Made by a program: the position numbers and the translations under genes
Part shown: positions 1-64,000 of the stretch, one piece after another
Layout: each line of letters opens with the position of its first letter
Position numbering within the stretch: position 1 is the first letter of the stretch
Notes under the pieces: generated by a model
The model's input: the letters and a program-made list of their open reading frames with translations, nothing else
Databases searched by the model: none
What the model was told of the DNA's origin: nothing
Source: Minisyncoccota bacterium
GTDB taxonomy: Bacteria; Patescibacteriota; Minisyncoccia; UBA6257
Length of the DNA: 64,000 nucleotides
Reading direction: 5' to 3'
Assembly: GCA_028694995.1 (NCBI GenBank)
Contig: JAQVJU010000002.1
Location: 2,046-66,045, forward strand

Positions 1-50
1 GGAATTGTCGGGTAATTAACTATTAAAACCAATAGTTACTTGGTTTTAAG

Positions 51-139
51 TTATCCCCAATAGACTTGACAAGGTTTTTATATTTGCTATACTAATAATG
101 CTGTCGTTTTTGGCTTGCCAAAGGCGACAGCATTTTTTT
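51..139 (+). repeat. Copy 1 of the repeated DnaA-box-like/promoter/hairpin module (TTATCCCCA variant - TTGACA - 16 nt - TATACT - hairpin GCTGTCG..CGACAGC - T7)
   Basis: Read directly. -35 TTGACA at 66-71, -10 TATACT at 88-93. Hairpin 100-131 followed by a T-tract. Near-identical to the modules at 2943, 5903, 6717 and 7563. Confidence 0.7.
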
Positions 140-257
140 ATCTCATATTATTTAGGAAGTTTTATATCTTTAATTCTTGACAAACTTATAATAAAGATAT
201 ATTATAACTCAATTAAGAACTTTGAAAACTTAATAAAAAAAAGAAAGGAGAGAAAAA

Positions 258-1379
258 ATGGAGAAGCTAATTGATTTTTTTCTATTTTTAATAGGAGTAA
301 GAAGAGAAAAGAAAATTCCTGTAAATTTTCAGCCGTCGGTTACTGTTTTAATCCCTGCTTACAAAGAAGAAGAAACAATAAAAGATACTATTTTAAGTAT
401 TCAGGCTCAGAGCTATCAAGTAGATGAAATTATTGTAATAGATGATTGCTCTAAGGACAAGACTGGTTTAATATCAAGATCTCTAGGGGCTAAAGTAGTT
501 CGTATCCCTAAAAATTCAGGGACTAAATCTAGGGCTCAAAATTTTGGTCTTAAGTTTGTTAAAACTGATTTAGTGATTACTGTTGATGCTGATACTATCC
601 TTGATCAAAAAGCGATAGAATTAATAATTCCTGCTATGAGTGATCGCAAAGTGCTTTCAGCTTGTGGGTTTGTTATTCCTCAAGTAATTAAAACTTTTTG
701 GGAAAGATGTCGCTTAATTCAGTATTTGTATTATATTAGTCTTAATAAAAATGCTCAATCTCACTGGCAGGTACCATTAGTGTCTTCAGGTTGTTTTTCA
801 GTTTTTAATACAAAGATGTTAAAAAAAATGGGTGGATTTCCTGAGGGGACGATAGTGGAGGATATGGATTTAACCTGGAGAGCCCATCTTGAAAAGAAAA
901 AAATTAAATTTATACCTGAAGCAGTTTGCTATCCAAAAGATCCAAATAATTGGCAACAATACAAGGCACAGGTAATGCGTTGGAATAGAGGATTTTTACA
1001 ATGTGTAAAAGAATATAAAGTATCATTGATAAAAAATCCTCGCTTATGCTTTTTTGTTGCTTGGTATCTTTTATCAGGGATTATCCAGCCTCTGTATTTA
1101 GGGTTTTTTATTTGGTATGTGTTTTGGTTTTTTTCAACAAAAGCCTATCTAGGGGAAGTAATTTTTATTTTAATATTTTTTGGACTTTTGTTGGAAATGT
1201 TAATTGTGTTTACTTTTGTTCTGATATCAGGAATTCGTTATAAGCACTTTAAAATAGCTTTAACCAGTTTTCCTTGCTATTGGTTAATAAGCCCAATTGA
1301 CACTTATTTGTTTGTAAATGCCCTAATACAAGAATGGGTTTTAGGGAGAAAACTTGAATCATGGGAAAAAGGGCATTGA
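258..1379 (+). CDS. Family 2 glycosyltransferase with C-terminal multi-pass membrane domain (processive polysaccharide synthase-like, PgaC/IcaA/cellulose-synthase-like architecture)
   Basis: N-terminal GT-A fold signatures (IPAYKEEETI, DDCSKD, VDAD = DXD). Hydrophobic C-terminal half with several predicted TM helices. RBS AAAGGAGAG upstream. Confidence 0.75.
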   Translation: MEKLIDFFLFLIGVRREKKIPVNFQPSVTVLIPAYKEEETIKDTILSIQAQSYQVDEIIVIDDCSKDKTGLISRSLGAKVVRIPKNSGTKSRAQNFGLKFVKTDLVITVDADTILDQKAIELIIPAMSDRKVLSACGFVIPQVIKTFWERCRLIQYLYYISLNKNAQSHWQVPLVSSGCFSVFNTKMLKKMGGFPEGTIVEDMDLTWRAHLEKKKIKFIPEAVCYPKDPNNWQQYKAQVMRWNRGFLQCVKEYKVSLIKNPRLCFFVAWYLLSGIIQPLYLGFFIWYVFWFFSTKAYLGEVIFILIFFGLLLEMLIVFTFVLISGIRYKHFKIALTSFPCYWLISPIDTYLFVNALIQEWVLGRKLESWEKGH

Positions 1380-1435
1380 AGGGAGGGATATACTTGATTG
1401 TAAAAAATATAAAAAAAGGAAAGGAGGTGAAATAA

Positions 1436-2209
1436 ATGTACGGAGGACCTCAAACTATATCTGGAAGTATAATTCATATTCTATGTCGTTACCCTATTTT
1501 AGTAGTTCCTATAGCTCTGGGCCTTATCTTTGGAATACCTAACTTATCTCAAGTTGCTGAAGATAGTTTACCTAGCTCAATGATAACTTTTGCTTTTGAT
1601 GATGGGTATTTTTCTACTTATGAAAAAGCTTTTCCTATTTTAGAAAAATATACATTTCCGGCTACGGTTTTTGTAATTTCTTCAGTAATTGGAGAACCAG
1701 GTCATATGACTGCGGAACAAATTCTAGAATTGGCAGATAAAGGATGGGAGATTGGTTCTCATACTGAAACTCATTCTGATTTAACTCAGCTTACTGATGA
1801 ACAATTAAAACATGAGCTTGTAAACTCAAAGCAACATCTTGAAGAACTGGGTTTAATAGTAAAGAACTTTGCCTCTCCTTATGGCAAGTATGACGAAAGG
1901 GTTATTAAAATGATAGCTAAGTATTATGATTCTCATCGAACCGCTTGGCCAGATGGGTTAAATGATTTACCCTTAGATAATTTAAATCGTTATTACTTGA
2001 AATCTGTTTCAGTTGAAGCTAGAACGACTATAGAAGAAGTGAAAGAGTGGGTAATAAAAGCAAAGAATGAAGGGAAATGGTTAATTCTCCTTTTCCATCG
2101 CATTGATGAAACAGGCGATTATAACTGGACCTCAAGGGATTTTGAAGAAATTGTTAAATTTGTGCACGAGGAAAAGTTTAAAGGAGTTTCAATTAAAGAA
2201 ATGAGGTGA
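1436..2209 (+). CDS. Polysaccharide deacetylase (NodB homology / CE4 family)
   Basis: N-terminal TM segment. CE4 motifs TFAFDDGY and GSHTETHSDL. RBS GGAGGTGA 7 nt upstream. Adjacent to the GT2 synthase. Confidence 0.8.
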   Translation: MYGGPQTISGSIIHILCRYPILVVPIALGLIFGIPNLSQVAEDSLPSSMITFAFDDGYFSTYEKAFPILEKYTFPATVFVISSVIGEPGHMTAEQILELADKGWEIGSHTETHSDLTQLTDEQLKHELVNSKQHLEELGLIVKNFASPYGKYDERVIKMIAKYYDSHRTAWPDGLNDLPLDNLNRYYLKSVSVEARTTIEEVKEWVIKAKNEGKWLILLFHRIDETGDYNWTSRDFEEIVKFVHEEKFKGVSIKEMR

Positions 2210-2355
2210 TGATTTTATAAAATGATAAAAGGGAAGATAAATCTTCCCTTTTTAATTTAAACCTTATATATTGACAAAATTGTATAAATGATATATAATC
2301 TTGATATATTTGAACTAGTAACTTGAAAATTAAAAAATGAAAGGAGGTGAAAGAA

Positions 2356-2898
2356 ATGAGAAAAAGATTGTTAATCTTAGTGGTTTTAATGGTATTATTC
2401 TTGGGTGCTTGTAGAGACGGAGCAATAATTCCTTCAGTGACAGAAGATATAGAGATTTGGGTAACTGGCTTTGAGCAAGAGGTATTCTGCAATAACGCTA
2501 AGGGTGTCACCAGGGTTTTTAATGGAGACTTACCTAAAGATTTGACAAGATGTTATGGTCCTCCTAGCTGTTGCCCTCCATGTAATTGCCCAGTATGTGA
2601 AGTATGTGAAGAATGCTCAGAATGTCCAACTTGCCCTTCTTGTGGACCTTGCTGCTGTTATTTGAAATGGGGAAATGTCTACGTTGATTACAAAATGAAG
2701 AATTTAGGGTTAAAGGATTTAACCGTTAAAAATGTTTGTTTTGAAATCACGTTTGAAGACAACACAAAAACTGTTAAATGCGTGGAATTACAAGAAGGTT
2801 TACTAGAGGGAGAAGTAAAAGGTAAACAAGCTAAATTCACTCTCTCTCCTGTCAAGAGAGTGATTTACGTTGTTGTGCAAAAAATAGAATATTATTAA
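2356..2898 (+). CDS. Cysteine-rich lipoprotein (signal peptide + lipobox LGAC; CxxC/CC cluster)
   Basis: Start chosen at the ATG preceded by AAGGAGGTGA. Lipobox L-G-A-C. A 30-residue tract CCPPCNCPVCEVCEECSECPTCPSCGPCCC. Confidence 0.55.
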   Translation: MRKRLLILVVLMVLFLGACRDGAIIPSVTEDIEIWVTGFEQEVFCNNAKGVTRVFNGDLPKDLTRCYGPPSCCPPCNCPVCEVCEECSECPTCPSCGPCCCYLKWGNVYVDYKMKNLGLKDLTVKNVCFEITFEDNTKTVKCVELQEGLLEGEVKGKQAKFTLSPVKRVIYVVVQKIEYY

Positions 2899-2942
2899 AA
2901 CCAAAAGGGACTATATTATATAGTCTCTTTTTCATTTTAAAA

Positions 2943-3031
2943 GTTATCCACAATAGACTTGACAAGGGATTTGGATTTGATATACTAATAATGCTGTCGT
3001 TTTTGGCTTGCCAAGGGCGACAGCATTTTTT
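2943..3031 (+). repeat. Copy 2 of the DnaA-box/promoter/hairpin module (TTATCCACA 2944-2952, TTGACA 2959-2964, TATACT 2981-2986, hairpin 2993-3024, T-tract)
   Basis: Read directly from the sequence. Confidence 0.7.
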
Positions 3032-3072
3032 ATTCCATAGTTTGCGAAATTATTAATTAATGAATAAAAGAC

Positions 3073-3199
3073 TTGACAATTTTTATTTATCATGTATACT
3101 GTTTTGTAGTGGGGTAAGCTTTTCCGGAAGAGCTTATAAAACCTATTTTCCAAAATTTTGGAGGTTTTAAAGTGGCGTTGAAAAACGCCACTTTTTTTT
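3073..3199 (+). ncRNA. Candidate small RNA: consensus sigma70 promoter (TTGACA 3073-3078, TATACT 3095-3100) driving a ~95-nt transcript that ends at the intrinsic terminator GTGGCG-TTGAAAAA-CGCCAC-T8 (3172-3199)
   Basis: Promoter spacing of 16 nt and a perfect terminator. An internal stem AAGCT-TTTCCGGAAG-AGCTT. No ORF above 9 codons. Confidence 0.4.
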
Positions 3200-3408
3200 A
3201 ACTTAATTCCTTGATTGTTTTAAAGAAGATCCTATTATTTATTGATAATATAATAATTAAGATTTACAAATTGAATTATTAAGTATTGATTAATAAAATT
3301 TTCTAATAATGATCTTTAAAATAACTCTTAAGAATTATTTTTTAAATTTAAAATTAAATTTTTAAAAATTTCCTTAAATTTGACAAATTTGTTTTTTATT
3401 TAAAAAAC

Positions 3409-3612
3409 TTGACAAGGACTTGACAAATAAAAAATAATAGAGTATCATGTAAGTACGGTGGGGTTCTCCCCTGGGTCTGCAAAGGCCCAGGGGAGACTAC
3501 TACTAAGTAGATAAACAATAAAAATGGTGGGATGCTCTCTTTTAAACAAATACAAAAGTTTATCTGCTTCCGAGGCAGATTAGTTAAATTGACGTTATTC
3601 GTCAATTTTTTT
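3409..3612 (+). ncRNA. Candidate structured small RNA (~160 nt): duplicated TTGACA (3409-3414, 3420-3425), 17-nt spacer, TATCAT (3443-3448), GC-rich stems, and terminator TTGACG-TTATTC-GTCAA-T7 (3589-3612)
   Basis: A strong 10-bp stem CTCCCCTGGG..CCCAGGGGAG, which is unusual against the AT-rich background. A second stem TCTGCTTC-CGA-GGCAGA. No plausible ORF. The antisense 69-aa ORF 3396..3605 is judged spurious. Confidence 0.45.
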
Positions 3613-3818
3613 AATTAACCACTAGATTAACTATTAGGGATTAAAAAAAGAATATTGCAGGAAGATTAGTGTTTGTGTTTTCCCCATATCAGAAATCCTC
3701 CTAATAGTTCATGATGGGACAATAGATCTATTAAAAGTGATTTTAATTTCCTTAATGATTAATTAAAAGATTATTTTGTTTCCTATGCATTTAATTATTT
3801 CAGATTTTAGTAAACATA

Positions 3819-4298
3819 ATGAATTTGATTAAACATAGAAAATTTTTACAATTATTATCATTTTTAGTAATAATAATTTGTTCTTTGTTATTTTTAATAA
3901 ATGATGTTGATGCTAAAAGAGGTTGTTGTTCTTGGCATGGCGGAGTATCTCATTGTGACTCATCGGTTGGGGGATATGTTTGTAATGATGGCACCTATAG
4001 TCCTTCTTGTACTTGCGGGGTTATAATCCCTGTTCCTATTCCTTCCCCAACTACTCTTGAGCCTACTACAACGACTACTAAACCTACAACTACAACAATA
4101 ATTGGTATAACACCCGCTGCTGTATTAGAAACAGAAATTCAAGAAAAAAACCTAGGAATAGAGGAAGAACTAGAATTTTCAGCTTCTGAAAAATTAATGG
4201 CACAAGTACATAAAGAAAACATTGGTATTTCTGCTTGGTGGTGGATAATAGGCATAGGGGCTATATCTTATTTGTTTGTCTATAAATTTAAAAAATAA
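3819..4298 (+). CDS. Secreted Cys/His-rich protein with Pro/Thr-rich linker and C-terminal TM anchor followed by basic tail (KFKK)
   Basis: N-terminal hydrophobic signal or anchor. Motif GCCSWHGGVSHCDSSVGGYVCNDGTYSPSCTC. Linker TTTTTKPTTTT. C-terminal TM segment. Confidence 0.5.
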   Translation: MNLIKHRKFLQLLSFLVIIICSLLFLINDVDAKRGCCSWHGGVSHCDSSVGGYVCNDGTYSPSCTCGVIIPVPIPSPTTLEPTTTTTKPTTTTIIGITPAAVLETEIQEKNLGIEEELEFSASEKLMAQVHKENIGISAWWWIIGIGAISYLFVYKFKK

Positions 4299-4334
4299 AA
4301 AACTAAAGGTCGAAAATTAATGAATTAAAAAAAT

Positions 4335-5846
4335 ATGAATAAAAAATTTCTTACAAAAACATTTGCAATTGCAATGGTATTAAGTTTATTACTTTCTAAT
4401 GGATTGATGTTAGGATTGGAGAGAGCAGAAGCAAAAGTAAGAAAAGAAGACCCTAGTAAAAATGGAAATGGGAATGGGAATGATGAATTATATCTTTGTC
4501 ATTTTGAAGATGAAGGAGATAATCCTTATACAAAGATACTAGGGTTTGAGAAGAATAGCATAGCTGGCGAGCATGATAAAGACGAAGATGATATTATTCC
4601 TAGTTATCTTTATACTTCAGACTGTGATGTGGAAAATCATAACTGTAAACTAAAAAAAATAGATTGGGGGAATTCTAAGACGCAAGGAAGTGTTTTGGGA
4701 GACTCTATTAATCTTGATGGGCATTTATGGCAAGGGTCACAAGAATTAGCTTCAATTATTGGGGATAGCACAAATATTAAGGTTTCTTTTTCAGATCCCC
4801 TTATGGCATATGTTATAGATCTTAAAATAAAAGAAAAAGATTCAAAAGGAAAAATATTATCTGAAAAAGATTATGCTTCTAAATGCCAAGGTCCAGAGGG
4901 TTGTACTCTTTCTCCGGAAGAAGGAATTAAGTTTTACTCTGTAAGTTGGGATCTGCAAAAAGTTAACAAATTTCACTATGAGTGTTATTATCCTGGTAAA
5001 AATTTGGAGAGTGGGCAAGACATTTTAAATAATAATTGCGAGGTTCCCTCAGAAAATGAAAATGGGGAAGGGAATGGGGAAGGGAATGGAGAAGGGGATG
5101 GAGAAGGGAATGGAGGAGGGAATGGAGAAGGAACTACAACTACTACAACAACAAGACCTGGTCCTACAGGTTCACATATTCCACCACAAGAAGCTCATGG
5201 GGAAGGCTCTTTAGGAGAACCTGGCCCTGGGGAGGGTATTGTAGCTGGTGCTGCTTGTGTTCCTTATATCCAAGAATATATTCAATATGGAGCTGATAAT
5301 GATCCATTTGAAGTTAGGAAATTACAAATCTTCTTAAATGGATATTTGGGATTGAATTTAGATGTTAATGGAATTTATGATTTAGAAACATTTGAAGCTG
5401 TAAAAACATTCCAACTTATGTTCAAGGATGATATTTTAGCTCCTTGGGTTGCAAATGGATGCTTACCTTCAAAAGAAATAGCTACGGGTTATGTTTATCG
5501 AACTACTAGTTGGGCGATTAATAAAGTTTTTTGCCCAGGAATGGAAATAGATATTTCTGATGAAATATGTTTTGGCTTAGGTGAAGGATTAGTTTTAGGA
5601 GAATCTATTGCCTTAGCTGATGATGGCTCAATGTCAGAAGGAGATATTTTAGATTTTCCTGTTAGTTCTGAACAAGAACCAGAAGAAGAAGTAATGGAAA
5701 TTTCAGAAACTGAAGATATAGAAACAACAGAATTAGAAGAAACAGAAGAAGAAACAGCAACTAATAAAGGAGCCATAATAGCTTTATTAGTTGTTTTAGC
5801 CTTAGGTGGCTTAGCTTACTTTATCTTTAGAGGAAAACGAACTTGA
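4335..5846 (+). CDS. Large secreted surface protein: signal peptide, GNGNGNG and GEGNGEGNG repeats, Thr7 linker, PG_binding_1-like domain, acidic E/T-rich tract, C-terminal TM anchor + RGKRT tail
   Basis: The segment VRKLQIFLNGYLGLNLDVNGIYDLETFEAVKTFQ matches the peptidoglycan-binding (PG_binding_1) consensus. The C-terminus AIIALLVVLALGGLAYFIFRGKRT forms a TM anchor plus basic tail. Confidence 0.6.
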   Translation: MNKKFLTKTFAIAMVLSLLLSNGLMLGLERAEAKVRKEDPSKNGNGNGNDELYLCHFEDEGDNPYTKILGFEKNSIAGEHDKDEDDIIPSYLYTSDCDVENHNCKLKKIDWGNSKTQGSVLGDSINLDGHLWQGSQELASIIGDSTNIKVSFSDPLMAYVIDLKIKEKDSKGKILSEKDYASKCQGPEGCTLSPEEGIKFYSVSWDLQKVNKFHYECYYPGKNLESGQDILNNNCEVPSENENGEGNGEGNGEGDGEGNGGGNGEGTTTTTTTRPGPTGSHIPPQEAHGEGSLGEPGPGEGIVAGAACVPYIQEYIQYGADNDPFEVRKLQIFLNGYLGLNLDVNGIYDLETFEAVKTFQLMFKDDILAPWVANGCLPSKEIATGYVYRTTSWAINKVFCPGMEIDISDEICFGLGEGLVLGESIALADDGSMSEGDILDFPVSSEQEPEEEVMEISETEDIETTELEETEEETATNKGAIIALLVVLALGGLAYFIFRGKRT

Positions 5847-5866
5847 AGGTTAGAAATTGGATAAAA

Positions 5867-5894
5867 ACAGGGCTAAATATAGCCCTGTTTTTTA
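5867..5894 (+). terminator. Intrinsic terminator of the 4335..5846 gene (ACAGGGCT-AAATAT-AGCCCTGT-T7)
   Basis: Perfect 8-bp GC-rich stem plus a T-tract. Confidence 0.7.
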
Positions 5895-5902
5895 TTTCTT
5901 AA

Positions 5903-5999
5903 GTTATCCACAAAAGACTTGACAAGGTTTTTATATTTGCTATACTATTAGTGCTGTCATTTAGAGAAGCTTGCTTCAATGAATGACAGCATTTTTTTT
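5903..5999 (+). repeat. Copy 3 of the module (TTATCCACA 5904-5912, TTGACA 5919-5924, TATACT 5941-5946, variant hairpin GCTGTCATT..AATGACAGC 5953-5990, T8)
   Basis: The stem is conserved and extended by compensatory changes while the loop is replaced. Confidence 0.7.
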
Positions 6000-6157
6000 A
6001 TAATTTTTTGATAAAAGAAGTGATTAGTCATCTCTTTTTTTATTTGTTAATTAATTAAAGATAGTTTTAATTTATATTGACTTTAAGTATTTAAAATGGT
6101 ATAATTATAAAAGGATAAAAGAGTTCTTTTAAAAATAAAAATAAGGAGGAAAAGAAA

Positions 6158-6694
6158 ATGGAAGAGAGAAAAAAGAAAGTTTTTATTTTAATTTTTGCTG
6201 TGGTTTTTATATTCATTTTAGTAGATTATGTAAATTGGAGATTATCCCATAATTGGGAGATTGTAGATACCAATTTACCAGTTGAAACCATAAACAGCAC
6301 CGTATGGAGAAGCGCAAGTATAGATATACTTGATCCTATCAAATCTCCTCCAAAAAGTTATGAGTATTCAAATCTTAGGATAGCGGCATTTAAGGTACGG
6401 TACCCTAAAGCTAAGGGAGGAGGATATGTTCATGAAGTTTTTCTTAGGGAGTGGTTTAAGAGGAGTAACTTAAAAGTTCGCTATACGGGCTTTGAAGGGA
6501 TACCGGATTTTTATATTGCTGTAGAATTCATACAGGGAAGAATGGAAATCATCAGTGATAGCAAGTTATATAATTATAAAGGAGAAATCTTTATAGAATT
6601 ATTTTCCAATAATAAGAATTTACTGGCTCAAAAAAGAATTAAGGTAAACATAAATAACAAACCGCCAGAGGTAAAAGAATTAACAGGGCTTTAA
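6158..6694 (+). CDS. Hypothetical N-terminally membrane-anchored protein, paralog A of a tandem pair
   Basis: Strong RBS AAGGAGGA. N-terminal TM helix. Shares the motifs YPK.K, NLK and F..V.FI.GR..I...Y.GEI.I.L with the 6967..7539 product. Confidence 0.5.
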   Translation: MEERKKKVFILIFAVVFIFILVDYVNWRLSHNWEIVDTNLPVETINSTVWRSASIDILDPIKSPPKSYEYSNLRIAAFKVRYPKAKGGGYVHEVFLREWFKRSNLKVRYTGFEGIPDFYIAVEFIQGRMEIISDSKLYNYKGEIFIELFSNNKNLLAQKRIKVNINNKPPEVKELTGL

Positions 6695-6706
6695 AGCCCT
6701 GTTTTT
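6683..6706 (+). terminator. Intrinsic terminator overlapping the stop codon of 6158..6694 (ACAGGGCT-TTAA-AGCCCTGT-T5)
   Basis: The stop codon TAA lies in the hairpin loop. Confidence 0.65.
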
Positions 6707-6716
6707 CATTTCTTGA

Positions 6717-6806
6717 GTTATCCACAAAAGACTTGACAAGGTTTTTAAATTTGCTATACTAATAATGCTGTCGTTTTTGGCTTGCCAGAAGCGGCAGCAT
6801 TTTTTT
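6717..6806 (+). repeat. Copy 4 of the module (TTATCCACA 6718-6726, TTGACA 6733-6738, TATACT 6755-6760, hairpin GCTGTCG..CGGCAGC with a U-G wobble, T7)
   Basis: Read directly from the sequence. Confidence 0.7.
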
Positions 6807-6966
6807 ATAATTTTTTGATAAAAGAGATGATTTATCATCTCTTTTTTAATGGTTAATTAATTAAAGATAGTTTTAATTTATATTGACTTTAATCATTTAA
6901 AATGGTATAATTATAAAAAGATAAAAGAGTTCTTTTAAAAATAAAAATTAAAGAGGAGAGAAAAAA

Positions 6967-7539
6967 ATGAAAAAGGTTTTTATAGTTATTCTAATTATAA
7001 TTATAGGGTTATTTTTAATAGATTTTATAGGTTATGTAATAAAATCAAGCTATAAAGAGAATAAGGAGCTGGGGGGAAGTTGGGAAATCGAAAGTTTAGA
7101 CCTGCCAATCATAATAAGAAAAAACTGTATCGTAGTGGGGGGTCCAAGTTGGGAACCAGAAGACCCTTTGCCCTCAAGAGTTGAAAGGGATGTATTTTTA
7201 GAAATGAGGGTAGCCAATTTTAGAATATACTACCCTAAAACAAAAAATATAGTCCATGAAATTGATCTCCAAATGTGGGAAAAGCAGGGAAACTTGAAGT
7301 TATATGTCGCTAGACCTGAAGAGTCGAACCCCTTCAAAATGAGTACTGTAAAGTTTATAGAGGGGAGAGTAGATATCTGGCTTAGAATGGAAGTCGGTAA
7401 GTATGAGGGGGAGATTCATATTCAGCTAATTAATAATGACGGGATATTAATAGGTGAAGGCAAGGCCTTTGTGGAAGTAAATATAGAAAAGGGGGTGCTA
7501 GAGATACTAGAAGAAGAATTTAATATAACAGGGTCTTAA
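6967..7539 (+). CDS. Hypothetical N-terminally membrane-anchored protein, paralog B of the tandem pair
   Basis: A ~150-bp upstream region, including a TTGACT-17-TATAAT promoter and RBS, is about 90% identical to that of 6158. The proteins are much more diverged than these flanks. Confidence 0.5.
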   Translation: MKKVFIVILIIIIGLFLIDFIGYVIKSSYKENKELGGSWEIESLDLPIIIRKNCIVVGGPSWEPEDPLPSRVERDVFLEMRVANFRIYYPKTKNIVHEIDLQMWEKQGNLKLYVARPEESNPFKMSTVKFIEGRVDIWLRMEVGKYEGEIHIQLINNDGILIGEGKAFVEVNIEKGVLEILEEEFNITGS

Positions 7540-7562
7540 GGCTCTGTTTTTATTATTTCTGA

Positions 7563-7652
7563 GTTATCCACAAAAGACTTGACAAGGTTTTTATATTTGC
7601 TATACTAATAATGCTGTCGTTTTTGGCTTGCCAGAAGCGGCAGCATTTTTTT
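7563..7652 (+). repeat. Copy 5 of the module (TTATCCACA 7564-7572, TTGACA 7579-7584, TATACT 7601-7606, hairpin 7613-7644, T7)
   Basis: Read directly from the sequence. Confidence 0.7.
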
Positions 7653-7744
7653 ATAATTCTTATTATTGACAAAAAGACAATAACAAGATATTATCTAAAT
7701 TAGATATTTAGTACTTTGAAAATTAAAAAAGGAGATATTAAAAA

Positions 7745-8113
7745 ATGAAAAGGAAATTGGTTTTAGGAGTTTTTGTATTTTTGATTTTAATTATTTTTTC
7801 TTGTTTTGCTAATGCTCAATATAATTTTCTTTCTGAACAATCAAATTGGGGAATTGAGCATTTAAAAGAAAAGTATCACATAAAAGATAAGCAAAATAAA
7901 GAAGAAATAATAGTAGAGGGTTTTATCTGGGGAGTTATCGTCCCAGAAAATGAGGGATATTCTTTTATAGAATATACAGAAATGATTGAGGATAAAGAAT
8001 ATATAATAACAGAAATAATTATAGAAAATCCTCAAGGGTCTATTAGGATAGTATGGGGACCAGGGGCACAGAATAATCCTTTAGACGTCCCTAAAATTAT
8101 AGTGAGGAGGTGA
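7745..8113 (+). CDS. Small secreted hypothetical protein (signal peptide ...FANA-Q)
   Basis: ORF with RBS GGAGATA. N-terminal hydrophobic segment. Confidence 0.4.
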   Translation: MKRKLVLGVFVFLILIIFSCFANAQYNFLSEQSNWGIEHLKEKYHIKDKQNKEEIIVEGFIWGVIVPENEGYSFIEYTEMIEDKEYIITEIIIENPQGSIRIVWGPGAQNNPLDVPKIIVRR

Positions 8114-8119
8114 AAAGAA

Positions 8120-8398
8120 ATGAGAGATGAAATGAAAGAATTTCTATTCGTATGGATAGGGATTCTGGCTATTGTAGGATTGGTTTCCAAATTTGTCCAT
8201 GGCCTATATATAAGAACAGTTCTTAGTTTTCTGGAAAAATATATGGATACATCATTGGCCATGACATTGTTTTGGATTGGGTGGTTATTCTTTCTTTTGC
8301 TGGTTTATAACATTTACGTGAATATTACCCTTTACGACAATTGGGATTGGGAAAAAAATAAAATAAAAGATTGGGAAGAAAAAAGAAAAAGGAGGTAA
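8120..8398 (+). CDS. Small integral membrane hypothetical protein (2 TM)
   Basis: RBS GGAGGTGA immediately upstream. Two hydrophobic helices. Confidence 0.35.
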   Translation: MRDEMKEFLFVWIGILAIVGLVSKFVHGLYIRTVLSFLEKYMDTSLAMTLFWIGWLFFLLLVYNIYVNITLYDNWDWEKNKIKDWEEKRKRR

Positions 8399-8754
8399 GG
8401 ATTTTGAAGAACAGGATAGATAAAGTTCCTAATATTGAGGTTGTAATAGAGGATAGGGAGAGAAATAAAAAAATTGTCATTGCTCAATATCCTAAATCAA
8501 TTATTCTACCTGAAAGTTACTGTGAGGATATGGCAGAGGTAATTTTTTCTTTTTTGAAAAAAAATACCGGCAAATTTACTGGTAAGATAAAGAAAGATTT
8601 TAAGAACTTTGTTTTTTACGAAAAAATGGTAAATAAACAACCATTTGAAGTAAAAAACAACAATAATAATTTTAAAAAAAGGAAGACAAAATATAGGAAT
8701 AGTAAAAAACTAACCTTCTTAAGAAAGAGATAGAATGGAATTATTAAAAAGTAT

Positions 8755-8786
8755 AGGGCTGATATTGTTATCAGCCCTGTTTTTTA
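8755..8786 (+). terminator. Intrinsic terminator (AGGGCTGATA-TTGT-TATCAGCCCT-T6) closing the accessory region before ychF
   Basis: Perfect 10-bp stem plus a T-tract. Confidence 0.6.
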
Positions 8787-8826
8787 TTATAATAATAAGA
8801 GAATCTAAAATTGTAATTAACATATT

Positions 8827-9891
8827 ATGAATTTATCAATTGGAATTGTGGGTTTGCCAAATGTGGGAAAATCTACTCTTTTTGAGATTATTACTAAAAA
8901 ACAAGTAGATAGGGAAAATTATCCTTTTTGTACGATAGAGCCTAATGTTGGTGTGGTGGCAGTGCCTGATATTCGGGTTGATAAATTAGCTCATTTAAAT
9001 CAATCAGAAAAAAAGATCTATACCACTGTAGAGTTTGTTGATATTGCTGGATTAGTTAAAGGAGCAAGTAAAGGAGAGGGTTTGGGTAATCAGTTTTTAG
9101 CTCAAATCAGAGAAACTGATGAGATTGTTTGCGTTTTAAGATGTTTTCAAAATGATAAAATTGTTAATACCTTGGATCAAATAGATCCATTATTGGAAAA
9201 AGAGATTTTAGAAACAGAATTGATTTTAAAAGATTTAGAAACAGTTAATAAAAGATTGACTTCTTTAGAAAAAGAAATCAAAACAGGAAAAAAAAGCATG
9301 ATGGAAGAAGAAAGAATATTAGCTAAGGCACAGGATTTATTGCAACAAGGCCAGATTCTTTTTGAACAAGAGTGGGAAGAAGAGGAAAAGAAAGTTCTTG
9401 AAACTTATCAATTATTAACATTAAAACCTAGATTGTATTTGTTAAATGGACAAGAGAGTGAAGTACCAGCTCATATCTTAGAAACTTTTAATAAGAATAA
9501 TTGGCCATATTTAATTATGGATGTGGCCATGGAATTAGAAACCATAGATTTATCTGAAAGCGATAGAATAGATCTTGGGTTATCGCCTCAATCAGAAATT
9601 AATACCTTGATTCAATCAACATACAAGTTATTGGATTTAATAACTTTTTTTACTATTGAATCTAATCAAACCAGAGCTTGGATTTTATTAAAAGGATTAA
9701 AAGCTCCTGATGCTGGGGGAGTAATTCATACAGATTTTCAAGAAAAATTCATTAAGGCTGAGATTATTAATTGGGAAAAACTATTAGAAGCTGGTTCTTG
9801 GAGTTTAGCTAGACAAAAAGGCTGGCTTCAATTAGAAGGTAAGGATTATGTGGTTCAAGATGGTGATGTGATTGTGTTTAAGCATGGATAA
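8827..9891 (+). CDS. ychF: Ribosome-binding ATPase YchF (Obg-family GTPase)
   Basis: G1 motif GIVGLPNVGKST. TGS-domain C-terminus ending DGDVIVFKHG. Confidence 0.9.
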   Translation: MNLSIGIVGLPNVGKSTLFEIITKKQVDRENYPFCTIEPNVGVVAVPDIRVDKLAHLNQSEKKIYTTVEFVDIAGLVKGASKGEGLGNQFLAQIRETDEIVCVLRCFQNDKIVNTLDQIDPLLEKEILETELILKDLETVNKRLTSLEKEIKTGKKSMMEEERILAKAQDLLQQGQILFEQEWEEEEKKVLETYQLLTLKPRLYLLNGQESEVPAHILETFNKNNWPYLIMDVAMELETIDLSESDRIDLGLSPQSEINTLIQSTYKLLDLITFFTIESNQTRAWILLKGLKAPDAGGVIHTDFQEKFIKAEIINWEKLLEAGSWSLARQKGWLQLEGKDYVVQDGDVIVFKHG

Positions 9892-10159
9892 GATAATTGC
9901 AAAAAGATATTTGTTCTATGGAAAAGTCCAAGGAGTGGGTTTTAGAGCCATAACAAAATGGTTAGCTCGGAAATACAATATCTTTGGTTGGGTTAAGAAT
10001 AATGATGATGGCAGTGTTGATTTATTTATTGAGGGTAAGGAAAAAGATATGAATAAATTTATTAATCACCTAAAAGGATTTTTAAAAGATAATATTGAAG
10101 AAATACAAGAAAAGAAAGAAAAAGAACAAGGATTTAAAGAATTTAAAATACTGTTATAA
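9872..10159 (+). CDS. acyP: Acylphosphatase
   Basis: Motif YGKVQGVGFR and a GWV.N..DGSV signature. Overlaps the ychF 3' end. Confidence 0.8.
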   Translation: MCLSMDKIIAKRYLFYGKVQGVGFRAITKWLARKYNIFGWVKNNDDGSVDLFIEGKEKDMNKFINHLKGFLKDNIEEIQEKKEKEQGFKEFKILL

Positions 10160-10160
10160 A

Positions 10161-10520
10161 ATGAAAAAAGGAACAAGCTTGTTTACTTGGACTAAGCATT
10201 CTGAAGCAAAATTAAAACAATACATGCTTTCTGAAAGCAGGGTAAAGAGAGTTATTAGAAATCCTTTAAGAGTAGAAAAGGGAATTGCGCCTAATACCTT
10301 GGCTTCAATGCAAAAAGCTGGGTCAAAGAAACACCCATATGAAATTTGGACAATGTATGTGATTGAAAATGCTAAATCTAGAGATGAAAAATTAAGACCT
10401 AAGACAATAAAAGTTATTAGTGCTTGGAAATATCCAGGTATTACTCAACCTGGAGATCCAATTCCAATTCCCCCTGACATATTTGAAGAAATAATAAAAA
10501 GCATGAAATTGCAAAATTAA
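10161..10520 (+). CDS. Hypothetical protein
   Basis: ORF read from the internal Met MKKGTSLF. No recognisable motif. Confidence 0.35.
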   Translation: MKKGTSLFTWTKHSEAKLKQYMLSESRVKRVIRNPLRVEKGIAPNTLASMQKAGSKKHPYEIWTMYVIENAKSRDEKLRPKTIKVISAWKYPGITQPGDPIPIPPDIFEEIIKSMKLQN

Positions 10521-11231
10521 ATGGAAAAAGAGAAATTTGAACAATTAGTAAGTCAGTCTTTAAAGAAAATCCCTTACAACTTTTTGAATAAAATGGAAAA
10601 TATTGCTATAGTAGTACAGGATGAGCCAACAGAATTTCAAAAAGAAAAATTAGGATATATAGATGGTAATTGTTTATTAGGTCTTTATGAAGGAGTGCCT
10701 CAAATCAAAAGAGGATATTATTATCAAGCTGTGCCTGATAAAATCACCTTTTTTAAAAACAATATTGAAAGAGTGGCTAATAAAAAGGAAGAAAGAATAA
10801 AAGAAATAATAGAAGAAACAGTTTGGCATGAGATTGGACATCATTTTGGCCTAGATGAAGATGAAATTAAAGAGCATATAAAAAGAAAAAAACCATTTTC
10901 AGATAAAAAAATGATTAATTTTAAAGAATTTGAACAATTAGATTTGCGAATTGCAAAAATATTAAAAGCAGAAAAATTAGAAGGTACTGATAAGTTGCTT
11001 GTTTTAGAGATAGATTTAGGAGAAGAGAAAAGACAAATCATTGCAGGTATTGGTCATCAATACAAACCAGAATTATTAATTAATAAAAAGATAGTGGTGG
11101 TGGCTAATCTAGAACCCAGGGAAATAAAAGGCAAATTAAGCCAAGGAATGCTTTTGGCTGTTGATACCTCTCAAGGACCAGTATTATTAATTCCTGAAGG
11201 TGAAGTTTTGCCAGGCAGTAAGGTAAAATAA
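10521..11231 (+). CDS. Fusion protein: zincin-like metallopeptidase domain (HEIGHHFGLDEDE; Zincin_1/DUF1025-like) + C-terminal tRNA-binding (CsaA/EMAP/Myf-like OB) domain
   Basis: N-terminal HExxH with a downstream acidic cluster. C-terminal segment LRIAKILKAEKLEGTDKLLVLEIDLGEEKRQIIAGIG...VVVANLEPREIKGKLSQGMLLA matches tRNA_bind. Confidence 0.6.
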   Translation: MEKEKFEQLVSQSLKKIPYNFLNKMENIAIVVQDEPTEFQKEKLGYIDGNCLLGLYEGVPQIKRGYYYQAVPDKITFFKNNIERVANKKEERIKEIIEETVWHEIGHHFGLDEDEIKEHIKRKKPFSDKKMINFKEFEQLDLRIAKILKAEKLEGTDKLLVLEIDLGEEKRQIIAGIGHQYKPELLINKKIVVVANLEPREIKGKLSQGMLLAVDTSQGPVLLIPEGEVLPGSKVK

Positions 11232-11244
11232 AGGATATTAATTT

Positions 11245-12099
11245 ATGAAGAAAAAGGTATATATTATTAACAAATCAGGAGAAAAAGAACTGTTTTCCAA
11301 ACAAAAAGTTTACAATAGCGCTCGGAGAGTTGGCGCCTCAAAAGAATTAGCCGAATCAATTGCCACAACGATTAGAAAAGAAATCTTTCCAGGTATGACC
11401 ACTTTTGAGATTTATGAAAGAGTGGAAGAGATATTAGATAAAGAATATCCTAAAGGTAGTATTCGTTTTCGTTTAAAAGAAGCCATTATGGCCTTAGGAC
11501 CAAGTGGTTTTCCTTTTGAAAAATATATTGGAGATGTTTTACAAAGAATGGGTTTTAAAGTAGAGCTTAATCAATATGTTGATGGAGCTTGTGTCACTCA
11601 TGAAGTAGATGTTGTGGCCGTAGAAAAAAAATATTGTTTGATAGGAGAATGTAAATATCATACCTTGCCTGGGAAAAAAACAGATTTAAGAATTGGTTTA
11701 CATCATTATGCTCGTTGTCTAGATATTGAATTAGGAGATTATTGTAAAAAAAAGTTTAAAAATCTTAAACCAAGGCCAATTATTATTACTAATAATAAAT
11801 TCACTAACCAATTGTTAAAGTATGCTGAATGTGTTGGTTTAGATTTATTAGGTTGGAAATATCCTCGAGGCACTGGGTTAGAATATATTGTAGAATCAGA
11901 ACAGTTTTATCCTATTACCATCTTACCTTCTTTTAAAGATGAGTTATTAGAAGCGTTTTCTAAAGAGAAGATAATGCTAGCTCAGGAATTATTAAATATG
12001 GAGGTGACAGAATGTGCAAAAAAATTACAAGTTTCTAAACAAAAAATCTCTACTCTTAAAAAAGAAGCAGAGATTTTGTTTGCAAAAAACAGCTTTTAG
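11245..12099 (+). CDS. ATP-cone domain fused to Mrr-like (PD-(D/E)XK) restriction-endonuclease domain
   Basis: N-terminal ATP-cone (VYIINKSGEKELFSKQKVYNS). Nuclease core HEVDVVAVEK...IGECKYH. Confidence 0.55.
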   Translation: MKKKVYIINKSGEKELFSKQKVYNSARRVGASKELAESIATTIRKEIFPGMTTFEIYERVEEILDKEYPKGSIRFRLKEAIMALGPSGFPFEKYIGDVLQRMGFKVELNQYVDGACVTHEVDVVAVEKKYCLIGECKYHTLPGKKTDLRIGLHHYARCLDIELGDYCKKKFKNLKPRPIIITNNKFTNQLLKYAECVGLDLLGWKYPRGTGLEYIVESEQFYPITILPSFKDELLEAFSKEKIMLAQELLNMEVTECAKKLQVSKQKISTLKKEAEILFAKNSF

Positions 12100-12204
12100 A
12101 TAAAAAAATGCTGTTGACTTGAAGAGCAAGCTCATCTAATCAACAGCACCTTTATTGTATCAAATGGAGAATGTTTGTCAAGTCAAATAACTATTATAAA
12201 AATT

Positions 12205-14625
12205 ATGAAGAAAAAATACATTTTATGGTTTAAAGAAATAGGCATTAAAGATGTCTTAGATGTTGGTGGTAAAAACGGATCTTTAGGAGAGATGTATAAT
12301 AGCCTTTCTAAAAAAGGAGTTAATATTCCTAATGGTTTTGCTCTAACCTCGGCTGCTTATTGGCATTTTATTAAAGAAAACAATTTTGAAAAACAATTAA
12401 AAGATATTTTTGCTGGTTTTAATCCAAAGAGTATAAAGAGCTTACAAGAAATTGGTAGAAAATCTAGAAGACTTATCTTAAGTGGAAAATTTCCTGAAGA
12501 TTTGAAAAAAGAAATCTTCAAAGCCTATAAAACATTAGAAAAAAAATATGGCAAAAATTGTGAAACAGCAGTGAGGTCTTCTGGAGTAGCAGAAGATTCT
12601 CCCAGGGATTCTTTTGCTGGTCAATTTGAAACATTCTTAAATGTTAAAGGCGAAGAAGATTTATTAATTGCTATTAGGAAATGCTTGGCTTCTTCTTTTA
12701 ATGATCGAGTGATTACTTATCGGGAAGAGAAAAAACTTTCTCATTTTAAATTTGCTCTTTCAATTGGCGTGCAAAAGATGGTTAGATCAGATTTATCTTC
12801 TTCGGGCATTATGTTTACCTTAGACACAGAATCAGGTTTTCCTAATATTATTTTGATTAATTCTATCTATGGTTTAGGAGAAATGATTGTTAAGGGATTG
12901 ATTACGCCAGATGAATTTTATGTTTTTAAACCAACCTTGGCTCAAGGTTATGAAGCGATTATTAGAAAAGATTTAGGCAGGAAAACAAAAAAATACATTT
13001 ATGATAAAAAGGGAGGCATTAAAGAAATGCCTGTTTCTCTAAAAGACCAAGAAAAGTTTTCTTTAAATGATAAAGAAATTTTAACCTTGGCTAAGTGGGG
13101 AGTAATTATTGAAGATTACTATTCCAAATTGAATAAAAGATGGATGCCTCAGGATATTGAATGGGCTAAGGATGGTAAAACAGGAGAATTATTCATTGTT
13201 CAATCAAGGCCAGAAACAGTTCATGCAGTCAGATCAAATATTTATCAAGAATATAAACTTAAAACAACAAAAAAACCCTTTTTAACTGGAATTGCTATTG
13301 GTAATAAGATAGGCACAGGCAAGGTAAGAGTGGTTACTAGTGTTTCCAAACTTTCTGAATTTAAAAAAGGAGAGGTTTTAGTCACTAAGATGACAGACCC
13401 AGATTGGACCTCTGTGTTTCCAATGGCTTCAGCCATTATTACTGATGAAGGCAGTAAGACTTGTCATGCCGCTATTATCTCTAGGGAATTAGGCGTGCCT
13501 TGTATTGTTGGTGCTCGGGAAGCCACTAAGAAATTAAAAAATGGGCAAGAGGTAACTGTTGATTGCACTCAGGGATTAGATGGCAGGATTTTTGATGGCA
13601 AGGTATCATTTGAAATTAAAGAATACAATTTTAAGAAATTCCCAAAGGTAAAAACCAAGATTATGATGAATGTTGGCGCTCCTGAAATTGCTTTTTCATC
13701 TTCATTTTTGCCCAATGAAGGTGTAGGATTGGCTAGAGAAGAATTTATCATAGCTGAAAAAATCAGAATTCATCCTTTGGCTTTGTATCATTATATGAAA
13801 CTTAAAAAAGAGAATACAAAGATTAAAGATAAATCTCAAAAAGCAAAGATGGATAGAATTATTCATCAAATAGAAAAATTAACTATTGAGCATAAAGATA
13901 AGAAAGAATATTTTATTAAAGAATTAGCAGAAGGCATTGCTCAAATCGGAGCGGCTTTTTATCCGAAAGAAGTGATAGTGAGGTTTTCTGATTTTAAAAC
14001 CAATGAATATCGTAATTTAATAGGAGGGGAATTGTATGAAGGAGAAGAAGCTAATCCAATGTTAGGCTTTAGAGGCGCTTGTCGCTATATTGACCCTCAG
14101 TTTAAACCAGCTTTCTTAATGGAATGCGAGGCGATTAAAAGAGCAAGAGAGGTATTTGGTTTAAAAAATATTTCAATCATGGTTCCATTTTGTCGAACCA
14201 TAAAAGAGGGCAAAGCTTCAAAAAAATTAATTCAAGAATCAGGTTTGTTAAGTAATAGCCAACCACCTAAGCTATATGTAATGTGTGAGATTCCTTCTAA
14301 TGTTATCTTAGTAGAAGAATTCCTTGATATTTTTGATGGCATGAGTATTGGTTCAAATGATTTAACTCAATTAGCCCTTGGTATTGATCGAGATAATGCA
14401 GTTATTCAAAAGATAGGTGATGAAAGAGATGAAACAGTAAAGAGAATGATTGCGACTGTAATTAAAGCCTGTAAGAGAAGAAAGAAATATGTAGGCATTT
14501 GCGGTCAGGCCCCAAGTGATTTTATGGATTTTGCTAAATTCTTAGTAGAGCAGGGAATAGAAAGTATGTCTTTGAATCCAGATACAGTGATTAAAACTAT
14601 TTTAGAAATTAGTAAAATAAAATAG
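12205..14625 (+). CDS. ppsA: Phosphoenolpyruvate synthase (pyruvate, water dikinase)
   Basis: N-terminal GGKNGSLGEM. Central phosphohistidine domain (TDEGSKTCHAAIISRELGVPCIVG). C-terminal PEP-utilising domain. Confidence 0.85.
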   Translation: MKKKYILWFKEIGIKDVLDVGGKNGSLGEMYNSLSKKGVNIPNGFALTSAAYWHFIKENNFEKQLKDIFAGFNPKSIKSLQEIGRKSRRLILSGKFPEDLKKEIFKAYKTLEKKYGKNCETAVRSSGVAEDSPRDSFAGQFETFLNVKGEEDLLIAIRKCLASSFNDRVITYREEKKLSHFKFALSIGVQKMVRSDLSSSGIMFTLDTESGFPNIILINSIYGLGEMIVKGLITPDEFYVFKPTLAQGYEAIIRKDLGRKTKKYIYDKKGGIKEMPVSLKDQEKFSLNDKEILTLAKWGVIIEDYYSKLNKRWMPQDIEWAKDGKTGELFIVQSRPETVHAVRSNIYQEYKLKTTKKPFLTGIAIGNKIGTGKVRVVTSVSKLSEFKKGEVLVTKMTDPDWTSVFPMASAIITDEGSKTCHAAIISRELGVPCIVGAREATKKLKNGQEVTVDCTQGLDGRIFDGKVSFEIKEYNFKKFPKVKTKIMMNVGAPEIAFSSSFLPNEGVGLAREEFIIAEKIRIHPLALYHYMKLKKENTKIKDKSQKAKMDRIIHQIEKLTIEHKDKKEYFIKELAEGIAQIGAAFYPKEVIVRFSDFKTNEYRNLIGGELYEGEEANPMLGFRGACRYIDPQFKPAFLMECEAIKRAREVFGLKNISIMVPFCRTIKEGKASKKLIQESGLLSNSQPPKLYVMCEIPSNVILVEEFLDIFDGMSIGSNDLTQLALGIDRDNAVIQKIGDERDETVKRMIATVIKACKRRKKYVGICGQAPSDFMDFAKFLVEQGIESMSLNPDTVIKTILEISKIK

Positions 14626-14670
14626 GTTGTATTGTTGGCTTTGTATTTTTGCAGATAATAAAAAATCATA

Positions 14671-15888
14671 ATGAAAATTGACAATATTTTTCTTAAAATA
14701 ATTTATGATTCAAGGGGTCAGGAGACTTTAAAGGCCATTATGAGAAGTGGGAACATTGAAGTTAGCTCTAGTGTGCCCCATGGAAAAAGTGTTGGCGAAA
14801 AAGAGGTTTTTGTAATGAATCCATATACCGCAGTGAGGAAATTTGAAAAAATTAAAGAGAGGATATTAAATGTTGAATTTGCTGATATTAATGACTTTGA
14901 TGGATTTTTATTAGAATTAGATGGCACAAAGAATAAATCTGCTTTTGGGGGAAATTTGATTTTAGTTTTATCACAAGCTTTTTGTTATTTAGCGGCTAAA
15001 AAAGAAAAATTAGAGCTTTGGCAATATTTAGAAAAATACATTTCAATCAAAGGTAAAAGAAAAGATTTACCTTTGTTTTTATTTAATTTAATTAATGGAG
15101 GCCAGCATGCTGTTTCTGGACCTAGGATTCAAGAATATATGATTGTGCCTCAGATAAAAGATTTGAAAGTTTGTTTGGAAACAGCACAAATATTCTTTGC
15201 GGGTTTAAAAGAATATTTTAAAAAAGAATTTGGTAAAAATGTATTTGGTGATGAAGGAGGTTTGATAATGCTAGGTGAAGACTATACAAAACCTTTGGAA
15301 ATTTTTGAAGAAATTAGAGATCAATTAAATTTAAAAGATAAAATAAGATTTTCTTTAGATGTGGCTGCTGATTCTTTTTATAATAGAGAAAAGGAGAAAT
15401 ATGAAATTAAAGAAGATAAAAGTGTTTCTCAAAAAGAATTATTAGAGATTTATACAAAACTGATTACTCGTTTTGATATTTTATCAATAGAAGACCCATT
15501 TGAAGAAAATGATTTTGAAGGTTTTAAGGCTTTAGCAACAAACAGGAAAATTAAAACCATTATTATTGGTGATGATTTAACAGCGACTAATTATGAAGTA
15601 TTGGAAAAGGCAATTAAATTAAAAGCCATTAATGGGGTAATTATTAAACCGACTCAGATTGGGACTATTTCTGAAACATTAAAAACTATTAATTTAGCTA
15701 TTAAGAATAAAATTAAAATTATTATCAGTCATCGGAGTGCAGAAACTGAAGATAATTTTATTGCTGATTTAGCTTGGGCTAGTAGAGCCTGGGCTTTAAA
15801 ATCTGGGGCTCCACAGCCAGAAGAAAGAATGGTAAAATACAATAGATTAATCCAAATTTCAAATTATGAAAAAAATCATCTTCTTTGA
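14671..15888 (+). CDS. eno: Enolase
   Basis: Motifs SRGQETL and SHRSAETEDNFIADLA (the enolase signature). Confidence 0.9.
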   Translation: MKIDNIFLKIIYDSRGQETLKAIMRSGNIEVSSSVPHGKSVGEKEVFVMNPYTAVRKFEKIKERILNVEFADINDFDGFLLELDGTKNKSAFGGNLILVLSQAFCYLAAKKEKLELWQYLEKYISIKGKRKDLPLFLFNLINGGQHAVSGPRIQEYMIVPQIKDLKVCLETAQIFFAGLKEYFKKEFGKNVFGDEGGLIMLGEDYTKPLEIFEEIRDQLNLKDKIRFSLDVAADSFYNREKEKYEIKEDKSVSQKELLEIYTKLITRFDILSIEDPFEENDFEGFKALATNRKIKTIIIGDDLTATNYEVLEKAIKLKAINGVIIKPTQIGTISETLKTINLAIKNKIKIIISHRSAETEDNFIADLAWASRAWALKSGAPQPEERMVKYNRLIQISNYEKNHLL

Positions 15889-16879
15889 ATTAACAGAACA
15901 GGAAAAGAGAATTTTAGAAAAATATCCTGATTTTTTAGAATTAATTGATTTTACTCAAGAGAAATTAAGTTTGGAAAATGTTAATCAATATGTGGATTAT
16001 GAAGTGGTTTCTGTTTTTATTGGATCTCAATTATCTCAAGAAGTTTTAAAACAATTAAAGAATTTGAAATTAATTGCCACTCGCTCTACTGGTTTTGACC
16101 ATATTGATTTGAATTATTGCAAAGATAATAATATTTTAATATCTAATGTGCCAGATTATGGAGAGCATACAGTGGCAGAATATACATTTGCTTTATTATT
16201 ATGCTTAATAAGAAAAGTTTACAATGCTTATCATCAAGTTAGGGAAACAGGTAGTTTTTCCTTAGAAGGATTACAAGGCAGAGAATTGTATGGAAAAGTT
16301 TTAGGAGTGATTGGGGTTGGTAAAATTGGCAGGGAAGTAATTAAAATAGCTAAAGGATTTTCAATGAAGGTAATTGCTTATGATAAATATCCTCAAGAAG
16401 AATTAGCCAAACAATTAGGATTTGAATATGTGGATTTGGAAAATCTTTTATCTGTTTCTGATGTGATTAGTTTGCATGTTCCTCATAATAAAGAAACTCA
16501 TCATTTAATAAATAAGGATAATATATTCAAAACAAAACCCGGTTGTTATATCATTAACACAGCTCGGGGAGGAATAATAGAAACCCAGGCGCTTTATGAG
16601 GCAATAAAGAATAATCATCTTGGTGGCGCTGCTTTGGATGTTTTAGAAGAAGAAGGGGATTTAAAAGAAGAGCAGAGAATGCTTATGGAAAAACAAGATA
16701 TTCCTTCTGAAAAATTAAAAATCCTTTTAGCTAATCATGTGTTTATAGATTTAGATAATGTGATTGTTTCGCCTCATAATGCTTTTAATACTCAGGAAGC
16801 TTTGGCGAATATTGTGATAAAAACAATAGAGAATATTAAACAATTCCAAATATCAAAACCTATTAATTTAATAAATTAA
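15866..16879 (+). CDS. D-isomer-specific 2-hydroxyacid dehydrogenase (NAD-binding)
   Basis: Rossmann fold GVIGVGKIGREV. Catalytic R/E/H arrangement. Confidence 0.8.
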   Translation: MKKIIFFELTEQEKRILEKYPDFLELIDFTQEKLSLENVNQYVDYEVVSVFIGSQLSQEVLKQLKNLKLIATRSTGFDHIDLNYCKDNNILISNVPDYGEHTVAEYTFALLLCLIRKVYNAYHQVRETGSFSLEGLQGRELYGKVLGVIGVGKIGREVIKIAKGFSMKVIAYDKYPQEELAKQLGFEYVDLENLLSVSDVISLHVPHNKETHHLINKDNIFKTKPGCYIINTARGGIIETQALYEAIKNNHLGGAALDVLEEEGDLKEEQRMLMEKQDIPSEKLKILLANHVFIDLDNVIVSPHNAFNTQEALANIVIKTIENIKQFQISKPINLIN

Positions 16880-16883
16880 AAAC

Positions 16884-17246
16884 ATGTTAAAAGATGATTG
16901 TGTTTTTTGTAAGATAATAAAAGGGGAAATACCTTCAGAGAAATATTATGAAGATGATGATTTTTTAGCTATTTTTGATATTCATCCAATTGCTAAAGGT
17001 CATCTTGTATTGTTTTCCAAGAATCATACGGCTAATGTTGGAGAAATGCCTGAACAAGAATGGCAGAAGATTTGTTCTTTAGCTAGAGAATTAGCAGAAA
17101 AACATATGAAAGAATTAAAGGCTGATGGTTATAACTTAATGATTAATCAAGGAGAAGCAGCACAATCTGAAGTTGCTCATCGGCCACATATTCATATTGT
17201 GCCTCGTTATTTTAATGATGGTATTAAAGTAGATCCTAGAGGATAA
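16884..17246 (+). CDS. HIT-family (histidine triad) nucleotide hydrolase
   Basis: H-x-H-x-H motif HRPHIHIVPR. Confidence 0.8.
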   Translation: MLKDDCVFCKIIKGEIPSEKYYEDDDFLAIFDIHPIAKGHLVLFSKNHTANVGEMPEQEWQKICSLARELAEKHMKELKADGYNLMINQGEAAQSEVAHRPHIHIVPRYFNDGIKVDPRG

Positions 17247-18067
17247 TGAAGAATAAGATTGTTGTTTTAGATTTTGATGGAACCTTAACTCAGGTTAAAG
17301 AAGAAGCTAAACCATTTTTAAAAAGTTTTAAGAAGGATTATGCTAATTTTCTAAGTAAAGATAATTTAGATAAAGAATGGGAAGAGATAGAAAAGGAAAT
17401 TCTGAAAAATCCTGAACAATATGGTTGGAAAGATAAGGGATTGATTATTGCTCCAGCTAAAGTTGATGACTATATTTTAGCCTCAGTTGTTGCCCAAGTT
17501 CTTTTAGATAAATATGATGTATTTAAAAAAGACAAAGAAAGAGATGAAATTGTTCATCAGATTTTCCGTCAGAATTATTTAAAGAGTAAAATTTGTTTTA
17601 AAAAAGAGGCTAAAGAAGTTTTAGAAAAATTAATTAAAAAATTACCAGTTTTTATAGTAACTAATTCAAGGCCAGATGCGGTTTTGAATAAAATACAGGT
17701 ATTAAATCCTTTAGGTAAAGAAAAATTGAAAATCTTTGGTGATGCACAAAAAAATTGGCTTGATGCCAATTTTGATTTAGTGCCTGAGTTTATAAAAATA
17801 CAAGGTTTGGAAAGAAAGATTTATTTAAGGAGAAAACGATATTATGATGTTTTAAATCAAATCTGGGAACAATCATCTGTGAAACCAGAACAATGTTTGA
17901 TAGTGGGTGATGTTTTTGAATTGGATTTGGTTTTGCCCGCTAAACTTGGTTGTAATATTTTCTTAATTACTAATTCTCAAACACCTGATTATGAAAAACA
18001 AGCGGTAAAGGATTTATTCAAAGGCTGTGTTAGTGAGAATATTAGAGATATTTTAAAAGTAATTTAA
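17246..18067 (+). CDS. HAD-superfamily hydrolase
   Basis: Motif I VLDFDGTLT. Distal GDxxxD-like VGDVFELD. Confidence 0.5.
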   Translation: MKNKIVVLDFDGTLTQVKEEAKPFLKSFKKDYANFLSKDNLDKEWEEIEKEILKNPEQYGWKDKGLIIAPAKVDDYILASVVAQVLLDKYDVFKKDKERDEIVHQIFRQNYLKSKICFKKEAKEVLEKLIKKLPVFIVTNSRPDAVLNKIQVLNPLGKEKLKIFGDAQKNWLDANFDLVPEFIKIQGLERKIYLRRKRYYDVLNQIWEQSSVKPEQCLIVGDVFELDLVLPAKLGCNIFLITNSQTPDYEKQAVKDLFKGCVSENIRDILKVI

Positions 18068-18069
18068 GG

Positions 18070-18630
18070 TTATTTAGCTCTTTCCACATATTGGCCAGTT
18101 TCTGTATTGATAATGATTTTTTCACCTTCTTTGATAAAAAGAGGAGTGTTTATCTTTAATCCATTTTCTAAGGTTACAGTTTTAAGAGCGCCGCTAACTG
18201 TATTGCCTTTAATTGCTTCTGGAGCTTCTATAACCATTAATTCTATTTTAATAGGGATTTTTATAGAAACAGGCTCATCTTCTATAAAGATAATAGAAAC
18301 TTCTGTTTTTTCTTTTAAGAATTTAGTTAAATCTTGGACTTTTTCTAAATTAAAATTGATTCTTTCTTGAGAGTTTTTTACCTGAAAAACAGCTGATTTT
18401 CTATCAGAATAAAGATAAAGAGCTGTTTGATAATCAATGTCTATTTGTTCAAATTTATCTCCAGAACGGAAAGTTTTTTCTAATACTTTGCCTGTAAGAA
18501 AGTTTTTTAATTGAGTTCTCATGACCGCGCCTCCTTTACCAGGTTTATAAAATTCAAAATTGATAATTTGCCAAGGTTGGTTGTCAATTTTTAAAACCAT
18601 GCCTTTTTCAAAATCAGATGTAGAAATCAT
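18070..18630 (-). CDS. efp: Elongation factor P
   Basis: Motif KPGKGGAVMRTQLKN and the three-domain length. Confidence 0.9.
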   Translation of the reverse strand: MISTSDFEKGMVLKIDNQPWQIINFEFYKPGKGGAVMRTQLKNFLTGKVLEKTFRSGDKFEQIDIDYQTALYLYSDRKSAVFQVKNSQERINFNLEKVQDLTKFLKEKTEVSIIFIEDEPVSIKIPIKIELMVIEAPEAIKGNTVSGALKTVTLENGLKINTPLFIKEGEKIIINTETGQYVERAK

Positions 18631-18704
18631 ATTTTTTATTGATTTGTATTTTATTTAATGATATAGTATTATCTAATAGGGTTTTCGTCAAGTCTTTTTT
18701 TATT

Positions 18705-18777
18705 GCTCCCGTAGCTCAATTGGTAGAGCAACAGCCTTTTAAGCTGGCGGTTGCGCGTTCAAGTCGCGCCGGGGGCA
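18705..18777 (+). tRNA. tRNA-Lys (anticodon UUU), CCA not encoded
   Basis: Cloverleaf folded by hand. Acceptor GCTCCCG/CGGGGGC, D-arm GCTC-AATTGGTA-GAGC, anticodon loop CTTTTAA (U33, UUU, A37), T-arm GCGCG-TTCAAGT-CGCGC, discriminator A. Confidence 0.85.
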
Positions 18778-18788
18778 CAATTAAAAAA

Positions 18789-20084
18789 ATGAATTACAAA
18801 AGGATTTTAATTGTTTTTATTGTTTTTTTGGCGACTGTTTTAGCGTCAATTTTTATTTACCCTCAAGGGATAACTAGTTTAGGGATAAAATTGCCTAAAT
18901 TCTTTGATAAGGAATTTAGTTTTGGTTTGGATATTTCTGGAGGCACTTTATTAATTTATGAGGCAGATTTAAGCAATGTAGAGCCTGAAGATTATTCTTC
19001 AGCGATGACTGGATTAAGAGATGTGATTGAAAGAAGAATTAATTATTCAGGGGTTAAAGAACCACGAATAACAGCAAACAAGAGTGGAGAAGTTTGGCGT
19101 TTAACTGTTGAATTGGCTGGAATTAAAGATATTCAAGAAGCAATAAAGATGATCGGAGAAACTCCTTTTTTAGAATTTAGGGAATTACGTGAAGAAGAAG
19201 AAACCAAAGAACTGTTAGAAATGGAAGAAATGTCTGAAGATGTAGACCCTTATTTCAAACCAACTATTTTAACAGGAAAATATTTAAAAAGAGCAGAAGT
19301 TAATTTTGAATCAACCACTTCTTTGCCAGTTATTAATTTATCTTTTAATGATGAAGGGGCTGAGATTTTTGCTGAATTGACCAAAGAGAATATTGGTAAA
19401 CCATTGGCGATTTATTTAGATGGTTATCCAATTAGCATCCCTACAGTTCAGGAAGAAATTCCTTCTGGCATGGCTCAAATTTCTGGTCAGTTTACCTTAG
19501 CTGAAGCAAAAGAATTAGTTTTAAGATTAAATCAGGGGGCTTTGCCAGTGCCAATAAATTTAATATCTCAACAATCTGTTGGCGCTATCTTAGGCGACCA
19601 ATCTATGGAAAAAATTGTCCAGGCAGCTTTTTGGGGTTTTATTTTGGTGATTTTATTTATGATTGCTGTTTATCGTTTGCCAGGGTTATTAGCTTCTTTA
19701 TCTTTGATTATTTATGTTGTTTTGACTTTGAGTATATTTAAGTTTATTCCAGTGACTTTGACTTTGACTGGGATTACTGGATTTATTCTTTCTATTGGCA
19801 TGGCAGTAGATACTAATGTTTTGATTTTTGAACATGCTAAAGAGGAAATTAAAAAGAATAAACCTTTGAAAATTGCCATGGAAGATGGTTATCAAAAATC
19901 ATGGCCAGCTATTCGGGATTCTAATATTGCTACAATTATATCAGCAATTATTCTTTATTACTTTACTTCTAATATGATTAGGGGATTTGCACTTACTTTG
20001 GCTATTGGTGTGGGTACAGGATTGTTAACTGCAATTTTCATTACGAAGTTATTCTTAGGAGTGGTTTATAGTAAAAAAAGTTAA
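18789..20084 (+). CDS. secD: Protein translocase subunit SecD
   Basis: Motif LGLDISGGT and a C-terminal 6-TM domain. The ORF-track start at 18639 is rejected because it runs through the tRNA. Confidence 0.85.
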   Translation: MNYKRILIVFIVFLATVLASIFIYPQGITSLGIKLPKFFDKEFSFGLDISGGTLLIYEADLSNVEPEDYSSAMTGLRDVIERRINYSGVKEPRITANKSGEVWRLTVELAGIKDIQEAIKMIGETPFLEFRELREEEETKELLEMEEMSEDVDPYFKPTILTGKYLKRAEVNFESTTSLPVINLSFNDEGAEIFAELTKENIGKPLAIYLDGYPISIPTVQEEIPSGMAQISGQFTLAEAKELVLRLNQGALPVPINLISQQSVGAILGDQSMEKIVQAAFWGFILVILFMIAVYRLPGLLASLSLIIYVVLTLSIFKFIPVTLTLTGITGFILSIGMAVDTNVLIFEHAKEEIKKNKPLKIAMEDGYQKSWPAIRDSNIATIISAIILYYFTSNMIRGFALTLAIGVGTGLLTAIFITKLFLGVVYSKKS

Positions 20085-20100
20085 TTTTTAAAATATATTA

Positions 20101-20988
20101 ATGGATTTTATTCAAAAGAGAAAAATTTTCTATGGAATTTCAGGAATAATAATGATAATTTCATTATTGAGTTTTTTAATTTGGGGATTTAATTTTGGGA
20201 TAGATTTTACTGGGGGTTCATTATGGGAGTTAACTATGGAAAAAGACATTAACCAATCTATAGAAGAAATCTCAGATTATTTAGCAGAACAAGATTTAGG
20301 ACAAATTAATATTCAGACCACAGGGGAGAATAGTATAATTTTGCGTTTTTCAAATATTTCAGAAGAAAAACATATTGAGTTATTAAAAGACATAGAAGAA
20401 ATTCATCCTTTAATACAAGAAAAGAGATTTGAATCAATTGGTCCTTCTATTGGGGGAGAATTAAAGGTCAAATCTATTTGGGCAACTATTTTAGTATTTG
20501 CTGGGATTCTTTTATATCTCTGGTATGCTTTTCATCATTTTTCATCAGTGATTCCTTCTTATCGTTATGGTGTTCTAGCAGTATTAATGTTAATGCATGA
20601 TGCTTTTTTTATTGTTGGTTTGTTTACGGTTTTAGGAAAATTCCAAGGCTGGGAAGTGAATTCTGATTTCTTAGTGGCTTTGTTAGTGGTTATTGGTTAT
20701 TCAGTTCATGATACGATTGTTGTTTTTGATAGAATCAGAGAAAACTTAAAAACCAGAACAAAAGAACCATTAAAAGATATTGTTAATATAAGTATTCAAC
20801 AGACATTGATGAGATCTTTGAATACTTCTTTGACTACTATTTTTCCTTTGCTCTCTTTGTATTTTTTTGGACCTTTTTCTATTAAGATATTAGTAACAGC
20901 GATGATTGGTGGGGTGATTATTGGCACTTATTCTTCAGTGTTTTTAGCAGCTCCTTTGTTATATGATTGGTCTAAGAGTAAGAATTAA
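20101..20988 (+). CDS. secF: Protein translocase subunit SecF
   Basis: Motif GIDFTGGS and TM topology. Confidence 0.85.
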   Translation: MDFIQKRKIFYGISGIIMIISLLSFLIWGFNFGIDFTGGSLWELTMEKDINQSIEEISDYLAEQDLGQINIQTTGENSIILRFSNISEEKHIELLKDIEEIHPLIQEKRFESIGPSIGGELKVKSIWATILVFAGILLYLWYAFHHFSSVIPSYRYGVLAVLMLMHDAFFIVGLFTVLGKFQGWEVNSDFLVALLVVIGYSVHDTIVVFDRIRENLKTRTKEPLKDIVNISIQQTLMRSLNTSLTTIFPLLSLYFFGPFSIKILVTAMIGGVIIGTYSSVFLAAPLLYDWSKSKN

Positions 20989-21042
20989 AGCTATAATAGG
21001 GGTTGACTTGTAAGGTAATTTTTGCTTTAATTAAGTATATAT

Positions 21043-22167
21043 ATGAATATGAAAAAAGAAATTTTAAATAAACAAGCCCCACAATTGTTATCTTTCAAAA
21101 TTATAGAGGTTTTACCTGTTCGGACCCAGGCAATTGTTAAAAAGAGATTTGGCTTAGAAGATAATAAGCCGAAGACTCTAGAAGCAGTGGGTCAGGATTA
21201 TAAAGTTACTAGAGAAAGGGTAAGACAAATCATTGAAAGTGCTTTAAAGACTATTAAAAAACAGCCAATTTTAGAAACCATTGGCGGTTTTGTTAATATG
21301 GGCAAATCTTTATTAAAAGAAAGTGGAGGTTTGGAAGAAGAATCTGAGTTTTTGAGAAAGATAGAAAGGAAATTAATATCTGAAAAAGATGCAAAAATGG
21401 CAGGTAATTTATCTGCGATTAGGTTTTTATTAACTCTTGATCCAGGGTTTGTTTTTGAAGAAGAAGATAATTCTAATTATGGTTTTTGGCATTTGGCAGA
21501 ACTTTCTAAAGAAAAGATAGATAAGAATATGAAAGTGTTTGAGAAATATTTTAAAGATAAAAAAGAAGCGGTGGTCTTAGATGAGGTGTATTCTTGGGCA
21601 AAAAAGAATCTTAGTAATAAGATAAACAAAGAAGAATTACAAGCATATTTTAGAGTTTCTAAAGGAATTGGCATGAATCCATTTGGCGAATATGGTTTGT
21701 TTGATTGGGCAGAAATAGATCCCTCAGGAACCAGAGACCGCGCCTATATGGTTATGAAACATGCAGGTCAGCCAATGCATTTTTCTGAAATCACAGATTT
21801 GTTAAATGAAATTAACAAATCTCCAATCTATCCTCGATTAACTTCTAATTCTTGGCAAAAACAAGTTTGTATTCAAACAGTGCATAATGAATTAATCAGA
21901 GATTCAAGGTTTGTTTTGATTGGCAGGGGGATTTATGCATTAAAAGAAAAAGGATACAAGCCAGGAAAGATAATTGATGTGATTAAGGATGTTTTGCAAG
22001 AAGCAGGCAAGCCAATGAAGATAGAAGACATTATTAAAGAAGTGCAAAAAAGAAGAATTGCCAAAGACAATACCATTATTCTTAATTTGAATAACAAACA
22101 GTATTTTAAAAAATTACCAAATAAATATTACACTTTAATCAAGCCTTATAAAATACTTGAGGTTTAA
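21043..22167 (+). CDS. DNA-binding protein: sigma-70 region-4-like HTH at N-terminus + two HARE-HTH-like repeats (GQPMHFSEITDLLNEI; GKPMKIEDIIKEVQKRR)
   Basis: The N-terminus AIVKKRFGLEDNKPKTLEAVGQDYKVTRERVRQIIESALKTIKK resembles sigma70_r4. The C-terminal G.PM...EI motifs resemble the RpoE-delta/HARE-HTH fold. Its stop overlaps the next start (TAATG). Confidence 0.45.
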   Translation: MNMKKEILNKQAPQLLSFKIIEVLPVRTQAIVKKRFGLEDNKPKTLEAVGQDYKVTRERVRQIIESALKTIKKQPILETIGGFVNMGKSLLKESGGLEEESEFLRKIERKLISEKDAKMAGNLSAIRFLLTLDPGFVFEEEDNSNYGFWHLAELSKEKIDKNMKVFEKYFKDKKEAVVLDEVYSWAKKNLSNKINKEELQAYFRVSKGIGMNPFGEYGLFDWAEIDPSGTRDRAYMVMKHAGQPMHFSEITDLLNEINKSPIYPRLTSNSWQKQVCIQTVHNELIRDSRFVLIGRGIYALKEKGYKPGKIIDVIKDVLQEAGKPMKIEDIIKEVQKRRIAKDNTIILNLNNKQYFKKLPNKYYTLIKPYKILEV

Positions 22168-23390
22168 TGCCTTATTATATAAGAGAAGTTTTGTTTTTTA
22201 TTTTAGCGATTTTTCAAGATTTTTGGTGGTTGCTATTCCTTTTCCTTTTAGGAGGATTTTTTATTAATTTAAGAAAACAACATAAGGCAGAAGTTAAAAA
22301 AGAAAAAGAAGCTATTAAAGATTGGGCTGTTTTAGAAGTTAAGATTAATCGTGAGATTTTACAAACTCCAAAATCTATTGAGCAGGTTTTTAATAGCTTG
22401 AATGTTATTGAAAAGGGTTGTTTGTGTTTAGAGATTGTGGGTATTAACCGAGAAATGCATTTTATTATTCGGACACCACAAGAATACAAGAATTTGGTTA
22501 TTTCTCAATTTTATTCTCAATATCCAGAATTGGAAATAAAAGAAATTGAAGATTATTTTACAAGTGTGGCTCCTAATTTACCTAATAAGGATAATGATTT
22601 ATGGGGCATGGAAATTAATTTAAGTAAGGCTGATTGTTATCCAATTAAAACCTATTCTGCTTTTGAAGAAAAAAAAGAAGAAAAGAGAATAGATCCCATT
22701 GCTAGTTTAGCAGAAACTCTTGGGACTTTAGAAAGATCTGAATGGTGTATTTTTCAGATTTTACTTAGAACTTTATCTAAAGATGAAGAAAAGGAATTAA
22801 GCAATGAAGGGAAAAAAGAAATTAATAAGTTGTTAGGAAAAAAAGAAACAATAAAAATCACCTGGACAGATTGGGTTGCAGCTTTTTTCAGGAATCTTTT
22901 AGTAGGACTAGTAGAGCCACCAGTTTGGCCAGAAAAAGAAGAACAAAAAGAAAAATCTTCTTCAGAAATTTCCCTGTCAGATAGGGAAAAGATTCAGGCC
23001 ATAGAGAAAAAGATGGGTCAATTATCATTTAAGACTGGCATTAGAGTCCTTTATGTTTCTCCTCGTTCTGAATTTGAAGAATCCAAAGCCATAGGGTTTA
23101 TGGCTTATTTAAAACAATTTAATTCTAAAGATTTAAATGCTTTTGAAATTAACAAAGACACAACAACAAAATTAAAAACAAAGTTCTTTCAGGCAAGAAG
23201 GTTGTTTTTGAAAAAAAGAAAGTTTTATCAGACAGCTTTTCAAAGAAAACCAGAGAAAAAATCAATGATATTAACTACAGAAGAATTAGCAACAATTTAT
23301 CATTTTCCAGCTGTGACCATGAAGACGCCAACTTTAACCAGAGTATTAAGTAAAAAAAGCGAACCGCCAATAGGATTACCTACAGGATAA
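22167..23390 (+). CDS. Hypothetical membrane-anchored protein (N-terminal TM, large cytoplasmic K/E-rich domain)
   Basis: ORF translationally coupled on both sides. No recognisable motif. Confidence 0.4.
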   Translation: MPYYIREVLFFILAIFQDFWWLLFLFLLGGFFINLRKQHKAEVKKEKEAIKDWAVLEVKINREILQTPKSIEQVFNSLNVIEKGCLCLEIVGINREMHFIIRTPQEYKNLVISQFYSQYPELEIKEIEDYFTSVAPNLPNKDNDLWGMEINLSKADCYPIKTYSAFEEKKEEKRIDPIASLAETLGTLERSEWCIFQILLRTLSKDEEKELSNEGKKEINKLLGKKETIKITWTDWVAAFFRNLLVGLVEPPVWPEKEEQKEKSSSEISLSDREKIQAIEKKMGQLSFKTGIRVLYVSPRSEFEESKAIGFMAYLKQFNSKDLNAFEINKDTTTKLKTKFFQARRLFLKKRKFYQTAFQRKPEKKSMILTTEELATIYHFPAVTMKTPTLTRVLSKKSEPPIGLPTG

Positions 23391-23412
23391 TAATTAAAAT
23401 TGGAATATATTT

Positions 23413-24960
23413 ATGGATTTAAACTATATCGGCATTACAAACTTTAGAGATGAATATCAAAGATTTGGAATTAAAACCGATGATCGGCGTCGGCATATGT
23501 ATTTTGTTGGTAAGAGTGGCACTGGGAAAACAACAATGATGGAGAATATGATTATTCAGGATATTAATAATGGCAAAGGAGTGGGAGTCATTGACCCTCA
23601 TGGTGAATTAGTAAACAGGATTTTGTATTTTATCCCGGAAAACAGAATTAAAGATGTGGTTTATTTTAATCCTGGGGACATTGAATGGCCCATTGCTTTT
23701 AATGTAATAGAACAAGTGCCCTTAGAGCATCGTCACTTAGTAGTGGCTGGTTTGATGGGCGTTTTTAAGAAAATCTGGCCTGATGTTTGGTCAGCAAGAA
23801 TGGAATACATTTTGAATAATACGCTTTTGGCCTTATTAGAATATCCAAATTCAACCTTATTAAGTATTAATCGACTATTATCAGATGAGGATTTTAGAAG
23901 AACAGTAATGGAAAAAGTAACAGATCCAATAGTAAAATCATTTTGGGAAAAGGAATTTGCTCGTTATCACGCTCGGTTTGCTGTAGAAGCTATTGCGCCA
24001 ATTCAGAATAAAGTTGGTCAGTTTATCTCTAATCCTTTAATTAGGAATATTATTGGTCAGAAAGAATCAAAAATTGATATTCGGGAGATAATGGATGAAG
24101 GGAAGATTCTTTTAGCTAATTTATCTAAAGGATTAGTGGGTGAAGATAATTCTAGTCTTTTAGGCGCTTTATTAATTACTAAAATACAATTAGCCGCAAT
24201 GAGTAGGGTAGAGGTGCCTGAAGAAGAAAGAAGGGATTTCTATCTATATGTGGATGAATTTCAGAATTTTTCCACAGAATCTTTTGCCACGATTTTTGCT
24301 GAGGCAAGAAAATATCGTTTGGATTTAATTTTAGCTCATCAATATATTGCTCAATTAAATGATAGTGTTAGAGATTCTATTTTTGGTAATATTGGTAGCT
24401 TAGTTGCTTTTAGATTAGGGCCTGAAGATGCAGAATTTTTAGAAAAATATTTTACGCCTGAATTTAATCAAGAAGATTTAATTAATCTTCCTAATTACAA
24501 TTTCTACATTAAGTTGATGATTGATGGTATTCTTTCAAAAAGTTTTTCAGCAATGAATATTCCACCATCTAGTTTGCCTCAAAAAGCATATGTTCAGGAA
24601 ATAATAGAACATTCAAGAGAATTATTTGCCGCAGTTCGTCATGAAGTTGAATCTAATATTGCTCGTTGGGAGCTTTTAGATTTTTCCCCAAGTAAAGAAA
24701 CATTTAAAGAAAGACCAAGAACAGGGATTAAAGAGGGTTGGGCAGCAGTTTGTTCTCAATGTGGAAAAAACATTATTGTTCCTTTTAGACCGAGTTCTTC
24801 AAGACCAGTTTATTGCGAAGATTGTTTTAAAGAAATTAGGAAAATTCAAAAAACTAGAACTCTATCAGATGATTTGGAAAAATCTCCCAGGACAAGAACA
24901 CAACCTAAAGGAGAAGAGATAAAAAATATTATCAAAAATATATTTGATAAAAATTCTTAA
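23413..24960 (+). CDS. P-loop NTPase of the TraD/VirD4/TrwB - HerA/FtsK-like superfamily with C-terminal CxxC...CxxC zinc ribbon
   Basis: Walker A VGKSGTGKTT. Walker B-like FYLYVDEFQNF. C-terminus CSQCGKNIIVPF...VYCEDCF. Confidence 0.55.
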   Translation: MDLNYIGITNFRDEYQRFGIKTDDRRRHMYFVGKSGTGKTTMMENMIIQDINNGKGVGVIDPHGELVNRILYFIPENRIKDVVYFNPGDIEWPIAFNVIEQVPLEHRHLVVAGLMGVFKKIWPDVWSARMEYILNNTLLALLEYPNSTLLSINRLLSDEDFRRTVMEKVTDPIVKSFWEKEFARYHARFAVEAIAPIQNKVGQFISNPLIRNIIGQKESKIDIREIMDEGKILLANLSKGLVGEDNSSLLGALLITKIQLAAMSRVEVPEEERRDFYLYVDEFQNFSTESFATIFAEARKYRLDLILAHQYIAQLNDSVRDSIFGNIGSLVAFRLGPEDAEFLEKYFTPEFNQEDLINLPNYNFYIKLMIDGILSKSFSAMNIPPSSLPQKAYVQEIIEHSRELFAAVRHEVESNIARWELLDFSPSKETFKERPRTGIKEGWAAVCSQCGKNIIVPFRPSSSRPVYCEDCFKEIRKIQKTRTLSDDLEKSPRTRTQPKGEEIKNIIKNIFDKNS

Positions 24961-24963
24961 TTT

Positions 24964-26061
24964 ATGAAAAAAAGAATTGTTATTATCTGCGGTGGGAAAA
25001 GTGGAGAACATGAAGTTTCTTTGCGCTCAGCCTATTATGTTTTTAATAATTTAGATAAGAAGAAATATGTGGTTTCAGTTTTAGCGATTGATAAAAATGG
25101 CAAATGGTTTTTCAGTTATCAATTTGAAGATTTGGTAAATACCCGAGGTCTTTTATGGAAATTAAAGAAAGATTTAGAAGAGGTAGCTCTTTTAAAAGCA
25201 AAGAATTATGGTCAAATATTCAGCTTAAAGAGGAAAAAAGAATTAGCTCAAGGCGATGTGTTTTTCCCAGTGATTCATGGCACTTTTGGAGAAGATGGAT
25301 GTTTGCAGGGCTTTTTAGAATTATTAGATATTCCATATGTTGGCGCTAATGTGATTGGTTCGGCAATAGGCATGAATAAGGAAATAACTAAGAAATTATT
25401 AAAAATTGAAAAAATTCCAATTACAGAATATGTAGTTATTAGGAAAAGTGATTCTGAAAAAGATAAGGCATTAAAAATTCAATCAGCGATAAAAAAATTC
25501 CATTATCCGCTTTTTATTAAACCAGTTTCTTTAGGTTCTTCAGTTGGCGTTTCAAAAGTTTTTTCAAAAAAAGAATTACAAAAGGGCATTGAAGATGCTT
25601 TTCAATATGATGATCAGGTGATGATTGAAAAATTCATTAAAGGCCGGGAGATTGAATGTTCGGTTTTGGGTAATGATAATCCCCAAGCTTCTTTGCCAGG
25701 AGAAATACAACCAAAGACATTTTATTCTTACAAAGCAAAATATCTGGATGATAATGAAGCAAAGTTATTAGTGCCAGCGCCTTTGAATAAGAAACAGATT
25801 TCTCAAATACAAGAATTAAGCATTAGAACATTTAAGGCATTGGAATTGCAAGGTATGGCGCGGATTGATTTTTTTCTAAAACCAAATGAACAATTAGTGG
25901 TTAATGAGGCTAATACAATTCCTGGATTTACTCAAATTAGCATGTATCCTAAGTTATGGCAGATAAGTGGATTGAGCTATTCAAGATTGCTTGATAAACT
26001 AATACAGTTGGCAATTGAAAATCACAAAGGCAAAAAGAGATTAAAAAGGAGTTATCAATAA
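24964..26061 (+). CDS. ddl: D-alanine--D-alanine ligase
   Basis: N-terminal IVIICGGKSGEHEVSLRSA. ATP-grasp C-terminus. Confidence 0.9.
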   Translation: MKKRIVIICGGKSGEHEVSLRSAYYVFNNLDKKKYVVSVLAIDKNGKWFFSYQFEDLVNTRGLLWKLKKDLEEVALLKAKNYGQIFSLKRKKELAQGDVFFPVIHGTFGEDGCLQGFLELLDIPYVGANVIGSAIGMNKEITKKLLKIEKIPITEYVVIRKSDSEKDKALKIQSAIKKFHYPLFIKPVSLGSSVGVSKVFSKKELQKGIEDAFQYDDQVMIEKFIKGREIECSVLGNDNPQASLPGEIQPKTFYSYKAKYLDDNEAKLLVPAPLNKKQISQIQELSIRTFKALELQGMARIDFFLKPNEQLVVNEANTIPGFTQISMYPKLWQISGLSYSRLLDKLIQLAIENHKGKKRLKRSYQ

Positions 26062-26076
26062 AAATCAAAACATCAG

Positions 26077-26448
26077 ATGAAAATTTCTTTTAAGAGATTA
26101 GTTAAAAGTTTTTTTAATGCCTTTCAGGGCATAAAGCACGCCTGTTCTCAACAGAATTTTTTTTTAATGATTTTGTTGGCGATGGGCAGTATTTTATTAG
26201 GTTATGGGTTGCAAATATCTTATTATGAATGGTTGATTTTGATTGTGATTATTGGTTTGATTCTGAGTTTAGAAATGTTTAATACAGTCGCTGAAACAAC
26301 TTTGGATTTGATTGAACCAAATTTATCTCCTGAGGTTAAGAAAATTAAAGATGTAATAGCGGGCACAGTGTTGGTTGCATGTTGCATGGCGGTTATTGTT
26401 GGAGGGATAATTTTCATTCCAAAAATATTAATTATCTTTCATTTTTAA
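26077..26448 (+). CDS. dgkA: Diacylglycerol kinase/undecaprenol kinase family (DgkA-like) membrane protein
   Basis: About 120 aa with 3 TM helices. Motif LSLEMFNTVAETTLDLIEP. Confidence 0.55.
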   Translation: MKISFKRLVKSFFNAFQGIKHACSQQNFFLMILLAMGSILLGYGLQISYYEWLILIVIIGLILSLEMFNTVAETTLDLIEPNLSPEVKKIKDVIAGTVLVACCMAVIVGGIIFIPKILIIFHF

Positions 26449-26451
26449 TTT

Positions 26452-28317
26452 ATGCTTTCTCCAGTAGAAGAAATAAAAAACAAATTAGATATTGTAGAAG
26501 TTATTGGTCAGTATCTGAAATTGGAAAAAACAGGAGCTAATTACAGAGCTCTTTGTCCTTTTCATAAGGAAAAAACTCCTTCTTTTTTTGTTTCTCCATC
26601 TCGTCAGATTTGGCATTGTTTTGGTTGTAATGCTGGTGGTGATATTTTTACCTTTGTAATGAGAATAGAGAATATTGAATTCAAGGAAACCTTAGAGATG
26701 TTAGCTAAGAAAGCTGGAGTAAGATTAAGACATGAAAGTCCTCAGGCTCGTTCTCATAAACAAAGATTAATTGATATAAATAAACAAGCAGTTGTTTTTT
26801 TTGAAAACAATCTCTGGCAGAACAAAGAGGTGATTGATTATCTTCATCAGCGAGGATTAAAAGATGAAACAATAAAAGAATTTCATCTTGGTTGGGCTTT
26901 GGATGATTGGAGAGGCTTGAGTGGTTTTTTAATAAAAAAAGGGTTTCAACCAGAAGAAATAGTAGCCAGTGGTTTGGCAATATCTAAAAAGGATCCTACT
27001 AATATTAATCAAAATACTGGGCATAAAATACAAAGCGCAGATATTTATGATCGTTTTCGTTCGCGGGTTATGTTTCCCATAGACAATTCAGTGCAACAAA
27101 CAGTTGGTTTTACTGGAAGAATCTTTCAAGGGAAAAATCCTTTGAAAACCATTAAAGATATTGAGGCAATTGGAAGATATGTTAATAGCCCTCAGACTTT
27201 GATTTTTGACAAAGGGATGATTCTTTATGGGCTTTCTAAGAGTAAACCTCATTTGTATTCTCAAGAAGAAACTTTATTAGTTGAAGGGCAAATGGATTTT
27301 TTGGCTGTTTGGCAATCAGGCATTAAGAATGTAGTGGCTGGTTCAGGCACGGCCTTGACCCCTAATCAATTAAAGATTTTGAAAAGATACAATAATACCT
27401 TGATTTTAGGATTTGATATGGATGAGGCAGGGGAATTGGCTGCAGAAAGAACAATTGAATTGGCTTTAGATAAGGAGTTTAATATTAAGATTCTTCGTCT
27501 TATTGAGGGTAAGGATTTAGCTGATTTTATTGATACGAAAGAAAAAGACAAAACAGAAAAAGGAATAACAATAAAGGAATTGATAAAAAAAGCTAAGCCA
27601 ATAATGGATTTTTACTTTGAAAGAGCTCAAAAATTAGGAGATAAAGATAATATTCAAGGTAAAAAAGCCATTGCTTCATATTTTTTGCCAAAAATTCAGA
27701 AATTAAACAATGTGATAGAAAAGTCTTTTTGGTTGAATAAGCTTTCTCGGTTTTTAAATATCCCAGAACAGGCTTTAAGAGAAGAATTAGAAAAATTATC
27801 AAAAAACAAAGCAACAATAAATAGGGGTGTAATTGATGAAAATGAATCTTTGTATGAATTTCCCATTACTGAATCTTTGTTACGAATAGAGATTATTGCT
27901 GAGAGAATCATTTCTTTTTTAATTAAAAGTCCTCAGTTGAAAAAAAACGCTTTGGATTATGAAGAATATTTTCCTCATAATTTTAAGGAAATTTTCAAGG
28001 TAATTAAAAACATTTCCTCAGCTGAAGAAATAGATAGGCATAACTTAATAAAACTTAATTTAGGTGAAGAGATAAAAGAAAAAATCAATCAATTAGGCTT
28101 GCGCGCTGATTATGAAACTGAATTATTAGAAAGATTTAATGTTTCTTTAAAAGATGAATTAGAAAAAGAATTAAAAGAATTAAAAAAAGAATCAATTAAA
28201 CGACAAATGAGTGAAATTGAATCAGAAATCAGAAATGCAGAAAAAGATAATGATAAAAAATTACTTGAAGGATTAATGAAAAAATTCAATCAATTATCTA
28301 AACAATTATTAAATTAA
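26452..28317 (+). CDS. dnaG: DNA primase
   Basis: CHC2 zinc finger [11 protein letters not shown]...[16 protein letters not shown] domain EGQMDFLAV...GFDMDEAG. Confidence 0.9.
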
Positions 28318-28318
28318 T

Positions 28319-29677
28319 ATGCAAAAAAAGAAACAAAATTTATCAAAATCTGTTAAAAAAACTAAAAAGACAACCAAGTCATTAAAAAGAAAAAAGATAG
28401 TAAAGAAAGCTCCTAAGAAAGCAAAGACTTTAAAAAAGAAGCCAGTAGTGAGAAAAAAAACAGTGGTAAAAAAGAAACCAATAGTGAAGAAGAAAATAAC
28501 AAAAAAGAAGCCTGCAGTAAGAAGGAAGCCTGTAGTGAAAAAGAAAAAAGTTGTAAAGAAAAAACAAGTATTAACAGGAACAAAAACACAAAAGAAAAAA
28601 GGAAAAGTAGATAAAGTAAAAGAACTAGTAGAAAGAGGAAAAACAAGACGATTTGTAACTCAAGATGAGATTTTAAAATTCTTTCCACGAATAGAAGAAG
28701 ATTTAGATTTTCTAGAACAGCTTTATGATGCCTTAGCAGAGGCAAATATTGAGGTAATAGAAAGTGGAGATTTATTAATACCTGATGCTGAGATAACTGA
28801 AAAAGAATTAAATGAAGCGGTTAAAGTTTCGCCAACTGATACAGTGTCTAGTAATGTGCAGTCATATTTAAGAGAAATAGGTAAAGTGCCATTACTTACT
28901 GTAGAAGAAGAAAGAAGTTTGGCTAAAAAAGTAGAAGAAGGTGATGAGCAGGCTAGAAAGAAAATGATTGAGGCTAATTTACGTTTGGTTGTTTCTATTG
29001 CTAAACGCTATATCGGCAGAAGCAGTAATTTGAATTTATTAGATTTAATTCAAGAAGGGAATATTGGTTTGTCAAAAGCAGTTAATAAATTTGATTACAA
29101 AAAAGGGTTTAAGTTTTCTACTTATGCCACTTGGTGGATTAGACAGGCGATTACCAGGGCTTTGGCTGATCAGGGGAGAACTATAAGAATTCCAGTGCAT
29201 ATGGTAGAAACAATTACCAAATATTTGAAAACCAGAAGGTTATTAGCTCAAACCTTAGGTCGGGATCCTTTACCAGAAGAAATTGCTCAAGAAATGGGAA
29301 AAGATGTAGAAGAGATTCTTTACTTAATGCAAATTTCTCAAAGAACCTCATCTTTGAATCAACCTTTAGGCGATGAAGAAAGTGGTAGTGAATTAGCTGA
29401 TTTCATATCAGATACAAAAACAATCACCCCAGATAATTATGCAACCAGAGAACTTCTTAAAAGTGAATTAAGAAAGATTATGGAAGAATTGTCAGAAAGG
29501 GAAAGAGAGATTATTAGGATGAGATTTGGTTTGGATGATGGGATGACTCATACTTTAGAAGAGGTGGGTAAGGCTTTTGGGGTTACCAGAGAAAGAATCA
29601 GGCAGATAGAAGCTAAGACGTTGGAAAAATTAAAAGACCATGCTGAAGCTAAAAGGTTAAAGGAATTTTTAAAATAG
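28319..29677 (+). CDS. rpoD: RNA polymerase sigma factor RpoD with lysine-rich N-terminal extension
   Basis: Regions 2-4 conserved ([13 protein letters not shown], region 4 [23 protein letters not shown]). About 100 N-terminal residues of K-rich P/V-KKK repeats. Confidence 0.9.
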
Positions 29678-29693
29678 CCGCTTTAAGTTAGAT

Positions 29694-30965
29694 ATGGGTT
29701 TTTTGGAAAAAATTAAAAGAAATTCTTTTTTACGCAAATCTATCGCTTTTTTAGCGCATTTAGTTTTTGGTTTTCCTGCGCGTAGTTTGATTATTATTGG
29801 CGTCACTGGAACCACAGGAAAAACCACCACTTGTTTTATGATTAAAAGTATTTTAGAAAACAATGGAATTAAAACTGGATTAATTAGCACAGCAGGGTTT
29901 GATGTTGGTCCAGAAACAATTTATCCTAAAGCGCAAACTCCGGCCACAACACCTGATCCATTTATGCTTTGTTCTTTACTGAGAAAAATGAAGAAAAATG
30001 GTGTAAAGGCAGTGGTGATTGAAACTTCTTCATTTGGTTTAATGTATGAGCGGGTTTTTGGTCTTAAGTTTTCTGTTGCCGTTTTAACTAATATTTCTTT
30101 TAATCATCATTTGGCTATTCATGGGGGCATGGAAGAATATGTTTTTGCAAAATTAAAATTGTTTCAAGGCTTGGATAAAAAAGCAATTGCTGTTTTACCA
30201 AAAGATAGTGAATATTTTGATTTGTTTTCTAAGAATACAAAAGCAAAAGTTATTAGTTTTGGTTCTGAGCAATCAAGTGATCTTTGGTTTGAAATTAAAG
30301 AATCAACTAAAGATAAGAACAGGGCGATAATTCATTTTAAAAATGATTCTTTTTTAATTGATTTGCCTTTGCCTGGAGTTTTTAATCTTTTTAATTGTTT
30401 GGCAGCAATTGGCGCCGGACAGTTTTTTTCTTTAAGTTTTGAACAGATAAAAAAAGGATTAGAGAGTTTAACCTATATCCCAGGAAGATTAGAGGAAATA
30501 AAAGCTAACCAACCTTTTACTATTATTGTAGATAAGGCAAATACTCCAGCGGCTTTTTGTGGTATAATAGATTTTATTAAAACCTTAAATCCTGAAAAGA
30601 AGATAGTGGTTTATGGTAATTTTGGTGAAACGCCAAGAGAAGAAAGAGATCAGCTAGCTGAAATTGCAACTGGTTTTTTTGATTTAACCATTATTACTGA
30701 AGATGATCCTCAAGAATTATCTCCTCAGCCAAGCATTGATGATTTTTTGGATTTTGTTAAAAAGAAAAATGTTAATAAAGAAAAGTATTTGGCAATTTCT
30801 AATAGAAAAGAAGCTATACGTAAGGCAATCAATTTAAGTAAAAAAGGGGACTTGATTGCTATCTTAGGCAGAGGCAATGAAAAATTCATGGATTATGGAG
30901 AAAAGACAATTGTTTTTGATGATAGGGAAGTAACCCGAGAGGTTTTAAAAGAACAAGGGTATTAA
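29694..30965 (+). CDS. Mur ligase family protein (MurE/MurF-like)
   Basis: ATP-binding motif GVTGTTGKTTT and the three-domain Mur ligase layout. Substrate specificity not assignable. Confidence 0.55.
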   Translation: MGFLEKIKRNSFLRKSIAFLAHLVFGFPARSLIIIGVTGTTGKTTTCFMIKSILENNGIKTGLISTAGFDVGPETIYPKAQTPATTPDPFMLCSLLRKMKKNGVKAVVIETSSFGLMYERVFGLKFSVAVLTNISFNHHLAIHGGMEEYVFAKLKLFQGLDKKAIAVLPKDSEYFDLFSKNTKAKVISFGSEQSSDLWFEIKESTKDKNRAIIHFKNDSFLIDLPLPGVFNLFNCLAAIGAGQFFSLSFEQIKKGLESLTYIPGRLEEIKANQPFTIIVDKANTPAAFCGIIDFIKTLNPEKKIVVYGNFGETPREERDQLAEIATGFFDLTIITEDDPQELSPQPSIDDFLDFVKKKNVNKEKYLAISNRKEAIRKAINLSKKGDLIAILGRGNEKFMDYGEKTIVFDDREVTREVLKEQGY

Positions 30966-30974
30966 TTTTAAAAA

Positions 30975-32900
30975 ATGTTTTCTTCTGAACAATTAAGGGA
31001 AAAATATTTTGAATTTTTTAAACAAAGAGGACATCAGATTATTCCTTCTGCTTCTTTAATTCCAGAAGATGATACAACAACTTTATTTATTGGTTCGGGC
31101 ATGCAACCTTTAGTGCCTTATTTGATGGGTAAACCCCATAATTTGGGGAAAAGGTTGGTTAATGTACAAAAATCTTTTCGGGCTGAAGATATAGAAGAAG
31201 TGGGTGATAGCCGGCATACTACTTTTTTTGAAATGATGGGCAATTGGTCTTTAGGTGATTATTTTAAAAAAGAACAACTTAATTGGGTTTTTGAGTTTTT
31301 AACAAAAGAATTGAAGATAGATCCTCAAAGATTATATGTTTCGGTTTTTCGAGGTAATAAAGATATTGGCGTTGATAGAGATTTAGAATCAGCAGTTATT
31401 TGGAAAGATATTTTTAAAAAAAATAACCTTTCATTTAAAGATGTTGATTTTGCTGAAGAAAAAGGCATGCAAGATGGTAGGATTTTCTATTATGATGAAT
31501 TTAAAAATTGGTGGTCACGCTCAGGCATCCCAGCTAAAATGCCAAAAGGAGAGATAGGCGGGCCAGATAGTGAGATTTTTTATGATTTGGGAGCAGAGCT
31601 TAAAAGACATGAAAATTCTAAATACAAAAATCAACCTTGTCATATTAATTGTGATTGCGGACGTTTTGTGGAAATTGGCAATAGTGTATTTATAGAATAC
31701 ATTCGGACAGATAAAGGTTTTGAGCCATTGCCTCAAAAGAATGTTGATTTTGGTGGTGGTTTGGAGCGGATAGCTATGGTGGTGCAAAACAAGGAGAATA
31801 TTTTTAAATCAGATTTATTTATAGATATTATTGAAAAAATACAAGAATTGTCTAATCTTCAATATACAGATAATCAATCAGCTTTTGAAGTGATTGCTGA
31901 TCATCTTCGAGCAGCTACTTTTATCATGGGTGATGATAAAGGAGTGGTGCCAGCTAATATTGAACAGGGATATATTGTCCGTCGTTTGATTAGAAGGGCT
32001 ATTCGTTATGGCAGACAATTAAATATTCAAAAACCATTATGGATTCAAGACATATCTCAAGTAATAATTAACAAATACAAAACAATTTATCCAGAATTAA
32101 TTAATAACTTTGATGTGATTATGGATAATTTAGCTCAGGAAGAAATGAAATTTAGTAAAACATTGGAAAAAGGATTAAAAGAGTTTGAAAAATTATTTGA
32201 CACTTATCAAAAAGATTTTAAAGAATTTATCATTGATGAAAACACTTTATTTGATTTGTATCAAACTTATGGTTTTCCTTTTGAATTAAGCATTGAAGAG
32301 ATTAATAAAAAAAGAATTCAAGTTGGGGGCATAGCCATTTCTAAACAGATAGAAGATAATTTATTGAGTTTGTTTAGGGAAAAGATAAAAAAGCATCAAG
32401 AGCTTTCTAGAACAGCAGCTGCTGGTAAATTCAAAGGTGGCCTAGCTGATAAATCTGAACAAACAAAAAAACTACATACAGCTTGCCATCTTCTTTTAGC
32501 TGCTCTAAGAAAAGTTTTAGGAGAACATGTGGAACAAAAAGGCTCTAATATTACTGCTGAACGGTTGCGTTTTGATTTTTCTCATTCTGAAAAAATGAAT
32601 AAGGAACAAATTAAAAAAACAGAAGAAATAGTTAACAAAGCAATTAAGGATAATTTACCTATTTTTTTTAAAGAAATGACATTAACAAAAGCAAAACAAC
32701 AAGGAGCCATTGGAGTTTTTGATTCAAGATATGGTGAAAAGGTAAAAGTCTATATGATTGGTAAAGATGATAATCTATTTTCTAAAGAAATTTGCGGTGG
32801 GCCGCACATGACCAATACAGGTGATCTGGGACATTTTAAAATTATAAAAGAAGAATCTTCTAGCTCAGGCATAAGAAGAATAAAAGCCATTTTGAATTGA
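30975..32900 (+). CDS. alaS: Alanine--tRNA ligase, short form lacking C-terminal oligomerisation/DHHA1 region
   Basis: N-terminal class II AlaRS catalytic core (FFKQRGHQIIPSASLIPEDDTTLFIGSGMQP). Editing-domain HxxxH/CxxxH (HTACHLL...CGGPH). Only 641 aa. Confidence 0.8.
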   Translation: MFSSEQLREKYFEFFKQRGHQIIPSASLIPEDDTTTLFIGSGMQPLVPYLMGKPHNLGKRLVNVQKSFRAEDIEEVGDSRHTTFFEMMGNWSLGDYFKKEQLNWVFEFLTKELKIDPQRLYVSVFRGNKDIGVDRDLESAVIWKDIFKKNNLSFKDVDFAEEKGMQDGRIFYYDEFKNWWSRSGIPAKMPKGEIGGPDSEIFYDLGAELKRHENSKYKNQPCHINCDCGRFVEIGNSVFIEYIRTDKGFEPLPQKNVDFGGGLERIAMVVQNKENIFKSDLFIDIIEKIQELSNLQYTDNQSAFEVIADHLRAATFIMGDDKGVVPANIEQGYIVRRLIRRAIRYGRQLNIQKPLWIQDISQVIINKYKTIYPELINNFDVIMDNLAQEEMKFSKTLEKGLKEFEKLFDTYQKDFKEFIIDENTLFDLYQTYGFPFELSIEEINKKRIQVGGIAISKQIEDNLLSLFREKIKKHQELSRTAAAGKFKGGLADKSEQTKKLHTACHLLLAALRKVLGEHVEQKGSNITAERLRFDFSHSEKMNKEQIKKTEEIVNKAIKDNLPIFFKEMTLTKAKQQGAIGVFDSRYGEKVKVYMIGKDDNLFSKEICGGPHMTNTGDLGHFKIIKEESSSSGIRRIKAILN

Positions 32901-32949
32901 TATTGAGTTAAATAAAATAAATTGTTATACTAAAAAACAAAGAAATAAA

Positions 32950-34482
32950 ATGAATAACAAGCAAAATCAGTTTCCTAAAGGTGAAGATTTTTCTTCTAGG
33001 GATGGAAACGAAACCATAAAATCCAATAGAAAAAGAAAAGTCAAAGATATATTTGCGCCTCATGAATTAAAGTCAGGCGATTTTGTTGAAATTGCAGAAG
33101 CGCCAATAGAAATTCAAGAAGAGCCTGAGATAAATATTGAAATGGAAGAACAGTCAATAAGAATTGTGCATACAGAAACCGTGCCCCAAGTAAGAGAAGA
33201 TGTTCATAAAAGCTTGGAAAATTTCTTTAGGGAAACAGAAGAAGAATTACCTGAGTTAAGAACAGAAACTATTAGTAAACCTCCCTTAAAAGCAAAGAAA
33301 AGAGATTTTAAGCTTTTTTGGTTTATTGGCATTCCTGTGGTTTTATTGGCTTTTTATTATTTCGGATTTATTGTTTTAGCTCGCGCAGAAATAGGGATTG
33401 AAACATATAAAAAAGAAATTCCTTTTTCAAAAGAAATTGTGGTTGATGATAATGTTTCTTCAATAGATGTTGCTAAGGCAGTAATTCCTGGCAACTTGTT
33501 TGTTTTTAATTCAACAGAAAGACAAGAATTTGAGAGTACTGGTCAAGGTAAGGATGAGATAAAGGCTAAAGGAATTATTACTATTTATAATAATTATTCT
33601 ACAGATCCTCAGATTTTAGTGGCCACCACTCGTTTTGAAACCCCAGATCATAAAATATTTCGTTTGGATTCTCGAGTGGTTATTCCTGGAGCCACAACTG
33701 AAAATGGTAAATTAGTTCCTTCAACAATAGACGTTAAGGTTACGGCTGATAAGGCAGGACCAGATTATAATATTGAGGCTTGTAAAATGCCTGATTGTAA
33801 ATATACTATTCCTGGTTTTGAAGGTATGCCAGAGTTTGATGGTTTTTATGGGGTTTCTAATAATCCAATGACAGGAGGAAGTTTAGGTTCAGTGCCCATG
33901 GTTTCTTCTGAAGACATTAAGAAAGCTGAAGAAGAGATATTAACAAAAATAATGGAAACCATTAATGTGGATATTGAGAATAAGATAACCAATGAATATG
34001 ATAATTTAGTGATTTTACCAGGAGCTAAAAGTGGGGTTAAGGTTAGTAAAATAGAAAGTGACGCTAAGATAGGGGATTATAAAGATAAATTTACTGTTAA
34101 TGCAGAAGTGGAAATTAAAGTTATTGCTTATGATAAAAATCATCTCTTGAATTATATCCAAAGTGTTTTAAAAGAATCTAAAGAAAAGGATTATGATTTT
34201 TGTAAAGATTTAGAAATAGAATATTCTGATTTGGAAGCTGATTTTGATAAAGGTTTTCTTCAATTAACTGTTAAAACCAGTCAAACTTTATGTCAGAAAT
34301 TAGATGCAGAAGCTATTAAGAAAGATATATTAGGTAAAAATGAAAAAGAATTAGATGCGGTTTTTAAAGCTAATCCTGGCATTGAAGAAGTGAAAATAAA
34401 GTTCTGGCCGTTTTGGATAAAAAGAACCCCTAAGTCCTTGCAAAAAGTAAAGATTTTAATAGATGGCAATGTTATTGAATAA
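32950..34482 (+). CDS. Hypothetical membrane protein (one TM helix near residue 120, large extracytoplasmic domain)
   Basis: ORF only. No motif recognised. Confidence 0.35.
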   Translation: MNNKQNQFPKGEDFSSRDGNETIKSNRKRKVKDIFAPHELKSGDFVEIAEAPIEIQEEPEINIEMEEQSIRIVHTETVPQVREDVHKSLENFFRETEEELPELRTETISKPPLKAKKRDFKLFWFIGIPVVLLAFYYFGFIVLARAEIGIETYKKEIPFSKEIVVDDNVSSIDVAKAVIPGNLFVFNSTERQEFESTGQGKDEIKAKGIITIYNNYSTDPQILVATTRFETPDHKIFRLDSRVVIPGATTENGKLVPSTIDVKVTADKAGPDYNIEACKMPDCKYTIPGFEGMPEFDGFYGVSNNPMTGGSLGSVPMVSSEDIKKAEEEILTKIMETINVDIENKITNEYDNLVILPGAKSGVKVSKIESDAKIGDYKDKFTVNAEVEIKVIAYDKNHLLNYIQSVLKESKEKDYDFCKDLEIEYSDLEADFDKGFLQLTVKTSQTLCQKLDAEAIKKDILGKNEKELDAVFKANPGIEEVKIKFWPFWIKRTPKSLQKVKILIDGNVIE

Positions 34483-34541
34483 AAAAGACAGTCAATCAGG
34501 GTTGACTAAAAGATGCAATTTTGATAAACTGATAACACTTT

Positions 34542-34763
34542 ATGACTGAGAAAAAAGCAATGATTCGTAAAGAAGGAGTAGTTATTGAATCTTTACGAAA
34601 TGCAATGTTTCGTGTTCGTTTGAACGAAGGAGGAGAGGAAATATTAGCTCATTTAGCTGGAAAACTTCGCCTGAATTATATAAAAGTCCTCCTGGGCGAT
34701 AAGGTAGTAGTTGAAGTTTCGCCTTATGATTCTAAGCGAGGCCGTATTGTTTATCGACTATAA
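34542..34763 (+). CDS. infA: Translation initiation factor IF-1
   Basis: S1-like fold. Matches the IF-1 consensus along its length. Confidence 0.9.
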
Positions 34764-34806
34764 AAGGCTTTGTTTTAATTCAAAGCCTTGCTTATTTTGT
34801 AAAATT

Positions 34807-34920
34807 ATGAAAGTTAGGTCATCAGTAAAAAAAATTTGTAGGAATTGCAAGATAGTTAGGCGCAAGGGTCGCCTTTATGTTATTTGTCGCAATCCTAAAC
34901 ATAAACAAAGACAAGGATAA
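34807..34920 (+). CDS. rpmJ: 50S ribosomal protein L36
   Basis: [37 protein letters not shown], 37 aa with the C-x2-C-x12-C-x4-H zinc ribbon. Confidence 0.85.
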
Positions 34921-34929
34921 AATAAAAAT

Positions 34930-35322
34930 ATGGTTCGTTTTTTAGGAATAGATATTCCAGACAATAAAAAAATCAATATTGCCTTAACCTATATCTATGG
35001 CATTGGGCAATCTTTGTCAGAAACGCTTTTAAAAGAAGCGAAGATTGATTTTAATAAAAAAGCTAAGGACTTAACTTCAGCAGAGTTTAATGCTTTGAAA
35101 GAGCTTTTAGATAAAAAGCAGATTAAAACTGAAGGGGATTTGAAAAGAGAAATCAGAGCTAATGTAAAAAGATTAATAAATGTTAGTAGTTATCGAGGCT
35201 CAAGACATATAAAGCGCTTACCAGTAAGAGGTCAACGAACAAAAACAAATTCAAGAACTATTAGAGGCAATGTTAGAAAAACTGTAGGTTCTGGTAAGAG
35301 AAAAGCTGCTTCACCAACCTAA
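34930..35322 (+). CDS. rpsM: 30S ribosomal protein S13
   Basis: Motif GIDIPDNKKI..ALTYIYGIG. Confidence 0.9.
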   Translation: MVRFLGIDIPDNKKINIALTYIYGIGQSLSETLLKEAKIDFNKKAKDLTSAEFNALKELLDKKQIKTEGDLKREIRANVKRLINVSSYRGSRHIKRLPVRGQRTKTNSRTIRGNVRKTVGSGKRKAASPT

Positions 35323-35343
35323 TCCAAATTAATTTATTAAGAT

Positions 35344-35787
35344 ATGGGAAAGAAAAGAGTCATTACTAAAGCAGGAGCAGAGAGCGGCAAGATAGCGGAA
35401 AAAATGGCTGCTGCAAAATCAAAAACCCCAATAAAGAAAATTACAGAAAAGGGGAGAGTTTATATTCTAGCTTCTTATAACAATACATCAATTTTAATTA
35501 CTGATTTAAAAGGTAATGCTTTGGCTTGGTCTTCTGCAGGCTCACTTGGTTTTCGAGGACCTAAAAAAGCCACGCCTTATGCTGCTTCAAGAGTGGTTGG
35601 AGTTTTAATGGAAAAAATTAAGAAAATGGGAATGAAGACAGCAGAAATCTATTTAAAAGGAATTGGCGGAGGCAGAGATATGGCGGTGAGGTCTTTTGCC
35701 AATCAGGGGTTAGATATTACTATGATTAAAGACGTGACCCCAGTGCCTCATAATGGACCCCGACCTAGAAAAGCAAGAAGAGTATAA
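35344..35787 (+). CDS. rpsK: 30S ribosomal protein S11
   Basis: S11 signature across the ORF. C-terminus HNGPRPRKARRV. Confidence 0.9.
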   Translation: MGKKRVITKAGAESGKIAEKMAAAKSKTPIKKITEKGRVYILASYNNTSILITDLKGNALAWSSAGSLGFRGPKKATPYAASRVVGVLMEKIKKMGMKTAEIYLKGIGGGRDMAVRSFANQGLDITMIKDVTPVPHNGPRPRKARRV

Positions 35788-35806
35788 TTTAATTTTTTAT
35801 ATCTTT

Positions 35807-36424
35807 ATGTTAGATGATAAATGTAAACAATGTAGAGCAGTAGGGGAGAAACTTTTTCTCAAAGGAGAAAGATGTTTTACACCTAAATGCGCCTTGGTGA
35901 GAAGGGGCTTTCCTGCTATAGGTCAACAAAAAAGAAGACGTAGAATAACTGCTTATGGCAAGCAATTAATGGAAAAACAAAGAGCAAGGTTAGCTTATGG
36001 GATAGGGGAGCAACAATTTAGACGCTATGTAAAATTGGCTTTTAAAAAGACAACAGCGACTCCAGAAGCCTTAGCTCAATTATTAGAAAACAGATTTGAT
36101 AATATTATTTTCCGTTTAGGCTTGGTGCCTTCAAGAACTATGGCCAGACAATTAGTGTCTCATGGTCATTTTCTTTTAAATGGCAGGAAGCACAATATTG
36201 CTTCAACAATATTAAAAAAAGGAGATGTGGTTTCTATTAGGCCGCAAAGTATGAACAAACAACCTTTTAAAGATGTAAAGGAAACTATTAAAAAATACAA
36301 TCCGCCTAAACATCTTCAATTGGATCAAAGTAAATTAGAAGGCAAGGTAATTGCTGAGCCTGATATTAAAGAATTACAGCTTCCATTTGATTTTACATCA
36401 ATAATAGAGTTTTATAGCAAATAA
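35807..36424 (+). CDS. rpsD: 30S ribosomal protein S4
   Basis: N-terminal Cys cluster CKQCRAVGEKLFLKGERCFTPKC and an S4 RNA-binding domain. Start moved to the internal ATG. Confidence 0.85.
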   Translation: MLDDKCKQCRAVGEKLFLKGERCFTPKCALVRRGFPAIGQQKRRRRITAYGKQLMEKQRARLAYGIGEQQFRRYVKLAFKKTTATPEALAQLLENRFDNIIFRLGLVPSRTMARQLVSHGHFLLNGRKHNIASTILKKGDVVSIRPQSMNKQPFKDVKETIKKYNPPKHLQLDQSKLEGKVIAEPDIKELQLPFDFTSIIEFYSK

Positions 36425-36449
36425 AAAAATTTAAAATATATTTAATAAT

Positions 36450-37388
36450 ATGTTTCAATTACCTTCATCTATCATTGCCAAAGAGAAAAAGGAAAATTAT
36501 GGAAAATTTGTCATTGAAGGATTATATCCTGGTTATGGAACCACTTTGGGCAATGCTTTAAGACGGGTTCTGCTTTCTTCAATTAAAGGAGCCGCGATGA
36601 CTTCTTTTAAGATAAAAGGCGTCCAGCATGAATATTCTGTAATTCCTAATATTTTAGAAAGTGTTTTAGATATCATGCTTAATTTAAAATCTTTAAGAGT
36701 GAGATTGCATGGGCATGAACCCCAGATATTAAAATTGAAAACTGAAGGAGAAAAAACAGTATTGGCTAAGGATTTTGAACCTAATCCAATGGTGGAAATT
36801 ATGAATCCAGATTTAGTTATTGCCAATATCACAGATAAGAAAGGAAAATTAGAATTAGAACTATTAATAGAAGAAGGTTTGGGATATTCTCAAGCCAAAG
36901 AGCGTAAAGAAGAAAAAATACCTATTGGCACCATTGCTGTTGATGCTATTTTCTCACCAGTGGAAAAAGTTAATTTTATAGTAGAAGACATGAGGGTAGG
37001 GGAGAAAACTGACTTTAATCGTTTAATTATTAACATTGAAACTGATGGTTCTGTTTCTCCAGAACAAGCTTTGGGCCAAGCAGCGAATATTCTCAAAGAT
37101 CATTTTAAATTAGTGGCAGAGAAATTTATCATTGAAGAAGTAAAAGAAATTAATAAAGAAGAAAAAGGAGTTTCTAAAAAACAAAAGAAAGAACCAAAGA
37201 ATATTTCAATAGAAGAACTTGATTTAAGTTCTCAGACTAAAAAAGCCTTAATCAATAATGGGATTAAATCATTGGCTGGATTGTTAAGATACCGAGAAGA
37301 GACTTTAATGAATCTAGAAGGCATTAAAGAAAAATCCCTAGAGGAGATAAAAAAAGTCATTAAGGGTTTGGAATATACATTAAAGTAA
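36450..37388 (+). CDS. rpoA: DNA-directed RNA polymerase subunit alpha
   Basis: N-terminal domain (GYGTTLGNALRRVLLSS). C-terminal alpha-CTD (ELDLSSQTKKALINNGIKSLAGLL). Confidence 0.9.
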   Translation: MFQLPSSIIAKEKKENYGKFVIEGLYPGYGTTLGNALRRVLLSSIKGAAMTSFKIKGVQHEYSVIPNILESVLDIMLNLKSLRVRLHGHEPQILKLKTEGEKTVLAKDFEPNPMVEIMNPDLVIANITDKKGKLELELLIEEGLGYSQAKERKEEKIPIGTIAVDAIFSPVEKVNFIVEDMRVGEKTDFNRLIINIETDGSVSPEQALGQAANILKDHFKLVAEKFIIEEVKEINKEEKGVSKKQKKEPKNISIEELDLSSQTKKALINNGIKSLAGLLRYREETLMNLEGIKEKSLEEIKKVIKGLEYTLK

Positions 37389-37392
37389 GAAG

Positions 37393-37803
37393 ATGAAGCA
37401 TTTAAAAAAAGGAAGAAAATTTCATCGTGAAAGAGATCAAAGAAAAGCGCTTTTAAAAAGTTTGGCGGCTAATTTGATATTGCATGAAAAGATAAAAACC
37501 ACTTTAGAAAAAGCTAAAGAAACTAAAATTACTGTTGAAAAATTAATAACCATAGCTAAAAAACAAGATTTAGCTGCTTTAAGAAATGTTAAAAAAAAGC
37601 TTCCAGAAAAAGCAGCGAATAAGCTTTATTATGAGATAGCTCCTTTATTTGCAAAAAGAAAAGGTGGTTATACAAGAATTATTAAAACATCTGAAAGAAG
37701 AGTTAGGGATGCTGTTCCTTTGGTTATTTTAGAATTTGTAGATAAACCTGTTTTGGAAAAGGCTGAGACAAAGCAAACAGAATTAGAAAAACAACAAAAA
37801 TAA
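37393..37803 (+). CDS. rplQ: 50S ribosomal protein L17
   Basis: Motif HRERDQRKALLKSLAANLILHEKIKTT. Confidence 0.9.
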   Translation: MKHLKKGRKFHRERDQRKALLKSLAANLILHEKIKTTLEKAKETKITVEKLITIAKKQDLAALRNVKKKLPEKAANKLYYEIAPLFAKRKGGYTRIIKTSERRVRDAVPLVILEFVDKPVLEKAETKQTELEKQQK

Positions 37804-37812
37804 ACCTTAATA

Positions 37813-38172
37813 ATGGAAAAACAAAATCATAAAATTGTTATTAATGCTGAAGGTCAATCTTTAGGGCGCTTAGCCTCACAAATAGCTGTATATCTCCAAG
37901 ACAAGCATAAACCAGAATATGCTCCTAATAAACCAGGGGAGACAGTTGTTATCATAGAGAATTTAGATAAGATAAAACCTTTTAGAGAATCAAAATCCAA
38001 AACCAAGATTTATTACAAACACACAGGATATTTAGGTCATTTAAAACAAATTAGTTTAGAAGATTTATGGGTCAAAGATCCTAAGAAAGTTTTATCCATG
38101 GCGGTAAAAGGAATGTTGCCTAAAAACAAACTTAGAGATAAAAGATTAAAGAGATTAATTATTCAAAATTAA
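37813..38172 (+). CDS. rplM: 50S ribosomal protein L13
   Basis: L13 pattern (LGRLASQIA..L.....PEY.P). Confidence 0.85.
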   Translation: MEKQNHKIVINAEGQSLGRLASQIAVYLQDKHKPEYAPNKPGETVVIIENLDKIKPFRESKSKTKIYYKHTGYLGHLKQISLEDLWVKDPKKVLSMAVKGMLPKNKLRDKRLKRLIIQN

Positions 38173-38186
38173 AAATTAAGTAAGTT

Positions 38187-38675
38187 ATGGCAGAAAAAAA
38201 GACAAAAAAAACAACAGTTAAAAAGGAAACAAAAAAACCTGAGAAGACAGAAACTATAGCCAAACAAGAAAAACCCACAACCAAGTCAAAATATATTGAG
38301 GCGGTTGGCAGAAGAAAAGAAGCTGTTGCCCGAGTAAGGCTTTATAAAGATAAGCCAGGTTTTATCATTAATGAAAAAACAATAAATGAATATTTTCCTT
38401 TAGAAAAATATCGTAAACAAGTATTAGATCCTTTACGATTAGCTGAGATGGAAAATACCTTTTTAGTTTCCGTAAAGGTTAAAGGCGGAGGTATGACTGG
38501 TCAAGCTGAAGCAATAAGATTAGGTATTAGCCGTTGTCTAGTAAAGATAGATGAACAAAAATTCAAGCCAATGTTAAGAAAAAAAGAATTCTTAACGAGA
38601 AATTCCCGAGTAGTGGAAAGAAAGAAATTTGGATTGAAAAAAGCCAGAAAAAGACCTCAATGGTCAAAACGTTAA
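38187..38675 (+). CDS. rpsI: 30S ribosomal protein S9 with K-rich N-terminal extension
   Basis: Motif GRRKEAVARVRL and the C-terminus KRPQWSKR. Confidence 0.85.
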   Translation: MAEKKTKKTTVKKETKKPEKTETIAKQEKPTTKSKYIEAVGRRKEAVARVRLYKDKPGFIINEKTINEYFPLEKYRKQVLDPLRLAEMENTFLVSVKVKGGGMTGQAEAIRLGISRCLVKIDEQKFKPMLRKKEFLTRNSRVVERKKFGLKKARKRPQWSKR

Positions 38676-38738
38676 TTGACTTATTAGGTAAATTATGGTA
38701 AATTAAAAACACTCTTAATTAAGAGTGTTTTTAGAACA

Positions 38739-38963
38739 TTGAAAATTAAAAGGAGAGTAATGATGGAAATATCAAAGAAAGGGAAAGAAGCTTTAAGGAA
38801 TTTTATTTTAAAAGGTAATATTTCTGAAGAAGAAAAAGAAAGTATTGAAAAGGCAATTGCGGGAGAATTGAAAGGGGAAAGATATATCTTAATAATAAGA
38901 AAAGAAAGAGGAGGTTTTTATGGTATAGATATTGAGGGAAATATTATTAATGAAAGATTTTAA
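38739..38963 (+). CDS. Small hypothetical protein
   Basis: ORF with a strong RBS AAAAGGAGAG. The true start is probably the ATGATG at about 38760. Confidence 0.3.
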   Translation: MKIKRRVMMEISKKGKEALRNFILKGNISEEEKESIEKAIAGELKGERYILIIRKERGGFYGIDIEGNIINERF

Positions 38964-38980
38964 AGGAGGTTTGATTTGAA

Positions 38981-39238
38981 ATGAAAATAAAAGAAAAAGA
39001 CAAAAAAAGGAGTGCTTTAATTGAAAGGTATATAAAAGCCTTTGTTAAGAGGCAATACCCCTTCTTAAAAAACAAGGATACAAAAGCAAAAGCTAAAGAA
39101 CTTTTTATTGGATTTGAAAATATTAGGATTATTAAAGATAAGACTTTTGTAACCCTAAGGTTGCCAGAAGGAATAAGAGTGATATTAGATGCAAAAGGAA
39201 ACTTTCGCGATGATGATGGTTTTGGTTTTAATGATTAA
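38981..39238 (+). CDS. Small hypothetical protein
   Basis: ORF with RBS AAAGGAGGT 8 nt upstream. Confidence 0.3.
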   Translation: MKIKEKDKKRSALIERYIKAFVKRQYPFLKNKDTKAKAKELFIGFENIRIIKDKTFVTLRLPEGIRVILDAKGNFRDDDGFGFND

Positions 39239-39397
39239 TCTATACTAACTTAAACAAAGGAGGTTGAGAAGATGGAGCGCACTGTTATAGCTTGGTTAAT
39301 TTCTTTTTTTATTATTTTGTTCCTGCATTACATTTAATAACATAAAGCCGTTAATTATAACATTAACGGCTTTTTTATTATTTATTTAAATATTTAA

Positions 39398-40744
39398 TTA
39401 AATACTAACTTTTATTACTCCTTGGTCAGAAAGGTAAAAAACATAGTTAATAGTGGGGTCATAAAAGAAATTGTCATTTTTAATATTAGCGCTGATAGGC
39501 CAGATTTTGTTTTCTTTTATAAAGAAGGTATTTAAAGTTTTATCTTTTTGAAAAAGAAGATAATCATTGTTTAAAAACCATTGGGCTGGAATATCAGCAA
39601 ACAGTTTTGTTGCATATTTTATTTCCTGTTCTGTATTATAAATTTCTATTTCATCTTTCAAATTCAATAAAATCTCTTTTTCATCTAGAGAAAAAGATGC
39701 GTCTAAGAGGTTTTCCCCTATAATCACAGGGATGTTTTCAGGGGGTTTAAGATAAGAAGCTTTTTTAGAGCTTTCAATGATTAAAAATTCTTCTTGGTTT
39801 TTTCTTTTTTTAATTTTTGTTTGTTCTAAATCTTGGCTTTCAAAACTAAACAAGGATATTTGTTGTTCTTGTTTTGTTTGTAAAGAAGTTTTAGTTAAGA
39901 CGCCATTTTCTTTTAGGAAATATATAGATGATTCTTCTAGTAGAAAAGGGGAAACAGGACCATCATGTATTTTTTCAATTTCTCTGTTAAGGAATTCTAA
40001 GAGATAAAGAGCGTCTTCTGTTCTGATAACTAAATAATTATCATCTTGAGGATAAAAGTCAGCTTGGATAATTTCTCTTGAAAGAGTGTTTGTTTTAAAG
40101 TCAGAATTGTTAAGCGCTTGCTTAAAAGCATCAGTTAAGGAAATGCTGGTTTGAATCAGGCTTTTGGGCAGAAATACGATTTGCCAATTGTTTTTTCCTA
40201 AATTAACTAACATGGTTTTCTTAAGAGAAAAAACAACTTCTTCAGGTAGAGTTGAAGTTTTCCAGAAAAGTTCTTTTTCTGAAGAATTACGGATAAAAAG
40301 ATACCAAAGATAATCTGAGTCTTTTTCTATAAAAACTATGCGGTTAGAATCCAGGGTTAAGTAAAAATTCTCAATTGTATTTGAGTTTATTATATTTTCT
40401 TCTTGCCAATTATTAGGGAAAAGAAAAAGACTGCCTAGGTCTAAGGTTTTTCCTGGTTCAATATTGATTTCTTCTTCAATAAAAGAATATTCAGGCAGGG
40501 AGATTAATAATTTTTGTTTTCCAGAGGAAAGATTAATATCAAAAATACCTCTGGAATCTTGATAGGTTTTGTTATTAATCTTAACAATAGATTCTAAAGG
40601 ATGGACTTTAAATCTTAAGGTTCCTTTGGTTTGATTATTGGCTTGGAAATGAGAAAGAGTAAAAAATACACCCAGGCCTAAAATGATAATGATTGATAAA
40701 CAAATCAAAAACTTTTTCATATTTGTATTATACCTGAATTTCAT
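39398..40744 (-). CDS. Hypothetical secreted/membrane-anchored protein (N-terminal TM)
   Basis: ORF divergent from ftsW. No motif recognised. Confidence 0.4.
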   Translation of the reverse strand: MKFRYNTNMKKFLICLSIIIILGLGVFFTLSHFQANNQTKGTLRFKVHPLESIVKINNKTYQDSRGIFDINLSSGKQKLLISLPEYSFIEEEINIEPGKTLDLGSLFLFPNNWQEENIINSNTIENFYLTLDSNRIVFIEKDSDYLWYLFIRNSSEKELFWKTSTLPEEVVFSLKKTMLVNLGKNNWQIVFLPKSLIQTSISLTDAFKQALNNSDFKTNTLSREIIQADFYPQDDNYLVIRTEDALYLLEFLNREIEKIHDGPVSPFLLEESSIYFLKENGVLTKTSLQTKQEQQISLFSFESQDLEQTKIKKRKNQEEFLIIESSKKASYLKPPENIPVIIGENLLDASFSLDEKEILLNLKDEIEIYNTEQEIKYATKLFADIPAQWFLNNDYLLFQKDKTLNTFFIKENKIWPISANIKNDNFFYDPTINYVFYLSDQGVIKVSI

Positions 40745-40780
40745 TTGAGATTCAAAGGAATATACTATAAAATTAAGATA

Positions 40781-41896
40781 ATGGCTAAGCTTTCTTATAG
40801 ATTAAACCAATCTTTGATTTCTACTAGTTTCCTTATCTTAATTTTAGGGTTGATTGCTTTGATTAGCGCTTCAGCAGTGATTGGAGAACAAAAATATGGT
40901 GATGTTTATTATTTTGTAAAAAGACAGCTTTTTTTTGGTGTTTTTTTAGGTTTGATAGCTTTTTGGATTGTTTCAAAGATAGATTATCATGTTTGGAAAA
41001 AGTATTCATTTATTCTTTTGATTATTAATATTGTGCTTTTGCTTCTTTGTTTTGTGCCTGCTTTTCAATCTTCTTCTGGAGTTGCAGCTCGTCGTTGGTT
41101 AGCCATAGGGCCTTTGTCTTTTCAGCCTTCAGAATTATTGAAAATCACCTATATTCTCTTTTTAGCCAGTATTTTAAGCAAGGCTTCTTTTAAACAAAGA
41201 AAAAGAATATTTGGTTTTCCTTTTCTTTGTTTTTTAACCAGTTTAGGAGTAGTAGGGTTAATAATTTTAAAACAACCAGCCACGGGTAGTTTAATCGTTC
41301 TTGGTTTATCTAGCTTAGCCGTGTATTTAACTGCTGGAATTAATTTTACTCAATTATTAACAGTGGTTTTATTAGGCGGCTTAACTTTGTATTATTTCAT
41401 TTTTGCTAATGAATCATCTTATCGTTTAGATAGATTTAAAACTTTTCTTTCATCTCATGCAGATCCATTAGGCAAAGGATATCATATAACCCAGTCTTTA
41501 TTAGGTATTGGTTCAGGAGGATTGTTAGGCATTGGTTTTGGCAAATCCATTCAAAAATTCAATTACCTTCCAGAAAGTCATACTGATGCGATTTTTTCCA
41601 TTATTGCAGAGGAATTTGGTTTTTTAGGCTCAGTGGTTATTATTGTTCTTTTTTTGATTTTAATTTTAATTGGATTTAGAATAGCTAGTAGAGCCGCTGA
41701 TGAATTTGGTAAATTCTTAGCCATTGGATTAATTTGTAATATTGGTTTCCAGGCGTTTATTAATATTGGCGCTATGTGTGGGGTGGTGCCGATGACAGGA
41801 ATTCCTTTGCCTTTTATTAGCTATGGTGGCTCTTCATTGATTATTAATTTAATAACCATAGGAATGTTAAGTAGTATAGCCAAACGCGCACGATAA
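40781..41896 (+). CDS. ftsW: SEDS-family peptidoglycan glycosyltransferase FtsW/RodA
   Basis: 10-TM SEDS layout. Conserved C-terminal loop GMCGVVPMTGIPLPFISYGGSS. Confidence 0.8.
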   Translation: MAKLSYRLNQSLISTSFLILILGLIALISASAVIGEQKYGDVYYFVKRQLFFGVFLGLIAFWIVSKIDYHVWKKYSFILLIINIVLLLLCFVPAFQSSSGVAARRWLAIGPLSFQPSELLKITYILFLASILSKASFKQRKRIFGFPFLCFLTSLGVVGLIILKQPATGSLIVLGLSSLAVYLTAGINFTQLLTVVLLGGLTLYYFIFANESSYRLDRFKTFLSSHADPLGKGYHITQSLLGIGSGGLLGIGFGKSIQKFNYLPESHTDAIFSIIAEEFGFLGSVVIIVLFLILILIGFRIASRAADEFGKFLAIGLICNIGFQAFINIGAMCGVVPMTGIPLPFISYGGSSLIINLITIGMLSSIAKRAR

Positions 41897-41915
41897 TAAA
41901 TTTAAAATTATATAT

Positions 41916-43145
41916 ATGAGAGATATTTCTTTTTTAAGACCAAAAACAAGTGAAAAAACAATACGTTTAATGCTTACTGGTGGAGGCTCAGGCGGTCATA
42001 CTTTTCCTTTGATAGCTGTGGCCAGGGAATTTAAAAAAATAGCTCAAGAGAGAAATCTTTCTTTTGAACTTTTCTACATTGGGCCTGATGATTTTACCTT
42101 GCCCTATGTTTTAAAAGAGCAGGGGATTGAGGTAAAAACTATCTTGGCTGGTAAGTTTAATAATTTAGATAATTCTAGAAACAAGTTTTTTGGCTTGTTG
42201 AATATCTTTATTAATTTTTTTAAAACTCTAGGCGGTATTTTCCAATCTCTTTTTTATACTTATACGATTATGCCTGATGCTATTTTCTCAAAAGGGGGTT
42301 ATGGTTCTTTTCCTGTGATTTTTTGGGGCACAATTTTCTTTATCCCTATTTTTGTTCATGAAAGTGATGCCATTCCAGGTTTAGTCAATCATATAAGCGG
42401 CAGGTTTAGTCGGAAAGTTTTTGTTTCTTTTGAAGATACGAAAAAGTATTTTTCCCAAAAGAAAACTATTCTTACTGGCAATCCTATAAGAACAGAATTA
42501 TTGTCAGAAACAGATGAGGAAATTGATTTGAAAAATATTAAACAATCTTTAGGTTTGGATCCTGATAAGCCAGTGGTGACTATTATTGGCGGTTCTCAAG
42601 GATCTAAGCATATAAATGATTTGGTTTTAGATATTTTACCTAAGATAATAGATAAAGTTACAGTAATTCATCAAACAGGTAAAGCTAATTATGAAGCTAT
42701 TCAAAGGGAAGCTAATGTGGTTTTTCAAGAAATAGTAGGAGATAGGAGATATCAAGAATTTTATCATCCGATAGATTTTTTTGAAGAAAAAGATGAATCA
42801 GTTAATTTTTCATTAAAAGATGTTTATTTAATCAGTGATTTGATTATTGCCCGGGCTGGCAGTGGTTTGGTATTTGAAATAGCTGCCTTAGGCAAGCCAT
42901 CAATTTTAATTCCTTTGCCCTGGGCCAGTCGTAATCATCAAAAGAAAAATGCTTATGAATATGCGCAAACAGGAGCAGCAACAGTAGTTGAAGAAGAAAA
43001 CTTAACCACTAATGTATTTTCTGAATTGGTATTAAGAATTCTTTTTGATGATAATAAAAGACAAATGATGACTAAGGCAGCTTTAAAATTTGCCAAACCT
43101 CAAGCAGCTCATGATATTGCTCAATTGATTTTAACAACATTGTAA
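41916..43145 (+). CDS. murG: Lipid II synthase MurG (undecaprenyl-PP-MurNAc-pentapeptide-UDPGlcNAc GlcNAc transferase)
   Basis: N-terminal G-loop LTGGGSGGHTFP. GT28 C-terminal domain. Confidence 0.85.
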   Translation: MRDISFLRPKTSEKTIRLMLTGGGSGGHTFPLIAVAREFKKIAQERNLSFELFYIGPDDFTLPYVLKEQGIEVKTILAGKFNNLDNSRNKFFGLLNIFINFFKTLGGIFQSLFYTYTIMPDAIFSKGGYGSFPVIFWGTIFFIPIFVHESDAIPGLVNHISGRFSRKVFVSFEDTKKYFSQKKTILTGNPIRTELLSETDEEIDLKNIKQSLGLDPDKPVVTIIGGSQGSKHINDLVLDILPKIIDKVTVIHQTGKANYEAIQREANVVFQEIVGDRRYQEFYHPIDFFEEKDESVNFSLKDVYLISDLIIARAGSGLVFEIAALGKPSILIPLPWASRNHQKKNAYEYAQTGAATVVEEENLTTNVFSELVLRILFDDNKRQMMTKAALKFAKPQAAHDIAQLILTTL

Positions 43146-43190
43146 TCTTTACGGTCATTCTGTTATGTGGTAAAATAATTTTAAGATTTT

Positions 43191-44708
43191 TTGTATTTTA
43201 TTATGGATGACCCTAAGATATCACAATCATTATTTGGTCCACGAGTTCGTTTAGCGCCTAGTCCAACAGGGTGGTTTCATGTTGGTAATGCGAGAACAGG
43301 CTTGTTTAACTATTTATTTGCTAGAAAAAATGGAGGCAAGTTTATCTTGAGAATAGAAGATACAGATAAGGAAAGGTCAGAGAAGAAATATGAGAAAAAT
43401 ATCTTAGATGGATTAAAATGGTTAGGCATTGAATGGGATGAAGGTCCAGAAACACAAGGTTCTTTTGGGCCTTATCATCAAAGCGAGAGAACAGAGATTT
43501 ATAAAAAATACTTAGAACAACTTTTAAAAGAAGGCAAAGCTTACTATTGTTTTTGCACGCCTGAAGAATTAGAAGCTCAAAAAGCTGATATGATTGCTAG
43601 GGGCTTGCCTCCTAAGTATTCTGAAAAATGTCGGGATTTGCCAGAAAGTGTTATTAAGAAAAACCTAGCAGAAAAAAAACCAGCAGTGATAAGAATTAAA
43701 ATGCCTAATAAGGTGATAAAATTCACTGATCTTATTAGAGGTGAAGTTGAATTTGATTTAAATCTTATTGGCGATACTGTAATTGCTAAGAGTCTAATTG
43801 AGCCTTTGTATAATTTTGCTGTTGTAATTGATGATTATTTAATGAAAATAACGCATGTAATTCGCGGAGAAGACCATATTTCCAATACCCCTAAGCAAAT
43901 CACTATTCAGGAGTTATTAGGCCTTCCTATGCCCAATTACGCGCATTTACCTATGATTTTAGGCCCAGATAGGTCTAAATTAAGCAGCAGACATGGTGCA
44001 GTAAGCTTAATAGATTATCAAAAAAAAGGCTATTTACCAGAGGCTTTAGTTAATTTTTTAGCGTTTTTAGGCTGGCATCCTATAGGCGATAGGGAAATAT
44101 ATAGCATGGAAGAATTGATTGAGCTTTTTGATTTGGGTCGGGTTCAAAAAGGAGGCGCAGTGTTTAATATAAAAAGGCTAGATTGGTTTAATGCCCAACA
44201 TTTAAAATCATTAAACACTGATCAGTTATTTGATAAAATAGGGGAGTATATAAAGAATTTTTATCCTGATTCTAAGATAATAGAAGACAATTCCCCAGAA
44301 TATATAAAAAAGATAATTGAATTAGAGGCGCCGAGATTAACTAAATTAAGTGAATTTATTGATTTTTCAGATTTCTTTTTTAAAGAAAATCTTGTTTATT
44401 CAAAAGAACTTTTAAAATGGAAATCAATGGCAGATAAAGAAATCATTGTTTCCTTGAATGATTGTTTGAATATTTTAAAAGATATAAGTGAAAAAGATTT
44501 TAATCGGATTAATATTCAAATTAAGTTTTATAATTTTATAACAGAAAGTGATAATTATCAAAAAGATAAAGGAAAATTACTTTGGCCAATGAGAGTGGCT
44601 TTATCAGGTAAAAAAGCTTCACCAAGTCCATTTGAAATTGCAGAAATCTTAGGTAAGAAGAAAACAATTTTAAGAATTGAACAAGCCTTAAATCAAATAA
44701 AAACATGA
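43191..44708 (+). CDS. gltX: Glutamate--tRNA ligase
   Basis: Class I HIGH (PSPTGWFHVGNARTG) and KMSKS-like (KLSSRHG) motifs. Confidence 0.9.
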   Translation: MYFIMDDPKISQSLFGPRVRLAPSPTGWFHVGNARTGLFNYLFARKNGGKFILRIEDTDKERSEKKYEKNILDGLKWLGIEWDEGPETQGSFGPYHQSERTEIYKKYLEQLLKEGKAYYCFCTPEELEAQKADMIARGLPPKYSEKCRDLPESVIKKNLAEKKPAVIRIKMPNKVIKFTDLIRGEVEFDLNLIGDTVIAKSLIEPLYNFAVVIDDYLMKITHVIRGEDHISNTPKQITIQELLGLPMPNYAHLPMILGPDRSKLSSRHGAVSLIDYQKKGYLPEALVNFLAFLGWHPIGDREIYSMEELIELFDLGRVQKGGAVFNIKRLDWFNAQHLKSLNTDQLFDKIGEYIKNFYPDSKIIEDNSPEYIKKIIELEAPRLTKLSEFIDFSDFFFKENLVYSKELLKWKSMADKEIIVSLNDCLNILKDISEKDFNRINIQIKFYNFITESDNYQKDKGKLLWPMRVALSGKKASPSPFEIAEILGKKKTILRIEQALNQIKT

Positions 44709-45030
44709 ATAATATAGAGCAATTAACTCAGCTTTTGTTAGAGATAATTAAAGATATTGGTCATTTTGTTAATGAAACATTTATGACTGGGTTTGTTTCT
44801 AAGATTGTATTATTAATTGGAGGATTTTTAAAAACCATAGCTAGTTTTCTTATTGTTGGTTTAGAAGCAGTAATAAAGTTTTTAGAATATTTTGTAAAAT
44901 AAATTTGTTTTTATTTAAAAGACACATAATTTTAGGGGAGTAGCCTTGACAACGCATTTTAATGCGTTAATATAAATAGAGTATAGTTCGCATAATTTAA
45001 GTTAAGCGACTTGTAATATAATCTATAATT

Positions 45031-45990
45031 ATGAAAAGAAGCAATCAACCAATCCCCTCCTATTTAAATGATTTTTTAGATTGGTTAGAAATACAAAAAG
45101 GATTATCATCTAAGACACAAGAAAACTATGCAAGGTTTTTAAAAAAGTTTTTAGATTGGTTAAAAGAAAACAAGATGGAAGAGCTTAAACCTCATGAGCT
45201 ATCTTCTGATCATATATGGGATTATCGGGTTTTTCTATCTCGTCAATCTGTTAGTCATTTAGGTAGACCTCTTAAAAAATCCACCCAGAATTATTATTTG
45301 ATAGCTTTAAGGTCTTTATTAAATTTCTTTGCTGATAAAGATATTCTTTCATTACCAGCTGAGAAAATAGAATTAGCCAGAGATAAAGGAGATAAACAAA
45401 TAAGGTTCTTAGATTTAGAACAATTGGAAAGATTATTTTCTGCGCCTGATATTTCAAAAATTCAAGGATTAAGAGATAGAGCTATCTTAGAAATTTTCTT
45501 TTCAACAGGAATGCGTATTTCAGAATTAACTTCATTAAATCGTGAACAAATCAAAATCAAACCCAACATTACTGATTTAGAATTAAGTATTATTGGTAAA
45601 GGTGGCCGGATGAGAACTGTATATATCTCAGAAAGAGCTTTGTCTTGGTTAAAAAAATACTTAGATTTACGAGAAGATAAAGAAAAAGCTTTGTTTGTAA
45701 ATCATCAAATTAAAAAAGGTGTTCCAAAAAGATTAACTAATCGCTCTATAGAAAAATCAATGAAAAAGTATGTGATTATGGCTGGTTTACCTTTAAATAC
45801 TACGCCTCATGTTTTAAGACATTCTTTTAGCACTGATTTATTAGCTCAAGGTGTTGATATTAGAATTCTTCAAGAATTTTTAGGTCATAAGAATATTGCA
45901 GCTACTCAGATTTACGCTCATGTAACTAATAAGAAACTTAGAGAAATTCACCGGAAGTTTCATGGTGGTAGAAAACAAAAATTACTTTAA
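45031..45990 (+). CDS. Tyrosine site-specific recombinase (XerC/XerD/phage-integrase family)
   Basis: N-terminal SAM-like domain. Catalytic R...HxxR...Y (HVLRHSFSTDLL, IYAHV). Followed by the bidirectional terminator at 45998-46023. Confidence 0.8.
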   Translation: MKRSNQPIPSYLNDFLDWLEIQKGLSSKTQENYARFLKKFLDWLKENKMEELKPHELSSDHIWDYRVFLSRQSVSHLGRPLKKSTQNYYLIALRSLLNFFADKDILSLPAEKIELARDKGDKQIRFLDLEQLERLFSAPDISKIQGLRDRAILEIFFSTGMRISELTSLNREQIKIKPNITDLELSIIGKGGRMRTVYISERALSWLKKYLDLREDKEKALFVNHQIKKGVPKRLTNRSIEKSMKKYVIMAGLPLNTTPHVLRHSFSTDLLAQGVDIRILQEFLGHKNIAATQIYAHVTNKKLREIHRKFHGGRKQKLL

Positions 45991-45997
45991 AAGAAAA

Positions 45998-46023
45998 AAC
46001 CGGCTTGGATTAACCAGCCGGTT
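45998..46023. terminator. Bidirectional intrinsic terminator (A-tract - AACCGGCTTGG-ATTAA-CCAGCCGGTT - T-tract) between convergent genes
   Basis: GC-rich 10-bp stem flanked by A and T tracts. Confidence 0.65.
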
Positions 46024-46028
46024 ATTAT

Positions 46029-46334
46029 TTAATATTCGTTATATCCTCCTTTTTGTATAATTTCTTTGCTTTTTTTACCTTTTTCATTTCCACAAATATA
46101 AATCCTATAATTATTTCTTGCCTCCGGAGAAAGTTTTCCTCCTTCAGGAATATTCAAGTCTATATCATATATTTCCTTCATATCTCGAAAGGCTTTTTTC
46201 CAGGTTTTCTTAACTTTCTTTAAAATTTTCTGGAAAATAATTCGGTCTTCCTTTTTGTGGTAAGTGGATAAACTTAGATTTAGTTCTCCTGATTCTAAAT
46301 TCATCCACCCCTCTAGCCATATTAACCTTTTCAT
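46029..46334 (-). CDS. Small hypothetical protein
   Basis: ORF with RBS AAAGGAGGTAAAAG. Confidence 0.3.
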   Translation of the reverse strand: MKRLIWLEGWMNLESGELNLSLSTYHKKEDRIIFQKILKKVKKTWKKAFRDMKEIYDIDLNIPEGGKLSPEARNNYRIYICGNEKGKKSKEIIQKGGYNEY

Positions 46335-46346
46335 CTTTTACCTCCT

Positions 46347-46595
46347 TTATTTTTTATAAACTTGATAATCCGCACTAAAAGGCACAAAGGTAGACTCATA
46401 ATATCCCTTAGCCCTGTTATACTTCCTTGCAGCTATTTTCTTAGCTTGGGCTAAGGAGAACCCACCTTGCCAGATGTGATACTCATCATCAGGCTCGATC
46501 ACTATCAGGTGGTATACAAATGGCCATTTTCTACTCTGGCTTTTCCTTTCTGGAATCGAGAATAATTTCAATTGCTCTTGGAATTTAGAATCCAT
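46347..46595 (-). CDS. Small hypothetical protein
   Basis: ORF with a GAGG RBS. Co-oriented with the 46029 ORF. Confidence 0.3.
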   Translation of the reverse strand: MDSKFQEQLKLFSIPERKSQSRKWPFVYHLIVIEPDDEYHIWQGGFSLAQAKKIAARKYNRAKGYYESTFVPFSADYQVYKK

Positions 46596-46735
46596 TTGCT
46601 TTTCCTCTCTTTCTTTTTAAATTTTCAAAATACTGATATTATTATATCAGTTATAAAATATTTTGTCAATGGAAAGTAAATGGTAAATCAGTAAAAAATA
46701 TGATAAAATGTTTTAAGTAAAAGATTAATTCAAAT

Positions 46736-47911
46736 ATGAGAGTTAGTTATTCTAGTTTAGAAAACTTTAAACAGTGCCCTCTAAAGTATAAATATTCACA
46801 AATAGATAAATTAAAAGAGCCTAAAAGCAAAGAGGCTGTTTTTGGCACTTATATCCACAAAGTTCTTAAATGGTTTTATCAAAAAGACCCTCACTTCCCT
46901 ACTCTAGATGCTTTATTAGATTATTATAAAGAATCTTGGCCTAAAAAATCAGAAGGATTTGAATGGCAAGATCCAGAAGAAGAAAATTCATATTTTAAAG
47001 AAGGAATTAGAATCTTAGAAGAATATTATAAAACTAATATCCCCCACCAGACTTCTATCTTGGATTTGGAAACTAGGTTTGAGGTTACCATAGATGAAGA
47101 TCCAGACAAACCTAATAAAAAACACATTTTAACTGGTATTATTGACCGAATAGATAAATTACCTGATGGGAGAATGGAGATAATAGATTACAAGACTGGT
47201 AAACGAATTGCTTCTCAAAGAGAAACAGATTCTAGTGCCCAATTATCTTTGTATGCTATTGGAGTTAAAAATCGTTGGCCCAGAACAGATTTAAAAAATC
47301 TGTCTTTAAGTTTGTATTTTCTTAAATTTAATGAAAAGATTCAATCTCAAAGAACAGAAGAAGATTTAGAAAAAAGCAAAGAAGAAGTTATTAAAACAAT
47401 TCATAAGATAGAAAAAAGTAGTTTTGAACCCAGGCCATCGCCTTTATGTGGTTGGTGCGGTTATCGGAATATTTGTCCAATTTGGAAACACTTGTATGAA
47501 ATAGAAAATCAAATCAATGGAGAAAATGTTAAAGAAAAAATAGATGAATACTTTAAGCTCAAAGAAAAAAAAGAGAAAATAGAAGAAGAGCTTTGTAATT
47601 TAAAAAATTGCATAGAAGATTATAGCCATGAAAAAGGTCTAAAGAGAGTTTTTGGAGAAAATGGGTATTTTAGTCGTACGGTTCATAACAAAGTTTCATA
47701 CAATAAAAAACAATTAAAAGAAGTATTAGAGCCTTTAGGAAAATGGGAAGAAATCCTAGGCATAGACCAAAAAAGACTAGACAAGGTTTTAAAAGAAATC
47801 CCTCAAGAATTAAGAGATAAGGTAAAAGCAGCTGAGAAAATAGAAAAAAAATATAAATATCTCACTTCAAATAATGTAAGCAAGAAAGAATTAGAAGAAG
47901 AATTAGAATAA
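46736..47911 (+). CDS. PD-(D/E)XK nuclease superfamily protein, Cas4/RecB-like with predicted Fe-S cluster (1 N-terminal + 3 C-terminal Cys)
   Basis: Motifs GIIDRID, EIIDYKTGK and a Q..S.Y-like segment. N-terminal Cys in FKQCP plus C-terminal CGWCGYRNICP. Confidence 0.6.
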   Translation: MRVSYSSLENFKQCPLKYKYSQIDKLKEPKSKEAVFGTYIHKVLKWFYQKDPHFPTLDALLDYYKESWPKKSEGFEWQDPEEENSYFKEGIRILEEYYKTNIPHQTSILDLETRFEVTIDEDPDKPNKKHILTGIIDRIDKLPDGRMEIIDYKTGKRIASQRETDSSAQLSLYAIGVKNRWPRTDLKNLSLSLYFLKFNEKIQSQRTEEDLEKSKEEVIKTIHKIEKSSFEPRPSPLCGWCGYRNICPIWKHLYEIENQINGENVKEKIDEYFKLKEKKEKIEEELCNLKNCIEDYSHEKGLKRVFGENGYFSRTVHNKVSYNKKQLKEVLEPLGKWEEILGIDQKRLDKVLKEIPQELRDKVKAAEKIEKKYKYLTSNNVSKKELEEELE

Positions 47912-47914
47912 TTA

Positions 47915-48289
47915 TTAATTACACCTAGTATTATAAGTATAGCCATTAGCTTCAGCTTCTTCTCGAGATTTAAAATAGATTTTATTTTCTTCTTTTAAGC
48001 TATTAGCTAAGCTACATTCAACAGGATAATAGTATTTTCCTCGAGAACTGGCTACAAAAGGAAATTCTTTTTGTGCTTCTTTTTTAGCTTCAATTTGAGC
48101 TAATCCTTGTTCTAAATCAAGGATTAATTCTTTTTCAATAATGATTGGCGGACGACTAAGAATATTAGCGCCAAGAATAATTCCTGAGGTAAAAGAAAAA
48201 ACAATAGTCAAAAAAATAAAACTGGAGAGCCAGAAATGCTTTTTGACAAAATCAATAATTTTTGCTAATATTTTTAAACAGTGGGGCAT
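47915..48289 (-). CDS. Membrane-anchored protein with C-terminal Ada-type zinc-binding domain
   Basis: N-terminal TM segment. C-terminus YYPVECSLANSLKEENKIYFKSREEAEANGYTYNTRC resembles the Ada metal-binding domain consensus. Confidence 0.4.
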   Translation of the reverse strand: MPHCLKILAKIIDFVKKHFWLSSFIFLTIVFSFTSGIILGANILSRPPIIIEKELILDLEQGLAQIEAKKEAQKEFPFVASSRGKYYYPVECSLANSLKEENKIYFKSREEAEANGYTYNTRCN

Positions 48290-48318
48290 AATATTTAATT
48301 TTTAATTTTTAATACAAT

Positions 48319-48615
48319 ATGGCAAGGACAAAAGCTGGTGGTTCAACAAAATTAGGTAGAGATTCACGTCCAAAAAGTCTTGGTCTTAAGGTAGCTGACG
48401 GTCAAGAAGTAAGAACGGGTAATGTTTTAATCAGACAAAGAGGAACTAAATGGCATCCAGGCACAAATACTGGTCTTGGCGAAGATGATACAATCTTTTC
48501 TCTTAAAGATGGAATTGTAAAGTTTTCAACTAAAAGAAAAAAAAGTTTTACTGGTAAGATTAAAAGAGTTAGCGTGATAAACGTTATTCCTTTGGTTTTA
48601 AAGGAACAGTCTTAA
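48319..48615 (+). CDS. rpmA: 50S ribosomal protein L27
   Basis: Motif [16 protein letters not shown]...[11 protein letters not shown]. Confidence 0.85.
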
Positions 48616-49048
48616 TTCTAACTTTTAAACTAGCTGATATTTCAGGATAAAGATTTACATTAATTTCATAATCCCCTTGTTCTTTTAAGGGGTTTTTTAA
48701 TTCAATCTGATTTTCTTTTAAAGAGATGCTTTTGTTTTTTAATTCCTCAATGATTTTTTTAGCATTAACAGAGTCATAAGCTTTTTTTCCTTTTTCTGAG
48801 AATTTAAGAGGAATTTCCAATACAAGGTTTTTTAAATCTTCTGCTGTCTTTAGGGCCAGTTCTTTTTCCTGCTTTTCTTTTTGTACTTTTAATTCTTTTT
48901 GCTCAGAAACCTTTTGTACAATTTTCTCATCAGCTCTTTGAGCTAATTTATTGGGAAAGAGATAATTTAAAGCATAACCAATGGCGACTTTTTTAATTTC
49001 TCCTTTTTTTCCTAATTCAGAAACATCTTGTAATAAATAAACTTTCAT
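48584..49048 (-). CDS. rplI: 50S ribosomal protein L9
   Basis: Motif [26 protein letters not shown]. Confidence 0.85.
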
Positions 49049-49057
49049 AATTAATTT

Positions 49058-50359
49058 TTAATTTTGTTCAGGAAGAATAGTTCCTCTGGGCATTATTTGC
49101 AGAGGGGTTATTAATTCATCAATGGCTGCTTGCAATTGATTGTCTTTTGTTGGATCTATCTTAGAATAAGTGCCTAATTCTTCTTGATTTTCTAATTCTA
49201 TCATAATATCTGGCTCTAATCCATTATTCTGGATAATTGTTTCTTTTGGAGTAAGCCAACGAGAGATGGTTATCTTTAAGCTATTATCATCTTTTAAGGT
49301 TACTAATTCTTGAACCGAGCCTTTACCAAATGTCTTAGTGCCAATTAATTTTACTCCCCGATTATCTCTTAAAGCCCCAGCTAATATTTCAGAAGCTGAG
49401 GCAGTACCTTCATTAACTAAAACCACAGTGGGGATATTTTTTAACAAATTTTGAGCTAAACTAACACGAAAAACTTTACTTTCTTCTTTACCAAAATCTT
49501 CTTTAAGAATAATATCTCCATTAGATAAAAACCAGCCGCTAATATTAACCACAGCATCCAAATACCCTCCAGGATTATTGCGTAAATCCAAAACAAGTCC
49601 TTGGGGCTTGGCTCTGGATATTTCCAAAGCTGTTTGGTAAAAATCAATTTTTAAAGGTAGATTAAAATTATAAATCTTTAGATAAGCAATATTGTTTTCT
49701 AACATTTGCCAGCTAACAGTTGGAATTTGAATTTTTTCCCTAGTTAATTCTATTTCTTCTGTTACATTTGTAGAAGGACGATAAGTGGTTAAAGAAACTT
49801 TAGTTCCAGCTTGGCCACGTATTAATTGTGAAGCTTTAGTAGTTGAAAAATTCACTGTTTCTAAATCATTAATTTTTAAAATAATATCATTTGGTTTTAA
49901 ACCAGCTTTTTCAGCTGGAGTGTTTGGCAATGGGGCTACGACTACTAAATAACCATCTTTTTTTCCTATTTCCATGCCAATACCAAAAAACTCTCCTGAT
50001 AATTCATCTGAAAGTTCTTGAGTTTCTTCAGTTGTTAAAAAATCAGAATAAGGATCTTCTAAAGAATTAATCAATCCTTTTGTAGCCCCAATAATCATTT
50101 TTTCAGGATCTAAATCATAACGGTCAACATATTTTTCCAAAACTACTTTCCAAGTGTCCCAAAAAATACCCATATCAGAATCAGGCACAGTAACTGGCGC
50201 TTGTTTGTTAATTATCTTTTCAAAAGGAGAAGGCAGATTTGCTTGCCAGCCCCATTGGGCACCATGCATAAATCCTAAACCCCACATGGCAAGAAACAAA
50301 ACAATGCCTAAGGTTATGAGACCTACTTCTTTAAAGTTTATCTTAGAGTTATTTTTCAT
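49058..50359 (-). CDS. ctpA: Carboxyl-terminal processing protease (S41 family, PDZ domain)
   Basis: PDZ segment (GIGMEIGKKDGYLVVVAPLPNTPAEKAGLKPNDIILKIND). S41 catalytic segment (GTASASEILAGAL...TFGKGSVQ). Confidence 0.85.
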   Translation of the reverse strand: MKNNSKINFKEVGLITLGIVLFLAMWGLGFMHGAQWGWQANLPSPFEKIINKQAPVTVPDSDMGIFWDTWKVVLEKYVDRYDLDPEKMIIGATKGLINSLEDPYSDFLTTEETQELSDELSGEFFGIGMEIGKKDGYLVVVAPLPNTPAEKAGLKPNDIILKINDLETVNFSTTKASQLIRGQAGTKVSLTTYRPSTNVTEEIELTREKIQIPTVSWQMLENNIAYLKIYNFNLPLKIDFYQTALEISRAKPQGLVLDLRNNPGGYLDAVVNISGWFLSNGDIILKEDFGKEESKVFRVSLAQNLLKNIPTVVLVNEGTASASEILAGALRDNRGVKLIGTKTFGKGSVQELVTLKDDNSLKITISRWLTPKETIIQNNGLEPDIMIELENQEELGTYSKIDPTKDNQLQAAIDELITPLQIMPRGTILPEQN

Positions 50360-51746
50360 TTTTTTTCAAAAAATTAATAAATTGATAAGGTAAGTTTGCT
50401 ATTTTTCCAGGGCCAGTGAAGATAACAACATCATTTTTTTTAAGAATACCATAAAGGTTTTTAAATAATTCTGATGAATCATTATTTAAATGAATTTGTG
50501 TTTTTTTAAGAGTTTTTTGTTTTAAGATTTGCTCATATATTATCTTTTCATCGATGCCTTTAATTGGTTTTTCATTAGCTGGATCAATAGGTAATAAGAA
50601 TAAAACATTACAATTTTTTACAGCTAAGGCATATTCTTTGTAAAGAAAGGAGATACGAGAATAACGATGAGGTTCTAGAATTAAAATGATTCTTCTCTTA
50701 CCAAATACCTGATGAGCCATTCTTAAGAGGCTTTTTATTTCTGTTGGATGATGGGCATAATCATCAACGATTGCTATTTTCTGATTATAAACAACACTAA
50801 ACCTTCTTTCAACCCCAGAAAATGTCTTAATGTGTTTTAAAGAATCTTTAAAAGGAATTCCAATAATTTTAGCAATTAAAATAGCCCCTAAGGCATTGTA
50901 AATATTCTCTTTTTCTGGAACAACAAGATGAAGTTTTTCTTCAAATTTTCCTTGAAAATACAAATCAGCAGTTGACTTATTTTTTAGATATTGAATATTC
51001 TTTACTGATAAATCTGTTTTTTTATTAATACCAAAATTAATAATTTGTTTTTTGGTTTTTTTACAAAGAGTTTTTAAGAATTCATCATCATTATTTAAAA
51101 CAATAAAACCTGAAAGGCTTTGTTCAGCAAATATCTGAAAAGCTTTTTTTAAAAGTGAAAAATCAGTTTTATATGGTCCTTGAGCAAATAAATGGTCATT
51201 GTCTACATTAGTAATCAATGGTAGATAAGAAGGGGTTTTTAAAAAAGATTTATCATGTTCATCAGTTTCAATTATTGCATATTCTCCATTTGTCCATTCA
51301 CTACCTAAAGGATAGTCTTTAGTCTTAGCGCCTAAATAAACTATTGGTTTTAGTCCTTGTTTTTTTAAAATATGAGCAGTCATGGCAACAGTAGTGCTTT
51401 TGCCATGAGAACCAGCAATACTAATAATCTTTTTGTCATTTAAAAGCTTTATTAAATAATCAAAACGATTAAAAACAGGGATTTTTTTCTTTTTAGCTTG
51501 TAAAAGTTCAATATTGTTTTTAGGAATTGCTGAAGAATAAACAACAGTTTTTGGTTTTTGAATATTTTCTATCTGATGACCAATAAATATTCTACTTCCT
51601 TTTTGTTCTAATTTCTTTTTAGCTGAAAAATCTTTTTTATCAGATCCTGAAATATAATATCCTTTTTCTAGCAGAAGATTAGCTAAGGCAGTCATGCCTG
51701 AGCCACCTATTCCAATTAAGTGAATATGCTGTTTTTTAATGCTCAT
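50349..51746 (-). CDS. murC: UDP-N-acetylmuramate--L-alanine ligase
   Basis: N-terminal IHLIGIGGSGMTALA and Mur ligase central P-loop (GSHGKSTT). Confidence 0.8.
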   Translation of the reverse strand: MSIKKQHIHLIGIGGSGMTALANLLLEKGYYISGSDKKDFSAKKKLEQKGSRIFIGHQIENIQKPKTVVYSSAIPKNNIELLQAKKKKIPVFNRFDYLIKLLNDKKIISIAGSHGKSTTVAMTAHILKKQGLKPIVYLGAKTKDYPLGSEWTNGEYAIIETDEHDKSFLKTPSYLPLITNVDNDHLFAQGPYKTDFSLLKKAFQIFAEQSLSGFIVLNNDDEFLKTLCKKTKKQIINFGINKKTDLSVKNIQYLKNKSTADLYFQGKFEEKLHLVVPEKENIYNALGAILIAKIIGIPFKDSLKHIKTFSGVERRFSVVYNQKIAIVDDYAHHPTEIKSLLRMAHQVFGKRRIILILEPHRYSRISFLYKEYALAVKNCNVLFLLPIDPANEKPIKGIDEKIIYEQILKQKTLKKTQIHLNNDSSELFKNLYGILKKNDVVIFTGPGKIANLPYQFINFLKKNEK

Positions 51747-51841
51747 TTAAGTAATTATATAGTTTTTAAGCTGTTTTTGTCAATTTTGGAATTTATCTTT
51801 TATTGGATAATTAAGTAAAAATAATATAAAATAGGATTAAT

Positions 51842-52399
51842 ATGAAACATCGGATATTTATTGCCTCACATTTGCCTTGTAATGTTAAAAAGGTTTTTTC
51901 AGGATATCAATTAGCTAAATTATCAAATTCTTGTTTTCGTTTAATACCTGAAAAATCAATGCATTTAACCTTAATCTTTATTGGTGATATTTGGAACAAT
52001 GATTTATATAAAGTAATTCAAGCTTGTGAAAATACTGTAAAATCTTTTTTCCCCATTAGAATTGAGATAAATAAAATCACCTATGGTCCGATTATTCATA
52101 ATCCTCGTTTAATCTGGGCCCAAGGTAAAGAATCTGAAGAATTAATTAATTTTCATCAATCTTTGGAAAAAGAATTAATAGATCAAGGAATAAAATTTAA
52201 AAAGGAAAATCGTTTATTCAAACCACATATTACCTTAGCTAGAATTAATAAAGAAAATTGTTTAAATCTACCTTCTGTTTCAGAAATAGAATTGAAAACA
52301 GAAGAATCTTTTAATTTAAATCAAATTTCAATAATTGAAAGTGAATTAACTTCTTCAGGGCCTATTTATACAGACTTAAACAGTTTTTTACTCAAATAA
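51842..52399 (+). CDS. thpR: RNA 2',3'-cyclic phosphodiesterase / 2'-5' RNA ligase (2H family)
   Basis: Two H-x-T/S-x motifs (HLTLIF, HITLAR). Confidence 0.75.
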   Translation: MKHRIFIASHLPCNVKKVFSGYQLAKLSNSCFRLIPEKSMHLTLIFIGDIWNNDLYKVIQACENTVKSFFPIRIEINKITYGPIIHNPRLIWAQGKESEELINFHQSLEKELIDQGIKFKKENRLFKPHITLARINKENCLNLPSVSEIELKTEESFNLNQISIIESELTSSGPIYTDLNSFLLK

Positions 52400-52408
52400 T
52401 AAGTATTT

Positions 52409-53257
52409 ATGTTTATCTTAGATGTTGTTCCTTTAACTAATATTCCTCTTGGTCAATCTCAGATTTTTTCTTACTTTTCAAAACAAGATGTTAAAAGAGG
52501 TTGTTTGGTTGAAGTTTTTTTAAATCGTAGAAAAGTATTAGCAACAGTTTTAAGATCAGAAAATGTTGTTTCTAGAAAAGCTTTAATTAAAAAATCTAAA
52601 TTTGCTCTTAAACCTATTATAAATGTTATTTCCTTTAAGCCATTAATGCCTCCATTGTTTTTTATTTTAGCTGATTTTATGGCTCGTTATTATTTCTGTT
52701 CTACTTCTTTGGCTATAAAAACAATCTTGCCTTCTAGGATTAAATCTCTTTCTAAGTATCTTGAAAAACTTCCTGATGAAGAATTTCCTGAGTATTTTAA
52801 AATTACAAAACCCTTAGCAAGTAAGGAAATATTAAAAAGACAGAAAGGTAATATTTTTTCAAATGATTTTTCTTTTTTAATTAAAGAAATAAAACAATGT
52901 TTATCTAAAAAACAACAAGTATTGATTTTAGCGCCTACTGTTTTACATCAACAATATTATTTAGATAAAATAAAAACCTCTTTAGAAGAAACAGTTTATA
53001 TTGCTGGTCCTGATTTAAAAGTTAAGGAATTTAACGATTTGTGGAAAAAGATTAACAATCAAGAAGCTTTATTGATTATTGGCAGACGCTCAGCTGTGTT
53101 TTTACCTTGGCAGAATTTAGGATTGATTATTATCATTGATAGCAATAACCCAGCATATAAATCATGGGATCAAAAACCTTATCATAATGCCATTACTTTA
53201 GTAAATTATCTCTCTTTGTATTATCATGCCTCAATCATTGAATATCAAAATTATTAA
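52409..53257 (+). CDS. priA: Primosomal protein N' (PriA), N-terminal part; helicase motifs I/II degenerate; separated from the C-terminal part by a +1 frameshift
   Basis: PriA-like 3'-DNA-binding N-terminus. No Walker A GxGKT where expected (KEIKQCLSKKQQVLILAPT). IIIDSNN replaces DEEH. Confidence 0.5.
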   Translation: MFILDVVPLTNIPLGQSQIFSYFSKQDVKRGCLVEVFLNRRKVLATVLRSENVVSRKALIKKSKFALKPIINVISFKPLMPPLFFILADFMARYYFCSTSLAIKTILPSRIKSLSKYLEKLPDEEFPEYFKITKPLASKEILKRQKGNIFSNDFSFLIKEIKQCLSKKQQVLILAPTVLHQQYYLDKIKTSLEETVYIAGPDLKVKEFNDLWKKINNQEALLIIGRRSAVFLPWQNLGLIIIIDSNNPAYKSWDQKPYHNAITLVNYLSLYYHASIIEYQNY

Positions 53258-54353
53258 TCCAAGAATTGAACCTCAAAAAGGCTCTGGAAGAAAAAAACCA
53301 CCCTTTCAAGCCTTAGGTTTAGAAACTCTATCAGTAATAGAACAAGCAATTAAGAAAAACAAGAAAATTGCTATTTTTATTAATCGACGAGGATTAGCCA
53401 CTAGTATTATTTGCCAGGAATGCGGATTTGTGCCAAAATGTCCTAATTGTGATATTCCTCTTGGTTTTCATTTACCAGCAATTTTGATTTGTCATCATTG
53501 TGGTTATCAAGCTCCAATGCCTAATACTTGTCCTGCTTGTCAGGGTTATCGCTTAAAACCTTTAGGAATAGGAATGCAAAGGATTGGTGAAGAGCTTAAA
53601 GAATTTATCTCTCCCCTGCCCCAATATGCTTTATTAGAAGGGCAAATGCTTGATAATAAAGAATTAAAAATATTTGATAAATTTAATCAAGGTAAGATAA
53701 AAATCTTAATTGGTACTGAAGCTTTATTAAGGCCTCAATTAGAATCAGCAGATGTAGTTATTGTGGCTTCTATAGATCCATTAATTTTCTTACCTGATTA
53801 TAATAGTGAAGAAAGAGTTTTCCTTTATCTTTTAAGATTAAAAAAGATAGCTAAGGAAAAATTAATTATTCAAACTTTAATTCCAGAAAACAAGATATTT
53901 CAATATTTAGTTAATCAAGAAGAAAAAAAGTTTTTTGAACAAGAAAAAAAATGGCGTCAAAATTATCTTTGGCCACCATTTGTTCAATTGATTAAATTAA
54001 CTCTAATTCATCCTGATGAGAAAAAAGGAGAAAAAGAAGCCTTGGATATCAGGGATAAAATAGATCAAGTCATATTAAAAACAATACCTAAAAACCTTCA
54101 AGGAAGTTTCATTATTCTTGGTCCAGCTCCAGCTTTTATTTTTAAAGAAAAAAAAGTTTATCGTTGGAATATCCTGATAAAATATAAATACATTACTAGT
54201 AAGATATTACAAAACACAAATTCACTATCAGGTCTTAATTCTTTAATGCCTTTGTTAACAAAAGAAGAATTAGATTTGAGAAACAAAGTCTTAAAAACAA
54301 TTTCTTTAAATAAATATTGGCGAGTAGATGTGGACCCTAAAGATACATTATAA
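53226..54353 (+). CDS. priA: Primosomal protein N' (PriA), C-terminal part with Cys-rich zinc-binding domain
   Basis: The segment ICQECGFVPKCPNCDIPLGFH...ICHHCGY...CPACQG is the PriA double zinc-finger. Overlaps the previous ORF by 32 nt in another frame. Confidence 0.55.
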   Translation: MPQSLNIKIINPRIEPQKGSGRKKPPFQALGLETLSVIEQAIKKNKKIAIFINRRGLATSIICQECGFVPKCPNCDIPLGFHLPAILICHHCGYQAPMPNTCPACQGYRLKPLGIGMQRIGEELKEFISPLPQYALLEGQMLDNKELKIFDKFNQGKIKILIGTEALLRPQLESADVVIVASIDPLIFLPDYNSEERVFLYLLRLKKIAKEKLIIQTLIPENKIFQYLVNQEEKKFFEQEKKWRQNYLWPPFVQLIKLTLIHPDEKKGEKEALDIRDKIDQVILKTIPKNLQGSFIILGPAPAFIFKEKKVYRWNILIKYKYITSKILQNTNSLSGLNSLMPLLTKEELDLRNKVLKTISLNKYWRVDVDPKDTL

Positions 54354-54361
54354 AAAACATT

Positions 54362-54832
54362 ATGGATTTAATAACAGGTAAAGATAATAAAACATTAAGA
54401 CAAAAAAGCCTTCCAGTTAAGAAAATAGACGCAGAAGTAAGAAGTCTTATAAAAAAGATGACAGTTTTTATGAAGCAGAATAATGGAATTGGTTTAGCAG
54501 CTATTCAAATAGGTGTGCCCTTAAGAGTGATTGTTTGTGAAGTTAATGACAAAGTTTATTCATTAATTAATCCAGAGATTATAAAAACTTCTACTGAGAT
54601 GAATGTTATGGATGAGGGTTGTTTAAGTGTTCCTGATGTTTTTGGCGAAGTGGAAAGACCAGAAAAAATTGTTATCAAGGCAACAACCCCAGAAGGCAAG
54701 AAAATTAAATTCAAAGCCTTTGATTTATTAGCTAGGGTTTTACAACATGAAATGGATCATCTAGATGGTATTCTTTTTACAGACAAGGCTAAAACTACCA
54801 GAGAAGAATTAAACCAAGCTCCAGCTTTATAA
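54362..54832 (+). CDS. def: Peptide deformylase
   Basis: Motifs GIGLAAIQIG, EGCLSVP and QHEMDHLDG. Confidence 0.9.
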   Translation: MDLITGKDNKTLRQKSLPVKKIDAEVRSLIKKMTVFMKQNNGIGLAAIQIGVPLRVIVCEVNDKVYSLINPEIIKTSTEMNVMDEGCLSVPDVFGEVERPEKIVIKATTPEGKKIKFKAFDLLARVLQHEMDHLDGILFTDKAKTTREELNQAPAL

Positions 54833-54834
54833 CT

Positions 54835-55785
54835 ATGAATCAATTTATATTCTTTGGCTCATCAGAATTTTCTAAAATTGTTTTAGACAAATTACTTCAA
54901 GCAAAAATGAAGCCAGTTTTAGTAGTGACTAATCAACCAAAACCAAGGGGCAGAAAACAAATCCTTTCCCCTACTCCTGTTAATGTTTTGGCTTTAGAGC
55001 ATAAGATTCCAGTATTATTGCCTGAAATATTAGATGAAGAATTTATAAATCAAATAAAAGAGATAAATCCAGAATTTATTATACTGACAGCTTATGGTAA
55101 AATTATTCCTTCTGAATTATTAGCGATTCCATTAAAAGGGTTTATTAACTTACATCCATCTCTTTTACCAAAATGGCGAGGGGCAACTCCTATTCAATCT
55201 GTCATATTAAACGGAGATATGGAAACTGGGGTGACTTTAATTTTAATGGACGAACAAGTAGACCATGGTCCAATTATTGCTCAATCTGAATTTAAAATTG
55301 ATAATCTAAGATTTAATTCAGAAGAATTATCAGAAAAATTAGCTGTTATCGGGGCTGAGTTAATTATTCAAACTATACCTCAGTATTTAAAAGGAAAAAT
55401 TATTCCTATGGCTCAAGATCATTCCCAAGCAACTTTTTGTAAAAAAATATTACCAGCAGATGAAAGAATTAACTGGCAACAAGATAATATTCAAATAGAT
55501 AGACAAGTCCGTGCCCTTAATCCTGAACCAGGTGCTTATACTAAAGCTATGCATCCTCAAAAATATGAGTTAATATTGAAAATAGTAAAAGGTTATTTGG
55601 AAAATGATGAATCATTAGAAAAACTACCAATAGGAAAAGTTTTTGATTATCAAAATAAAATGGCTGTTAAATGTAAAAAAGGTTTTTATGTTATTGAATT
55701 AATTAAACCTTCTGGTAAACAAACAATGTCCAGCGATGCTTTTCTTAGAGGTAATAATTGGATTTTAAATCAAATATTAAAATGA
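54835..55785 (+). CDS. fmt: Methionyl-tRNA formyltransferase
   Basis: Formyltransferase N-domain (NLHPSLLPKWRGATPIQ) and the C-terminal domain. Confidence 0.9.
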   Translation: MNQFIFFGSSEFSKIVLDKLLQAKMKPVLVVTNQPKPRGRKQILSPTPVNVLALEHKIPVLLPEILDEEFINQIKEINPEFIILTAYGKIIPSELLAIPLKGFINLHPSLLPKWRGATPIQSVILNGDMETGVTLILMDEQVDHGPIIAQSEFKIDNLRFNSEELSEKLAVIGAELIIQTIPQYLKGKIIPMAQDHSQATFCKKILPADERINWQQDNIQIDRQVRALNPEPGAYTKAMHPQKYELILKIVKGYLENDESLEKLPIGKVFDYQNKMAVKCKKGFYVIELIKPSGKQTMSSDAFLRGNNWILNQILK

Positions 55786-56789
55786 TTGAAACATCAAAAA
55801 AATCTTATCTGGTAATAATCTCAGCTATTTTTATAATTCTTATCCTGGCGATAACAGTTAATCTAGGTATAAAAAGAAATGGTTCTTTAACTTCTTCTGT
55901 CATACAATTTGAGCCAGAGATTATTACAGAAAATAATGTTAAAAATCATCAGGAGATAAGTTTTGATATTCCCTTACATATTAATTTAACTAACTTTTAT
56001 AAATCTTATGGAGAACGGCTTTTAGGTAATGATAAAGTTAGAATTATCAGTCGAGAACAATGGAAAGCTGATAATCGTTATGCTGATATGAATTTTATAG
56101 AAAAATATTGTGAAGATAATTTTTGTTATTCAGAAGTTTATGATGCCGAAGATAGTTTTTCTCAACAAGAATATTGGACAGCAAAAGAATTGGCTTTGAA
56201 TTATAAACAGAATTTTCAGTTAACTGATAGTTTTTTTCTCCAAAGCCAGGAAAAAGAAAATAAATTAAAATATCATTATCTGCCTGTGGAAGAAATAATT
56301 ATTCATCATACAGCAGGTAGCTTTACCTTAGAATTTGAAGATTCAAAAAAAGAAATTCAAAGAATTTATTTAATGCAAGCAGTGCAGAGAAAATGGCAAG
56401 ATATTGGTTATCATTACTTGATTGATGGCGCTGGTCGTGTTTTTGAAGGTAATTTAGGGGGTAAATATGCTATTGGCATTCATACTTATGGCCATAATAA
56501 TGCCACTCTTTCCATTGCTTTAATGGGTGATTTTCGTCCTGGATATAATGAATTCAATAATGTAATGCAAGCATCTTTAATAAACCTAATACAATATTTA
56601 ACAGAAGAATATCAATTTGATTTATCAAAACAAGAGTTTTCTTTAAGAAAGATAGATTTATCTGGTCGGGAAAAAACTGAAAACTTTATTAAAGGTCATC
56701 AAGAAGTAGATTTAAAACAAGAGCCAACTGAATGCCCTGGTGTTGATCCTGAATATTTAAGAAATTTAATTTACCCTTACTTATTCTAA
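55782..56789 (+). CDS. N-acetylmuramoyl-L-alanine amidase (Amidase_2/PGRP domain) with N-terminal TM anchor
   Basis: Motifs IIIHHTAG...IGYHYLIDGAGRVFEG. The start overlaps the fmt stop (ATGA). Confidence 0.75.
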   Translation: MIETSKKSYLVIISAIFIILILAITVNLGIKRNGSLTSSVIQFEPEIITENNVKNHQEISFDIPLHINLTNFYKSYGERLLGNDKVRIISREQWKADNRYADMNFIEKYCEDNFCYSEVYDAEDSFSQQEYWTAKELALNYKQNFQLTDSFFLQSQEKENKLKYHYLPVEEIIIHHTAGSFTLEFEDSKKEIQRIYLMQAVQRKWQDIGYHYLIDGAGRVFEGNLGGKYAIGIHTYGHNNATLSIALMGDFRPGYNEFNNVMQASLINLIQYLTEEYQFDLSKQEFSLRKIDLSGREKTENFIKGHQEVDLKQEPTECPGVDPEYLRNLIYPYLF

Positions 56790-56802
56790 CAAGAACATTC
56801 AG

Positions 56803-57360
56803 TTATTCTTTAAATACATTTGCTTGATATTGATAAATCTCAAAATCAATATTTTTCCAACAATCTTCTTTCATTCCAGCTTTGGAGCATAAATGTGAAA
56901 GAAATTCTTCAGGAGTTTTCAAATCTTCCCAAACTTGAGGTAAAAAGGTAGCTTGATGAGCTCCTTTTTTAATTAAGATTCCTGGTTGGTTTTTCTTCAA
57001 ATGCTTGATTAAACCTTCATTATTAGAAAAACCTATTTTTTTCAAAGGTTCAATAATAGAGATTTCTATCTTAATTTTATTTAATTCTTCTTTTTTAACA
57101 GGTAAAAAACGAGAATCAAATAAAGCACTAGCTAAACTGTTTTCAATTACCATTTCAAAAATTGGCTTGATGCCTTCAAGGCAACCAACACAACCCCTTA
57201 AAGTTTCATTTTCCCAAAGAGAGATAAAAACTCCTTTTTTCTCTTTTAAAGAATCTGATAAATCATCTATTTCTATTTGTAAAATATCCTTGTTTTGAAA
57301 ATATTTCTCAAGGGTTCTTCGTGCTAATTCTAAAAGATATTTTTTATCCTTTTGTTTCAT
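56803..57360 (-). CDS. AMMECR1-domain protein (AmmeMemoRadiSam system protein A)
   Basis: Motif LRGCVGCLEG. The start is probably the internal Met at 57360. The ORF-track N-terminal extension to 57429 overlaps the upstream gene. Confidence 0.7.
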   Translation of the reverse strand: MKQKDKKYLLELARRTLEKYFQNKDILQIEIDDLSDSLKEKKGVFISLWENETLRGCVGCLEGIKPIFEMVIENSLASALFDSRFLPVKKEELNKIKIEISIIEPLKKIGFSNNEGLIKHLKKNQPGILIKKGAHQATFLPQVWEDLKTPEEFLSHLCSKAGMKEDCWKNIDFEIYQYQANVFKE

Positions 57361-58156
57361 AAAAACCAATACTAGCATAACCCACAACCTGACTTTCTTT
57401 ATCTGAAGAAAGTCCTTTAACTGTTTCATCTGAATTCATAGCGCATAATAGTTTTGGTTGCCAGTTTTTTTTGATAGCAATGTTTAATAAAATTTCAATA
57501 GGTTTTTTTCCACAAGCATTTCCAAATTCATTAAAACGATTCAAATCATTAGCTAGAATAGCATCAATAGTAACCTTATCTATCATTTTAGCTTCAGAAC
57601 AAGGTAAATAATGACTTAGATCTGAACTGATAATAAGCAGGGTTTTTTCATTGATAATAGGCATTAACATCTCAGTTGCTTTTTGAATATTAATATCACT
57701 AATTAATAAAGGGAAAATCTCAAAATCTTTTAAAACCACTTGCAAGAAAGGCAGTAAAACTTCCAAACAATGTTCTGGGTGATGAATTTCCGCAGACTCA
57801 ATAATTTCTTTTTTATTTTTTAATTCTGGAAAATCATTTTTGGATAAAACCTTTATTTTCCCTAATGGTGTTTCCCAATAATCTTCTGTGGTGGCTACTA
57901 ATTCTTCAAAAGCAAAATGATGGCTTGGGCCTAATAATATAACCCTGTTAAAAGAATCTGGTTTTAATGTTTTTAATCCATAAGCAGCCACTGGCCCAGA
58001 ATAGATATAACCAGCATGAGGTAAAATCAAGGCTCTTGTTTTTTCTTTTTGTTTACCAACAGTGGCTTTATTCAAAAACCCCTCAATCATTTGCTTGAGT
58101 TCTTCAGGGTCATTTGGATAAAATGTTCCAGCCACTATTGGCAACCGTGTTAACAT
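57344..58156 (-). CDS. MEMO1-family protein (AmmeMemoRadiSam system protein B)
   Basis: Motif LILPHAGYIYSGPVAAYG. Confidence 0.75.
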   Translation of the reverse strand: MLTRLPIVAGTFYPNDPEELKQMIEGFLNKATVGKQKEKTRALILPHAGYIYSGPVAAYGLKTLKPDSFNRVILLGPSHHFAFEELVATTEDYWETPLGKIKVLSKNDFPELKNKKEIIESAEIHHPEHCLEVLLPFLQVVLKDFEIFPLLISDINIQKATEMLMPIINEKTLLIISSDLSHYLPCSEAKMIDKVTIDAILANDLNRFNEFGNACGKKPIEILLNIAIKKNWQPKLLCAMNSDETVKGLSSDKESQVVGYASIGFYETKG

Positions 58157-58165
58157 GTTATTGAT

Positions 58166-59194
58166 TTAAAAAATTCCTTTTATTTCTGTGTTACATTTTG
58201 GGCATTTTCCATCTTGTATTTTATTCTCTATCATATCCAAACCCAATCTTTTAATTAAAAGAAAATTACATTTAGGACAATAAGTGCTTTCATATTCTGC
58301 ATCTGGTGTATTACCAATATAAACATATTTTAATCCTGCTTGTTTACCAATTTGATAAGCTTTGATTAAAGATTCTTTTGGTGTTGAAGATATATCAACC
58401 ATTTTATATCCTGGATAAAAGGCAGAAATATGCCAAGGAATATTTTCTGAAATATTTTTTAAAAATTCAGCTATTTGTTCTAATTCTTTATCAGAATCAT
58501 TAATTTTAGGAATAATTAATGTGGTTACTTCTAACCAAATGCCTTTTTCATAGATTTTTTTAATATTTTCTTTTACTGGTTCTAATCGGGCTTTACAGAT
58601 ATTTTTATAAAAATCTTCAGAAAAACTTTTCAAATCTATATTAATTGCATCTAAGTAAGGACTAATTAAATCTAATGTTTCTTGACTCATAAAACCATTA
58701 GAAACCCAAACATTTTTAATCCCCTTTTCTTTAGCTAATTTCATTATTTCATAAGCATATTCTGTCCAAATAGTTGGTTCATTATAAGTATAAGCAATCA
58801 TTGGGATTTTACTTTCTAAACAATACTGGACTATTGTTTCTGGAGTCCAAGTTTCTTGTTGTCTTTCATATCCTGTTTGCCTGATAGTATCAATTGTTTT
58901 TGGCAATTGAGAAATTTCCCAATTTTGACAAAATTCACAACCAAAATTACAACCAATAGTGCCTAAAGAAAATATTTTCTCTCCAGGTAGAAAATGGAAA
59001 AGAGGTTTTTTCTCTATTGGTTCTATATTAACGCTAATTGGTTTATTATAAACTAATAGATATAGATCTCCTTGTTTGTTCTGTCTGACCCCGCAAATAC
59101 CTGTTTGTTCTTCATTAATAATGCATTTATGTGAACAAGCAAGGCATTGAACCTTATTATCTGCTAGTTTTTTATAAAGAATGGCTTTTTTCAT
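58166..59194 (-). CDS. AmmeMemoRadiSam system radical SAM enzyme
   Basis: 4Fe-4S binding motif CNFGCEFCQN (Cx3Cx2C). Conserved three-gene arrangement with the AMMECR1 and MEMO1 genes. Confidence 0.8.
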   Translation of the reverse strand: MKKAILYKKLADNKVQCLACSHKCIINEEQTGICGVRQNKQGDLYLLVYNKPISVNIEPIEKKPLFHFLPGEKIFSLGTIGCNFGCEFCQNWEISQLPKTIDTIRQTGYERQQETWTPETIVQYCLESKIPMIAYTYNEPTIWTEYAYEIMKLAKEKGIKNVWVSNGFMSQETLDLISPYLDAINIDLKSFSEDFYKNICKARLEPVKENIKKIYEKGIWLEVTTLIIPKINDSDKELEQIAEFLKNISENIPWHISAFYPGYKMVDISSTPKESLIKAYQIGKQAGLKYVYIGNTPDAEYESTYCPKCNFLLIKRLGLDMIENKIQDGKCPKCNTEIKGIF

Positions 59195-59321
59195 AATACA
59201 TCTTTGTTATCTGTATTTATTATATCAAGAATAATCAAAAACAATAACCTTGCTAGATTTTAAGAAATCTGGTATTATTATAACCAAATAGAACTTTGAA
59301 AATTTTATTAGGAGGGATAAA

Positions 59322-59666
59322 ATGAATATTTTATACAAGATTTTTATGCAGCCTAAAGAATCTCAACGTAAACCATTAAGAACTAAAAGGCGCAGAGTAT
59401 TTTTTTACAGAACTTTTCTTTATTCTGAGACGATGGGAAAGGTAGAAGAAATGAAAGCAATACTAAAAAAGAAAATGAATCGCACAGGTTATGACTATGA
59501 AGAAGAGCAAGCAGAAATTTTTAGGAAGATAATGGGAGTGGCATATCAAGTTATAACTCATGATATGAAAAAAAGTGGAAATACATATAATTATGTAAAA
59601 TTCATAACTAAAAGAAAAAACGGGAAGAAAAAGAAAGTGATCAAAGAATACTGCTTAAGCAGATAA
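59322..59666 (+). CDS. Small basic hypothetical protein
   Basis: ORF with a strong RBS AGGAGGGATAAA. Confidence 0.3.
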   Translation: MNILYKIFMQPKESQRKPLRTKRRRVFFYRTFLYSETMGKVEEMKAILKKKMNRTGYDYEEEQAEIFRKIMGVAYQVITHDMKKSGNTYNYVKFITKRKNGKKKKVIKEYCLSR

Positions 59667-59702
59667 TAAGAAAAGGGCAATTTAATTGCCCTTTTTTGTT
59701 TC

Positions 59703-60197
59703 TTAATTTTTAATTTTAGAGCTCCAATAAGCTTTGATGATTTTTCTTTTATTGTTATATGTCCAATGATGAATAACAGGAAAATTATGATAGGTCCATA
59801 AACTGACAGCTTTTTCTTTGCCAATATAAAATCCAATATGATAATGAAACTCTTTTTTTCTATTTTTGTCTATAGATAATTCTTTTTCCCAAATGATAAT
59901 ACTGCCAGCAGGCATTTTAGAAGAAATCCTTATTTCCTTCCAACCTGATTCTCTAATGTCTTTTTCTGTGCCTAAGACAGTAAAATGTAATCTTTGGATC
60001 AAATCAAAAAGTTTTAAAACAGAACTGACAAAATAAGCACAAGAAACAGAACCATTATCAAGAACATCTTGTTTTTTACCTTTAACCAGACAAAAAGCAT
60101 TAGCCCACATTTTAGATCCACAAGCATTTTCTATCATTGATAAATAATTATCTTTAAATAATAGCTTTAATTCTTTTTTGTTTTTAGCTGTTTTCAT
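59703..60197 (-). CDS. NlpC/P60-like (papain-fold) Cys-His domain protein, no signal peptide
   Basis: Candidate catalytic Cys in GSVSCAYFVSS. Downstream GSIIIW...HYHIGFYIG resembles the NlpC/P60 GDLVFF...HVGIY spacing. Confidence 0.35.
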   Translation of the reverse strand: MKTAKNKKELKLLFKDNYLSMIENACGSKMWANAFCLVKGKKQDVLDNGSVSCAYFVSSVLKLFDLIQRLHFTVLGTEKDIRESGWKEIRISSKMPAGSIIIWEKELSIDKNRKKEFHYHIGFYIGKEKAVSLWTYHNFPVIHHWTYNNKRKIIKAYWSSKIKN

Positions 60198-60206
60198 GTT
60201 TTCAAA

Positions 60207-60626
60207 TTATTTTATATTTACCAAATGAGATTTTAAAAATTTTTCTATGCTTTTAATTACCTCTGTTTTTAATTCTGAAGGACTTGTGGTGACCCAGATA
60301 GCAAAATTATATAAAGCTTGGTTATCAACTTCAATCCATTTATTATTTTTATATAAAAAAACAAGCAAAGAAGTCATGGCTATTCTTTTATTGCCATTTT
60401 GAAAAGGGTGGTTTTTAATCATCAAGTAAAACAAAATAGCGGCTTTAGAAATTAATCCGCTATAAAGATATTTGTTATTAAATTTTTGAAATGGAACTGC
60501 TAAACAACTTTCTAAAATGCGAGGAAATCTTGTTTCAAATGGCGGAATCGGTTCATTAAATTCCATAAAGACTTTGGCCAAACTATGTGCTATATGCTTT
60601 ACCTCAGTTAAAGTAATTATTTTCAT
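60207..60626 (-). CDS. doc: Doc (death-on-curing)/Fic-family toxin
   Basis: Doc motif HPFQNGNKRIAMTS (HxFx[ND]GNKR). Confidence 0.7.
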   Translation of the reverse strand: MKIITLTEVKHIAHSLAKVFMEFNEPIPPFETRFPRILESCLAVPFQKFNNKYLYSGLISKAAILFYLMIKNHPFQNGNKRIAMTSLLVFLYKNNKWIEVDNQALYNFAIWVTTSPSELKTEVIKSIEKFLKSHLVNIK

Positions 60627-60628
60627 AG

Positions 60629-60886
60629 TTATTCCTGCCCTAAGAGTTTGAGAGTTGTTTTGTATTCTGAGATTGTCTTTTTAATTCCCTCATCTAAAAT
60701 TGATTTTTGTTTCTCAGTTAAAGCTTTGCCTGAAATGCTTTCAAATTCTTTCTTGGGAATAGCAAAATTACGACCAATTTTTATGGCCTTTATTTGTTCT
60801 TTTTTTATTCTTTTTAAAATAGCTTCTCGGCTAATACCTAAAAGTCCAGCAACTTCACTAACAGTTAAAAACTCTTTATTTTTCAT
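60629..60886 (-). CDS. HTH (excisionase/MerR-like) DNA-binding protein, putative antitoxin of the Doc toxin
   Basis: The segment LTVSEVAGLLGISREAILKRIKKEQIKAIKIGRNFAIP is an HTH_17-like fold. A 1-nt gap separates it from the doc start. The start is placed at an internal Met. The ORF-track start at 60922 would overlap the operator repeats. Confidence 0.55.
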   Translation of the reverse strand: MKNKEFLTVSEVAGLLGISREAILKRIKKEQIKAIKIGRNFAIPKKEFESISGKALTEKQKSILDEGIKKTISEYKTTLKLLGQE

Positions 60887-60905
60887 AATATGTTTGATAA
60901 CCATT

Positions 60906-60956
60906 TTATAGCAGGTTATCACATGATAACCACTTTATAGCAGGTTATCACATGAT
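60906..60956. promoter_or_regulatory. Two direct repeats of TTATAGCAGGTTATCACATGAT (60906-60927, 60935-60956), each containing the near-palindrome TTATCA-N2-TGATAA; putative operator of the TA operon
   Basis: Read directly. Located immediately upstream of the antitoxin gene on the minus strand. Confidence 0.5.
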
Positions 60957-60974
60957 GATTAAAATATCAAGTGT

Positions 60975-61481
60975 TTAATTAAAAGACTTTTTTGCTTTTT
61001 TCTCTGAATACATTTCCTTATCTGCTATATCTATCATTTCTTGTATAGTTATTCCTTTTTTACTTTCACTAATGCCAGCGCTTATACCTAAAAGTATGTG
61101 TTTTTTTATTCTTTGCAATAATAATTCTGCTCCTCGTTTTGAAGTATAAGGAAGGGCTATTAAAAATTCATCCCCTCCCCATCTGCCAGCAATATCAGTT
61201 TTTCTTAAATTTTTCTTAATAGTTGAGGAAACTTCAATTAAAGCTTTATCTCCTTCCAAGTGTCCTTTTTTATCATTAATTATCTTCAAATTATCCAGAT
61301 CTATTAAGATAATACTAAAAGGAGTGTTATGTCTTTCACTTTCCCATAACTCTCTGTTCATTATTTCATTTAAAATCAAGCGATTATAAAGCCCAGTTAA
61401 AGGATCTTTTAATAGACCTTTTTCCCCGTATTTTAATACAATTCCTATTATTTTAAAAAACTCAGATATTTTTTTAAACAT
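60975..61481 (-). CDS. Stand-alone minimal GGDEF-domain protein (diguanylate cyclase-like), 168 aa, no sensory domain
   Basis: Motif RWGGDEFLIA (GGDEF A-site intact). Upstream D.LT.L.NR and LDLDNLK.IND segments. Confidence 0.7.
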   Translation of the reverse strand: MFKKISEFFKIIGIVLKYGEKGLLKDPLTGLYNRLILNEIMNRELWESERHNTPFSIILIDLDNLKIINDKKGHLEGDKALIEVSSTIKKNLRKTDIAGRWGGDEFLIALPYTSKRGAELLLQRIKKHILLGISAGISESKKGITIQEMIDIADKEMYSEKKAKKSFN

Positions 61482-61496
61482 ATTTAATATATTTAA

Positions 61497-63341
61497 TTAC
61501 CAACTACCACCGCCACCACCTCCAAATCCTCCTCCGCTACTCCCGCCAAATCCAGATTGGCCACTAGCAGCTGTATGCCCAGTAGCGACAAAACTTGAAT
61601 TTAAAACTGTATTTATGGCTTGCATTCTAGAAACCATAATAATTGAATTGAAGCTTGTTCCTTGTGCTCCTTGGTACCAATCAGGTATGGCCGCAACAAT
61701 GTTTTTAAATAAATTAGCCCATTGTTTTTCCACGCCAAATAAAATAGCATAAGGAAGGTATTCAGCAAATTTCTCAGGATGAGCTTCAGGAGAAAAATGG
61801 AATTTGACTCTATCTCGTTCTACAGTTTTTAAGAATAACTCAAATCCTTTTATCTTTTCTTTCATTTGCATTCCTTGTTCAGTTAAACTAGGCATGATTT
61901 TAATAAAGATAGAGAAAATTATCATATTTAGTAAAAGCCCTCCAAAAGTACTAAAGATGCTTAAAAAGAAAAATTTATCAATTTTTAATAAAATAAAAGG
62001 CAAGACAACAAAACATATAGCTATATAAAAAGCCATTATGATAAATTGCCAATCTTTAAGTTTTTTAATAAGAGTAAAAGGATTTTCTGGAAATAGGTTT
62101 TTATTTGTTAGGTTTTTACCTAAAGATATTTTAGCTTGATCTAGTTCTGTTTTCATTTTTGTTTGTTTTGAAAGACCTGAAGTATTTTTAAGTTGAGATA
62201 AAGAAACTTTATCTTTGCCTTCAAAAATATTATCTAATAAATATTTCTCATATTCATTTAATACATCTTCTGGTTTTTGTTTATCAGTTTTAATAAATTT
62301 CCAATCTGTTGATTTAAAAATCAAAGTCTTTTTTTCCTCTTCTTGGATGATAAAATAACCTCTCCGAGCTAAATCTATAAGTGTAGCTGTGGCCATTTTA
62401 CCTAAATTAAGAGAAGTTTCTGTTAATATAATATGTGCTTCTGCTGGAGAAATACCTGCTGGAGCTTCATATTCAGCCATAATAGATTTTAAAGATCGTG
62501 GGTTACGCCCTTTTTTCCACCACATAGATAAAAGAAAACCAAAAACAAGTACAGGAATAAGTAATAAAGCATATAAGAAAACAAGGATGATTTTATTTAA
62601 TATTATTGATTCTGTCTTGGTTTGGATATATTTTTTCTCTACTTCTTGAACAAATCCTTTTGGCCAACCTATTACAATTGTTAATCCTTCATTGGGCTTT
62701 AAATCAGAAGTTATAAAAGAAATAACTTTAGCTGAAAGAGCTTTATCAATTAAACAATTTTCTTCTTGAGATCCAGAAACCCCTGTATAGCACTTAGTTT
62801 TAAAATCATCTTTAATTGATAATGTGTTAAAGAAATTATCTATAGCAAAATTAGCTTCTGCATGTTTAATTGGAATTTGCCAATCATTACCAGTGATATT
62901 TAAAAACAATTCATCATGTTCATCAAAATAATTAATAATGCCTTTTAGAACATATTTGATAATATAGGTATTTTGTCCGCTAATTAATTTATTAGCTGAA
63001 CCAATTTTAATTACAAAATTATTTCCTTCTTTATAAGCTTGATATTCAATATTTTTACCATGTTCATCTTGAACCTTAAGGACTTCATAATTCAAAACCA
63101 GAGTTTTATCTTCCAAAGGATATTTAAAAGGAATTTGACGAAAAATCCCATGTTTTTGATTAGAGCCAAAATCATAATTAATAGTTTCTTGAATCTCTAC
63201 ATCAGAATTTTCTTTAACAAGGATATTAGTTTGAAAACTACGAATGATTTCTGTATTATCAGCCAGAACAATATTTTGCCCAATAAAAATACTTCCTGCA
63301 AAGGTTATTAAAATTAATAAATTAATAATTCCTTTTTTCAT
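61497..63341 (-). CDS. DUF2207-family membrane protein (N-terminal signal/anchor, extracytoplasmic domain, TM helices, C-terminal Gly-rich tail)
   Basis: Topology and the C-terminus GGSSGGGFGGGGGGSW match my recollection of DUF2207 proteins. Confidence 0.5.
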   Translation of the reverse strand: MKKGIINLLILITFAGSIFIGQNIVLADNTEIIRSFQTNILVKENSDVEIQETINYDFGSNQKHGIFRQIPFKYPLEDKTLVLNYEVLKVQDEHGKNIEYQAYKEGNNFVIKIGSANKLISGQNTYIIKYVLKGIINYFDEHDELFLNITGNDWQIPIKHAEANFAIDNFFNTLSIKDDFKTKCYTGVSGSQEENCLIDKALSAKVISFITSDLKPNEGLTIVIGWPKGFVQEVEKKYIQTKTESIILNKIILVFLYALLLIPVLVFGFLLSMWWKKGRNPRSLKSIMAEYEAPAGISPAEAHIILTETSLNLGKMATATLIDLARRGYFIIQEEEKKTLIFKSTDWKFIKTDKQKPEDVLNEYEKYLLDNIFEGKDKVSLSQLKNTSGLSKQTKMKTELDQAKISLGKNLTNKNLFPENPFTLIKKLKDWQFIIMAFYIAICFVVLPFILLKIDKFFFLSIFSTFGGLLLNMIIFSIFIKIMPSLTEQGMQMKEKIKGFELFLKTVERDRVKFHFSPEAHPEKFAEYLPYAILFGVEKQWANLFKNIVAAIPDWYQGAQGTSFNSIIMVSRMQAINTVLNSSFVATGHTAASGQSGFGGSSGGGFGGGGGGSW

Positions 63342-63348
63342 AAAGAAT

Positions 63349-63948
63349 CTACTTTTCTAACTTTTTATCTGCAGCACGATATTGACAATATATGCATCCA
63401 GGGCTTGCTTGAGGAGCTTTATCAGAATTTAGGCATTTTTTAGCTTCTTTGATAGTAGCCTCAACCCAAGAATCATTGCCTTTATAATCAAGGATCTGAA
63501 TATCAAATTCTAATATTCCATCAAATTTATCTTCACCTGTTTTTCCATTACAATAAACAAAATAAGCAATATCTGAGATTTTAAAATTGTTTTTCCTAAA
63601 TATCCATTGATATATTTCTGCTTGTCTTTTATATCCCTGACGATATTCAGAATCCATACTTATTTCTTGAGTGGTGCTAGTAGATTTATAATCAACAATA
63701 TGTAATTCATTATGAGAATTAATCCAAATATCATCAATGGCCCCAAAAATTATAAAATTAGTTGATTTGTCTAAATATTGAATACCTTTCCAATTATTAC
63801 GCCAATCATCAATATTTTCATGTTGATAAGGAACAGCATCTATTTTATAATTTTTCATTAAAGAATGAGCTTCACCTTTTTTTCTTAAAATATCAAATTC
63901 TTTTTTCAATAAAGTGTCCACAGCTTGATTTAAAGAATAAGGAAACAT
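63349..63948 (-). CDS. PD-(D/E)XK nuclease-like protein with C-terminal Cys pair (Cas4/RecB-like fold)
   Basis: Motifs GAIDDIW, IVDYKST, QAEIYQW and C-terminal GCIYCQY. Confidence 0.45.
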   Translation of the reverse strand: MFPYSLNQAVDTLLKKEFDILRKKGEAHSLMKNYKIDAVPYQHENIDDWRNNWKGIQYLDKSTNFIIFGAIDDIWINSHNELHIVDYKSTSTTQEISMDSEYRQGYKRQAEIYQWIFRKNNFKISDIAYFVYCNGKTGEDKFDGILEFDIQILDYKGNDSWVEATIKEAKKCLNSDKAPQASPGCIYCQYRAADKKLEK

Positions 63949-64000
63949 TGGTGGCCTAGAAACACCTAATCGCCTATCTAAATAAAAGCATCTAGGACAG

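What the first reader, a model, noticed from the sequence alone, without database searches (positions are those of the whole stretch)
5867..5999. Promoter boxed between two intrinsic terminators: a transcription unit whose only product is a ~45-nt hairpin
For copies 3, 4 and 5 the upstream gene already has its own terminator (5867-5894; 6683-6706 with the stop codon in the loop; 7529-7553). The module promoter therefore sits between two terminators, and the next gene has a separate promoter further downstream (for example TTGACT-17-TATAAT at about 6880-6910). The predicted transcript is just the conserved hairpin plus U-tract. Such terminator-promoter-terminator mini-units are not a standard annotated feature class. 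They could act as decoy or insulator elements or as tiny regulatory RNAs.
Basis: partly seen in the sequence, partly recalled or inferred. Interest (0 to 1): 0.6.

Follow-up and report, generated by a model that had tools for sequence, protein, structure and literature searches.

The report
Tiny hairpin-RNA genes, multi-copy, CPR bacterium
The "promoter boxed between terminators" is real and is one of six copies of a conserved, self-contained gene for a roughly 45-nucleotide hairpin RNA in a Paceibacteria (CPR) genome; the family is undescribed, its role is unknown, and it is probably not an insulator.

Summary
At 5863-5999 the upstream gene's terminator is followed by a near-consensus sigma-70 promoter (TTGACA, 16 nt, TGcTATACT). 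Four nucleotides after the -10 comes a 19-pair hairpin with a CUUG tetraloop and a U8 tract.

The window holds six such modules: five on the + strand within 1-7661 and one on the - strand at 12100-12195. The hairpin never occurs without the promoter. Twenty distinct hairpin versions from related metagenome contigs keep 94% pairing, and 10 of 19 pairs show compensatory changes. G·U pairs make the sense strand fold much better than the antisense strand.

Modules occupy the same positions next to proteins that are only 38-50% identical. One site is antisense to both neighbouring genes and is conserved down to 66% YchF identity, where the RNA has two long hairpins (about 125 nt). These facts argue against a leader or attenuator and against a passive repeat.

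Best reading: an autonomous, multi-copy small-RNA gene family that is not in Rfam and usually carries a DnaA-box-like TTATCC(A/C)CA upstream. What the RNA does is not established.

Across CPR contigs, 73% of hits to this promoter type are followed by a terminator within 130 nt.

The parts
5863..5897 (+). Intrinsic terminator of the upstream gene 4335-5846 (13-pair stem plus a T-run).
   Evidence: Terminator scan; sequence.
5904..5912 (+). TTATCCACA box (DnaA-box consensus), 6 nt upstream of the -35. It is an optional upstream element of the module.
   Evidence: All 4 exact sites in the 64 kb lie in modules. The box is present in 27 of 37 distinct module promoters.
5919..5946 (+). Module promoter of copy 3: -35 TTGACA, 16-nt spacer, extended -10 TGcTATACT.
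   Evidence: The hexamers and TG are invariant. The spacer keeps its length but varies in sequence across 37 versions.
5951..5999 (+). Copy 3 hairpin RNA. The stem pairs 5951-5969 with 5974-5992, the CUUG loop is 5970-5973 and the U8 tract is 5992-5999. The predicted transcript starts at about 5951-5953.
   Evidence: Fold -22.9 kcal/mol, z = -6.5. Covariance-model hit of 68 bits on the sense strand against 24 bits antisense. Covariation.
6014..6041 (+). Second, weaker hairpin with a T-run between the module and the gene promoter. It looks like a bidirectional terminator. The equivalent in copy 4 is at 6820-6847.
   Evidence: -8.9 and -11.8 kcal/mol. The STE_68 copy shows a compensatory AGAG/CTCT to GGGA/TCCC change.
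6077..6105 (+). Separate promoter (TTGACT-17-TATAAT with TG) for the downstream gene 6158-6694.
47..140 (+). Module copy 1: box TTATCCCCA 51-59, -35 at 66-71, hairpin 98-133, U7 tract.
2940..3033 (+). Module copy 2: box 2944-2952, -35 at 2959-2964, hairpin 2991-3026. It follows the terminator at 2903-2931 of gene 2347-2898.
   Evidence: Homologues of gene 2347-2898 in L025 and L032 are also followed by a module.
6714..6808 (+). Module copy 4: box 6718-6726, -35 at 6733-6738, hairpin 6765-6800, U7 tract. It is preceded by the terminator at 6682-6703.
7560..7654 (+). Module copy 5: box 7564-7572, -35 at 7579-7584, hairpin 7611-7646, U7 tract. It is preceded by the terminator at 7527-7548. The gene promoter follows at 7666-7694.
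   Evidence: The L028 homologue of gene 7745-8113 has a module in the same place.
12100..12195 (-). Module copy 6, probably the ancestral site. The promoter is TTGACA-16-TGaTACAAT (12181-12153), the hairpin is 12149-12108 and the U7 tract is 12109-12103. It is antisense to both flanking genes: the AF1548-like/ATP-cone gene 11245-12099 and PPDK.
   Evidence: The same site and orientation are found in L125, L126, L128, L129, L130, L131 and L133.

Best explanation
Each module is an autonomous gene for a very small structured RNA.

A near-consensus sigma-70 promoter with an extended -10 fires 0-3 nt before the base of a 17-21-pair stem. The stem is capped by a stable tetraloop and followed by U7-8, so RNA polymerase should terminate after about 42-50 nt. 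The released product would be a blunt 5'-triphosphate hairpin with a U-tail. This step is inferred from sequence rules and has not been measured.

The six copies in the window are sibling genes of one family, restricted to a Paceibacteria (CPR) clade. The founder copy lies antisense between the AF1548-like gene and PPDK. In more distant relatives it encodes a two-hairpin RNA of about 125 nt. In the window's lineage the gene multiplied within the variable island between rplJL and ychF.

The flanking terminators simply close neighbouring transcription units. The module's own terminator is also its RNA body.

The conserved TTATCC(A/C)CA box just upstream of the -35 is probably an operator for DnaA or another factor (inferred).

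Almost every nucleotide is locked in a helix and no conserved single-stranded seed exists. The RNA therefore most likely acts through a protein that reads double-stranded RNA or U-tails, rather than by antisense pairing. Examples would be RNase III-type or double-stranded-RNA-binding proteins, 3'-end binders, or a sponge or decoy role. This last step is the weakest.
For: - Promoter and hairpin are an obligate unit. Every hairpin in 726 kb (regex) and 333 kb (covariance model) has the promoter at a fixed distance. The stem starts 4 nt after the -10 in 48 of 53 copies.
- The promoter shows a selection signature. CTTGACAA, TG and TATAcT are invariant, while the 16-nt spacer keeps its length but varies in sequence over 37 versions.
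- Selection acts at the RNA level on the sense strand. Twenty distinct hairpins are 94.4% paired, 10 of 19 pairs have changes on both sides, and 0 of 500 shuffles reach this. Each hairpin has 1-6 G·U pairs, giving -21 to -27 kcal/mol for the sense strand against -9 to -21 for the antisense strand. Model scores are 42-73 bits sense against 18-36 bits antisense.
- Conservation exceeds that of the flanks. Modules keep their positions next to proteins of 38-50% identity. Module identity there is 74-85%, against a 58-65% background in the flanks.
- The modules are independent of their neighbours. The antisense c6 site is conserved in seven loci, down to 66% YchF identity. Other copies are convergent with the next gene.
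- The RNA body matters. The L131 and L133 homologues carry two long hairpins of about 26 pairs, the first without a U-tract. L127 adds a 5' hairpin.
- The 5'-arm motif UGCU...UUUAGAG recurs across distant versions.
- In the window, the only strong-promoter-to-terminator units of 140 nt or less are the six modules, one other small unit at 3073, and one marginal candidate at 6782.
Against: - There is no expression data. The start site, termination efficiency and RNA stability are all inferred.
- The hairpin has no conserved loop or bulge motif. The tetraloops are CUUG, GCAA or UUCG, which is also what a pure terminator would look like.
- No partner protein or target has been identified. No antisense targets are enriched in the 64 kb.
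- Copies within one genome are very similar, so part of the apparent conservation could reflect gene conversion or recent duplication.
- The covariation shuffle control does not correct for phylogeny.
Confidence: 0.55

Rival explanations
1. The module is a DNA-level element. What is selected is a DnaA-box-flanked strong promoter that recruits RNA polymerase or DnaA. It could act as a decoy or sink, as an insulator or roadblock, or as a 'loading pad' from which polymerase slides after termination to neighbouring promoters. On this view the hairpin exists only to stop transcription at once, and the RNA is a by-product.
For: - The promoter and box are the most conserved parts.
- The hairpin loops are generic stable tetraloops.
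- Modules sit directly upstream of gene promoters. For example, the copy 5 U-tract ends at 7653 and the next -35 starts at 7666.
- RNA polymerase can stay on the DNA after intrinsic termination and reinitiate nearby in either orientation (PMC6978380, abstract seen). That would tolerate the inverted copies.
- 73% of hits to this promoter class in CPR contigs terminate within 130 nt.
Against: - The two-hairpin (L131, L133) and extra-hairpin (L127) versions add RNA that termination does not need.
- A 5'-arm sequence motif is conserved beyond what structure requires.
- The box is missing from 10 of 37 promoter versions.
- One box per module, spread over 12 kb, is not a DnaA-titration cluster, and GC skew shows no origin here.
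Confidence: 0.17
2. The module is a conditional promoter-proximal terminator, that is, an attenuator or antitermination switch. The module promoter would drive the downstream gene when a factor suppresses the hairpin terminator, as with lambda PR'-tR' and the Q protein.
For: - Most copies point the same way as the next gene.
- The promoter is constitutive-looking and followed at once by a terminator.
- The extra terminator in copies 3 and 4 would fit processive antitermination.
Against: - The best-conserved copy is antisense to both neighbours.
- Four other sites are convergent with the next gene.
- Downstream genes have their own strong promoters.
- The transcript has no sequence 5' of the stem that could form an alternative antiterminator.
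- No antiterminator gene was seen among the Pfam-annotated neighbours.
Confidence: 0.1
3. The module is a repeat with no function of its own. It would be a duplicated or mobile promoter-terminator cassette (MITE-, Correia- or REP-like), spread by duplication and recombination in a variable island.
For: - There are six copies in 12 kb and none in the other 52 kb.
- Copies 3-5 flank paralogous genes.
- A cassette indel between the window and STE_68 (a 420-aa ORF at L003 3777-5039) is bounded by modules. Hairpin types are also shuffled between positions.
Against: - Positions are conserved across genomes whose flanking proteins are 38-50% identical.
- The c6 site is conserved down to 66% YchF identity.
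- Compensatory changes and sense-strand G·U pairs show purifying selection on an RNA.
- The promoter lies outside the inverted repeat.
- No transposase gene was identified, and no copy was found in viral contigs.
Confidence: 0.08

Closest known systems
Multi-copy 'sibling' small-RNA genes, each with its own promoter and intrinsic terminator. Examples recalled from memory, not tested here: NsiR1 tandem array in Anabaena, LhrC1-5 in Listeria, csRNA1-5 in Streptococcus, Qrr1-5 in Vibrio.
   Same: - Several near-identical small genes lie in intergenic regions.
- Each has an orphan promoter with a shared upstream operator-like box and a Rho-independent terminator.
- Some copies are clustered.
   Different: - Those RNAs are 60-150 nt and have single-stranded seed regions that pair with mRNAs.
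- Here the terminator hairpin is the whole RNA, at about 45 nt, with a 4-nt loop and no seed.
- No Rfam family matches.
Lambda-type PR'-tR' unit (short '6S' transcript) and the oop RNA. Both are promoters followed closely by a terminator.
   Same: A strong, constitutive-looking promoter has a default product that is a short terminated RNA. Such by-product RNAs can themselves be functional (PMC7547250, abstract seen).
   Different: - There is no phage context and no Q-like gene.
- The transcript is 45 nt rather than 77-194 nt.
- There are copies antisense to or convergent with their neighbours, so it is not a gate for downstream genes.
Single-hairpin antisense RNAs such as RNA-OUT of IS10, or CopA and Sok-type RNAs.
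   Same: The product is a small, very stable stem-loop RNA made from its own promoter.
   Different: - Those RNAs overlap their target gene and use a 6-7-nt or longer loop, or a 5' tail, for kissing interactions.
- Here the loop is a closed tetraloop and no overlapping target exists.
Promoter-bearing, hairpin-forming intergenic repeats, such as Neisseria Correia elements and REP/BIME or ERIC.
   Same: Multi-copy intergenic inverted repeats that can supply promoters or terminators and that mark rearrangement breakpoints.
   Different: - In the module the promoter is outside the inverted repeat.
- Positions are syntenic across deep divergence.
- Selection is strand-specific at the RNA level.
- There are no terminal repeats, and no transposase gene was identified.

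Membership tests
Sigma-70 promoter | -35 TTGACA and -10 TATAAT-like hexamers at 16-18 nt spacing, with an optional TGn extended -10. | tested here: met
   TTGACA-16-TGcTATACT, 11 of 12 matches plus TG. The hexamers are invariant and the spacer varies in sequence across 37 versions.
Sigma-70 promoter | A mapped transcription start and demonstrated promoter activity. | not testable with these tools
   This needs dRNA-seq or in-vitro transcription.
Intrinsic (Rho-independent) terminator | A stable stem that is G+C-rich at its base, followed immediately by a run of at least 5-8 U. | tested here: met
   17-21 pairs, -21 to -27 kcal/mol, a UGC/GCA base and U7-8.
Independent trans-encoded small-RNA gene | An orphan promoter plus a terminator in an intergenic region, conserved with structure-preserving changes. 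| tested here: met
Independent trans-encoded small-RNA gene | A conserved single-stranded seed, and targets complementary to it. | tested here: not met
   Only a 4-nt loop and the U-tail are unpaired. Perfect 11-mer antisense matches in the window are below the shuffled expectation. This test covers only 64 kb.
Independent trans-encoded small-RNA gene | A detectable discrete transcript. | not testable with these tools
   No transcriptome is available for this lineage.
Transcription attenuator or riboswitch leader | An alternative antiterminator structure or ligand domain 5' of the terminator, and a fixed same-strand link to a downstream gene. | tested here: not met
   The stem starts 4 nt after the -10, so no 5' RNA is available. 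There are antisense and convergent copies. The downstream genes have their own promoters.
DnaA box, oriC or datA-type cluster | A 9-mer matching TTATNCACA. | tested here: met
   TTATCCACA occurs in 4 of the 5 plus-strand modules, and all exact sites in the 64 kb are in modules. Many copies instead have TTATCCCCA, which departs from the consensus.
DnaA box, oriC or datA-type cluster | Several boxes clustered within a few hundred bp, a nearby DNA-unwinding element, and a GC-skew switch or a dnaA/dnaN neighbourhood. | tested here: not met
   There is one box per module, 0.8-3 kb apart. GC skew is positive throughout 1-46 kb. The neighbouring genes are rplJL, GT2, ychF and PPDK.
DnaA box, oriC or datA-type cluster | Binding of DnaA to the box. 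| not testable with these tools
   This needs EMSA or ChIP.
MITE, REP or Correia-type mobile repeat | Terminal inverted repeats that bound the element, target-site duplication, and presence/absence polymorphism at otherwise conserved sites. | tested here: not met
   The inverted repeat covers only the 3' half. Sites are syntenic across deep divergence. Target-site duplications were not examined systematically.
Any Rfam 15 family | A score at or above the family's gathering threshold. | tested here: not met
   Only tRNA-Lys reaches threshold in the window. Permissive scans gave chance-level hits only.

The most novel reading that the evidence does not exclude
The unit is a new kind of regulatory device and not a classical small RNA. 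It would be a DnaA-box-gated, maximal-strength promoter that fires and terminates within about 45 nt. Either the act of transcription or the generic 5'-triphosphate double-stranded hairpin would carry the function. The act of transcription could load or recycle RNA polymerase onto neighbouring promoters, or titrate DnaA and polymerase. The hairpin could act, for example, as an RNase III or double-stranded-RNA-binding-protein sponge. Such hairpin-only mini-genes would then be a general feature of CPR genomes, since 73% of this promoter class ends within 130 nt.
Probability: 0.15. Interest if true: 0.8.

Novelty: new variant of a known kind. Interest (0 to 1): 0.5.

Why it matters
CPR/Patescibacteria make up a large share of bacterial diversity, yet in two literature searches I found no study of their non-coding RNAs. 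These bacteria have very small genomes.

This work defines a conserved, probably highly expressed tiny-RNA family. It provides a covariance model, a founder locus and an expansion history.

It also shows that 'strong promoter to hairpin to U-tract' mini-units are common in these genomes. If the RNAs, or the act of making them, prove functional, they would be a compact regulatory layer in organisms whose regulation is poorly understood. They might also link DnaA status to surface-protein islands.

If they turn out to be ordinary small RNAs, the result is still a new RNA family worth adding to annotation pipelines, which at present leave these intergenic regions blank.

Tried and rejected
1. Known RNA family. 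Rfam gathering and permissive scans of the window, the c6 site, the L131 homologue and 20 metagenome loci found nothing for this element. The only known RNAs found were tRNAs and one DUF3800-V RNA, which lies in L020 just downstream of a hit to this promoter.

2. Small peptide. An AUG or GUG sits at the base of the stem. However, it is CUG in some copies, hairpin lengths differ by non-multiples of 3, there is no stop codon before the terminator, and the changes are compensatory rather than synonymous. Rejected.

3. Replication origin or DnaA-titration cluster. There is no skew switch, no dnaA or dnaN, and the boxes are dispersed. L100 and L122, which have the box plus promoter and further DnaA-like boxes, are not dnaA loci.

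4. Phage origin. A pattern scan of viral contigs gave two unrelated hits.

5. Antisense targets. Perfect 11-mer complementarity within the window is not above the shuffled expectation.

6. Leader of the downstream gene. Rejected on orientation and on the absence of 5' RNA.

7. A MAFFT alignment of hairpins of unequal length misplaced the indels. It was replaced by a covariance-model alignment.

8. No literature was found on CPR small RNAs or on DnaA-box-driven small RNAs.

Full report
**What is at the coordinates.** The window is about 30% G+C. Its closest public relative is a Candidatus Paceibacterota genome assembled from a metagenome, STE_68, which is 90-94% identical and syntenic.
- A 13-pair terminator of gene 4335-5846 lies at 5863-5892.
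- A TTATCCACA box lies at 5904-5912.
- The -35 TTGACA is at 5919-5924, followed by a 16-nt spacer and the extended -10 TGcTATACT at 5938-5946.
- Four nucleotides later, a 19-pair stem pairs 5951-5969 with 5974-5992. It has a CUUG tetraloop and is followed by eight U residues to 5999.
- A weaker second hairpin with a T-run follows at 6014-6041.
- The downstream gene's own promoter is at 6077-6105.
- For copies 4 and 5, the stop codon of the upstream gene sits in the loop of that gene's terminator, at 6692-6694 and 7537-7539.

**Copy number and chance.** Repeat finding and a covariance model built here (R1) find exactly six copies in 64 kb.
- The copies are at 47-140, 2940-3033, 5900-5999, 6714-6808 and 7560-7654 on the + strand, and at 12195-12100 on the - strand.
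- The 31-nt promoter core is found 4 times, against 0 expected.
- A scan of both strands for promoters with at least 11 of 12 matches followed by a terminator within 140 nt returned the six modules, one other small unit at 3073, and a marginal candidate at 6782 that overlaps module 4.

**Promoter and hairpin form one unit.** The regex scan of 726 kb (window plus fetched loci) and the model search of 333 kb found no hairpin without the promoter. One locus, L127, has an extra 5' hairpin inserted between the two.
- Across 37 distinct promoter versions, CTTGACAA, the TG and TATAcT are invariant. The spacer keeps its length of 16 nt while its sequence varies.
- The stem begins 4 nt after the -10 in 48 of 53 copies.
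- By the usual 6-8-nt rule, transcription would therefore start inside the first three stem nucleotides. The RNA would be essentially hairpin plus U-tail, 42-50 nt long. This is inferred, not measured.

**The hairpin is selected as RNA on the sense strand.**
- Twenty distinct hairpins aligned to R1 are 94.4% paired. Ten of 19 pairs show changes on both sides, and 0 of 500 column shuffles reach these values. Shifted registers give 34-66% pairing. The shuffle control does not remove phylogenetic signal.
- Each version has 1-6 G·U pairs. The sense strand therefore folds at -21 to -27 kcal/mol, while the antisense strand ranges from -9 to -21.
- Model scores are 42-73 bits on the sense strand and 18-36 bits on the antisense strand.
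- The loops are always stable tetraloops: CUUG here, and GCAA or UUCG in distant homologues.

**Conservation in position.**
- Homologues of protein 2347-2898, at 38-49% identity, in L025 and L032 are flanked by modules.
- The homologue of 7745-8113 in L028, at 50% identity, has a module upstream, as copy 5 does.
- Module identity at these sites is 74-85%, against a 58-65% background in the flanks.
- I used YchF (8827-9891) as an anchor to fetch syntenic contigs at graded distance. The minus-strand copy just 3' of the AF1548-like/ATP-cone gene is present, in the same antisense orientation, in L125 and L126 (YchF 88%), L128 (74%), and L129 and L130 (73%).
- In L131 (69%) and L133 (66%) the same site carries the same AGTTATCCACAA box and a TTGAC(G/A)-16-TGCTATAAT promoter. 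There the RNA is about 125 nt and has two hairpins of about 26 pairs each; the fetched 132-nt stretches fold at -57 to -58 kcal/mol, z about -9.
- In L134 only the box and the -35 remain.
- L132, L135 and L136 are not syntenic at this site. L132 has no match to the model or the regex; L135 and L136 were not scanned for the module.
- The additional copies occur only in the closer clade, within a variable island between rplJL and ychF.

**What this excludes.**
- Leader or attenuator. The most conserved copy is antisense to both neighbours, and four other sites are convergent with the next gene. No RNA exists 5' of the stem to form an antiterminator, and the downstream genes have their own strong promoters.
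- Functionless repeat. This fits poorly with deep synteny and compensatory evolution. Even so, modules do mark cassette boundaries. STE_68 has an extra 420-aa ORF bracketed by two modules where the window has a single module, and hairpin types are shuffled between positions.
- Origin or DnaA-titration cluster. This is excluded by the GC skew, the gene content and the dispersion of the boxes.
- Peptide coding. This is excluded by frame-breaking length changes and CUG variants.

**Most likely mechanism.** The module is an autonomous small-RNA gene, one of a sibling family.
- The flanking terminators merely close neighbouring units in a compact genome.
- The RNA body grows by adding hairpins in L127, L131 and L133, and a 5'-arm motif (UGCU..UUUAGAG) persists across distant versions. 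I therefore favour the RNA itself as the selected product over a purely DNA-level role.
- The RNA is almost entirely helical. The window contains no enriched antisense matches. A protein-binding or sponge role is therefore more plausible than base-pairing, but this is inference only.
- The TTATCC(A/C)CA box is present in 27 of 37 promoter versions. It also occurs upstream of an unrelated two-hairpin RNA class in other CPR contigs. It matches the DnaA-box consensus and suggests control by DnaA or another factor. This is untested.

**Rivals.**
- DNA-level promoter element: confidence 0.17. It would act as a decoy, an insulator, or a polymerase 'loading pad'. Post-termination sliding and reinitiation of RNA polymerase is documented in PMC6978380, whose abstract I saw.
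- Conditional terminator: confidence 0.10.
- Functionless repeat: confidence 0.08.

**Wider pattern.** A promoter-only pattern scan of metagenome contigs returned more than 119 loci.
- Of 100 distinct hits, 73 are followed by a hairpin plus T-run within 130 nt, at a median of 49 nt from the -10. The figure for random positions is 20%.
- At least eight recurrent tiny-RNA classes appear. Only one of those tested is in Rfam: DUF3800-V.
- The 'mini transcription unit' is therefore a common and apparently undescribed feature of these genomes.

**Novelty and score.** The architecture is that of a small-RNA gene, which is a known kind. The family is new to Rfam. It is unusual in that the terminator hairpin is the entire RNA, in being multi-copy, and in carrying a DnaA-box-like element. 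I rate it a new variant of a known kind, with interest 0.5.

Noticed in passing
window 3066-3194: A second small unit lies right after module 2. It has the same AAAGACTTGACAA -35 context and a TATACT -10, then about 90 nt of RNA ending in an 11-pair terminator at 3169-3194. It is conserved in STE_68 (L001). It has no Rfam match above chance. It contains GGAGG-N7-GUG and a 9-codon ORF that overlaps the terminator.
   Followed up: partly
window 3400-3608: A third small unit in the same 900-nt intergenic region. It has overlapping tandem -35 boxes (TTGACAAGGACTTGACAAAT) and then about 155 nt of RNA starting GGUGGGG and ending at the terminator 3586-3608. A similar GGUGGGG... unit follows a module in L128 (about 9637-9710).
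   Followed up: partly
L004-L122 (metagenome loci): The promoter pattern CTTGACAAG-N3-TT-N5-TTG-N-TATACT is widespread in CPR-like contigs. 73 of 100 distinct hits are followed by a terminator within 130 nt. At least eight recurrent tiny-RNA classes appear, for example ACUGCCUUCC..UUCG..GGCAGU and CACUCUGGAGU..GCUCCAGA. Only the RNA just downstream of the promoter hit in L020 (DUF3800-V) is in Rfam.
   Followed up: partly
L045, L078, L082, L094, L099, L111, L010 (metagenome loci): A different two-hairpin RNA class of about 75 nt also has a (G/A)TTATCCACA box 5-12 nt upstream of the same promoter type. The box is therefore not specific to the hairpin family studied here.
   Followed up: no
window 6682-6703 and 7527-7548: The stop codons of genes 6158-6694 and 6967-7539 lie in the TTAA loop of each gene's own terminator. 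The coding sequence therefore supplies the 5' arm of the terminator.
   Followed up: yes
window 258-8733 versus L128 7279-10001 and L130 3439-10001: The interval between rplJ-rplL and ychF is a variable island. In L128 it is about 1.7 kb and holds a tRNA, a 70-aa ORF and HSP20. In the window it exceeds 8.5 kb and holds GT2, a polysaccharide deacetylase and small secreted or membrane proteins without Pfam hits. STE_68 has an extra 420-aa ORF bracketed by modules, plus a third hairpin type behind the same promoter (L003, about 3659).
   Followed up: partly
window 6158-6694 and 6967-7539: These are tandem paralogous small proteins (178 and 190 aa) with an N-terminal hydrophobic segment and no Pfam family. 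The STE_68 homologues are only 32-45% identical, although the genomes are 90-94% identical at the DNA level elsewhere. These proteins are evolving fast.
   Followed up: partly
window 5050-5143: A 12-nt tandem repeat encodes a (G-N/E-G-E)n low-complexity tract inside the 503-aa protein 4335-5846. The protein has a weak PG_binding_1 domain and a C-terminal hydrophobic anchor. The STE_68 homologue is 745 aa.
   Followed up: no
window 12150-12210: PPDK probably starts at the ATG at 12205, not the TTG at 12175. Its upstream region overlaps the divergent module-6 promoter, so the two promoters would be back to back within about 50 nt.
   Followed up: partly
L134 6480-6560 (minus strand): At the conserved c6 site of a 69%-YchF relative, only AGTTATCCAC-N8-CTTGACA survives. 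There is no -10 and no hairpin, so this looks like a decayed copy of the module.
   Followed up: no
window 6782-6811 and 7628-7657: A TTGCCA-18-TATAAT promoter-like match is formed by the module's loop region plus the TATAAT right after the U-tract. In copy 4 it would start a transcript that is only the second small hairpin. It is not conserved in copy 1 and is probably fortuitous.
   Followed up: partly

What the first reader, a model, noticed from the sequence alone, without database searches (positions are those of the whole stretch)
6000..7660. Tandem duplicated cassette: regulatory DNA ~90% identical, coding regions strongly diverged
Two consecutive ~800-bp units share the same layout: about 150 bp of promoter and RBS, a gene for an N-terminally anchored ~180-aa protein, a terminator, and the DnaA-box module. 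The upstream non-coding segment is nearly identical between copies, for example GATAAAAGA.GTGATT.TCATCTCTTTTTT...TTAATTAAAGATAGTTTTAATTTATATTGACTTTAA..ATTTAAAATGGTATAATTATAAAA.GATAAAAGAGTTCTTTTAAAAATAAAAAT. The encoded proteins retain only scattered motifs (YPK.K, NLK, F..V.FI.GR, Y.GEI.I.L.N). Conserved flanks with fast-evolving coding sequence is the signature of diversifying selection or gene conversion. That is typical of surface or interaction proteins such as host-range or immunity proteins.
Basis: seen in the sequence. Interest (0 to 1): 0.55.

Follow-up and report, generated by a model that had tools for sequence, protein, structure and literature searches.

The report
Shared expression frame around diverged paralogs
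Two neighbouring genes for small membrane-anchored surface proteins of an uncultured ultra-small (CPR, Paceibacterota) bacterium are old, very different copies, yet they sit in almost identical promoter/terminator "frames". One part of that frame is a repeated tiny promoter-plus-hairpin unit that also separates other swappable cell-envelope genes.

Summary
Window 5896-6138 and 6710-6944 are 88.5% identical, and 96.6% over the gene promoter and 5'UTR. The two ORFs (6158-6694, 178 aa; 6967-7539, 190 aa) share only 33-35% of residues.

It is not fast in-situ diversification. Synonymous sites between the paralogs, and between them and the two copies in a close relative (Paceibacterota MAG STE_68), are saturated: dS about 1.3-2.6, against 0.31 for neighbouring YchF. 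dN/dS is 0.2-0.5. Four independent assemblies carry both ORFs with no difference.

The conserved DNA has two components.
- A ~110-nt module: a DnaA-box-like 9-mer, a consensus promoter, a 17-bp hairpin with a CUUG loop, and a U-run. It has six copies in the window and many in relatives. The hairpin is supported by covariation. No Rfam family matches.
- A family-specific promoter/5'UTR that was recently homogenised between the two genes. The upstream region and the coding sequence give discordant relationships.

The locus lies in a cell-envelope replacement island downstream of rplJL. There, the same kind of conserved frame holds different ORFs in related genomes.

The proteins are lineage-restricted orphans: an N-terminal TM helix plus a generic Ig-like β-sandwich. 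The module's function is inferred, not shown.

The parts
5863..5892 (+). Intrinsic terminator of the upstream 503-aa surface-protein gene (CAGGGC...GCCCTG + T-run). It is homologous to the terminators at the ends of winA and winB.
   Evidence: 79% identical to 6679-6709
5897..6010 (+). Module copy M3. TTATCCACA at 5904-5912; P1 TTGACA-16-TATACT with TGn at 5919-5946; 'type 2' hairpin at 5950-5993 (-22.9 kcal/mol, CUUG loop); U8.
   Evidence: 103 bits
6010..6044 (+). Hairpin 2: an A-run/T-run flanked stem that looks like a weak bidirectional terminator. Conserved with compensatory changes in STE_68 (AGAG/CTCT -> GGG/CCC).
6077..6105 (+). P2, the gene's own promoter (TTGACT-17-TATAAT, extended -10 TG)
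6112..6157 (+). Predicted 5'UTR, with the conserved motif CTTTTAAAAATAAA at 6126-6139 and SD AAGGAGG at 6143-6149
6158..6694 (+). winA: 178-aa signal-anchored protein (TM helix 3-30 plus β-sandwich). Its last codons T-G-L-stop lie in the terminator stem and loop.
6682..6703 (+). Terminator of winA; the stop codon lies in its loop
6711..6818 (+). Module copy M4. TTATCCACA at 6718-6726; P1 at 6733-6760; 'type 1' hairpin at 6764-6801 (-24.9 kcal/mol); U7.
   Evidence: 121 bits
6815..6849 (+). Hairpin 2, second copy
6883..6911 (+). P2, second copy. The P2+5'UTR stretch is 96.6% identical to the first copy (85/88 nt, 6051-6138 vs 6857-6944).
6918..6966 (+). Predicted 5'UTR, second copy (motif at 6932-6945, SD GAGGAG at 6953-6958)
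6967..7539 (+). winB: 190-aa paralog, 33-35% identical to winA
7527..7548 (+). Terminator of winB; the stop codon lies in its loop
7557..7664 (+). Module copy M5 (96% identical to M4). It is followed by a different promoter at 7666-7694 and the 122-aa/92-aa/109-aa small envelope-protein genes.
44..151 (+). Module copy M1, upstream of the GT2 glycosyltransferase / polysaccharide deacetylase cassette
2937..3044 (+). Module copy M2, downstream of the Cys-rich lipoprotein gene
12090..12203 (-). Diverged module copy M6, antisense to both flanking genes. It has no DnaA-like box.

Best explanation
winA and winB are ancient tandem paralogs of a tiny, lineage-restricted family of signal-anchored, Ig-like β-sandwich envelope proteins. 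They lie in a cell-envelope replacement island downstream of rplJ-rplL in a Paceibacterota (CPR) genome.

Each ORF sits in a tight, conserved expression frame, in this order:
1. terminator of the previous gene
2. a ~110-nt module
3. a second hairpin
4. its own promoter P2
5. a 5'UTR with SD
6. the ORF
7. a terminator whose 5' arm supplies the last codons

The high non-coding identity has two causes.

(1) The module is an autonomous multi-copy element. It has a consensus promoter that ends 4 nt before a 17-bp RNA hairpin with a G(CUUG)C loop and a U-run. It is kept by purifying selection across genomes and patched by conversion between copies. Inferred: it is transcribed into a ~40-nt hairpin RNA with a paired 5' end, and it also terminates or insulates the upstream gene.

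(2) The P2/5'UTR segment was homogenised recently between the two genes by non-allelic recombination, with the breakpoint at the SD/start codon. This could be gene conversion of the upstream region, or equivalently the swap of an old ORF allele into a duplicated frame.

The coding sequences are too diverged to be converted and remain under purifying selection. Between strains, the conserved frames act as homology arms, so whole ORFs or cassettes are exchanged, inserted or lost.

Shown: the anatomy, the copy numbers, the hairpin covariation, the saturated dS, the discordant relationships, and the alternative cassettes.
Inferred: transcription of the module, the recombination mechanism, and surface exposure of the proteins.
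For: Identity profile.

Paralogy: BLASTP E 8e-19.

Age of the ORFs:
- winA/winB: dN 0.62, dS 1.5
- winA/steA: dS 2.1
- winB/steB: dS not computable (saturated)
- YchF between the same genomes: dS 0.31, dN/dS 0.03

Discordance:
- Protein identities: winA-steA 46%, winA-steB 39%, winA-winB 34%.
- P2/5'UTR identities: winA_up-winB_up 97%, winA_up-steB_up 82%, winA_up-steA_up 63% (alignment).

Module:
- Six covariance-model hits in the window and 37 in relatives' loci.
- Consensus promoter and terminator calls.
- Hairpin folds at -23 to -25 kcal/mol, z -5.6 to -7.4.
- 95% of cells paired; 7 of 17 pairs have compensatory changes; 0/500 shuffles reach the covariation score; many G-U pairs, which implies sense-strand RNA.
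- Occurs antisense to its neighbours and in direct tandem in L012.

Cassette exchange within frames:
- Window 2-260 vs STE_68 is 92-93% identical up to the ATG. After it comes GT2 (373 aa) in the window and an unrelated 237-aa ORF in STE_68.
- GT2+deacetylase (window, L028) versus 237 aa + GT2 (465 aa) + GH113 (STE_68, L009).
- A 420-aa M16-like gene is present only in STE_68 and L034.
- The 122-aa gene is present only in the window.
- Strain contigs differ by blocks, not by scattered SNPs.

Family size: 6 hits in 1.84 billion representative proteins.

Fold.
Against: - No transcript data, so promoter activity, termination and the small RNA are predictions from sequence.
- A ~40-nt fully paired hairpin has no obvious single-stranded seed, and no convincing antisense target was found in the window. 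An RNA function beyond termination or stability is therefore speculative.
- Strong purifying selection on a promoter could by itself keep some identity. The gene-conversion inference rests on one relative genome plus one low-coverage contig (L034, coverage 0.46x).
- With dS saturated, dN/dS values are unreliable, and site-specific positive selection cannot be excluded with only six family members.
- Homology-arm exchange is inferred from mosaic patterns. Some breakpoints are not at modules: the right edge of the GT2 cassette replacement lies at about window 2208.
Confidence: 0.6

Rival explanations
1. Recent tandem duplication followed by in-situ diversifying (positive) selection on the coding sequence, while the regulatory DNA stays as it was.
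For: - Flanks are about 90% identical while the proteins are 33-35% identical.
- The proteins are probably extracytoplasmic.
- Neighbouring envelope genes are also highly diverged between relatives.
Against: - Third-codon positions are only 47% identical and dS is 1.5 between the paralogs. dS is about 2 against the positional counterparts in STE_68, although the genomes differ by dS 0.31 at YchF. dN/dS is 0.2-0.5.
- There are zero differences across both ORFs in four independent assemblies; the MAG contig L040 has 2 changes in winA.
- Both slots already exist in STE_68, so the duplication is older than the species split.
Confidence: 0.07
2. All non-coding identity is due to purifying selection on functional signals (promoters, terminators, UTR). 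No conversion or recombination is involved, and the duplication of frame and ORF is equally old.
For: - Core P2 elements and the 5'UTR motif are conserved in every family member, including STE_68 and L034.
- The module is conserved at 87-92% between genomes, above its flanks.
Against: - Spacer positions with no obvious function are also identical between winA_up and winB_up (97%). The same segment is only 82% and 63% identical to the STE_68 copies.
- In STE_68 the two upstream regions differ strongly from each other, and hairpin 2 is replaced by another small promoter+hairpin unit.
- Upstream and ORF relationships are discordant.
Confidence: 0.15
3. A programmed variation system: integron-like cassettes with the hairpin module as the recombination site, or a phase- or antigenic-variation locus like the Mycoplasma vlp/vsp families.
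For: - ORF cassettes are delimited by a conserved hairpin-containing repeat, all in one orientation within the island.
- Presence/absence and order of cassettes differ between relatives.
- Conserved 5' region with a divergent mature protein.
Against: - No recombinase, integrase or invertase domain in any island ORF of the window, nor in the relatives' cassette ORFs that were scanned.
- Cassettes carry their own promoters and terminators.
- The hairpin is preceded by a consensus promoter and followed by a U-run, and it contains strand-specific G-U pairs. This is RNA terminator anatomy, not an attC site.
- No inverted copies flank the ORFs.
- No lipobox and no switchable homopolymer variation. 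There are zero differences across both ORFs in four assemblies.
Confidence: 0.04
4. The module is primarily a DNA-level DnaA-binding or titration site, or a DnaA-regulated promoter, that couples envelope-gene expression to replication. The hairpin is only a terminator.
For: - All four exact TTATCCACA sites in the 64-kb window lie in modules, 6 nt upstream of the -35.
- The 9-mer is kept as TTATCC[A/C]CA in most copies in relatives.
Against: - It is absent from M6 and from several diverged but otherwise intact modules: L009-456, L012-10173, L013-1226.
- One copy per genome has TTATCCCCA.
- The copies are paralogous, so the four sites are not independent occurrences.
- With one mismatch allowed, the 9-mer is only marginally above chance in the window (29 found against 18.8 expected; 2 of 100 shuffles reach 29).
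- No binding data.
Confidence: 0.12

Closest known systems
Replacement-type flexible genomic islands for cell-envelope genes (O-antigen/glycosylation islands; the Haloquadratum walsbyi cell-wall island, PMC4535781 as listed)
   Same: Close relatives carry non-homologous or anciently diverged envelope genes (glycosyltransferases, secreted or anchored orphans) at the same locus between conserved flanks. Variation comes as blocks exchanged by recombination.
   Different: The conserved anchors here are not flanking housekeeping genes. They are short (100-290 nt) intergenic expression frames repeated inside the island, so the exchange unit can be as small as a single ORF.
Short intergenic repeat families with transcriptional side effects: REP/BIME, Correia (CREE) elements, BOX/RUP (my own knowledge; the review PMC3184786 appears in the listing but was not read)
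   Same: About 100-nt, multi-copy, intergenic and hairpin-forming. It can supply promoter or terminator activity and acts as a recombination substrate.
   Different: No terminal inverted repeats or target duplications were seen in the aligned copies. It contains a complete consensus promoter firing into the hairpin. Copy number is low: six in the 64-kb window, five of them co-oriented within its first 7.7 kb (the whole-genome count is unknown). No associated transposase is visible.
Multi-copy small-RNA gene families with conserved promoters (Vibrio Qrr1-5, streptococcal csRNAs, Listeria LhrC1-5; my own knowledge)
   Same: Several paralogous tiny transcription units, each with its own conserved promoter (here with a possible factor site upstream of the -35) and an intrinsic terminator. 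Some are in tandem (L012).
   Different: The predicted RNA (~40 nt) is only the terminator hairpin. It has no single-stranded seed and no target was found. No Rfam family matches.
Surface-protein gene families with near-identical 5' regions and divergent bodies (Mycoplasma vlp/vsp/vsa; my own knowledge)
   Same: Tandem genes for membrane-anchored surface proteins that share a highly conserved upstream region while the mature protein differs.
   Different: There is no lipoprotein signal, no internal repeats, no phase-switch element (poly-A spacer or invertible site), and no variation among the assemblies checked. Conservation stops before the signal-anchor coding region instead of including it.
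Concerted evolution / gene conversion restricted to part of duplicated loci
   Same: Within-genome copies of the upstream region (97%) are more alike than their counterparts in a relative (82% and 63%), and they are discordant with the ORF relationships.
   Different: The converted tract is purely regulatory and ends at the SD. The coding parts are too diverged (about 53% nt in aligned codons) to take part.

Membership tests
Plain recent tandem duplication | Coding regions as similar as the flanks | tested here: not met
   Non-coding 88.5% (96.6% in P2/UTR) against 33-35% aa and 57% nt in the CDS
Diversifying (positive) selection on young paralogs | dN/dS > 1 with unsaturated dS | tested here: not met
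   NG86: winA/winB dN 0.62, dS 1.5; winA/steA dN 0.47, dS 2.1; dN/dS 0.2-0.5. The genome baseline dS is 0.31 at YchF. Site-level tests are not possible with 6 sequences.
Diversifying (positive) selection on young paralogs | Strain-level polymorphism concentrated in the ORFs | tested here: not met
   No differences in winA or winB in L035-L038 (L039 covers winB only); 2 differences in winA in the MAG contig L040. Variation elsewhere comes as blocks.
Gene conversion / non-allelic recombination of the upstream region | Within-genome copies more alike than orthologous copies, and a phylogeny discordant with the adjacent ORF | tested here: met
   P2/UTR: winA_up-winB_up 97%, winA_up-steB_up 82%, winA_up-steA_up 63%. 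Proteins: winA-steA 46%, winA-winB 34%.
Intrinsic (Rho-independent) terminator | Stable stem-loop followed directly by a U-run, conserved as a structure | tested here: met
   17-bp stems with T7-8; -23 to -25 kcal/mol; 95% paired, 7 compensatory pairs. Termination activity was not tested.
Sigma-70-type promoter (P1 of the module, P2 of the genes) | -35/-10 hexamers at 16-18 nt spacing, conserved across copies | tested here: met
   11/12 matches with TGn in all copies. CTTGACAA and TA...T are invariant in 20 diverse copies, and the -10 variants TATACT, TATAAT and TACAAT keep the consensus positions. Activity is not testable here.
DnaA box / DnaA-regulated promoter | TTATCCACA-type 9-mer present and conserved | tested here: inconclusive
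   Exact in 4 of 6 window copies, and those are the only exact sites in the 64 kb. TTATCCCCA in M1. Absent from M6 and several diverged copies.
DnaA box / DnaA-regulated promoter | DnaA binding and an effect on transcription | not testable with these tools
   Needs EMSA, ChIP or reporter assays
Integron cassette array | Adjacent intI tyrosine recombinase | tested here: not met
   No recombinase domain in the island ORFs of the window, nor in the relatives' cassette ORFs that were scanned. The rest of the window was not scanned.
Integron cassette array | Promoterless cassettes ending in attC sites | tested here: not met
   Each cassette has its own consensus promoter, SD and terminator. The repeat is promoter + hairpin + U-run with G-U pairs.
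MITE / Correia-like mobile repeat | Terminal inverted repeats and target-site duplication | tested here: not met
   By inspection of 31 distinct copies. Conservation starts at the box or the -35 and ends at the U-run, with no inverted ends.
Any Rfam 15 RNA family | Covariance-model score at or near the gathering threshold | tested here: not met
   Only tRNA-Lys passes in the whole window. Nothing credible at E <= 1 in 1-8200.
Base-pairing sRNA family | Single-stranded seed and complementary targets | tested here: not met
   The predicted RNA is fully paired apart from a 4-nt loop. Only scattered 10-11-nt complements occur in the window.
Ig-like β-sandwich surface or adhesin domains | Fold match | tested here: inconclusive
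Replacement flexible genomic island | Different or anciently diverged genes at the same position in close relatives, between conserved sequences | tested here: met

The most novel reading that the evidence does not exclude
The ~110-nt module is a previously undescribed class of autonomous micro-gene in CPR bacteria. Its consensus promoter, possibly DnaA-responsive, makes a ~40-nt, 5'-paired CUUG-loop hairpin RNA. Its copies also insulate neighbouring envelope-gene cassettes and act as portable homology arms. Together these would amount to a recombinase-free 'expression-frame' cassette-exchange system that lets ultra-small symbionts swap single surface-protein ORFs.
Probability: 0.2. Interest if true: 0.7.

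Novelty: new variant of a known kind. Interest (0 to 1): 0.45.

Why it matters
CPR/Patescibacteria are episymbionts. Their surface proteins probably mediate host attachment and phage exposure, yet almost nothing is known about how their envelope genes are regulated or diversified.

This locus shows that in one Paceibacterota lineage the unit of variation is a single ORF dropped into a conserved promoter/terminator frame. It also shows that the frames contain a conserved, covariation-supported promoter-hairpin module with no Rfam counterpart.

If the module is transcribed, it is a new small-RNA or insulator element for a phylum with very few known regulators. The module also explains why assemblies of these genomes break here. 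Contig ends fall at or near modules in the fetched STE_68 contig (320,000 + 7,676 = 327,676 bp, with a module about 170 nt from its end). They also fall there in several of the metagenome contigs that carry the island genes.

For the finding as stated, the main lesson is cautionary. 'Conserved flanks, diverged ORF' here reflects old alleles plus recombination of the regulatory DNA, not rapid positive selection.

Tried and rejected
- Homology searches for function. A word-index search with winA found nothing. Pfam, NCBIfam, PADLOC and PDB sequence searches were empty. A BFVD fold search gave nothing below E 0.05. The afdb50 fold library was unavailable.
- Integron, shufflon or phase-variation system. 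No recombinase, no attC anatomy, no population variation.
- MITE. No TIR or TSD.
- Micro-ORF inside the module (MLSFLACQKRQHFFIIF, starting at the ATG of the stem). Rejected because the start is GTG or ACG in other hairpin types, the peptide changes completely, and the base pairs are kept instead.
- DNA palindrome or operator reading of the hairpin. Disfavoured by abundant G-U pairs, which would be C-A on the other strand.
- Leader or attenuator of the downstream gene. Disfavoured because every downstream gene has its own promoter after one or two terminators. In addition, M6 is antisense to both neighbours and L012 has two modules in direct tandem.
- Antisense targets of the hairpin arms in the window. 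Only chance-level 10-11-mers.
- Phage origin of the module. No match in 2.9 million viral contigs with two patterns.
- Assembly artefact. Rejected by independent assemblies.
- About half of the 23 metagenome pattern hits were chance matches inside coding sequence and were discarded.
- A promoter pattern search with the wrong spacer length returned nothing and was ignored.
- Literature searches found no description of this module.
Full report
**1. Observation**

Reading window 5400-8400 and aligning 5896-6709 with 6710-7555 confirms two consecutive units of 814 and 846 bp.

Identity is high from the start of each unit to just before the Shine-Dalgarno sequence, then collapses. By segment:
- DnaA-like box + P1 promoter: 94% (51/54)
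- hairpin 1: 69% (two hairpin types)
- U-run + hairpin 2: 86%
- P2 promoter + 5'UTR: 96.6% (85/88)
- SD to ATG: 77%
- whole block: 88.5% (216/244)
- coding sequence: 57% nt in a heavily gapped alignment

The ORFs 6158-6694 (178 aa, 'winA') and 6967-7539 (190 aa, 'winB') are clear but distant paralogs: BLASTP gives 33% identity, E 8e-19, and MAFFT gives 35%.

The motif patterns have no matches in shuffled sequence. The arrangement recurs with zero differences across both ORFs in four independent metagenome assemblies; the MAG contig GCA_029549265.1 differs at 3 positions.

**2. Anatomy of one unit**

(a) The intrinsic terminator of the preceding gene: CAGGGC-loop-GCCCTG + T-run, at 5863-5892, 6682-6703 and 7527-7548. 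For winA and winB the 5' arm and loop of this terminator encode the last residues T-G-X-stop. The same holds for the two homologs in the relative. The conserved 3' flank therefore begins three codons inside the ORF.

(b) A ~110-nt module, in this order:
- GTTATCCACAAAAGAC
- TTGACA, a 16-nt spacer with TGn, TATACT
- 4 nt
- a 17-bp hairpin (-23 to -25 kcal/mol, z about -6 to -7) closed by G(CUUG)C
- U7-8

(c) A weaker A-run/T-run flanked hairpin 2 (6010-6044 and 6815-6849).

(d) The gene's own promoter P2, TTGACT-17-TGgTATAAT (6077-6105 and 6883-6911).

(e) A ~46-nt 5'UTR containing CTTTTAAAAATAAA and the SD.

(f) The ORF.

**3. The module is a separate, multi-copy element**

Exact and near-exact searches found five co-oriented copies at 47, 2940, 5900, 6714 and 7560.

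A covariance model was built from 20 distinct copies drawn from the window and relatives. It finds those five copies at 103-121 bits and a sixth, diverged copy on the minus strand at 12090-12203 (69 bits). That sixth copy lies between two plus-strand genes and lacks the DnaA-like box.

The model gives 37 hits in loci from relatives. These include two modules in direct tandem in L012. In L013 the same two modules are separated by a 251-aa minus-strand ORF.

Hairpin support:
- 95.3% of cells paired
- 7 of 17 pairs with compensatory double changes
- 0 of 500 shuffles reach the covariation score
- slid registers drop to 38-64% paired
- many U-G pairs, which would be C-A on the other strand, so the structure is selected in the sense-strand RNA

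The CUUG loop closed by G-C and the first four stem pairs (GCUG/CAGC) are invariant or nearly so.

The -35 and -10 hexamers are kept in all copies. The -10 variants (TATACT, TATAAT, TACAAT) retain the consensus positions.

No Rfam 15 family matches. There are no terminal inverted repeats. The small ORF starting in the stem is not conserved between hairpin types. The module does not occur in 2.9 million viral contigs.

In several loci the module follows a stop codon directly, with no other terminator. Examples are the STE_68 420-aa gene, the L028 360-aa ORF and the L012 92-aa ORF. The hairpin therefore also serves as the upstream gene's terminator.

My reading, which is inferred: the module is a tiny autonomous transcription unit whose product is a ~40-nt, 5'-paired hairpin RNA with a U tail, and it doubles as a terminator or insulator between cassettes. 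What the RNA does beyond that is unknown. It has no single-stranded seed, and no target was found in the window.

**4. The DnaA-like box**

All four exact TTATCCACA sites in the 64-kb window lie in modules, 6 nt upstream of the -35. Most relatives keep TTATCC[A/C]CA.

Three points limit the inference. The copies are paralogous, so the sites are not independent. The box is absent from M6 and from several otherwise intact modules. With one mismatch allowed, the 9-mer is only marginally above chance in the window (29 found against 18.8 expected; 2 of 100 shuffles reach 29). It may be a real DnaA or other factor site for the island copies, but it is not a defining part of the module, and binding is untested.

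**5. A close relative gives the evolutionary reading**

A genome scan with the module pattern found one organism: Candidatus Paceibacterota MAG STE_68, contig JAQVJR010000001.1. Its loci L001 and L003 are syntenic with window 1-9998 at 85-95% nt identity. Upstream of the window start lie rplJ-rplL.

STE_68 also has two family genes in the same place: steA (185 aa) and steB (178 aa).

Protein identities:
- winA-steA 46%
- winA-steB 39%
- winB-steB 33%
- winA-winB 34%
- steA-steB 39%

Nei-Gojobori estimates:
- YchF between the genomes: dS 0.31, dN/dS 0.03
- 159-aa gene: dS 0.09
- winA/steA: dS 2.1
- winB/steB: not computable (saturated)
- winA/winB: dS 1.5, dN 0.62
- dN/dS across family pairs: 0.2-0.5

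The neighbouring 92-aa, 109-aa and Cys-rich lipoprotein genes also show dS of about 2.

These ORFs are therefore much older than the split of the two genomes. They are old alleles and paralogs under purifying selection that have been placed or retained in the locus by recombination. They are not young copies diverging quickly.

Consistent with that, strain contigs differ from the window by blocks. The lipoprotein gene is about 35% different and the sRNA island about 5% different, while everything from 4335 to 10160 is identical apart from a single synonymous change in YchF in two of the contigs.

**6. Why the regulatory DNA is so similar**

The module part is explained by section 3. It is conserved between genomes at 87-92%, above its flanks. 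Its hairpin types are shuffled relative to position:
- Window: type 2 before winA; type 1 before winB and before the 122-aa gene.
- STE_68: type 1 after the 745-aa gene; type 2 before both steA and steB.

This indicates patchy exchange among copies.

The P2/5'UTR part is family-specific. Its core is conserved in all family members. Its pairwise identities are:
- winA_up-winB_up 97%
- winA_up-steB_up 82%
- winA_up-steA_up 63%

In STE_68 the two upstream regions differ strongly from each other, and another small promoter+hairpin unit replaces hairpin 2 upstream of steA. An 'A-type' ORF (winA, closest to steA) is thus joined to a 'B-type' promoter, with the switch at the SD.

That discordance is direct evidence for non-allelic recombination in the window lineage after it split from STE_68. 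There are two possible routes: conversion of the upstream region of one slot by the other, or insertion of an old ORF allele into a duplicated frame. The data do not separate them.

**7. The same pattern recurs across the island**

- Window 2-260 (M1 plus promoter and UTR) is 92-93% identical to STE_68 right up to the ATG. After it, the window has a GT2 glycosyltransferase (373 aa) plus a polysaccharide deacetylase. STE_68 has an unrelated 237-aa ORF, a different GT2 (465 aa) and a GH113.
- Both alternatives reappear, bounded by modules, in more distant metagenome relatives L028 and L009.
- After M5 the frame is conserved (module 87%, module end to ATG 72%). It is followed by a 122-aa gene in the window and directly by the 92-aa gene in STE_68.
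- A 420-aa M16-peptidase-like gene sits between two modules only in STE_68 and L034.
- All five island genes share a 5'UTR motif, CTTTGAAAAYTWAA-like, 15-25 nt upstream of the SD.
- No recombinase domain is present in any island ORF scanned.

The locus is best described as a replacement-type cell-envelope island. Short conserved expression frames, rather than flanking core genes, provide the homology for exchanging single ORFs or small cassettes.

**8. The proteins**

A profile of winA and winB against 1.84 billion representative proteins finds only six sequences:
- winB itself
- a winA fragment
- steA and steB
- P0004, on the low-coverage contig L034, again between modules
- P0006, a single copy in an unrelated context without modules

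There is no Pfam, NCBIfam, PADLOC or PDB sequence match.

The inference is a signal-anchored extracytoplasmic binding or structural module. The specific function is unknown.

**9. Comparison with known systems and verdict**

The finding works like a replacement flexible island combined with partial concerted evolution of paralogs. The module resembles intergenic repeat families (REP/BIME, Correia) and multi-copy sRNA genes, but it fails the defining features of each. It has no TIR or TSD and no seed or targets. It also fails the integron tests: no integrase, and the cassettes have their own promoters.

It is a new variant of known kinds rather than something categorically new.

It is wrong on fast-evolving coding sequence and diversifying selection.

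The most interesting residue is the unexplained promoter-hairpin module and its possible role as an insulator, a small RNA and a homology arm in CPR genomes. Interest 0.45.

Noticed in passing
window 2940-3800: An ORF-free 'sRNA island' with two more consensus promoter-to-terminator units, about 3073-3200 (~95-nt RNA) and about 3420-3612 (~165-nt RNA with a strong CUCCCCUGGG...CCCAGGGGAG hairpin). The region is conserved at 87% in STE_68 (L001) and 81% in L034. Rfam gives nothing credible; the best hit there is a Histone3 stem-loop below its gathering score (E 0.0018).
   Followed up: partly
window 12090-12203 (minus strand): A sixth, diverged module copy (69 bits). It is antisense to both neighbours and back-to-back with the start of the PPDK-like gene. 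It has no DnaA-like box.
   Followed up: yes
window 220-233, 2321-2334, 6126-6139, 6932-6945, 7714-7727: A shared 5'UTR motif (CTTTGAAAAYTWAA-like) 15-25 nt upstream of the SD of all five island genes. This suggests a common ancestral expression frame or a common regulator. It is not statistically enriched window-wide at 2 mismatches.
   Followed up: partly
window 258-2209 vs L001 1691-4954: Alternative glycan cassettes at the same position. The window and L028 carry GT2 (373 aa) + polysaccharide deacetylase. STE_68 and L009 carry a 237-aa ORF + GT2 (465 aa) + GH113. The shared frame is conserved up to the ATG.
   Followed up: yes
window 4335-5846: A 503-aa secreted, C-terminally anchored protein with (GNGE)n repeats and a weak PG_binding_1 domain. 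In STE_68 the N-terminal half is replaced: 745 aa with a long (GQ)n run.
   Followed up: partly
window 2347-2898: A Cys-rich lipoprotein (CPxC-type repeats) whose repeat region differs in length between strains (180 vs 224 aa). It is about 35% different in otherwise near-identical strain contigs L035 and L036.
   Followed up: partly
L012 10041-10264 vs L013 257-1317: Two modules directly adjacent in one metagenome contig and separated by a 251-aa minus-strand orphan ORF in another. The variable segment runs exactly from the U-run of the first module to the -35 of the second.
   Followed up: partly
L003 3560-3680 (minus strand) and L034 2440-2520: Upstream of steA and P0004, hairpin 2 is replaced by another small promoter+hairpin unit: TTGACAAGG...TTATACT followed by a GUGGCC... 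stem (steA copy: GUGGCCGCUUGAGUCGAUUGACCAAGUGGCC) and a U-run. It looks like a second type of tiny hairpin gene.
   Followed up: no
window 28432-28600: An 18-nt tandem repeat (7 copies) inside a coding region. It is Lys/Glu/Ser-rich low complexity.
   Followed up: no
window ~46000-48000: Cumulative GC skew stops rising and the gene strand switches from plus to minus, so transcription and replication arms appear to converge here.
   Followed up: no
L002 7400-7507 (end of STE_68 contig): The 327,676-bp STE_68 contig ends about 170 nt after a module copy. Several metagenome contigs also end near modules. The repeat probably breaks short-read assemblies.
   Followed up: partly

What the first reader, a model, noticed from the sequence alone, without database searches (positions are those of the whole stretch)
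45031..48289. Tyrosine recombinase followed by two small ORFs, a Cas4/RecB-like Fe-S nuclease and an Ada-type Zn-finger membrane protein: possible remnant integrative element or a DNA-processing cassette
The XerC/D-family recombinase (R-H-R-Y catalytic residues) is flanked by gltX and a small membrane ORF upstream, and by a bidirectional terminator downstream. Downstream come two small minus-strand ORFs with good RBSs. Next is a PD-(D/E)XK nuclease with a Cas4-like four-Cys signature (FKQCP ... CGWCGYRNIC). Last is a TM protein ending in an Ada-like zinc-binding motif (YYPVECSLANSLKEENKIYFKSREEAEANGYTYNTRC). No att-like direct repeats or tRNA target were found by eye. The recombinase may simply be the chromosomal dimer-resolution Xer of a CPR genome. 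The Cas4-like nuclease is not next to cas1/cas2 or a CRISPR array.
Basis: partly seen in the sequence, partly recalled or inferred. Interest (0 to 1): 0.5.

Follow-up and report, generated by a model that had tools for sequence, protein, structure and literature searches.

The report
Chromosomal Xer recombinase with adjacent dif site
This is not a leftover mobile element: it is the replication-terminus region of a tiny Parcubacteria (CPR) chromosome, holding the housekeeping Xer recombinase, a previously unnoticed 28-bp dif-like target site just upstream of that gene, and ordinary conserved neighbour genes.

Summary
The "remnant integrative element" reading fails; its fallback, a chromosomal dimer-resolution Xer, is supported.

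- **Synteny:** ftsW-murG-gltX-xer-[variable slot]-rpmA-rplI-ctpA recurs across about 80 Parcubacteria genomes (Xer 58-97% identical).
- **The missed feature:** a 28-bp, 11-6-11, near-palindromic dif-like site lies at 44985-45012, 18 bp before the xer ATG.
  - It is the best-scoring site per ~20-kb locus directly upstream of xer in 79 of 81 sequences.
  - A search for the site alone found xer beside it in 22 of 22 metagenome contigs.
  - Oriented by the site, GC skew falls across it in 52 of 52 loci.
  - Its outer arm positions co-vary so that the palindrome is kept.
- **Neighbours:** the RecB/AddB-type Fe-S nuclease and the small Ada-like membrane protein are vertically inherited. Nuclease homologues down to 43% identity occupy the same slot.
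- **What varies:** only the two small ORFs are lineage-restricted and fast-changing.

The locus works like the gene-linked single-recombinase XerS/difSL and XerH/difH modules but belongs to neither family. No description of Xer/dif in CPR was found. Recombination, single-copy status and FtsK dependence remain untested.

The parts
44705..44902 (+). 65-aa hydrophobic small ORF. Its ATG overlaps the gltX stop (ATGA). It is conserved only in the closest relatives.
   Evidence: homologues at 45-100% identity in L004-L006 and in the metagenome contigs (cluster C10, 83); no family hit
44946..44973 (+). Promoter-like element for xer (TTGACA-16-TAATAT). The -35 box is conserved in all aligned relatives. 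A perfect palindrome, AACGCATT-TT-AATGCGTT (44951-44968), fills the spacer in the genus-level clade.
   Evidence: the sequence
44985..45012 (+). dif-like Xer recombination site, AGTTCGCATAA-TTTAAG-TTAAGCGACTT: 11-bp arm, 6-bp centre, 11-bp arm, with near-palindromic arms. It starts about 5 nt after the predicted transcription start and ends 18 nt before the xer ATG.
45031..45990 (+). Xer-family tyrosine recombinase (319 aa), equally similar to XerC and XerD and below every equivalog cut-off.
45998..46019 (.). GC-rich hairpin between convergent xer and ORF101, terminator-like. Colinearity with the 91%-identical relative L004 breaks just after it, at 46027.
46029..46334 (-). ORF101, a small orphan protein. 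It is the most variable element of the locus: 37% identical in a strain whose flanking genes are 97-98% identical.
46347..46595 (-). ORF82, a small protein from a very narrow family (about 7 representative clusters in 1.84 billion). The predicted fold is beta-beta-alpha-beta. Function unknown.
46633..46669 (-). Perfect sigma-70-type promoter (TTGACA-17-TG-TATAAT) for the ORF82-ORF101 operon. Its -10 box overlaps the palindrome CTGATAT-TATT-ATATCAG (46633-46650).
   Evidence: the sequence
46736..47911 (+). Stand-alone RecB/AddB/Cas4-type PD-(D/E)XK nuclease with a 4-Cys (Fe-S type) signature and a conserved C-terminal domain of about 135 aa. It is a conserved chromosomal gene of Paceibacterota.
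   Evidence: synteny
47915..48289 (-). 124-aa protein with one N-terminal hydrophobic helix and a C-terminal domain distantly related to the Ada metal-binding domain (2 of 4 Cys kept). It is the constant neighbour of rpmA and the nuclease.
   Evidence: (cluster C2)

Best explanation
The region is the replication-terminus neighbourhood of a small Paceibacterota (Parcubacteria, CPR) chromosome.

**The Xer/dif module.** Gene 45031-45990 is the chromosome's own Xer tyrosine recombinase. Its target is the 28-bp dif-like site at 44985-45012, immediately upstream. The proposed mechanism is inferred from the Xer family:
1. Xer protomers bind the two near-identical 11-bp arms.
2. Two dif copies on a chromosome dimer synapse at division.
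3. Sequential strand exchanges across the 6-bp centre convert the dimer into monomers.

Promoter, dif and xer form one compact module, with dif at about +5 to +32 of the predicted transcript. Xer bound at dif probably also represses its own gene (inferred).

**The other genes are residents, not cargo.**
- The nuclease is a stand-alone RecB/AddB-type Fe-S nuclease. It probably processes DNA ends during recombinational repair (inferred from its fold).
- A small membrane-anchored Ada-like protein of unknown role always sits beside rpmA.
- ORF82-ORF101 is a fast-evolving, lineage-restricted two-gene operon. It occupies the variable slot just downstream of xer, which in other lineages holds LAGLIDADG or other small genes.
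For: **Shown**
- *Synteny.* gltX-xer-...-rpmA-rplI-ctpA recurs in most of 80 genomes.
- *Site location.* The unmodified window 28-mer finds its best match in each ~20-kb locus within about 300 bp upstream of xer in about 75 of 80 loci. With a position matrix the figure is 79 of 81, scoring 17-39 bits against mostly under 10 (at most 21) for the runner-up.
- *Site-seeded search.* A scan of metagenomes for the site alone gave 22 contigs, and all 22 have xer adjacent.
- *GC skew.* Oriented by the site, GC skew is higher on the left than on the right in 52 of 52 loci, and changes from + to - in 44 of 52. This includes 7 loci where the site is inverted relative to xer.
- *Skew control.* Third-codon-position skew flips for genes on both strands. 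Genes converge on the site: 413+/52- on the left, 131+/463- on the right.
- *Arm co-variation.* Arm positions 2/27 and 3/26 co-vary so as to keep the palindrome: 38 and 52 of 70 complementary, against 18 and 34 expected.
- *Resemblance to dif.* The left arm and centre resemble the E. coli XerC arm and centre, GGTGCGCATAA TGTATA (E. coli sequence from my own knowledge).
- *Catalysis.* The catalytic R-K-H-R-H-Y residues are invariant.
- *In the window.* The site is unique in 64 kb. GC3 skew is +0.09 to +0.55 for genes of both strands up to 45 kb and mixed after it.
- *Nuclease.* Homologues at 61%, 47%, 45%, 44% and 43% identity lie in the same slot.
- *Precedent.* The review PMC5357621 calls dif lying next to the xer gene a possible hallmark of single-recombinase systems.
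Against: - In this window the cumulative GC skew plateaus from 45 to 57 kb and peaks at 56.7 kb. The 8 kb to the right of the site has skew of about 0 rather than negative values, so dif sits at the edge of the switch, not at a sharp peak.
- Xer genes and dif-like sites could not be counted genome-wide. One relative, L050, has two tandem xer paralogues.
- The position matrix was trained on the sites it scores. This is mitigated.
- The left arm contains CATAAT, which resembles a -10 box.
- No binding or recombination data exist.
- Only 3 of the 7 XerD residues that contact FtsK-gamma are conserved, so the activation mechanism is unknown (alignment, with Table 1 of PMC5052618 read).
Confidence: 0.85

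Rival explanations
1. The region 45.0-48.3 kb is the remnant of an integrative element (prophage, ICE or IMEX). The recombinase was its integrase, and the nuclease and small ORFs were its cargo.
For: - The nuclease matches phage exonuclease families: phrog_69 at 7.6e-36 and DUF2800.
- The slots flanking xer vary in content and length among relatives, 0.2-7 kb.
- ORF101 is replaced or strongly diverged between 91%-identical strains.
- Homing-endonuclease-type genes occupy the same slot elsewhere.
Against: - xer, the nuclease and the Ada-like gene keep the same order between gltX and rpmA down to 43% nuclease identity and 54% Xer identity.
- There is no second dif-like or att site, no direct repeats and no tRNA nearby.
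- Composition matches the surroundings.
- The recombinase scores as Xer, about 219 bits to the XerC and XerD models, not as a phage integrase subfamily.
- All 22 site-seeded contigs show the same chromosomal context.
Confidence: 0.03
2. The conserved 28-mer is only a transcriptional element of xer, such as a promoter, an operator or a 5'-UTR structure, and not a recombination site.
For: - It lies between the conserved promoter and the xer start codon in nearly every relative.
- Its left arm contains a -10-like CATAAT (one search lists TTAATA-18-CATAAT).
- A palindrome could equally be the operator of a dimeric repressor.
Against: - In 11 loci the site is inverted relative to xer, yet its orientation still follows the polarity of the GC skew.
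- It has the 11-6-11 architecture of dif, and its arm and centre resemble the bacterial XerC arm.
- It coincides with the skew and gene-orientation switch in 52 of 52 loci.
- The same 28-mer type occurs in phage contigs without an adjacent xer.
- The two roles are not exclusive: the site could serve both recombination and autoregulation.
Confidence: 0.07
3. Xer and the PD-(D/E)XK nuclease form a functional DNA-processing pair at the terminus. The nuclease might, for example, process broken or unresolved DNA at dif, which would explain their adjacency.
For: - The nuclease family lies within about 1-2 kb of xer in the window and in L004-L006, L026, L028, L029, L053, L097, L099, L105 and L107.
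- A second, unrelated PD-(D/E)XK type (cluster C12) lies beside xer or dif in L007 and L009, and about 1.5 kb downstream in L050.
Against: - Most xer loci have no nuclease within 10 kb.
- In L106 the nuclease keeps its Ada-like and rpmA neighbours with no xer between gltX and rpmA. Its constant partners are therefore those genes, not xer.
- The two genes are in separate transcription units, separated by an opposite-strand operon.
Confidence: 0.08

Closest known systems
XerS/difSL of streptococci and lactococci (single recombinase, gene-linked site)
   Same: The site lies immediately next to the recombinase gene, forming one module at the terminus. The arms are nearly symmetric, consistent with one recombinase binding both (for XerS; here).
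   Different: - XerS is 356 aa and difSL is 31 bp with an 11-bp centre. Here the protein is 319 aa and the site is 28 bp with a 6-bp centre.
- The XerS model scores 128 bits against a cut-off of 267.
XerH/difH of Helicobacter and Campylobacter
   Same: It is a single recombinase with its site near the gene.
   Different: - XerH is 354-362 aa and only weakly similar: 5jjv at 4e-13, against XerD at 8.9e-36.
- The difH arm sequences are unrelated to the arms here (AGTTATGAAAA versus AGTTCGCATAA).
Classical XerC/XerD-dif (E. coli, B. subtilis)
   Same: - The closest protein relatives are XerD and XerC.
- The site has the same 28-bp 11-6-11 architecture.
- The left arm and centre resemble GGTGCGCATAA TGTATA.
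- The site lies at the terminus.
   Different: - Scores fall below both equivalog cut-offs: 219 against 335 for XerC and 216 against 330 for XerD.
- The right arm mirrors the left arm rather than being a XerD-type arm (TTATGTTAAAT).
- The site abuts the gene.
- Only one xer is present in the 64-kb window.
- Only 3 of 7 XerD residues that contact FtsK-gamma are conserved (alignment; PMC5052618).
Archaeal XerA/dif
   Same: It is a single recombinase acting on a 28-bp dif at the terminus.
   Different: The XerA model scores 187 bits against a cut-off of 220. The organism here is bacterial. Whether the system is FtsK-independent is unknown.
Nuclease domains of AdnAB and AddB, and Cas4-family proteins (ACE1, Cas4)
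   Same: - It has the RecB-type PD-(D/E)XK core with the D...D-x-K and QxxxY motifs and a C...CxxCx5C cluster.
- The best Foldseek matches are 7sjr_A at 7.9e-12, 9iac_A at 2.3e-11 and 4cej_B at 2.7e-07.
   Different: - It is a stand-alone 391-aa protein with no helicase domain and no adjacent helicase, cas1, cas2 or Argonaute gene.
- It carries a family-specific C-terminal domain of about 135 aa.
- The Cas4 model TIGR00372 scores 50 bits against a cut-off of 65.

Membership tests
Xer/dif chromosome-dimer resolution system (generic) | Tyrosine recombinase of the Xer clade with the catalytic R-K-H-R-H-Y residues | tested here: met
   Phage_integrase 2.8e-42. XerC and XerD models score about 219 and 216 bits. 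XerD 1a0p matches at 8.9e-36. R162, K190, H260, R263, H286 and Y295 are invariant in 81 orthologues.
Xer/dif chromosome-dimer resolution system (generic) | Recombination site of about 28 bp: two inverted arms of about 11 bp around a 6-8 bp centre | tested here: met
   The site at 44985-45012 is 11-6-11. Column counts and arm complementarity were measured in 70 distinct sites.
Xer/dif chromosome-dimer resolution system (generic) | Site located at the replication terminus, where GC skew and gene orientation switch, with a fixed polarity | tested here: met
   In 52 of 52 loci the skew is higher on the left than on the right when oriented by the site, and 44 of 52 go from + to -. The GC3 control and gene convergence agree. 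In the window the site lies at the left edge of a 45-57 kb skew plateau.
Xer/dif chromosome-dimer resolution system (generic) | Single copy per chromosome | tested here: inconclusive
   The site is unique in the 64-kb window and in most 20-kb loci. Whole genomes could not be scanned. L047 has a weaker second site 7.4 kb away.
Xer/dif chromosome-dimer resolution system (generic) | Recombinase binds and recombines the site and resolves dimers | not testable with these tools
   This needs EMSA, cleavage or plasmid-resolution assays.
XerC/XerD two-recombinase system | Protein reaches the XerC or XerD equivalog score | tested here: not met
   TIGR02224 scores 219.1 against 335.15, and TIGR02225 scores 216.4 against 329.6.
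XerC/XerD two-recombinase system | Asymmetric dif with distinct XerC and XerD arms, and two paralogous recombinases | tested here: not met
   The arms are near-palindromic and their outer positions co-vary. Only one xer is present in the window and in 79 of 80 loci. The genome-wide count was not testable.
XerS/difSL | XerS equivalog score, and a 31-bp site with an 11-bp centre | tested here: not met
   NF003462 scores 128.4 against 267. The site here is 28 bp with a 6-bp centre. Only the gene-site adjacency is shared.
Integrative mobile element (prophage, ICE or IMEX) | Flanking att or duplicated target sites, a tRNA or dif target, and presence/absence polymorphism among relatives | tested here: not met
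   There are no repeats or second site and no tRNA within about 26 kb. Synteny is conserved. Only ORF101 differs between close strains.
CRISPR-associated Cas4 | Cas4 equivalog score, and linkage to cas1, cas2 or a CRISPR array | tested here: not met
   TIGR00372 scores 50.4 against 65. The neighbours are xer, small ORFs, the Ada-like gene and rpmA in all six contexts examined. The nuclease motifs and the 4 Cys are present.
Ada N-terminal metal-binding domain (PF02805) | Pfam gathering score, and the four Zn-ligand cysteines (Cys38, 42, 69 and 72 of E. coli Ada) | tested here: not met
   The window protein scores 17.6 bits against 23. The alignment gives C38->Y, C42 kept, C69->N, C72 kept (the Ada sequence and its ligands are recalled from my own knowledge). 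A relative in L010 passes at 25.5 bits and keeps 3 of the Cys. The NCBIfam 'sunset' domain scores 15.3 against 27.

The most novel reading that the evidence does not exclude
Parcubacteria as a group use an undescribed type of single-recombinase Xer system. It is a compact, probably self-repressing promoter-dif-xer module with a classical-size 28-bp but near-palindromic dif, and it marks the terminus of these small genomes.

The same site may also be used as an attachment site by tailed CPR phages. Several IMG/VR phage contigs carry a CPR-type dif 28-mer at the head of their terminase operon. No integrase was found in the stretches of those contigs held here, which are partial. If real, these would be IMEX-like tailed phages.
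Probability: 0.25. Interest if true: 0.65.

Novelty: new variant of a known kind. Interest (0 to 1): 0.4.

Why it matters
- **Annotation.** Taken as the finding was written, the locus is ordinary housekeeping DNA. It should not be annotated as a mobile element or as a CRISPR-related nuclease.
- **A terminus marker for CPR genomes.** The by-product is useful. A sequence-defined dif site next to xer gives a terminus marker for Parcubacteria genomes, whose replication architecture is almost unstudied. It could help close and check MAG assemblies, and it could anchor estimates of replication rate from read coverage.
- **A new case of gene-linked dif.** It adds a large bacterial radiation to the short list of lineages with a gene-linked, apparently single-recombinase Xer system. 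It combines a XerD-like protein with a symmetric 28-bp site.
- **A testable phage question.** If the phage lead holds, this would be the first hint of how CPR phages integrate.

Tried and rejected
- **ORF82.** Pfam, NCBIfam, PHROGs and PADLOC gave nothing. Only about 7 small representative clusters exist in 1.84 billion. The AlphaFold model is mediocre, pLDDT 68.8, and has no Foldseek match better than E = 0.17. No function could be assigned.
- **ORF101.** No homologue was found beyond itself.
- **Toxin-antitoxin or defence reading of the small ORFs.** No PADLOC hit. This is left as speculation only.
- **Ada-like protein.** It has no sequence match in the PDB, even at E = 10. No paper on the 'sunset domain' was found.
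- **RNA families.** The Rfam scan of 43-50 kb gave only a sub-threshold sRNA match inside ctpA: 35.9 against 60 bits. It was rejected.
- **Repeats.** The direct and inverted repeat search of 43-50 kb returned only low-identity AT-rich matches.
- **Lysogens.** The exact phage 26-mer had no match in metagenome contigs. Relatives of the L087 terminase in viral contigs were only the contig itself plus three weak, distant terminase matches at 26-33% identity. No lysogen with phage DNA beside xer was found.
- **Literature.** Searches for Xer/dif in CPR, Patescibacteria or Parcubacteria found nothing relevant.
- **Left undone.** A search for KOPS-like polar motifs was considered and dropped, because gene orientation and purine skew would confound it. 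The nuclease's C-terminal domain was not identified separately: Foldseek matches were dominated by the N-terminal domain.

Full report

Yes. The ORFs lie where stated.
- The 319-aa protein (45031-45990) is a tyrosine recombinase: Phage_integrase 2.8e-42 plus SAM-like N-terminal domains. It scores almost equally against the XerC model (219 bits) and the XerD model (216 bits), below both equivalog cut-offs. Its best solved relative is E. coli XerD (1a0p, 8.9e-36).
- The 391-aa protein (46736-47911) is a PD-(D/E)XK nuclease (PDDEXK_1 8e-40). Its matches to Cas4 and AddB models are sub-threshold.
- In 35 homologues down to 42% identity, C14, H41, D137, D151, K153, Q169, Y173, C238, C241 and C247 are invariant.
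- A confident model (pLDDT 85.7) matches the nuclease domains of AdnAB (7.9e-12), the Cas4-family protein ACE1, AddB, Dna2 and Cas4.
- The 124-aa protein (47915-48289) has one N-terminal hydrophobic segment and an Ada-like C-terminus. Its Pfam score is below threshold (17.6 against 23). Aligned to E. coli Ada (sequence from my own knowledge), only the equivalents of C42 and C72 are kept; C38 becomes Y and C69 becomes N.
- The two small minus-strand ORFs have no family.
- There is no tRNA within about 26 kb and no meaningful direct repeat.

**2. Context in relatives**

The exact Xer protein lies on three further contigs with identical gene order. A scan of one genome per species returned 80 loci with Xer orthologues at 58-97% identity. 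All are Parcubacteria/Paceibacterota MAGs, whatever their submitted labels.

tblastn with the window's proteins shows ftsW-murG-gltX-xer-[0.2-7 kb, variable]-rpmA-rplI-ctpA in most of them.

Five look-ups seeded with nuclease homologues (61%, 47%, 45%, 44% and 43% identical) all landed in the same slot: nuclease, then a minus-strand Ada-like gene of about 125 aa, then rpmA. In one of them (L106) no xer lies between gltX and rpmA. The nuclease's constant partners are therefore the Ada-like gene and rpmA. The family has more than 2,300 full-length members, which sources name "PD-(D/E)XK nuclease family protein" or "RecB family exonuclease".

**3.

The sequence AGTTCGCATAA-TTTAAG-TTAAGCGACTT lies at 44985-45012, 18 nt before the xer ATG.
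- **Fixed 28-mer.** Using this 28-mer unchanged, the best match anywhere in each ~20-kb locus, on either strand, fell between 26 and about 300 bp upstream of xer in about 75 of 80 loci.
- **Iterated matrix.** An iterated position matrix placed the top site directly upstream of xer in 79 of 81 sequences. Top sites scored 17-39 bits, against mostly under 10 (at most 21) for the runner-up.
- **Invariant columns.** C5, A8, A10, A11, T18 and A21 do not vary. The centre is T-N4-(G/C).
- **Arm complementarity.** The arms are complementary except for the invariant A8/A21 pair. Outer positions 2/27 and 3/26 co-vary to preserve complementarity: 38 and 52 of 70 distinct sites, against 18 and 34 expected if independent.
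- **Site-seeded scan.** A metagenome scan for the site alone, with no protein information, returned 22 contigs, every one with xer adjacent.
- **Uniqueness.** In the window the site occurs once.

**4. Terminus**

Cumulative GC skew in the window climbs steadily to about 45 kb, then flattens, peaks at 56.7 kb and falls. Third-position skew is positive for genes of both strands before 45 kb and mixed afterwards.

Across relatives, after orienting each locus by the site:
- The 8 kb on the left have higher skew than the 8 kb on the right in 52 of 52 loci, with a + to - sign change in 44 of 52.
- This includes 7 loci where the site is inverted relative to xer. The site's polarity therefore follows the replichores, not the gene.
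- Pooled GC3 skew is +0.03 and +0.08 (left, + and - strand genes) and -0.06 and -0.06 (right, + and - strand genes).
- Genes converge on the site.

A maximum of cumulative GC skew marks the terminus; this is established knowledge.

**5. Mechanism**

*Shown:* a Xer-clade recombinase with intact catalytic residues; a dif-architecture site; strict gene-site linkage; a terminus position.

*Inferred from the Xer family:* protomers bind both arms; two sites synapse on a chromosome dimer; exchange across the 6-bp centre resolves it.
- The left arm and centre resemble the E. coli XerC arm and centre. The right arm mirrors the left instead of being XerD-type. Together with the co-variation, this suggests a single recombinase.
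- The review PMC5357621 notes that dif lying next to the gene is a possible hallmark of the single-recombinase XerS and XerH systems.
- A conserved TTGACA-16/17-TAAAAT promoter precedes the site at a fixed distance, even in distant relatives. This places dif at about +5 to +32 of the transcript, so autorepression is plausible (inferred).
- Of the seven XerD residues that contact FtsK-gamma (PMC5052618, Table 1), three are conserved in the alignment. The salt-bridge residue E184 is replaced by R, so activation may differ. This was not tested.

**6. The rest of the locus**

The slot just downstream of xer is variable.
- **In this window.** It holds ORF82-ORF101, driven by a perfect consensus promoter whose -10 box overlaps a palindrome.
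- **Strain comparison.** Against a strain with 91% DNA identity over 11 kb, colinearity breaks at 46027 and resumes at about 46396. ORF101 is about 50% identical at the nucleotide level and 37% at the protein level. The flanking genes are 97-98% identical at the protein level.
- **Other lineages.** The slot holds a LAGLIDADG endonuclease gene (10 loci), an unknown family that always directly follows a xer gene (cluster C13), DUF6884, or housekeeping genes such as uppS.
- **Verdict.** This is a terminus-proximal variable spot, not an element bounded by att sites.

**7. Comparison and novelty**

The system works like XerS/difSL and XerH/difH in being a gene-linked single module. It fails their membership tests on protein score and size and on site length and centre.

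It also fails the XerC, XerD and XerA equivalog cut-offs. It combines a XerD-like 319-aa protein with a symmetric 28-bp site.

Full-text searches found no description of Xer/dif in CPR. That is absence from one library, not proof of novelty. I rate it a new variant of a known kind. The original cassette hypothesis is ordinary.

**8. Side lead**

A scan of IMG/VR for the site pattern gave 13 contigs. By my own rough estimate, a few of these hits would be expected by chance.
- Four score above the 95th percentile of a random null at positions the pattern left free. Six fall within the range of the CPR sites.
- In five contigs the site lies at the upstream edge of the terminase operon.
- In one contig held in full (L101), the site sits in a 1.07-kb gap between a divergent primase module and a packaging module.
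- Apart from L089, where a Xer-like gene (24% identical) lies next to the site, no Xer-like recombinase was found in the stretches held. Most of those stretches are only part of their contigs.
- These may be CPR phages that use dif as an attachment site. No lysogen was found.

**9. Verdict**

- Observation: confirmed.
- Mobile-element and cassette interpretation: rejected.
- Chromosomal Xer with a cognate dif site at the terminus: strongly supported by comparative evidence, but untested biochemically.

Noticed in passing
L086:2794-2817, L087:10846-10869 (= L101:5115-5136), L090:5653-5676, L094:391-414, L096:8180-8203: IMG/VR phage contigs carry CPR-type dif 28-mers at the upstream edge of their terminase (phrog_2) operon. 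In L101 the site sits in a 1.07-kb gap between a divergent primase module and a packaging module. Apart from L089, which has a Xer-like gene next to its site, no Xer-like recombinase was found in the held, mostly partial stretches. These could be IMEX-like tailed phages of Parcubacteria.
   Followed up: partly
L047:17352-17379 (complete genome CP179887.1): A second, weaker dif-like site (ATGTCGCACAACATAGATTATCTGACAT) lies 7.4 kb downstream of the main site. The interval holds xer plus accessory genes: GIY-YIG-like, HIT, radical SAM/SPASM and a TehB methyltransferase. It could be a dif-bounded island.
   Followed up: partly
L073:10997, L079:10999, L080:9228, L021:10972: Left-arm half-sites (xTGTCGCAYAAT...) occur just after the xer stop codon in several relatives. 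There, xer is bracketed by a full dif site and a half-site.
   Followed up: no
L050:8537-9448 and 10001-10930; L013:4290-4382: One relative (Colwellbacteria) has two tandem xer paralogues, with the dif-like site upstream of the first. Another relative has a 31-aa fragment of the xer 3' end downstream of an inserted gene. That gene belongs to cluster C13, which directly follows a xer gene in 3 of 3 cases.
   Followed up: partly
L012, L013, L014, L016, L017, L019, L020, L021, L027, L033 (e.g. L017:7432-8001): A free-standing LAGLIDADG endonuclease gene (PF00961, 3.4e-16) lies downstream of xer in ten Staskawiczbacteria-like loci, first after xer in about half of them. The variable slot attracts homing-endonuclease-type genes.
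   Followed up: partly
window 52409-53257 and 53226-54353: PriA appears split into two overlapping ORFs: the 3'-DNA-binding domain in one, and the Cys-rich region plus C-terminal domain in the other. No helicase-core family was reported. This could be a frameshift, a pseudogene or a truly reduced PriA.
   Followed up: no
window 45000-57000: GC skew does not turn negative immediately to the right of dif. There is a plateau of about 12 kb, and the plus-strand genes at 52.4-56.8 kb mostly keep a positive GC3 skew. This may reflect a recent rearrangement across the terminus in this clade. L005 and L006 show the same pattern.
   Followed up: partly
window 44951-44968: A perfect palindrome, AACGCATT-TT-AATGCGTT, fills the spacer of the xer promoter. 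It is conserved in the genus-level clade only, and may be the operator of an unknown regulator.
   Followed up: partly
window 47915-48289; L107:6359-6754; L010:13179-13826: The Ada-like small membrane protein always lies next to rpmA (L27). NCBIfam's weak hits are to a 'sunset domain' that also occurs on an L17 variant. One relative has a weak precomputed 'ArfC' Pfam hit. This hints at a ribosome-related rather than a DNA-repair role.
   Followed up: partly
PDB 9i5v chain 14: A 401-aa chain labelled 'Ribosome-associated translation inhibitor RaiA' matches this Xer over residues 5-299 at 1.2e-21. The label looks odd for a tyrosine-recombinase-like sequence.
   Followed up: no
L007:9067-9816, L009:10973-11755, L050:12401-13174: A second, shorter PD-(D/E)XK-type protein family (cluster C12, about 250-260 aa; PDDEXK_1 at 0.0014, sub-threshold) lies beside xer or dif in L007 and L009, and about 1.5 kb downstream of xer in L050. 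These lineages lack the 391-aa nuclease at this position.
   Followed up: partly
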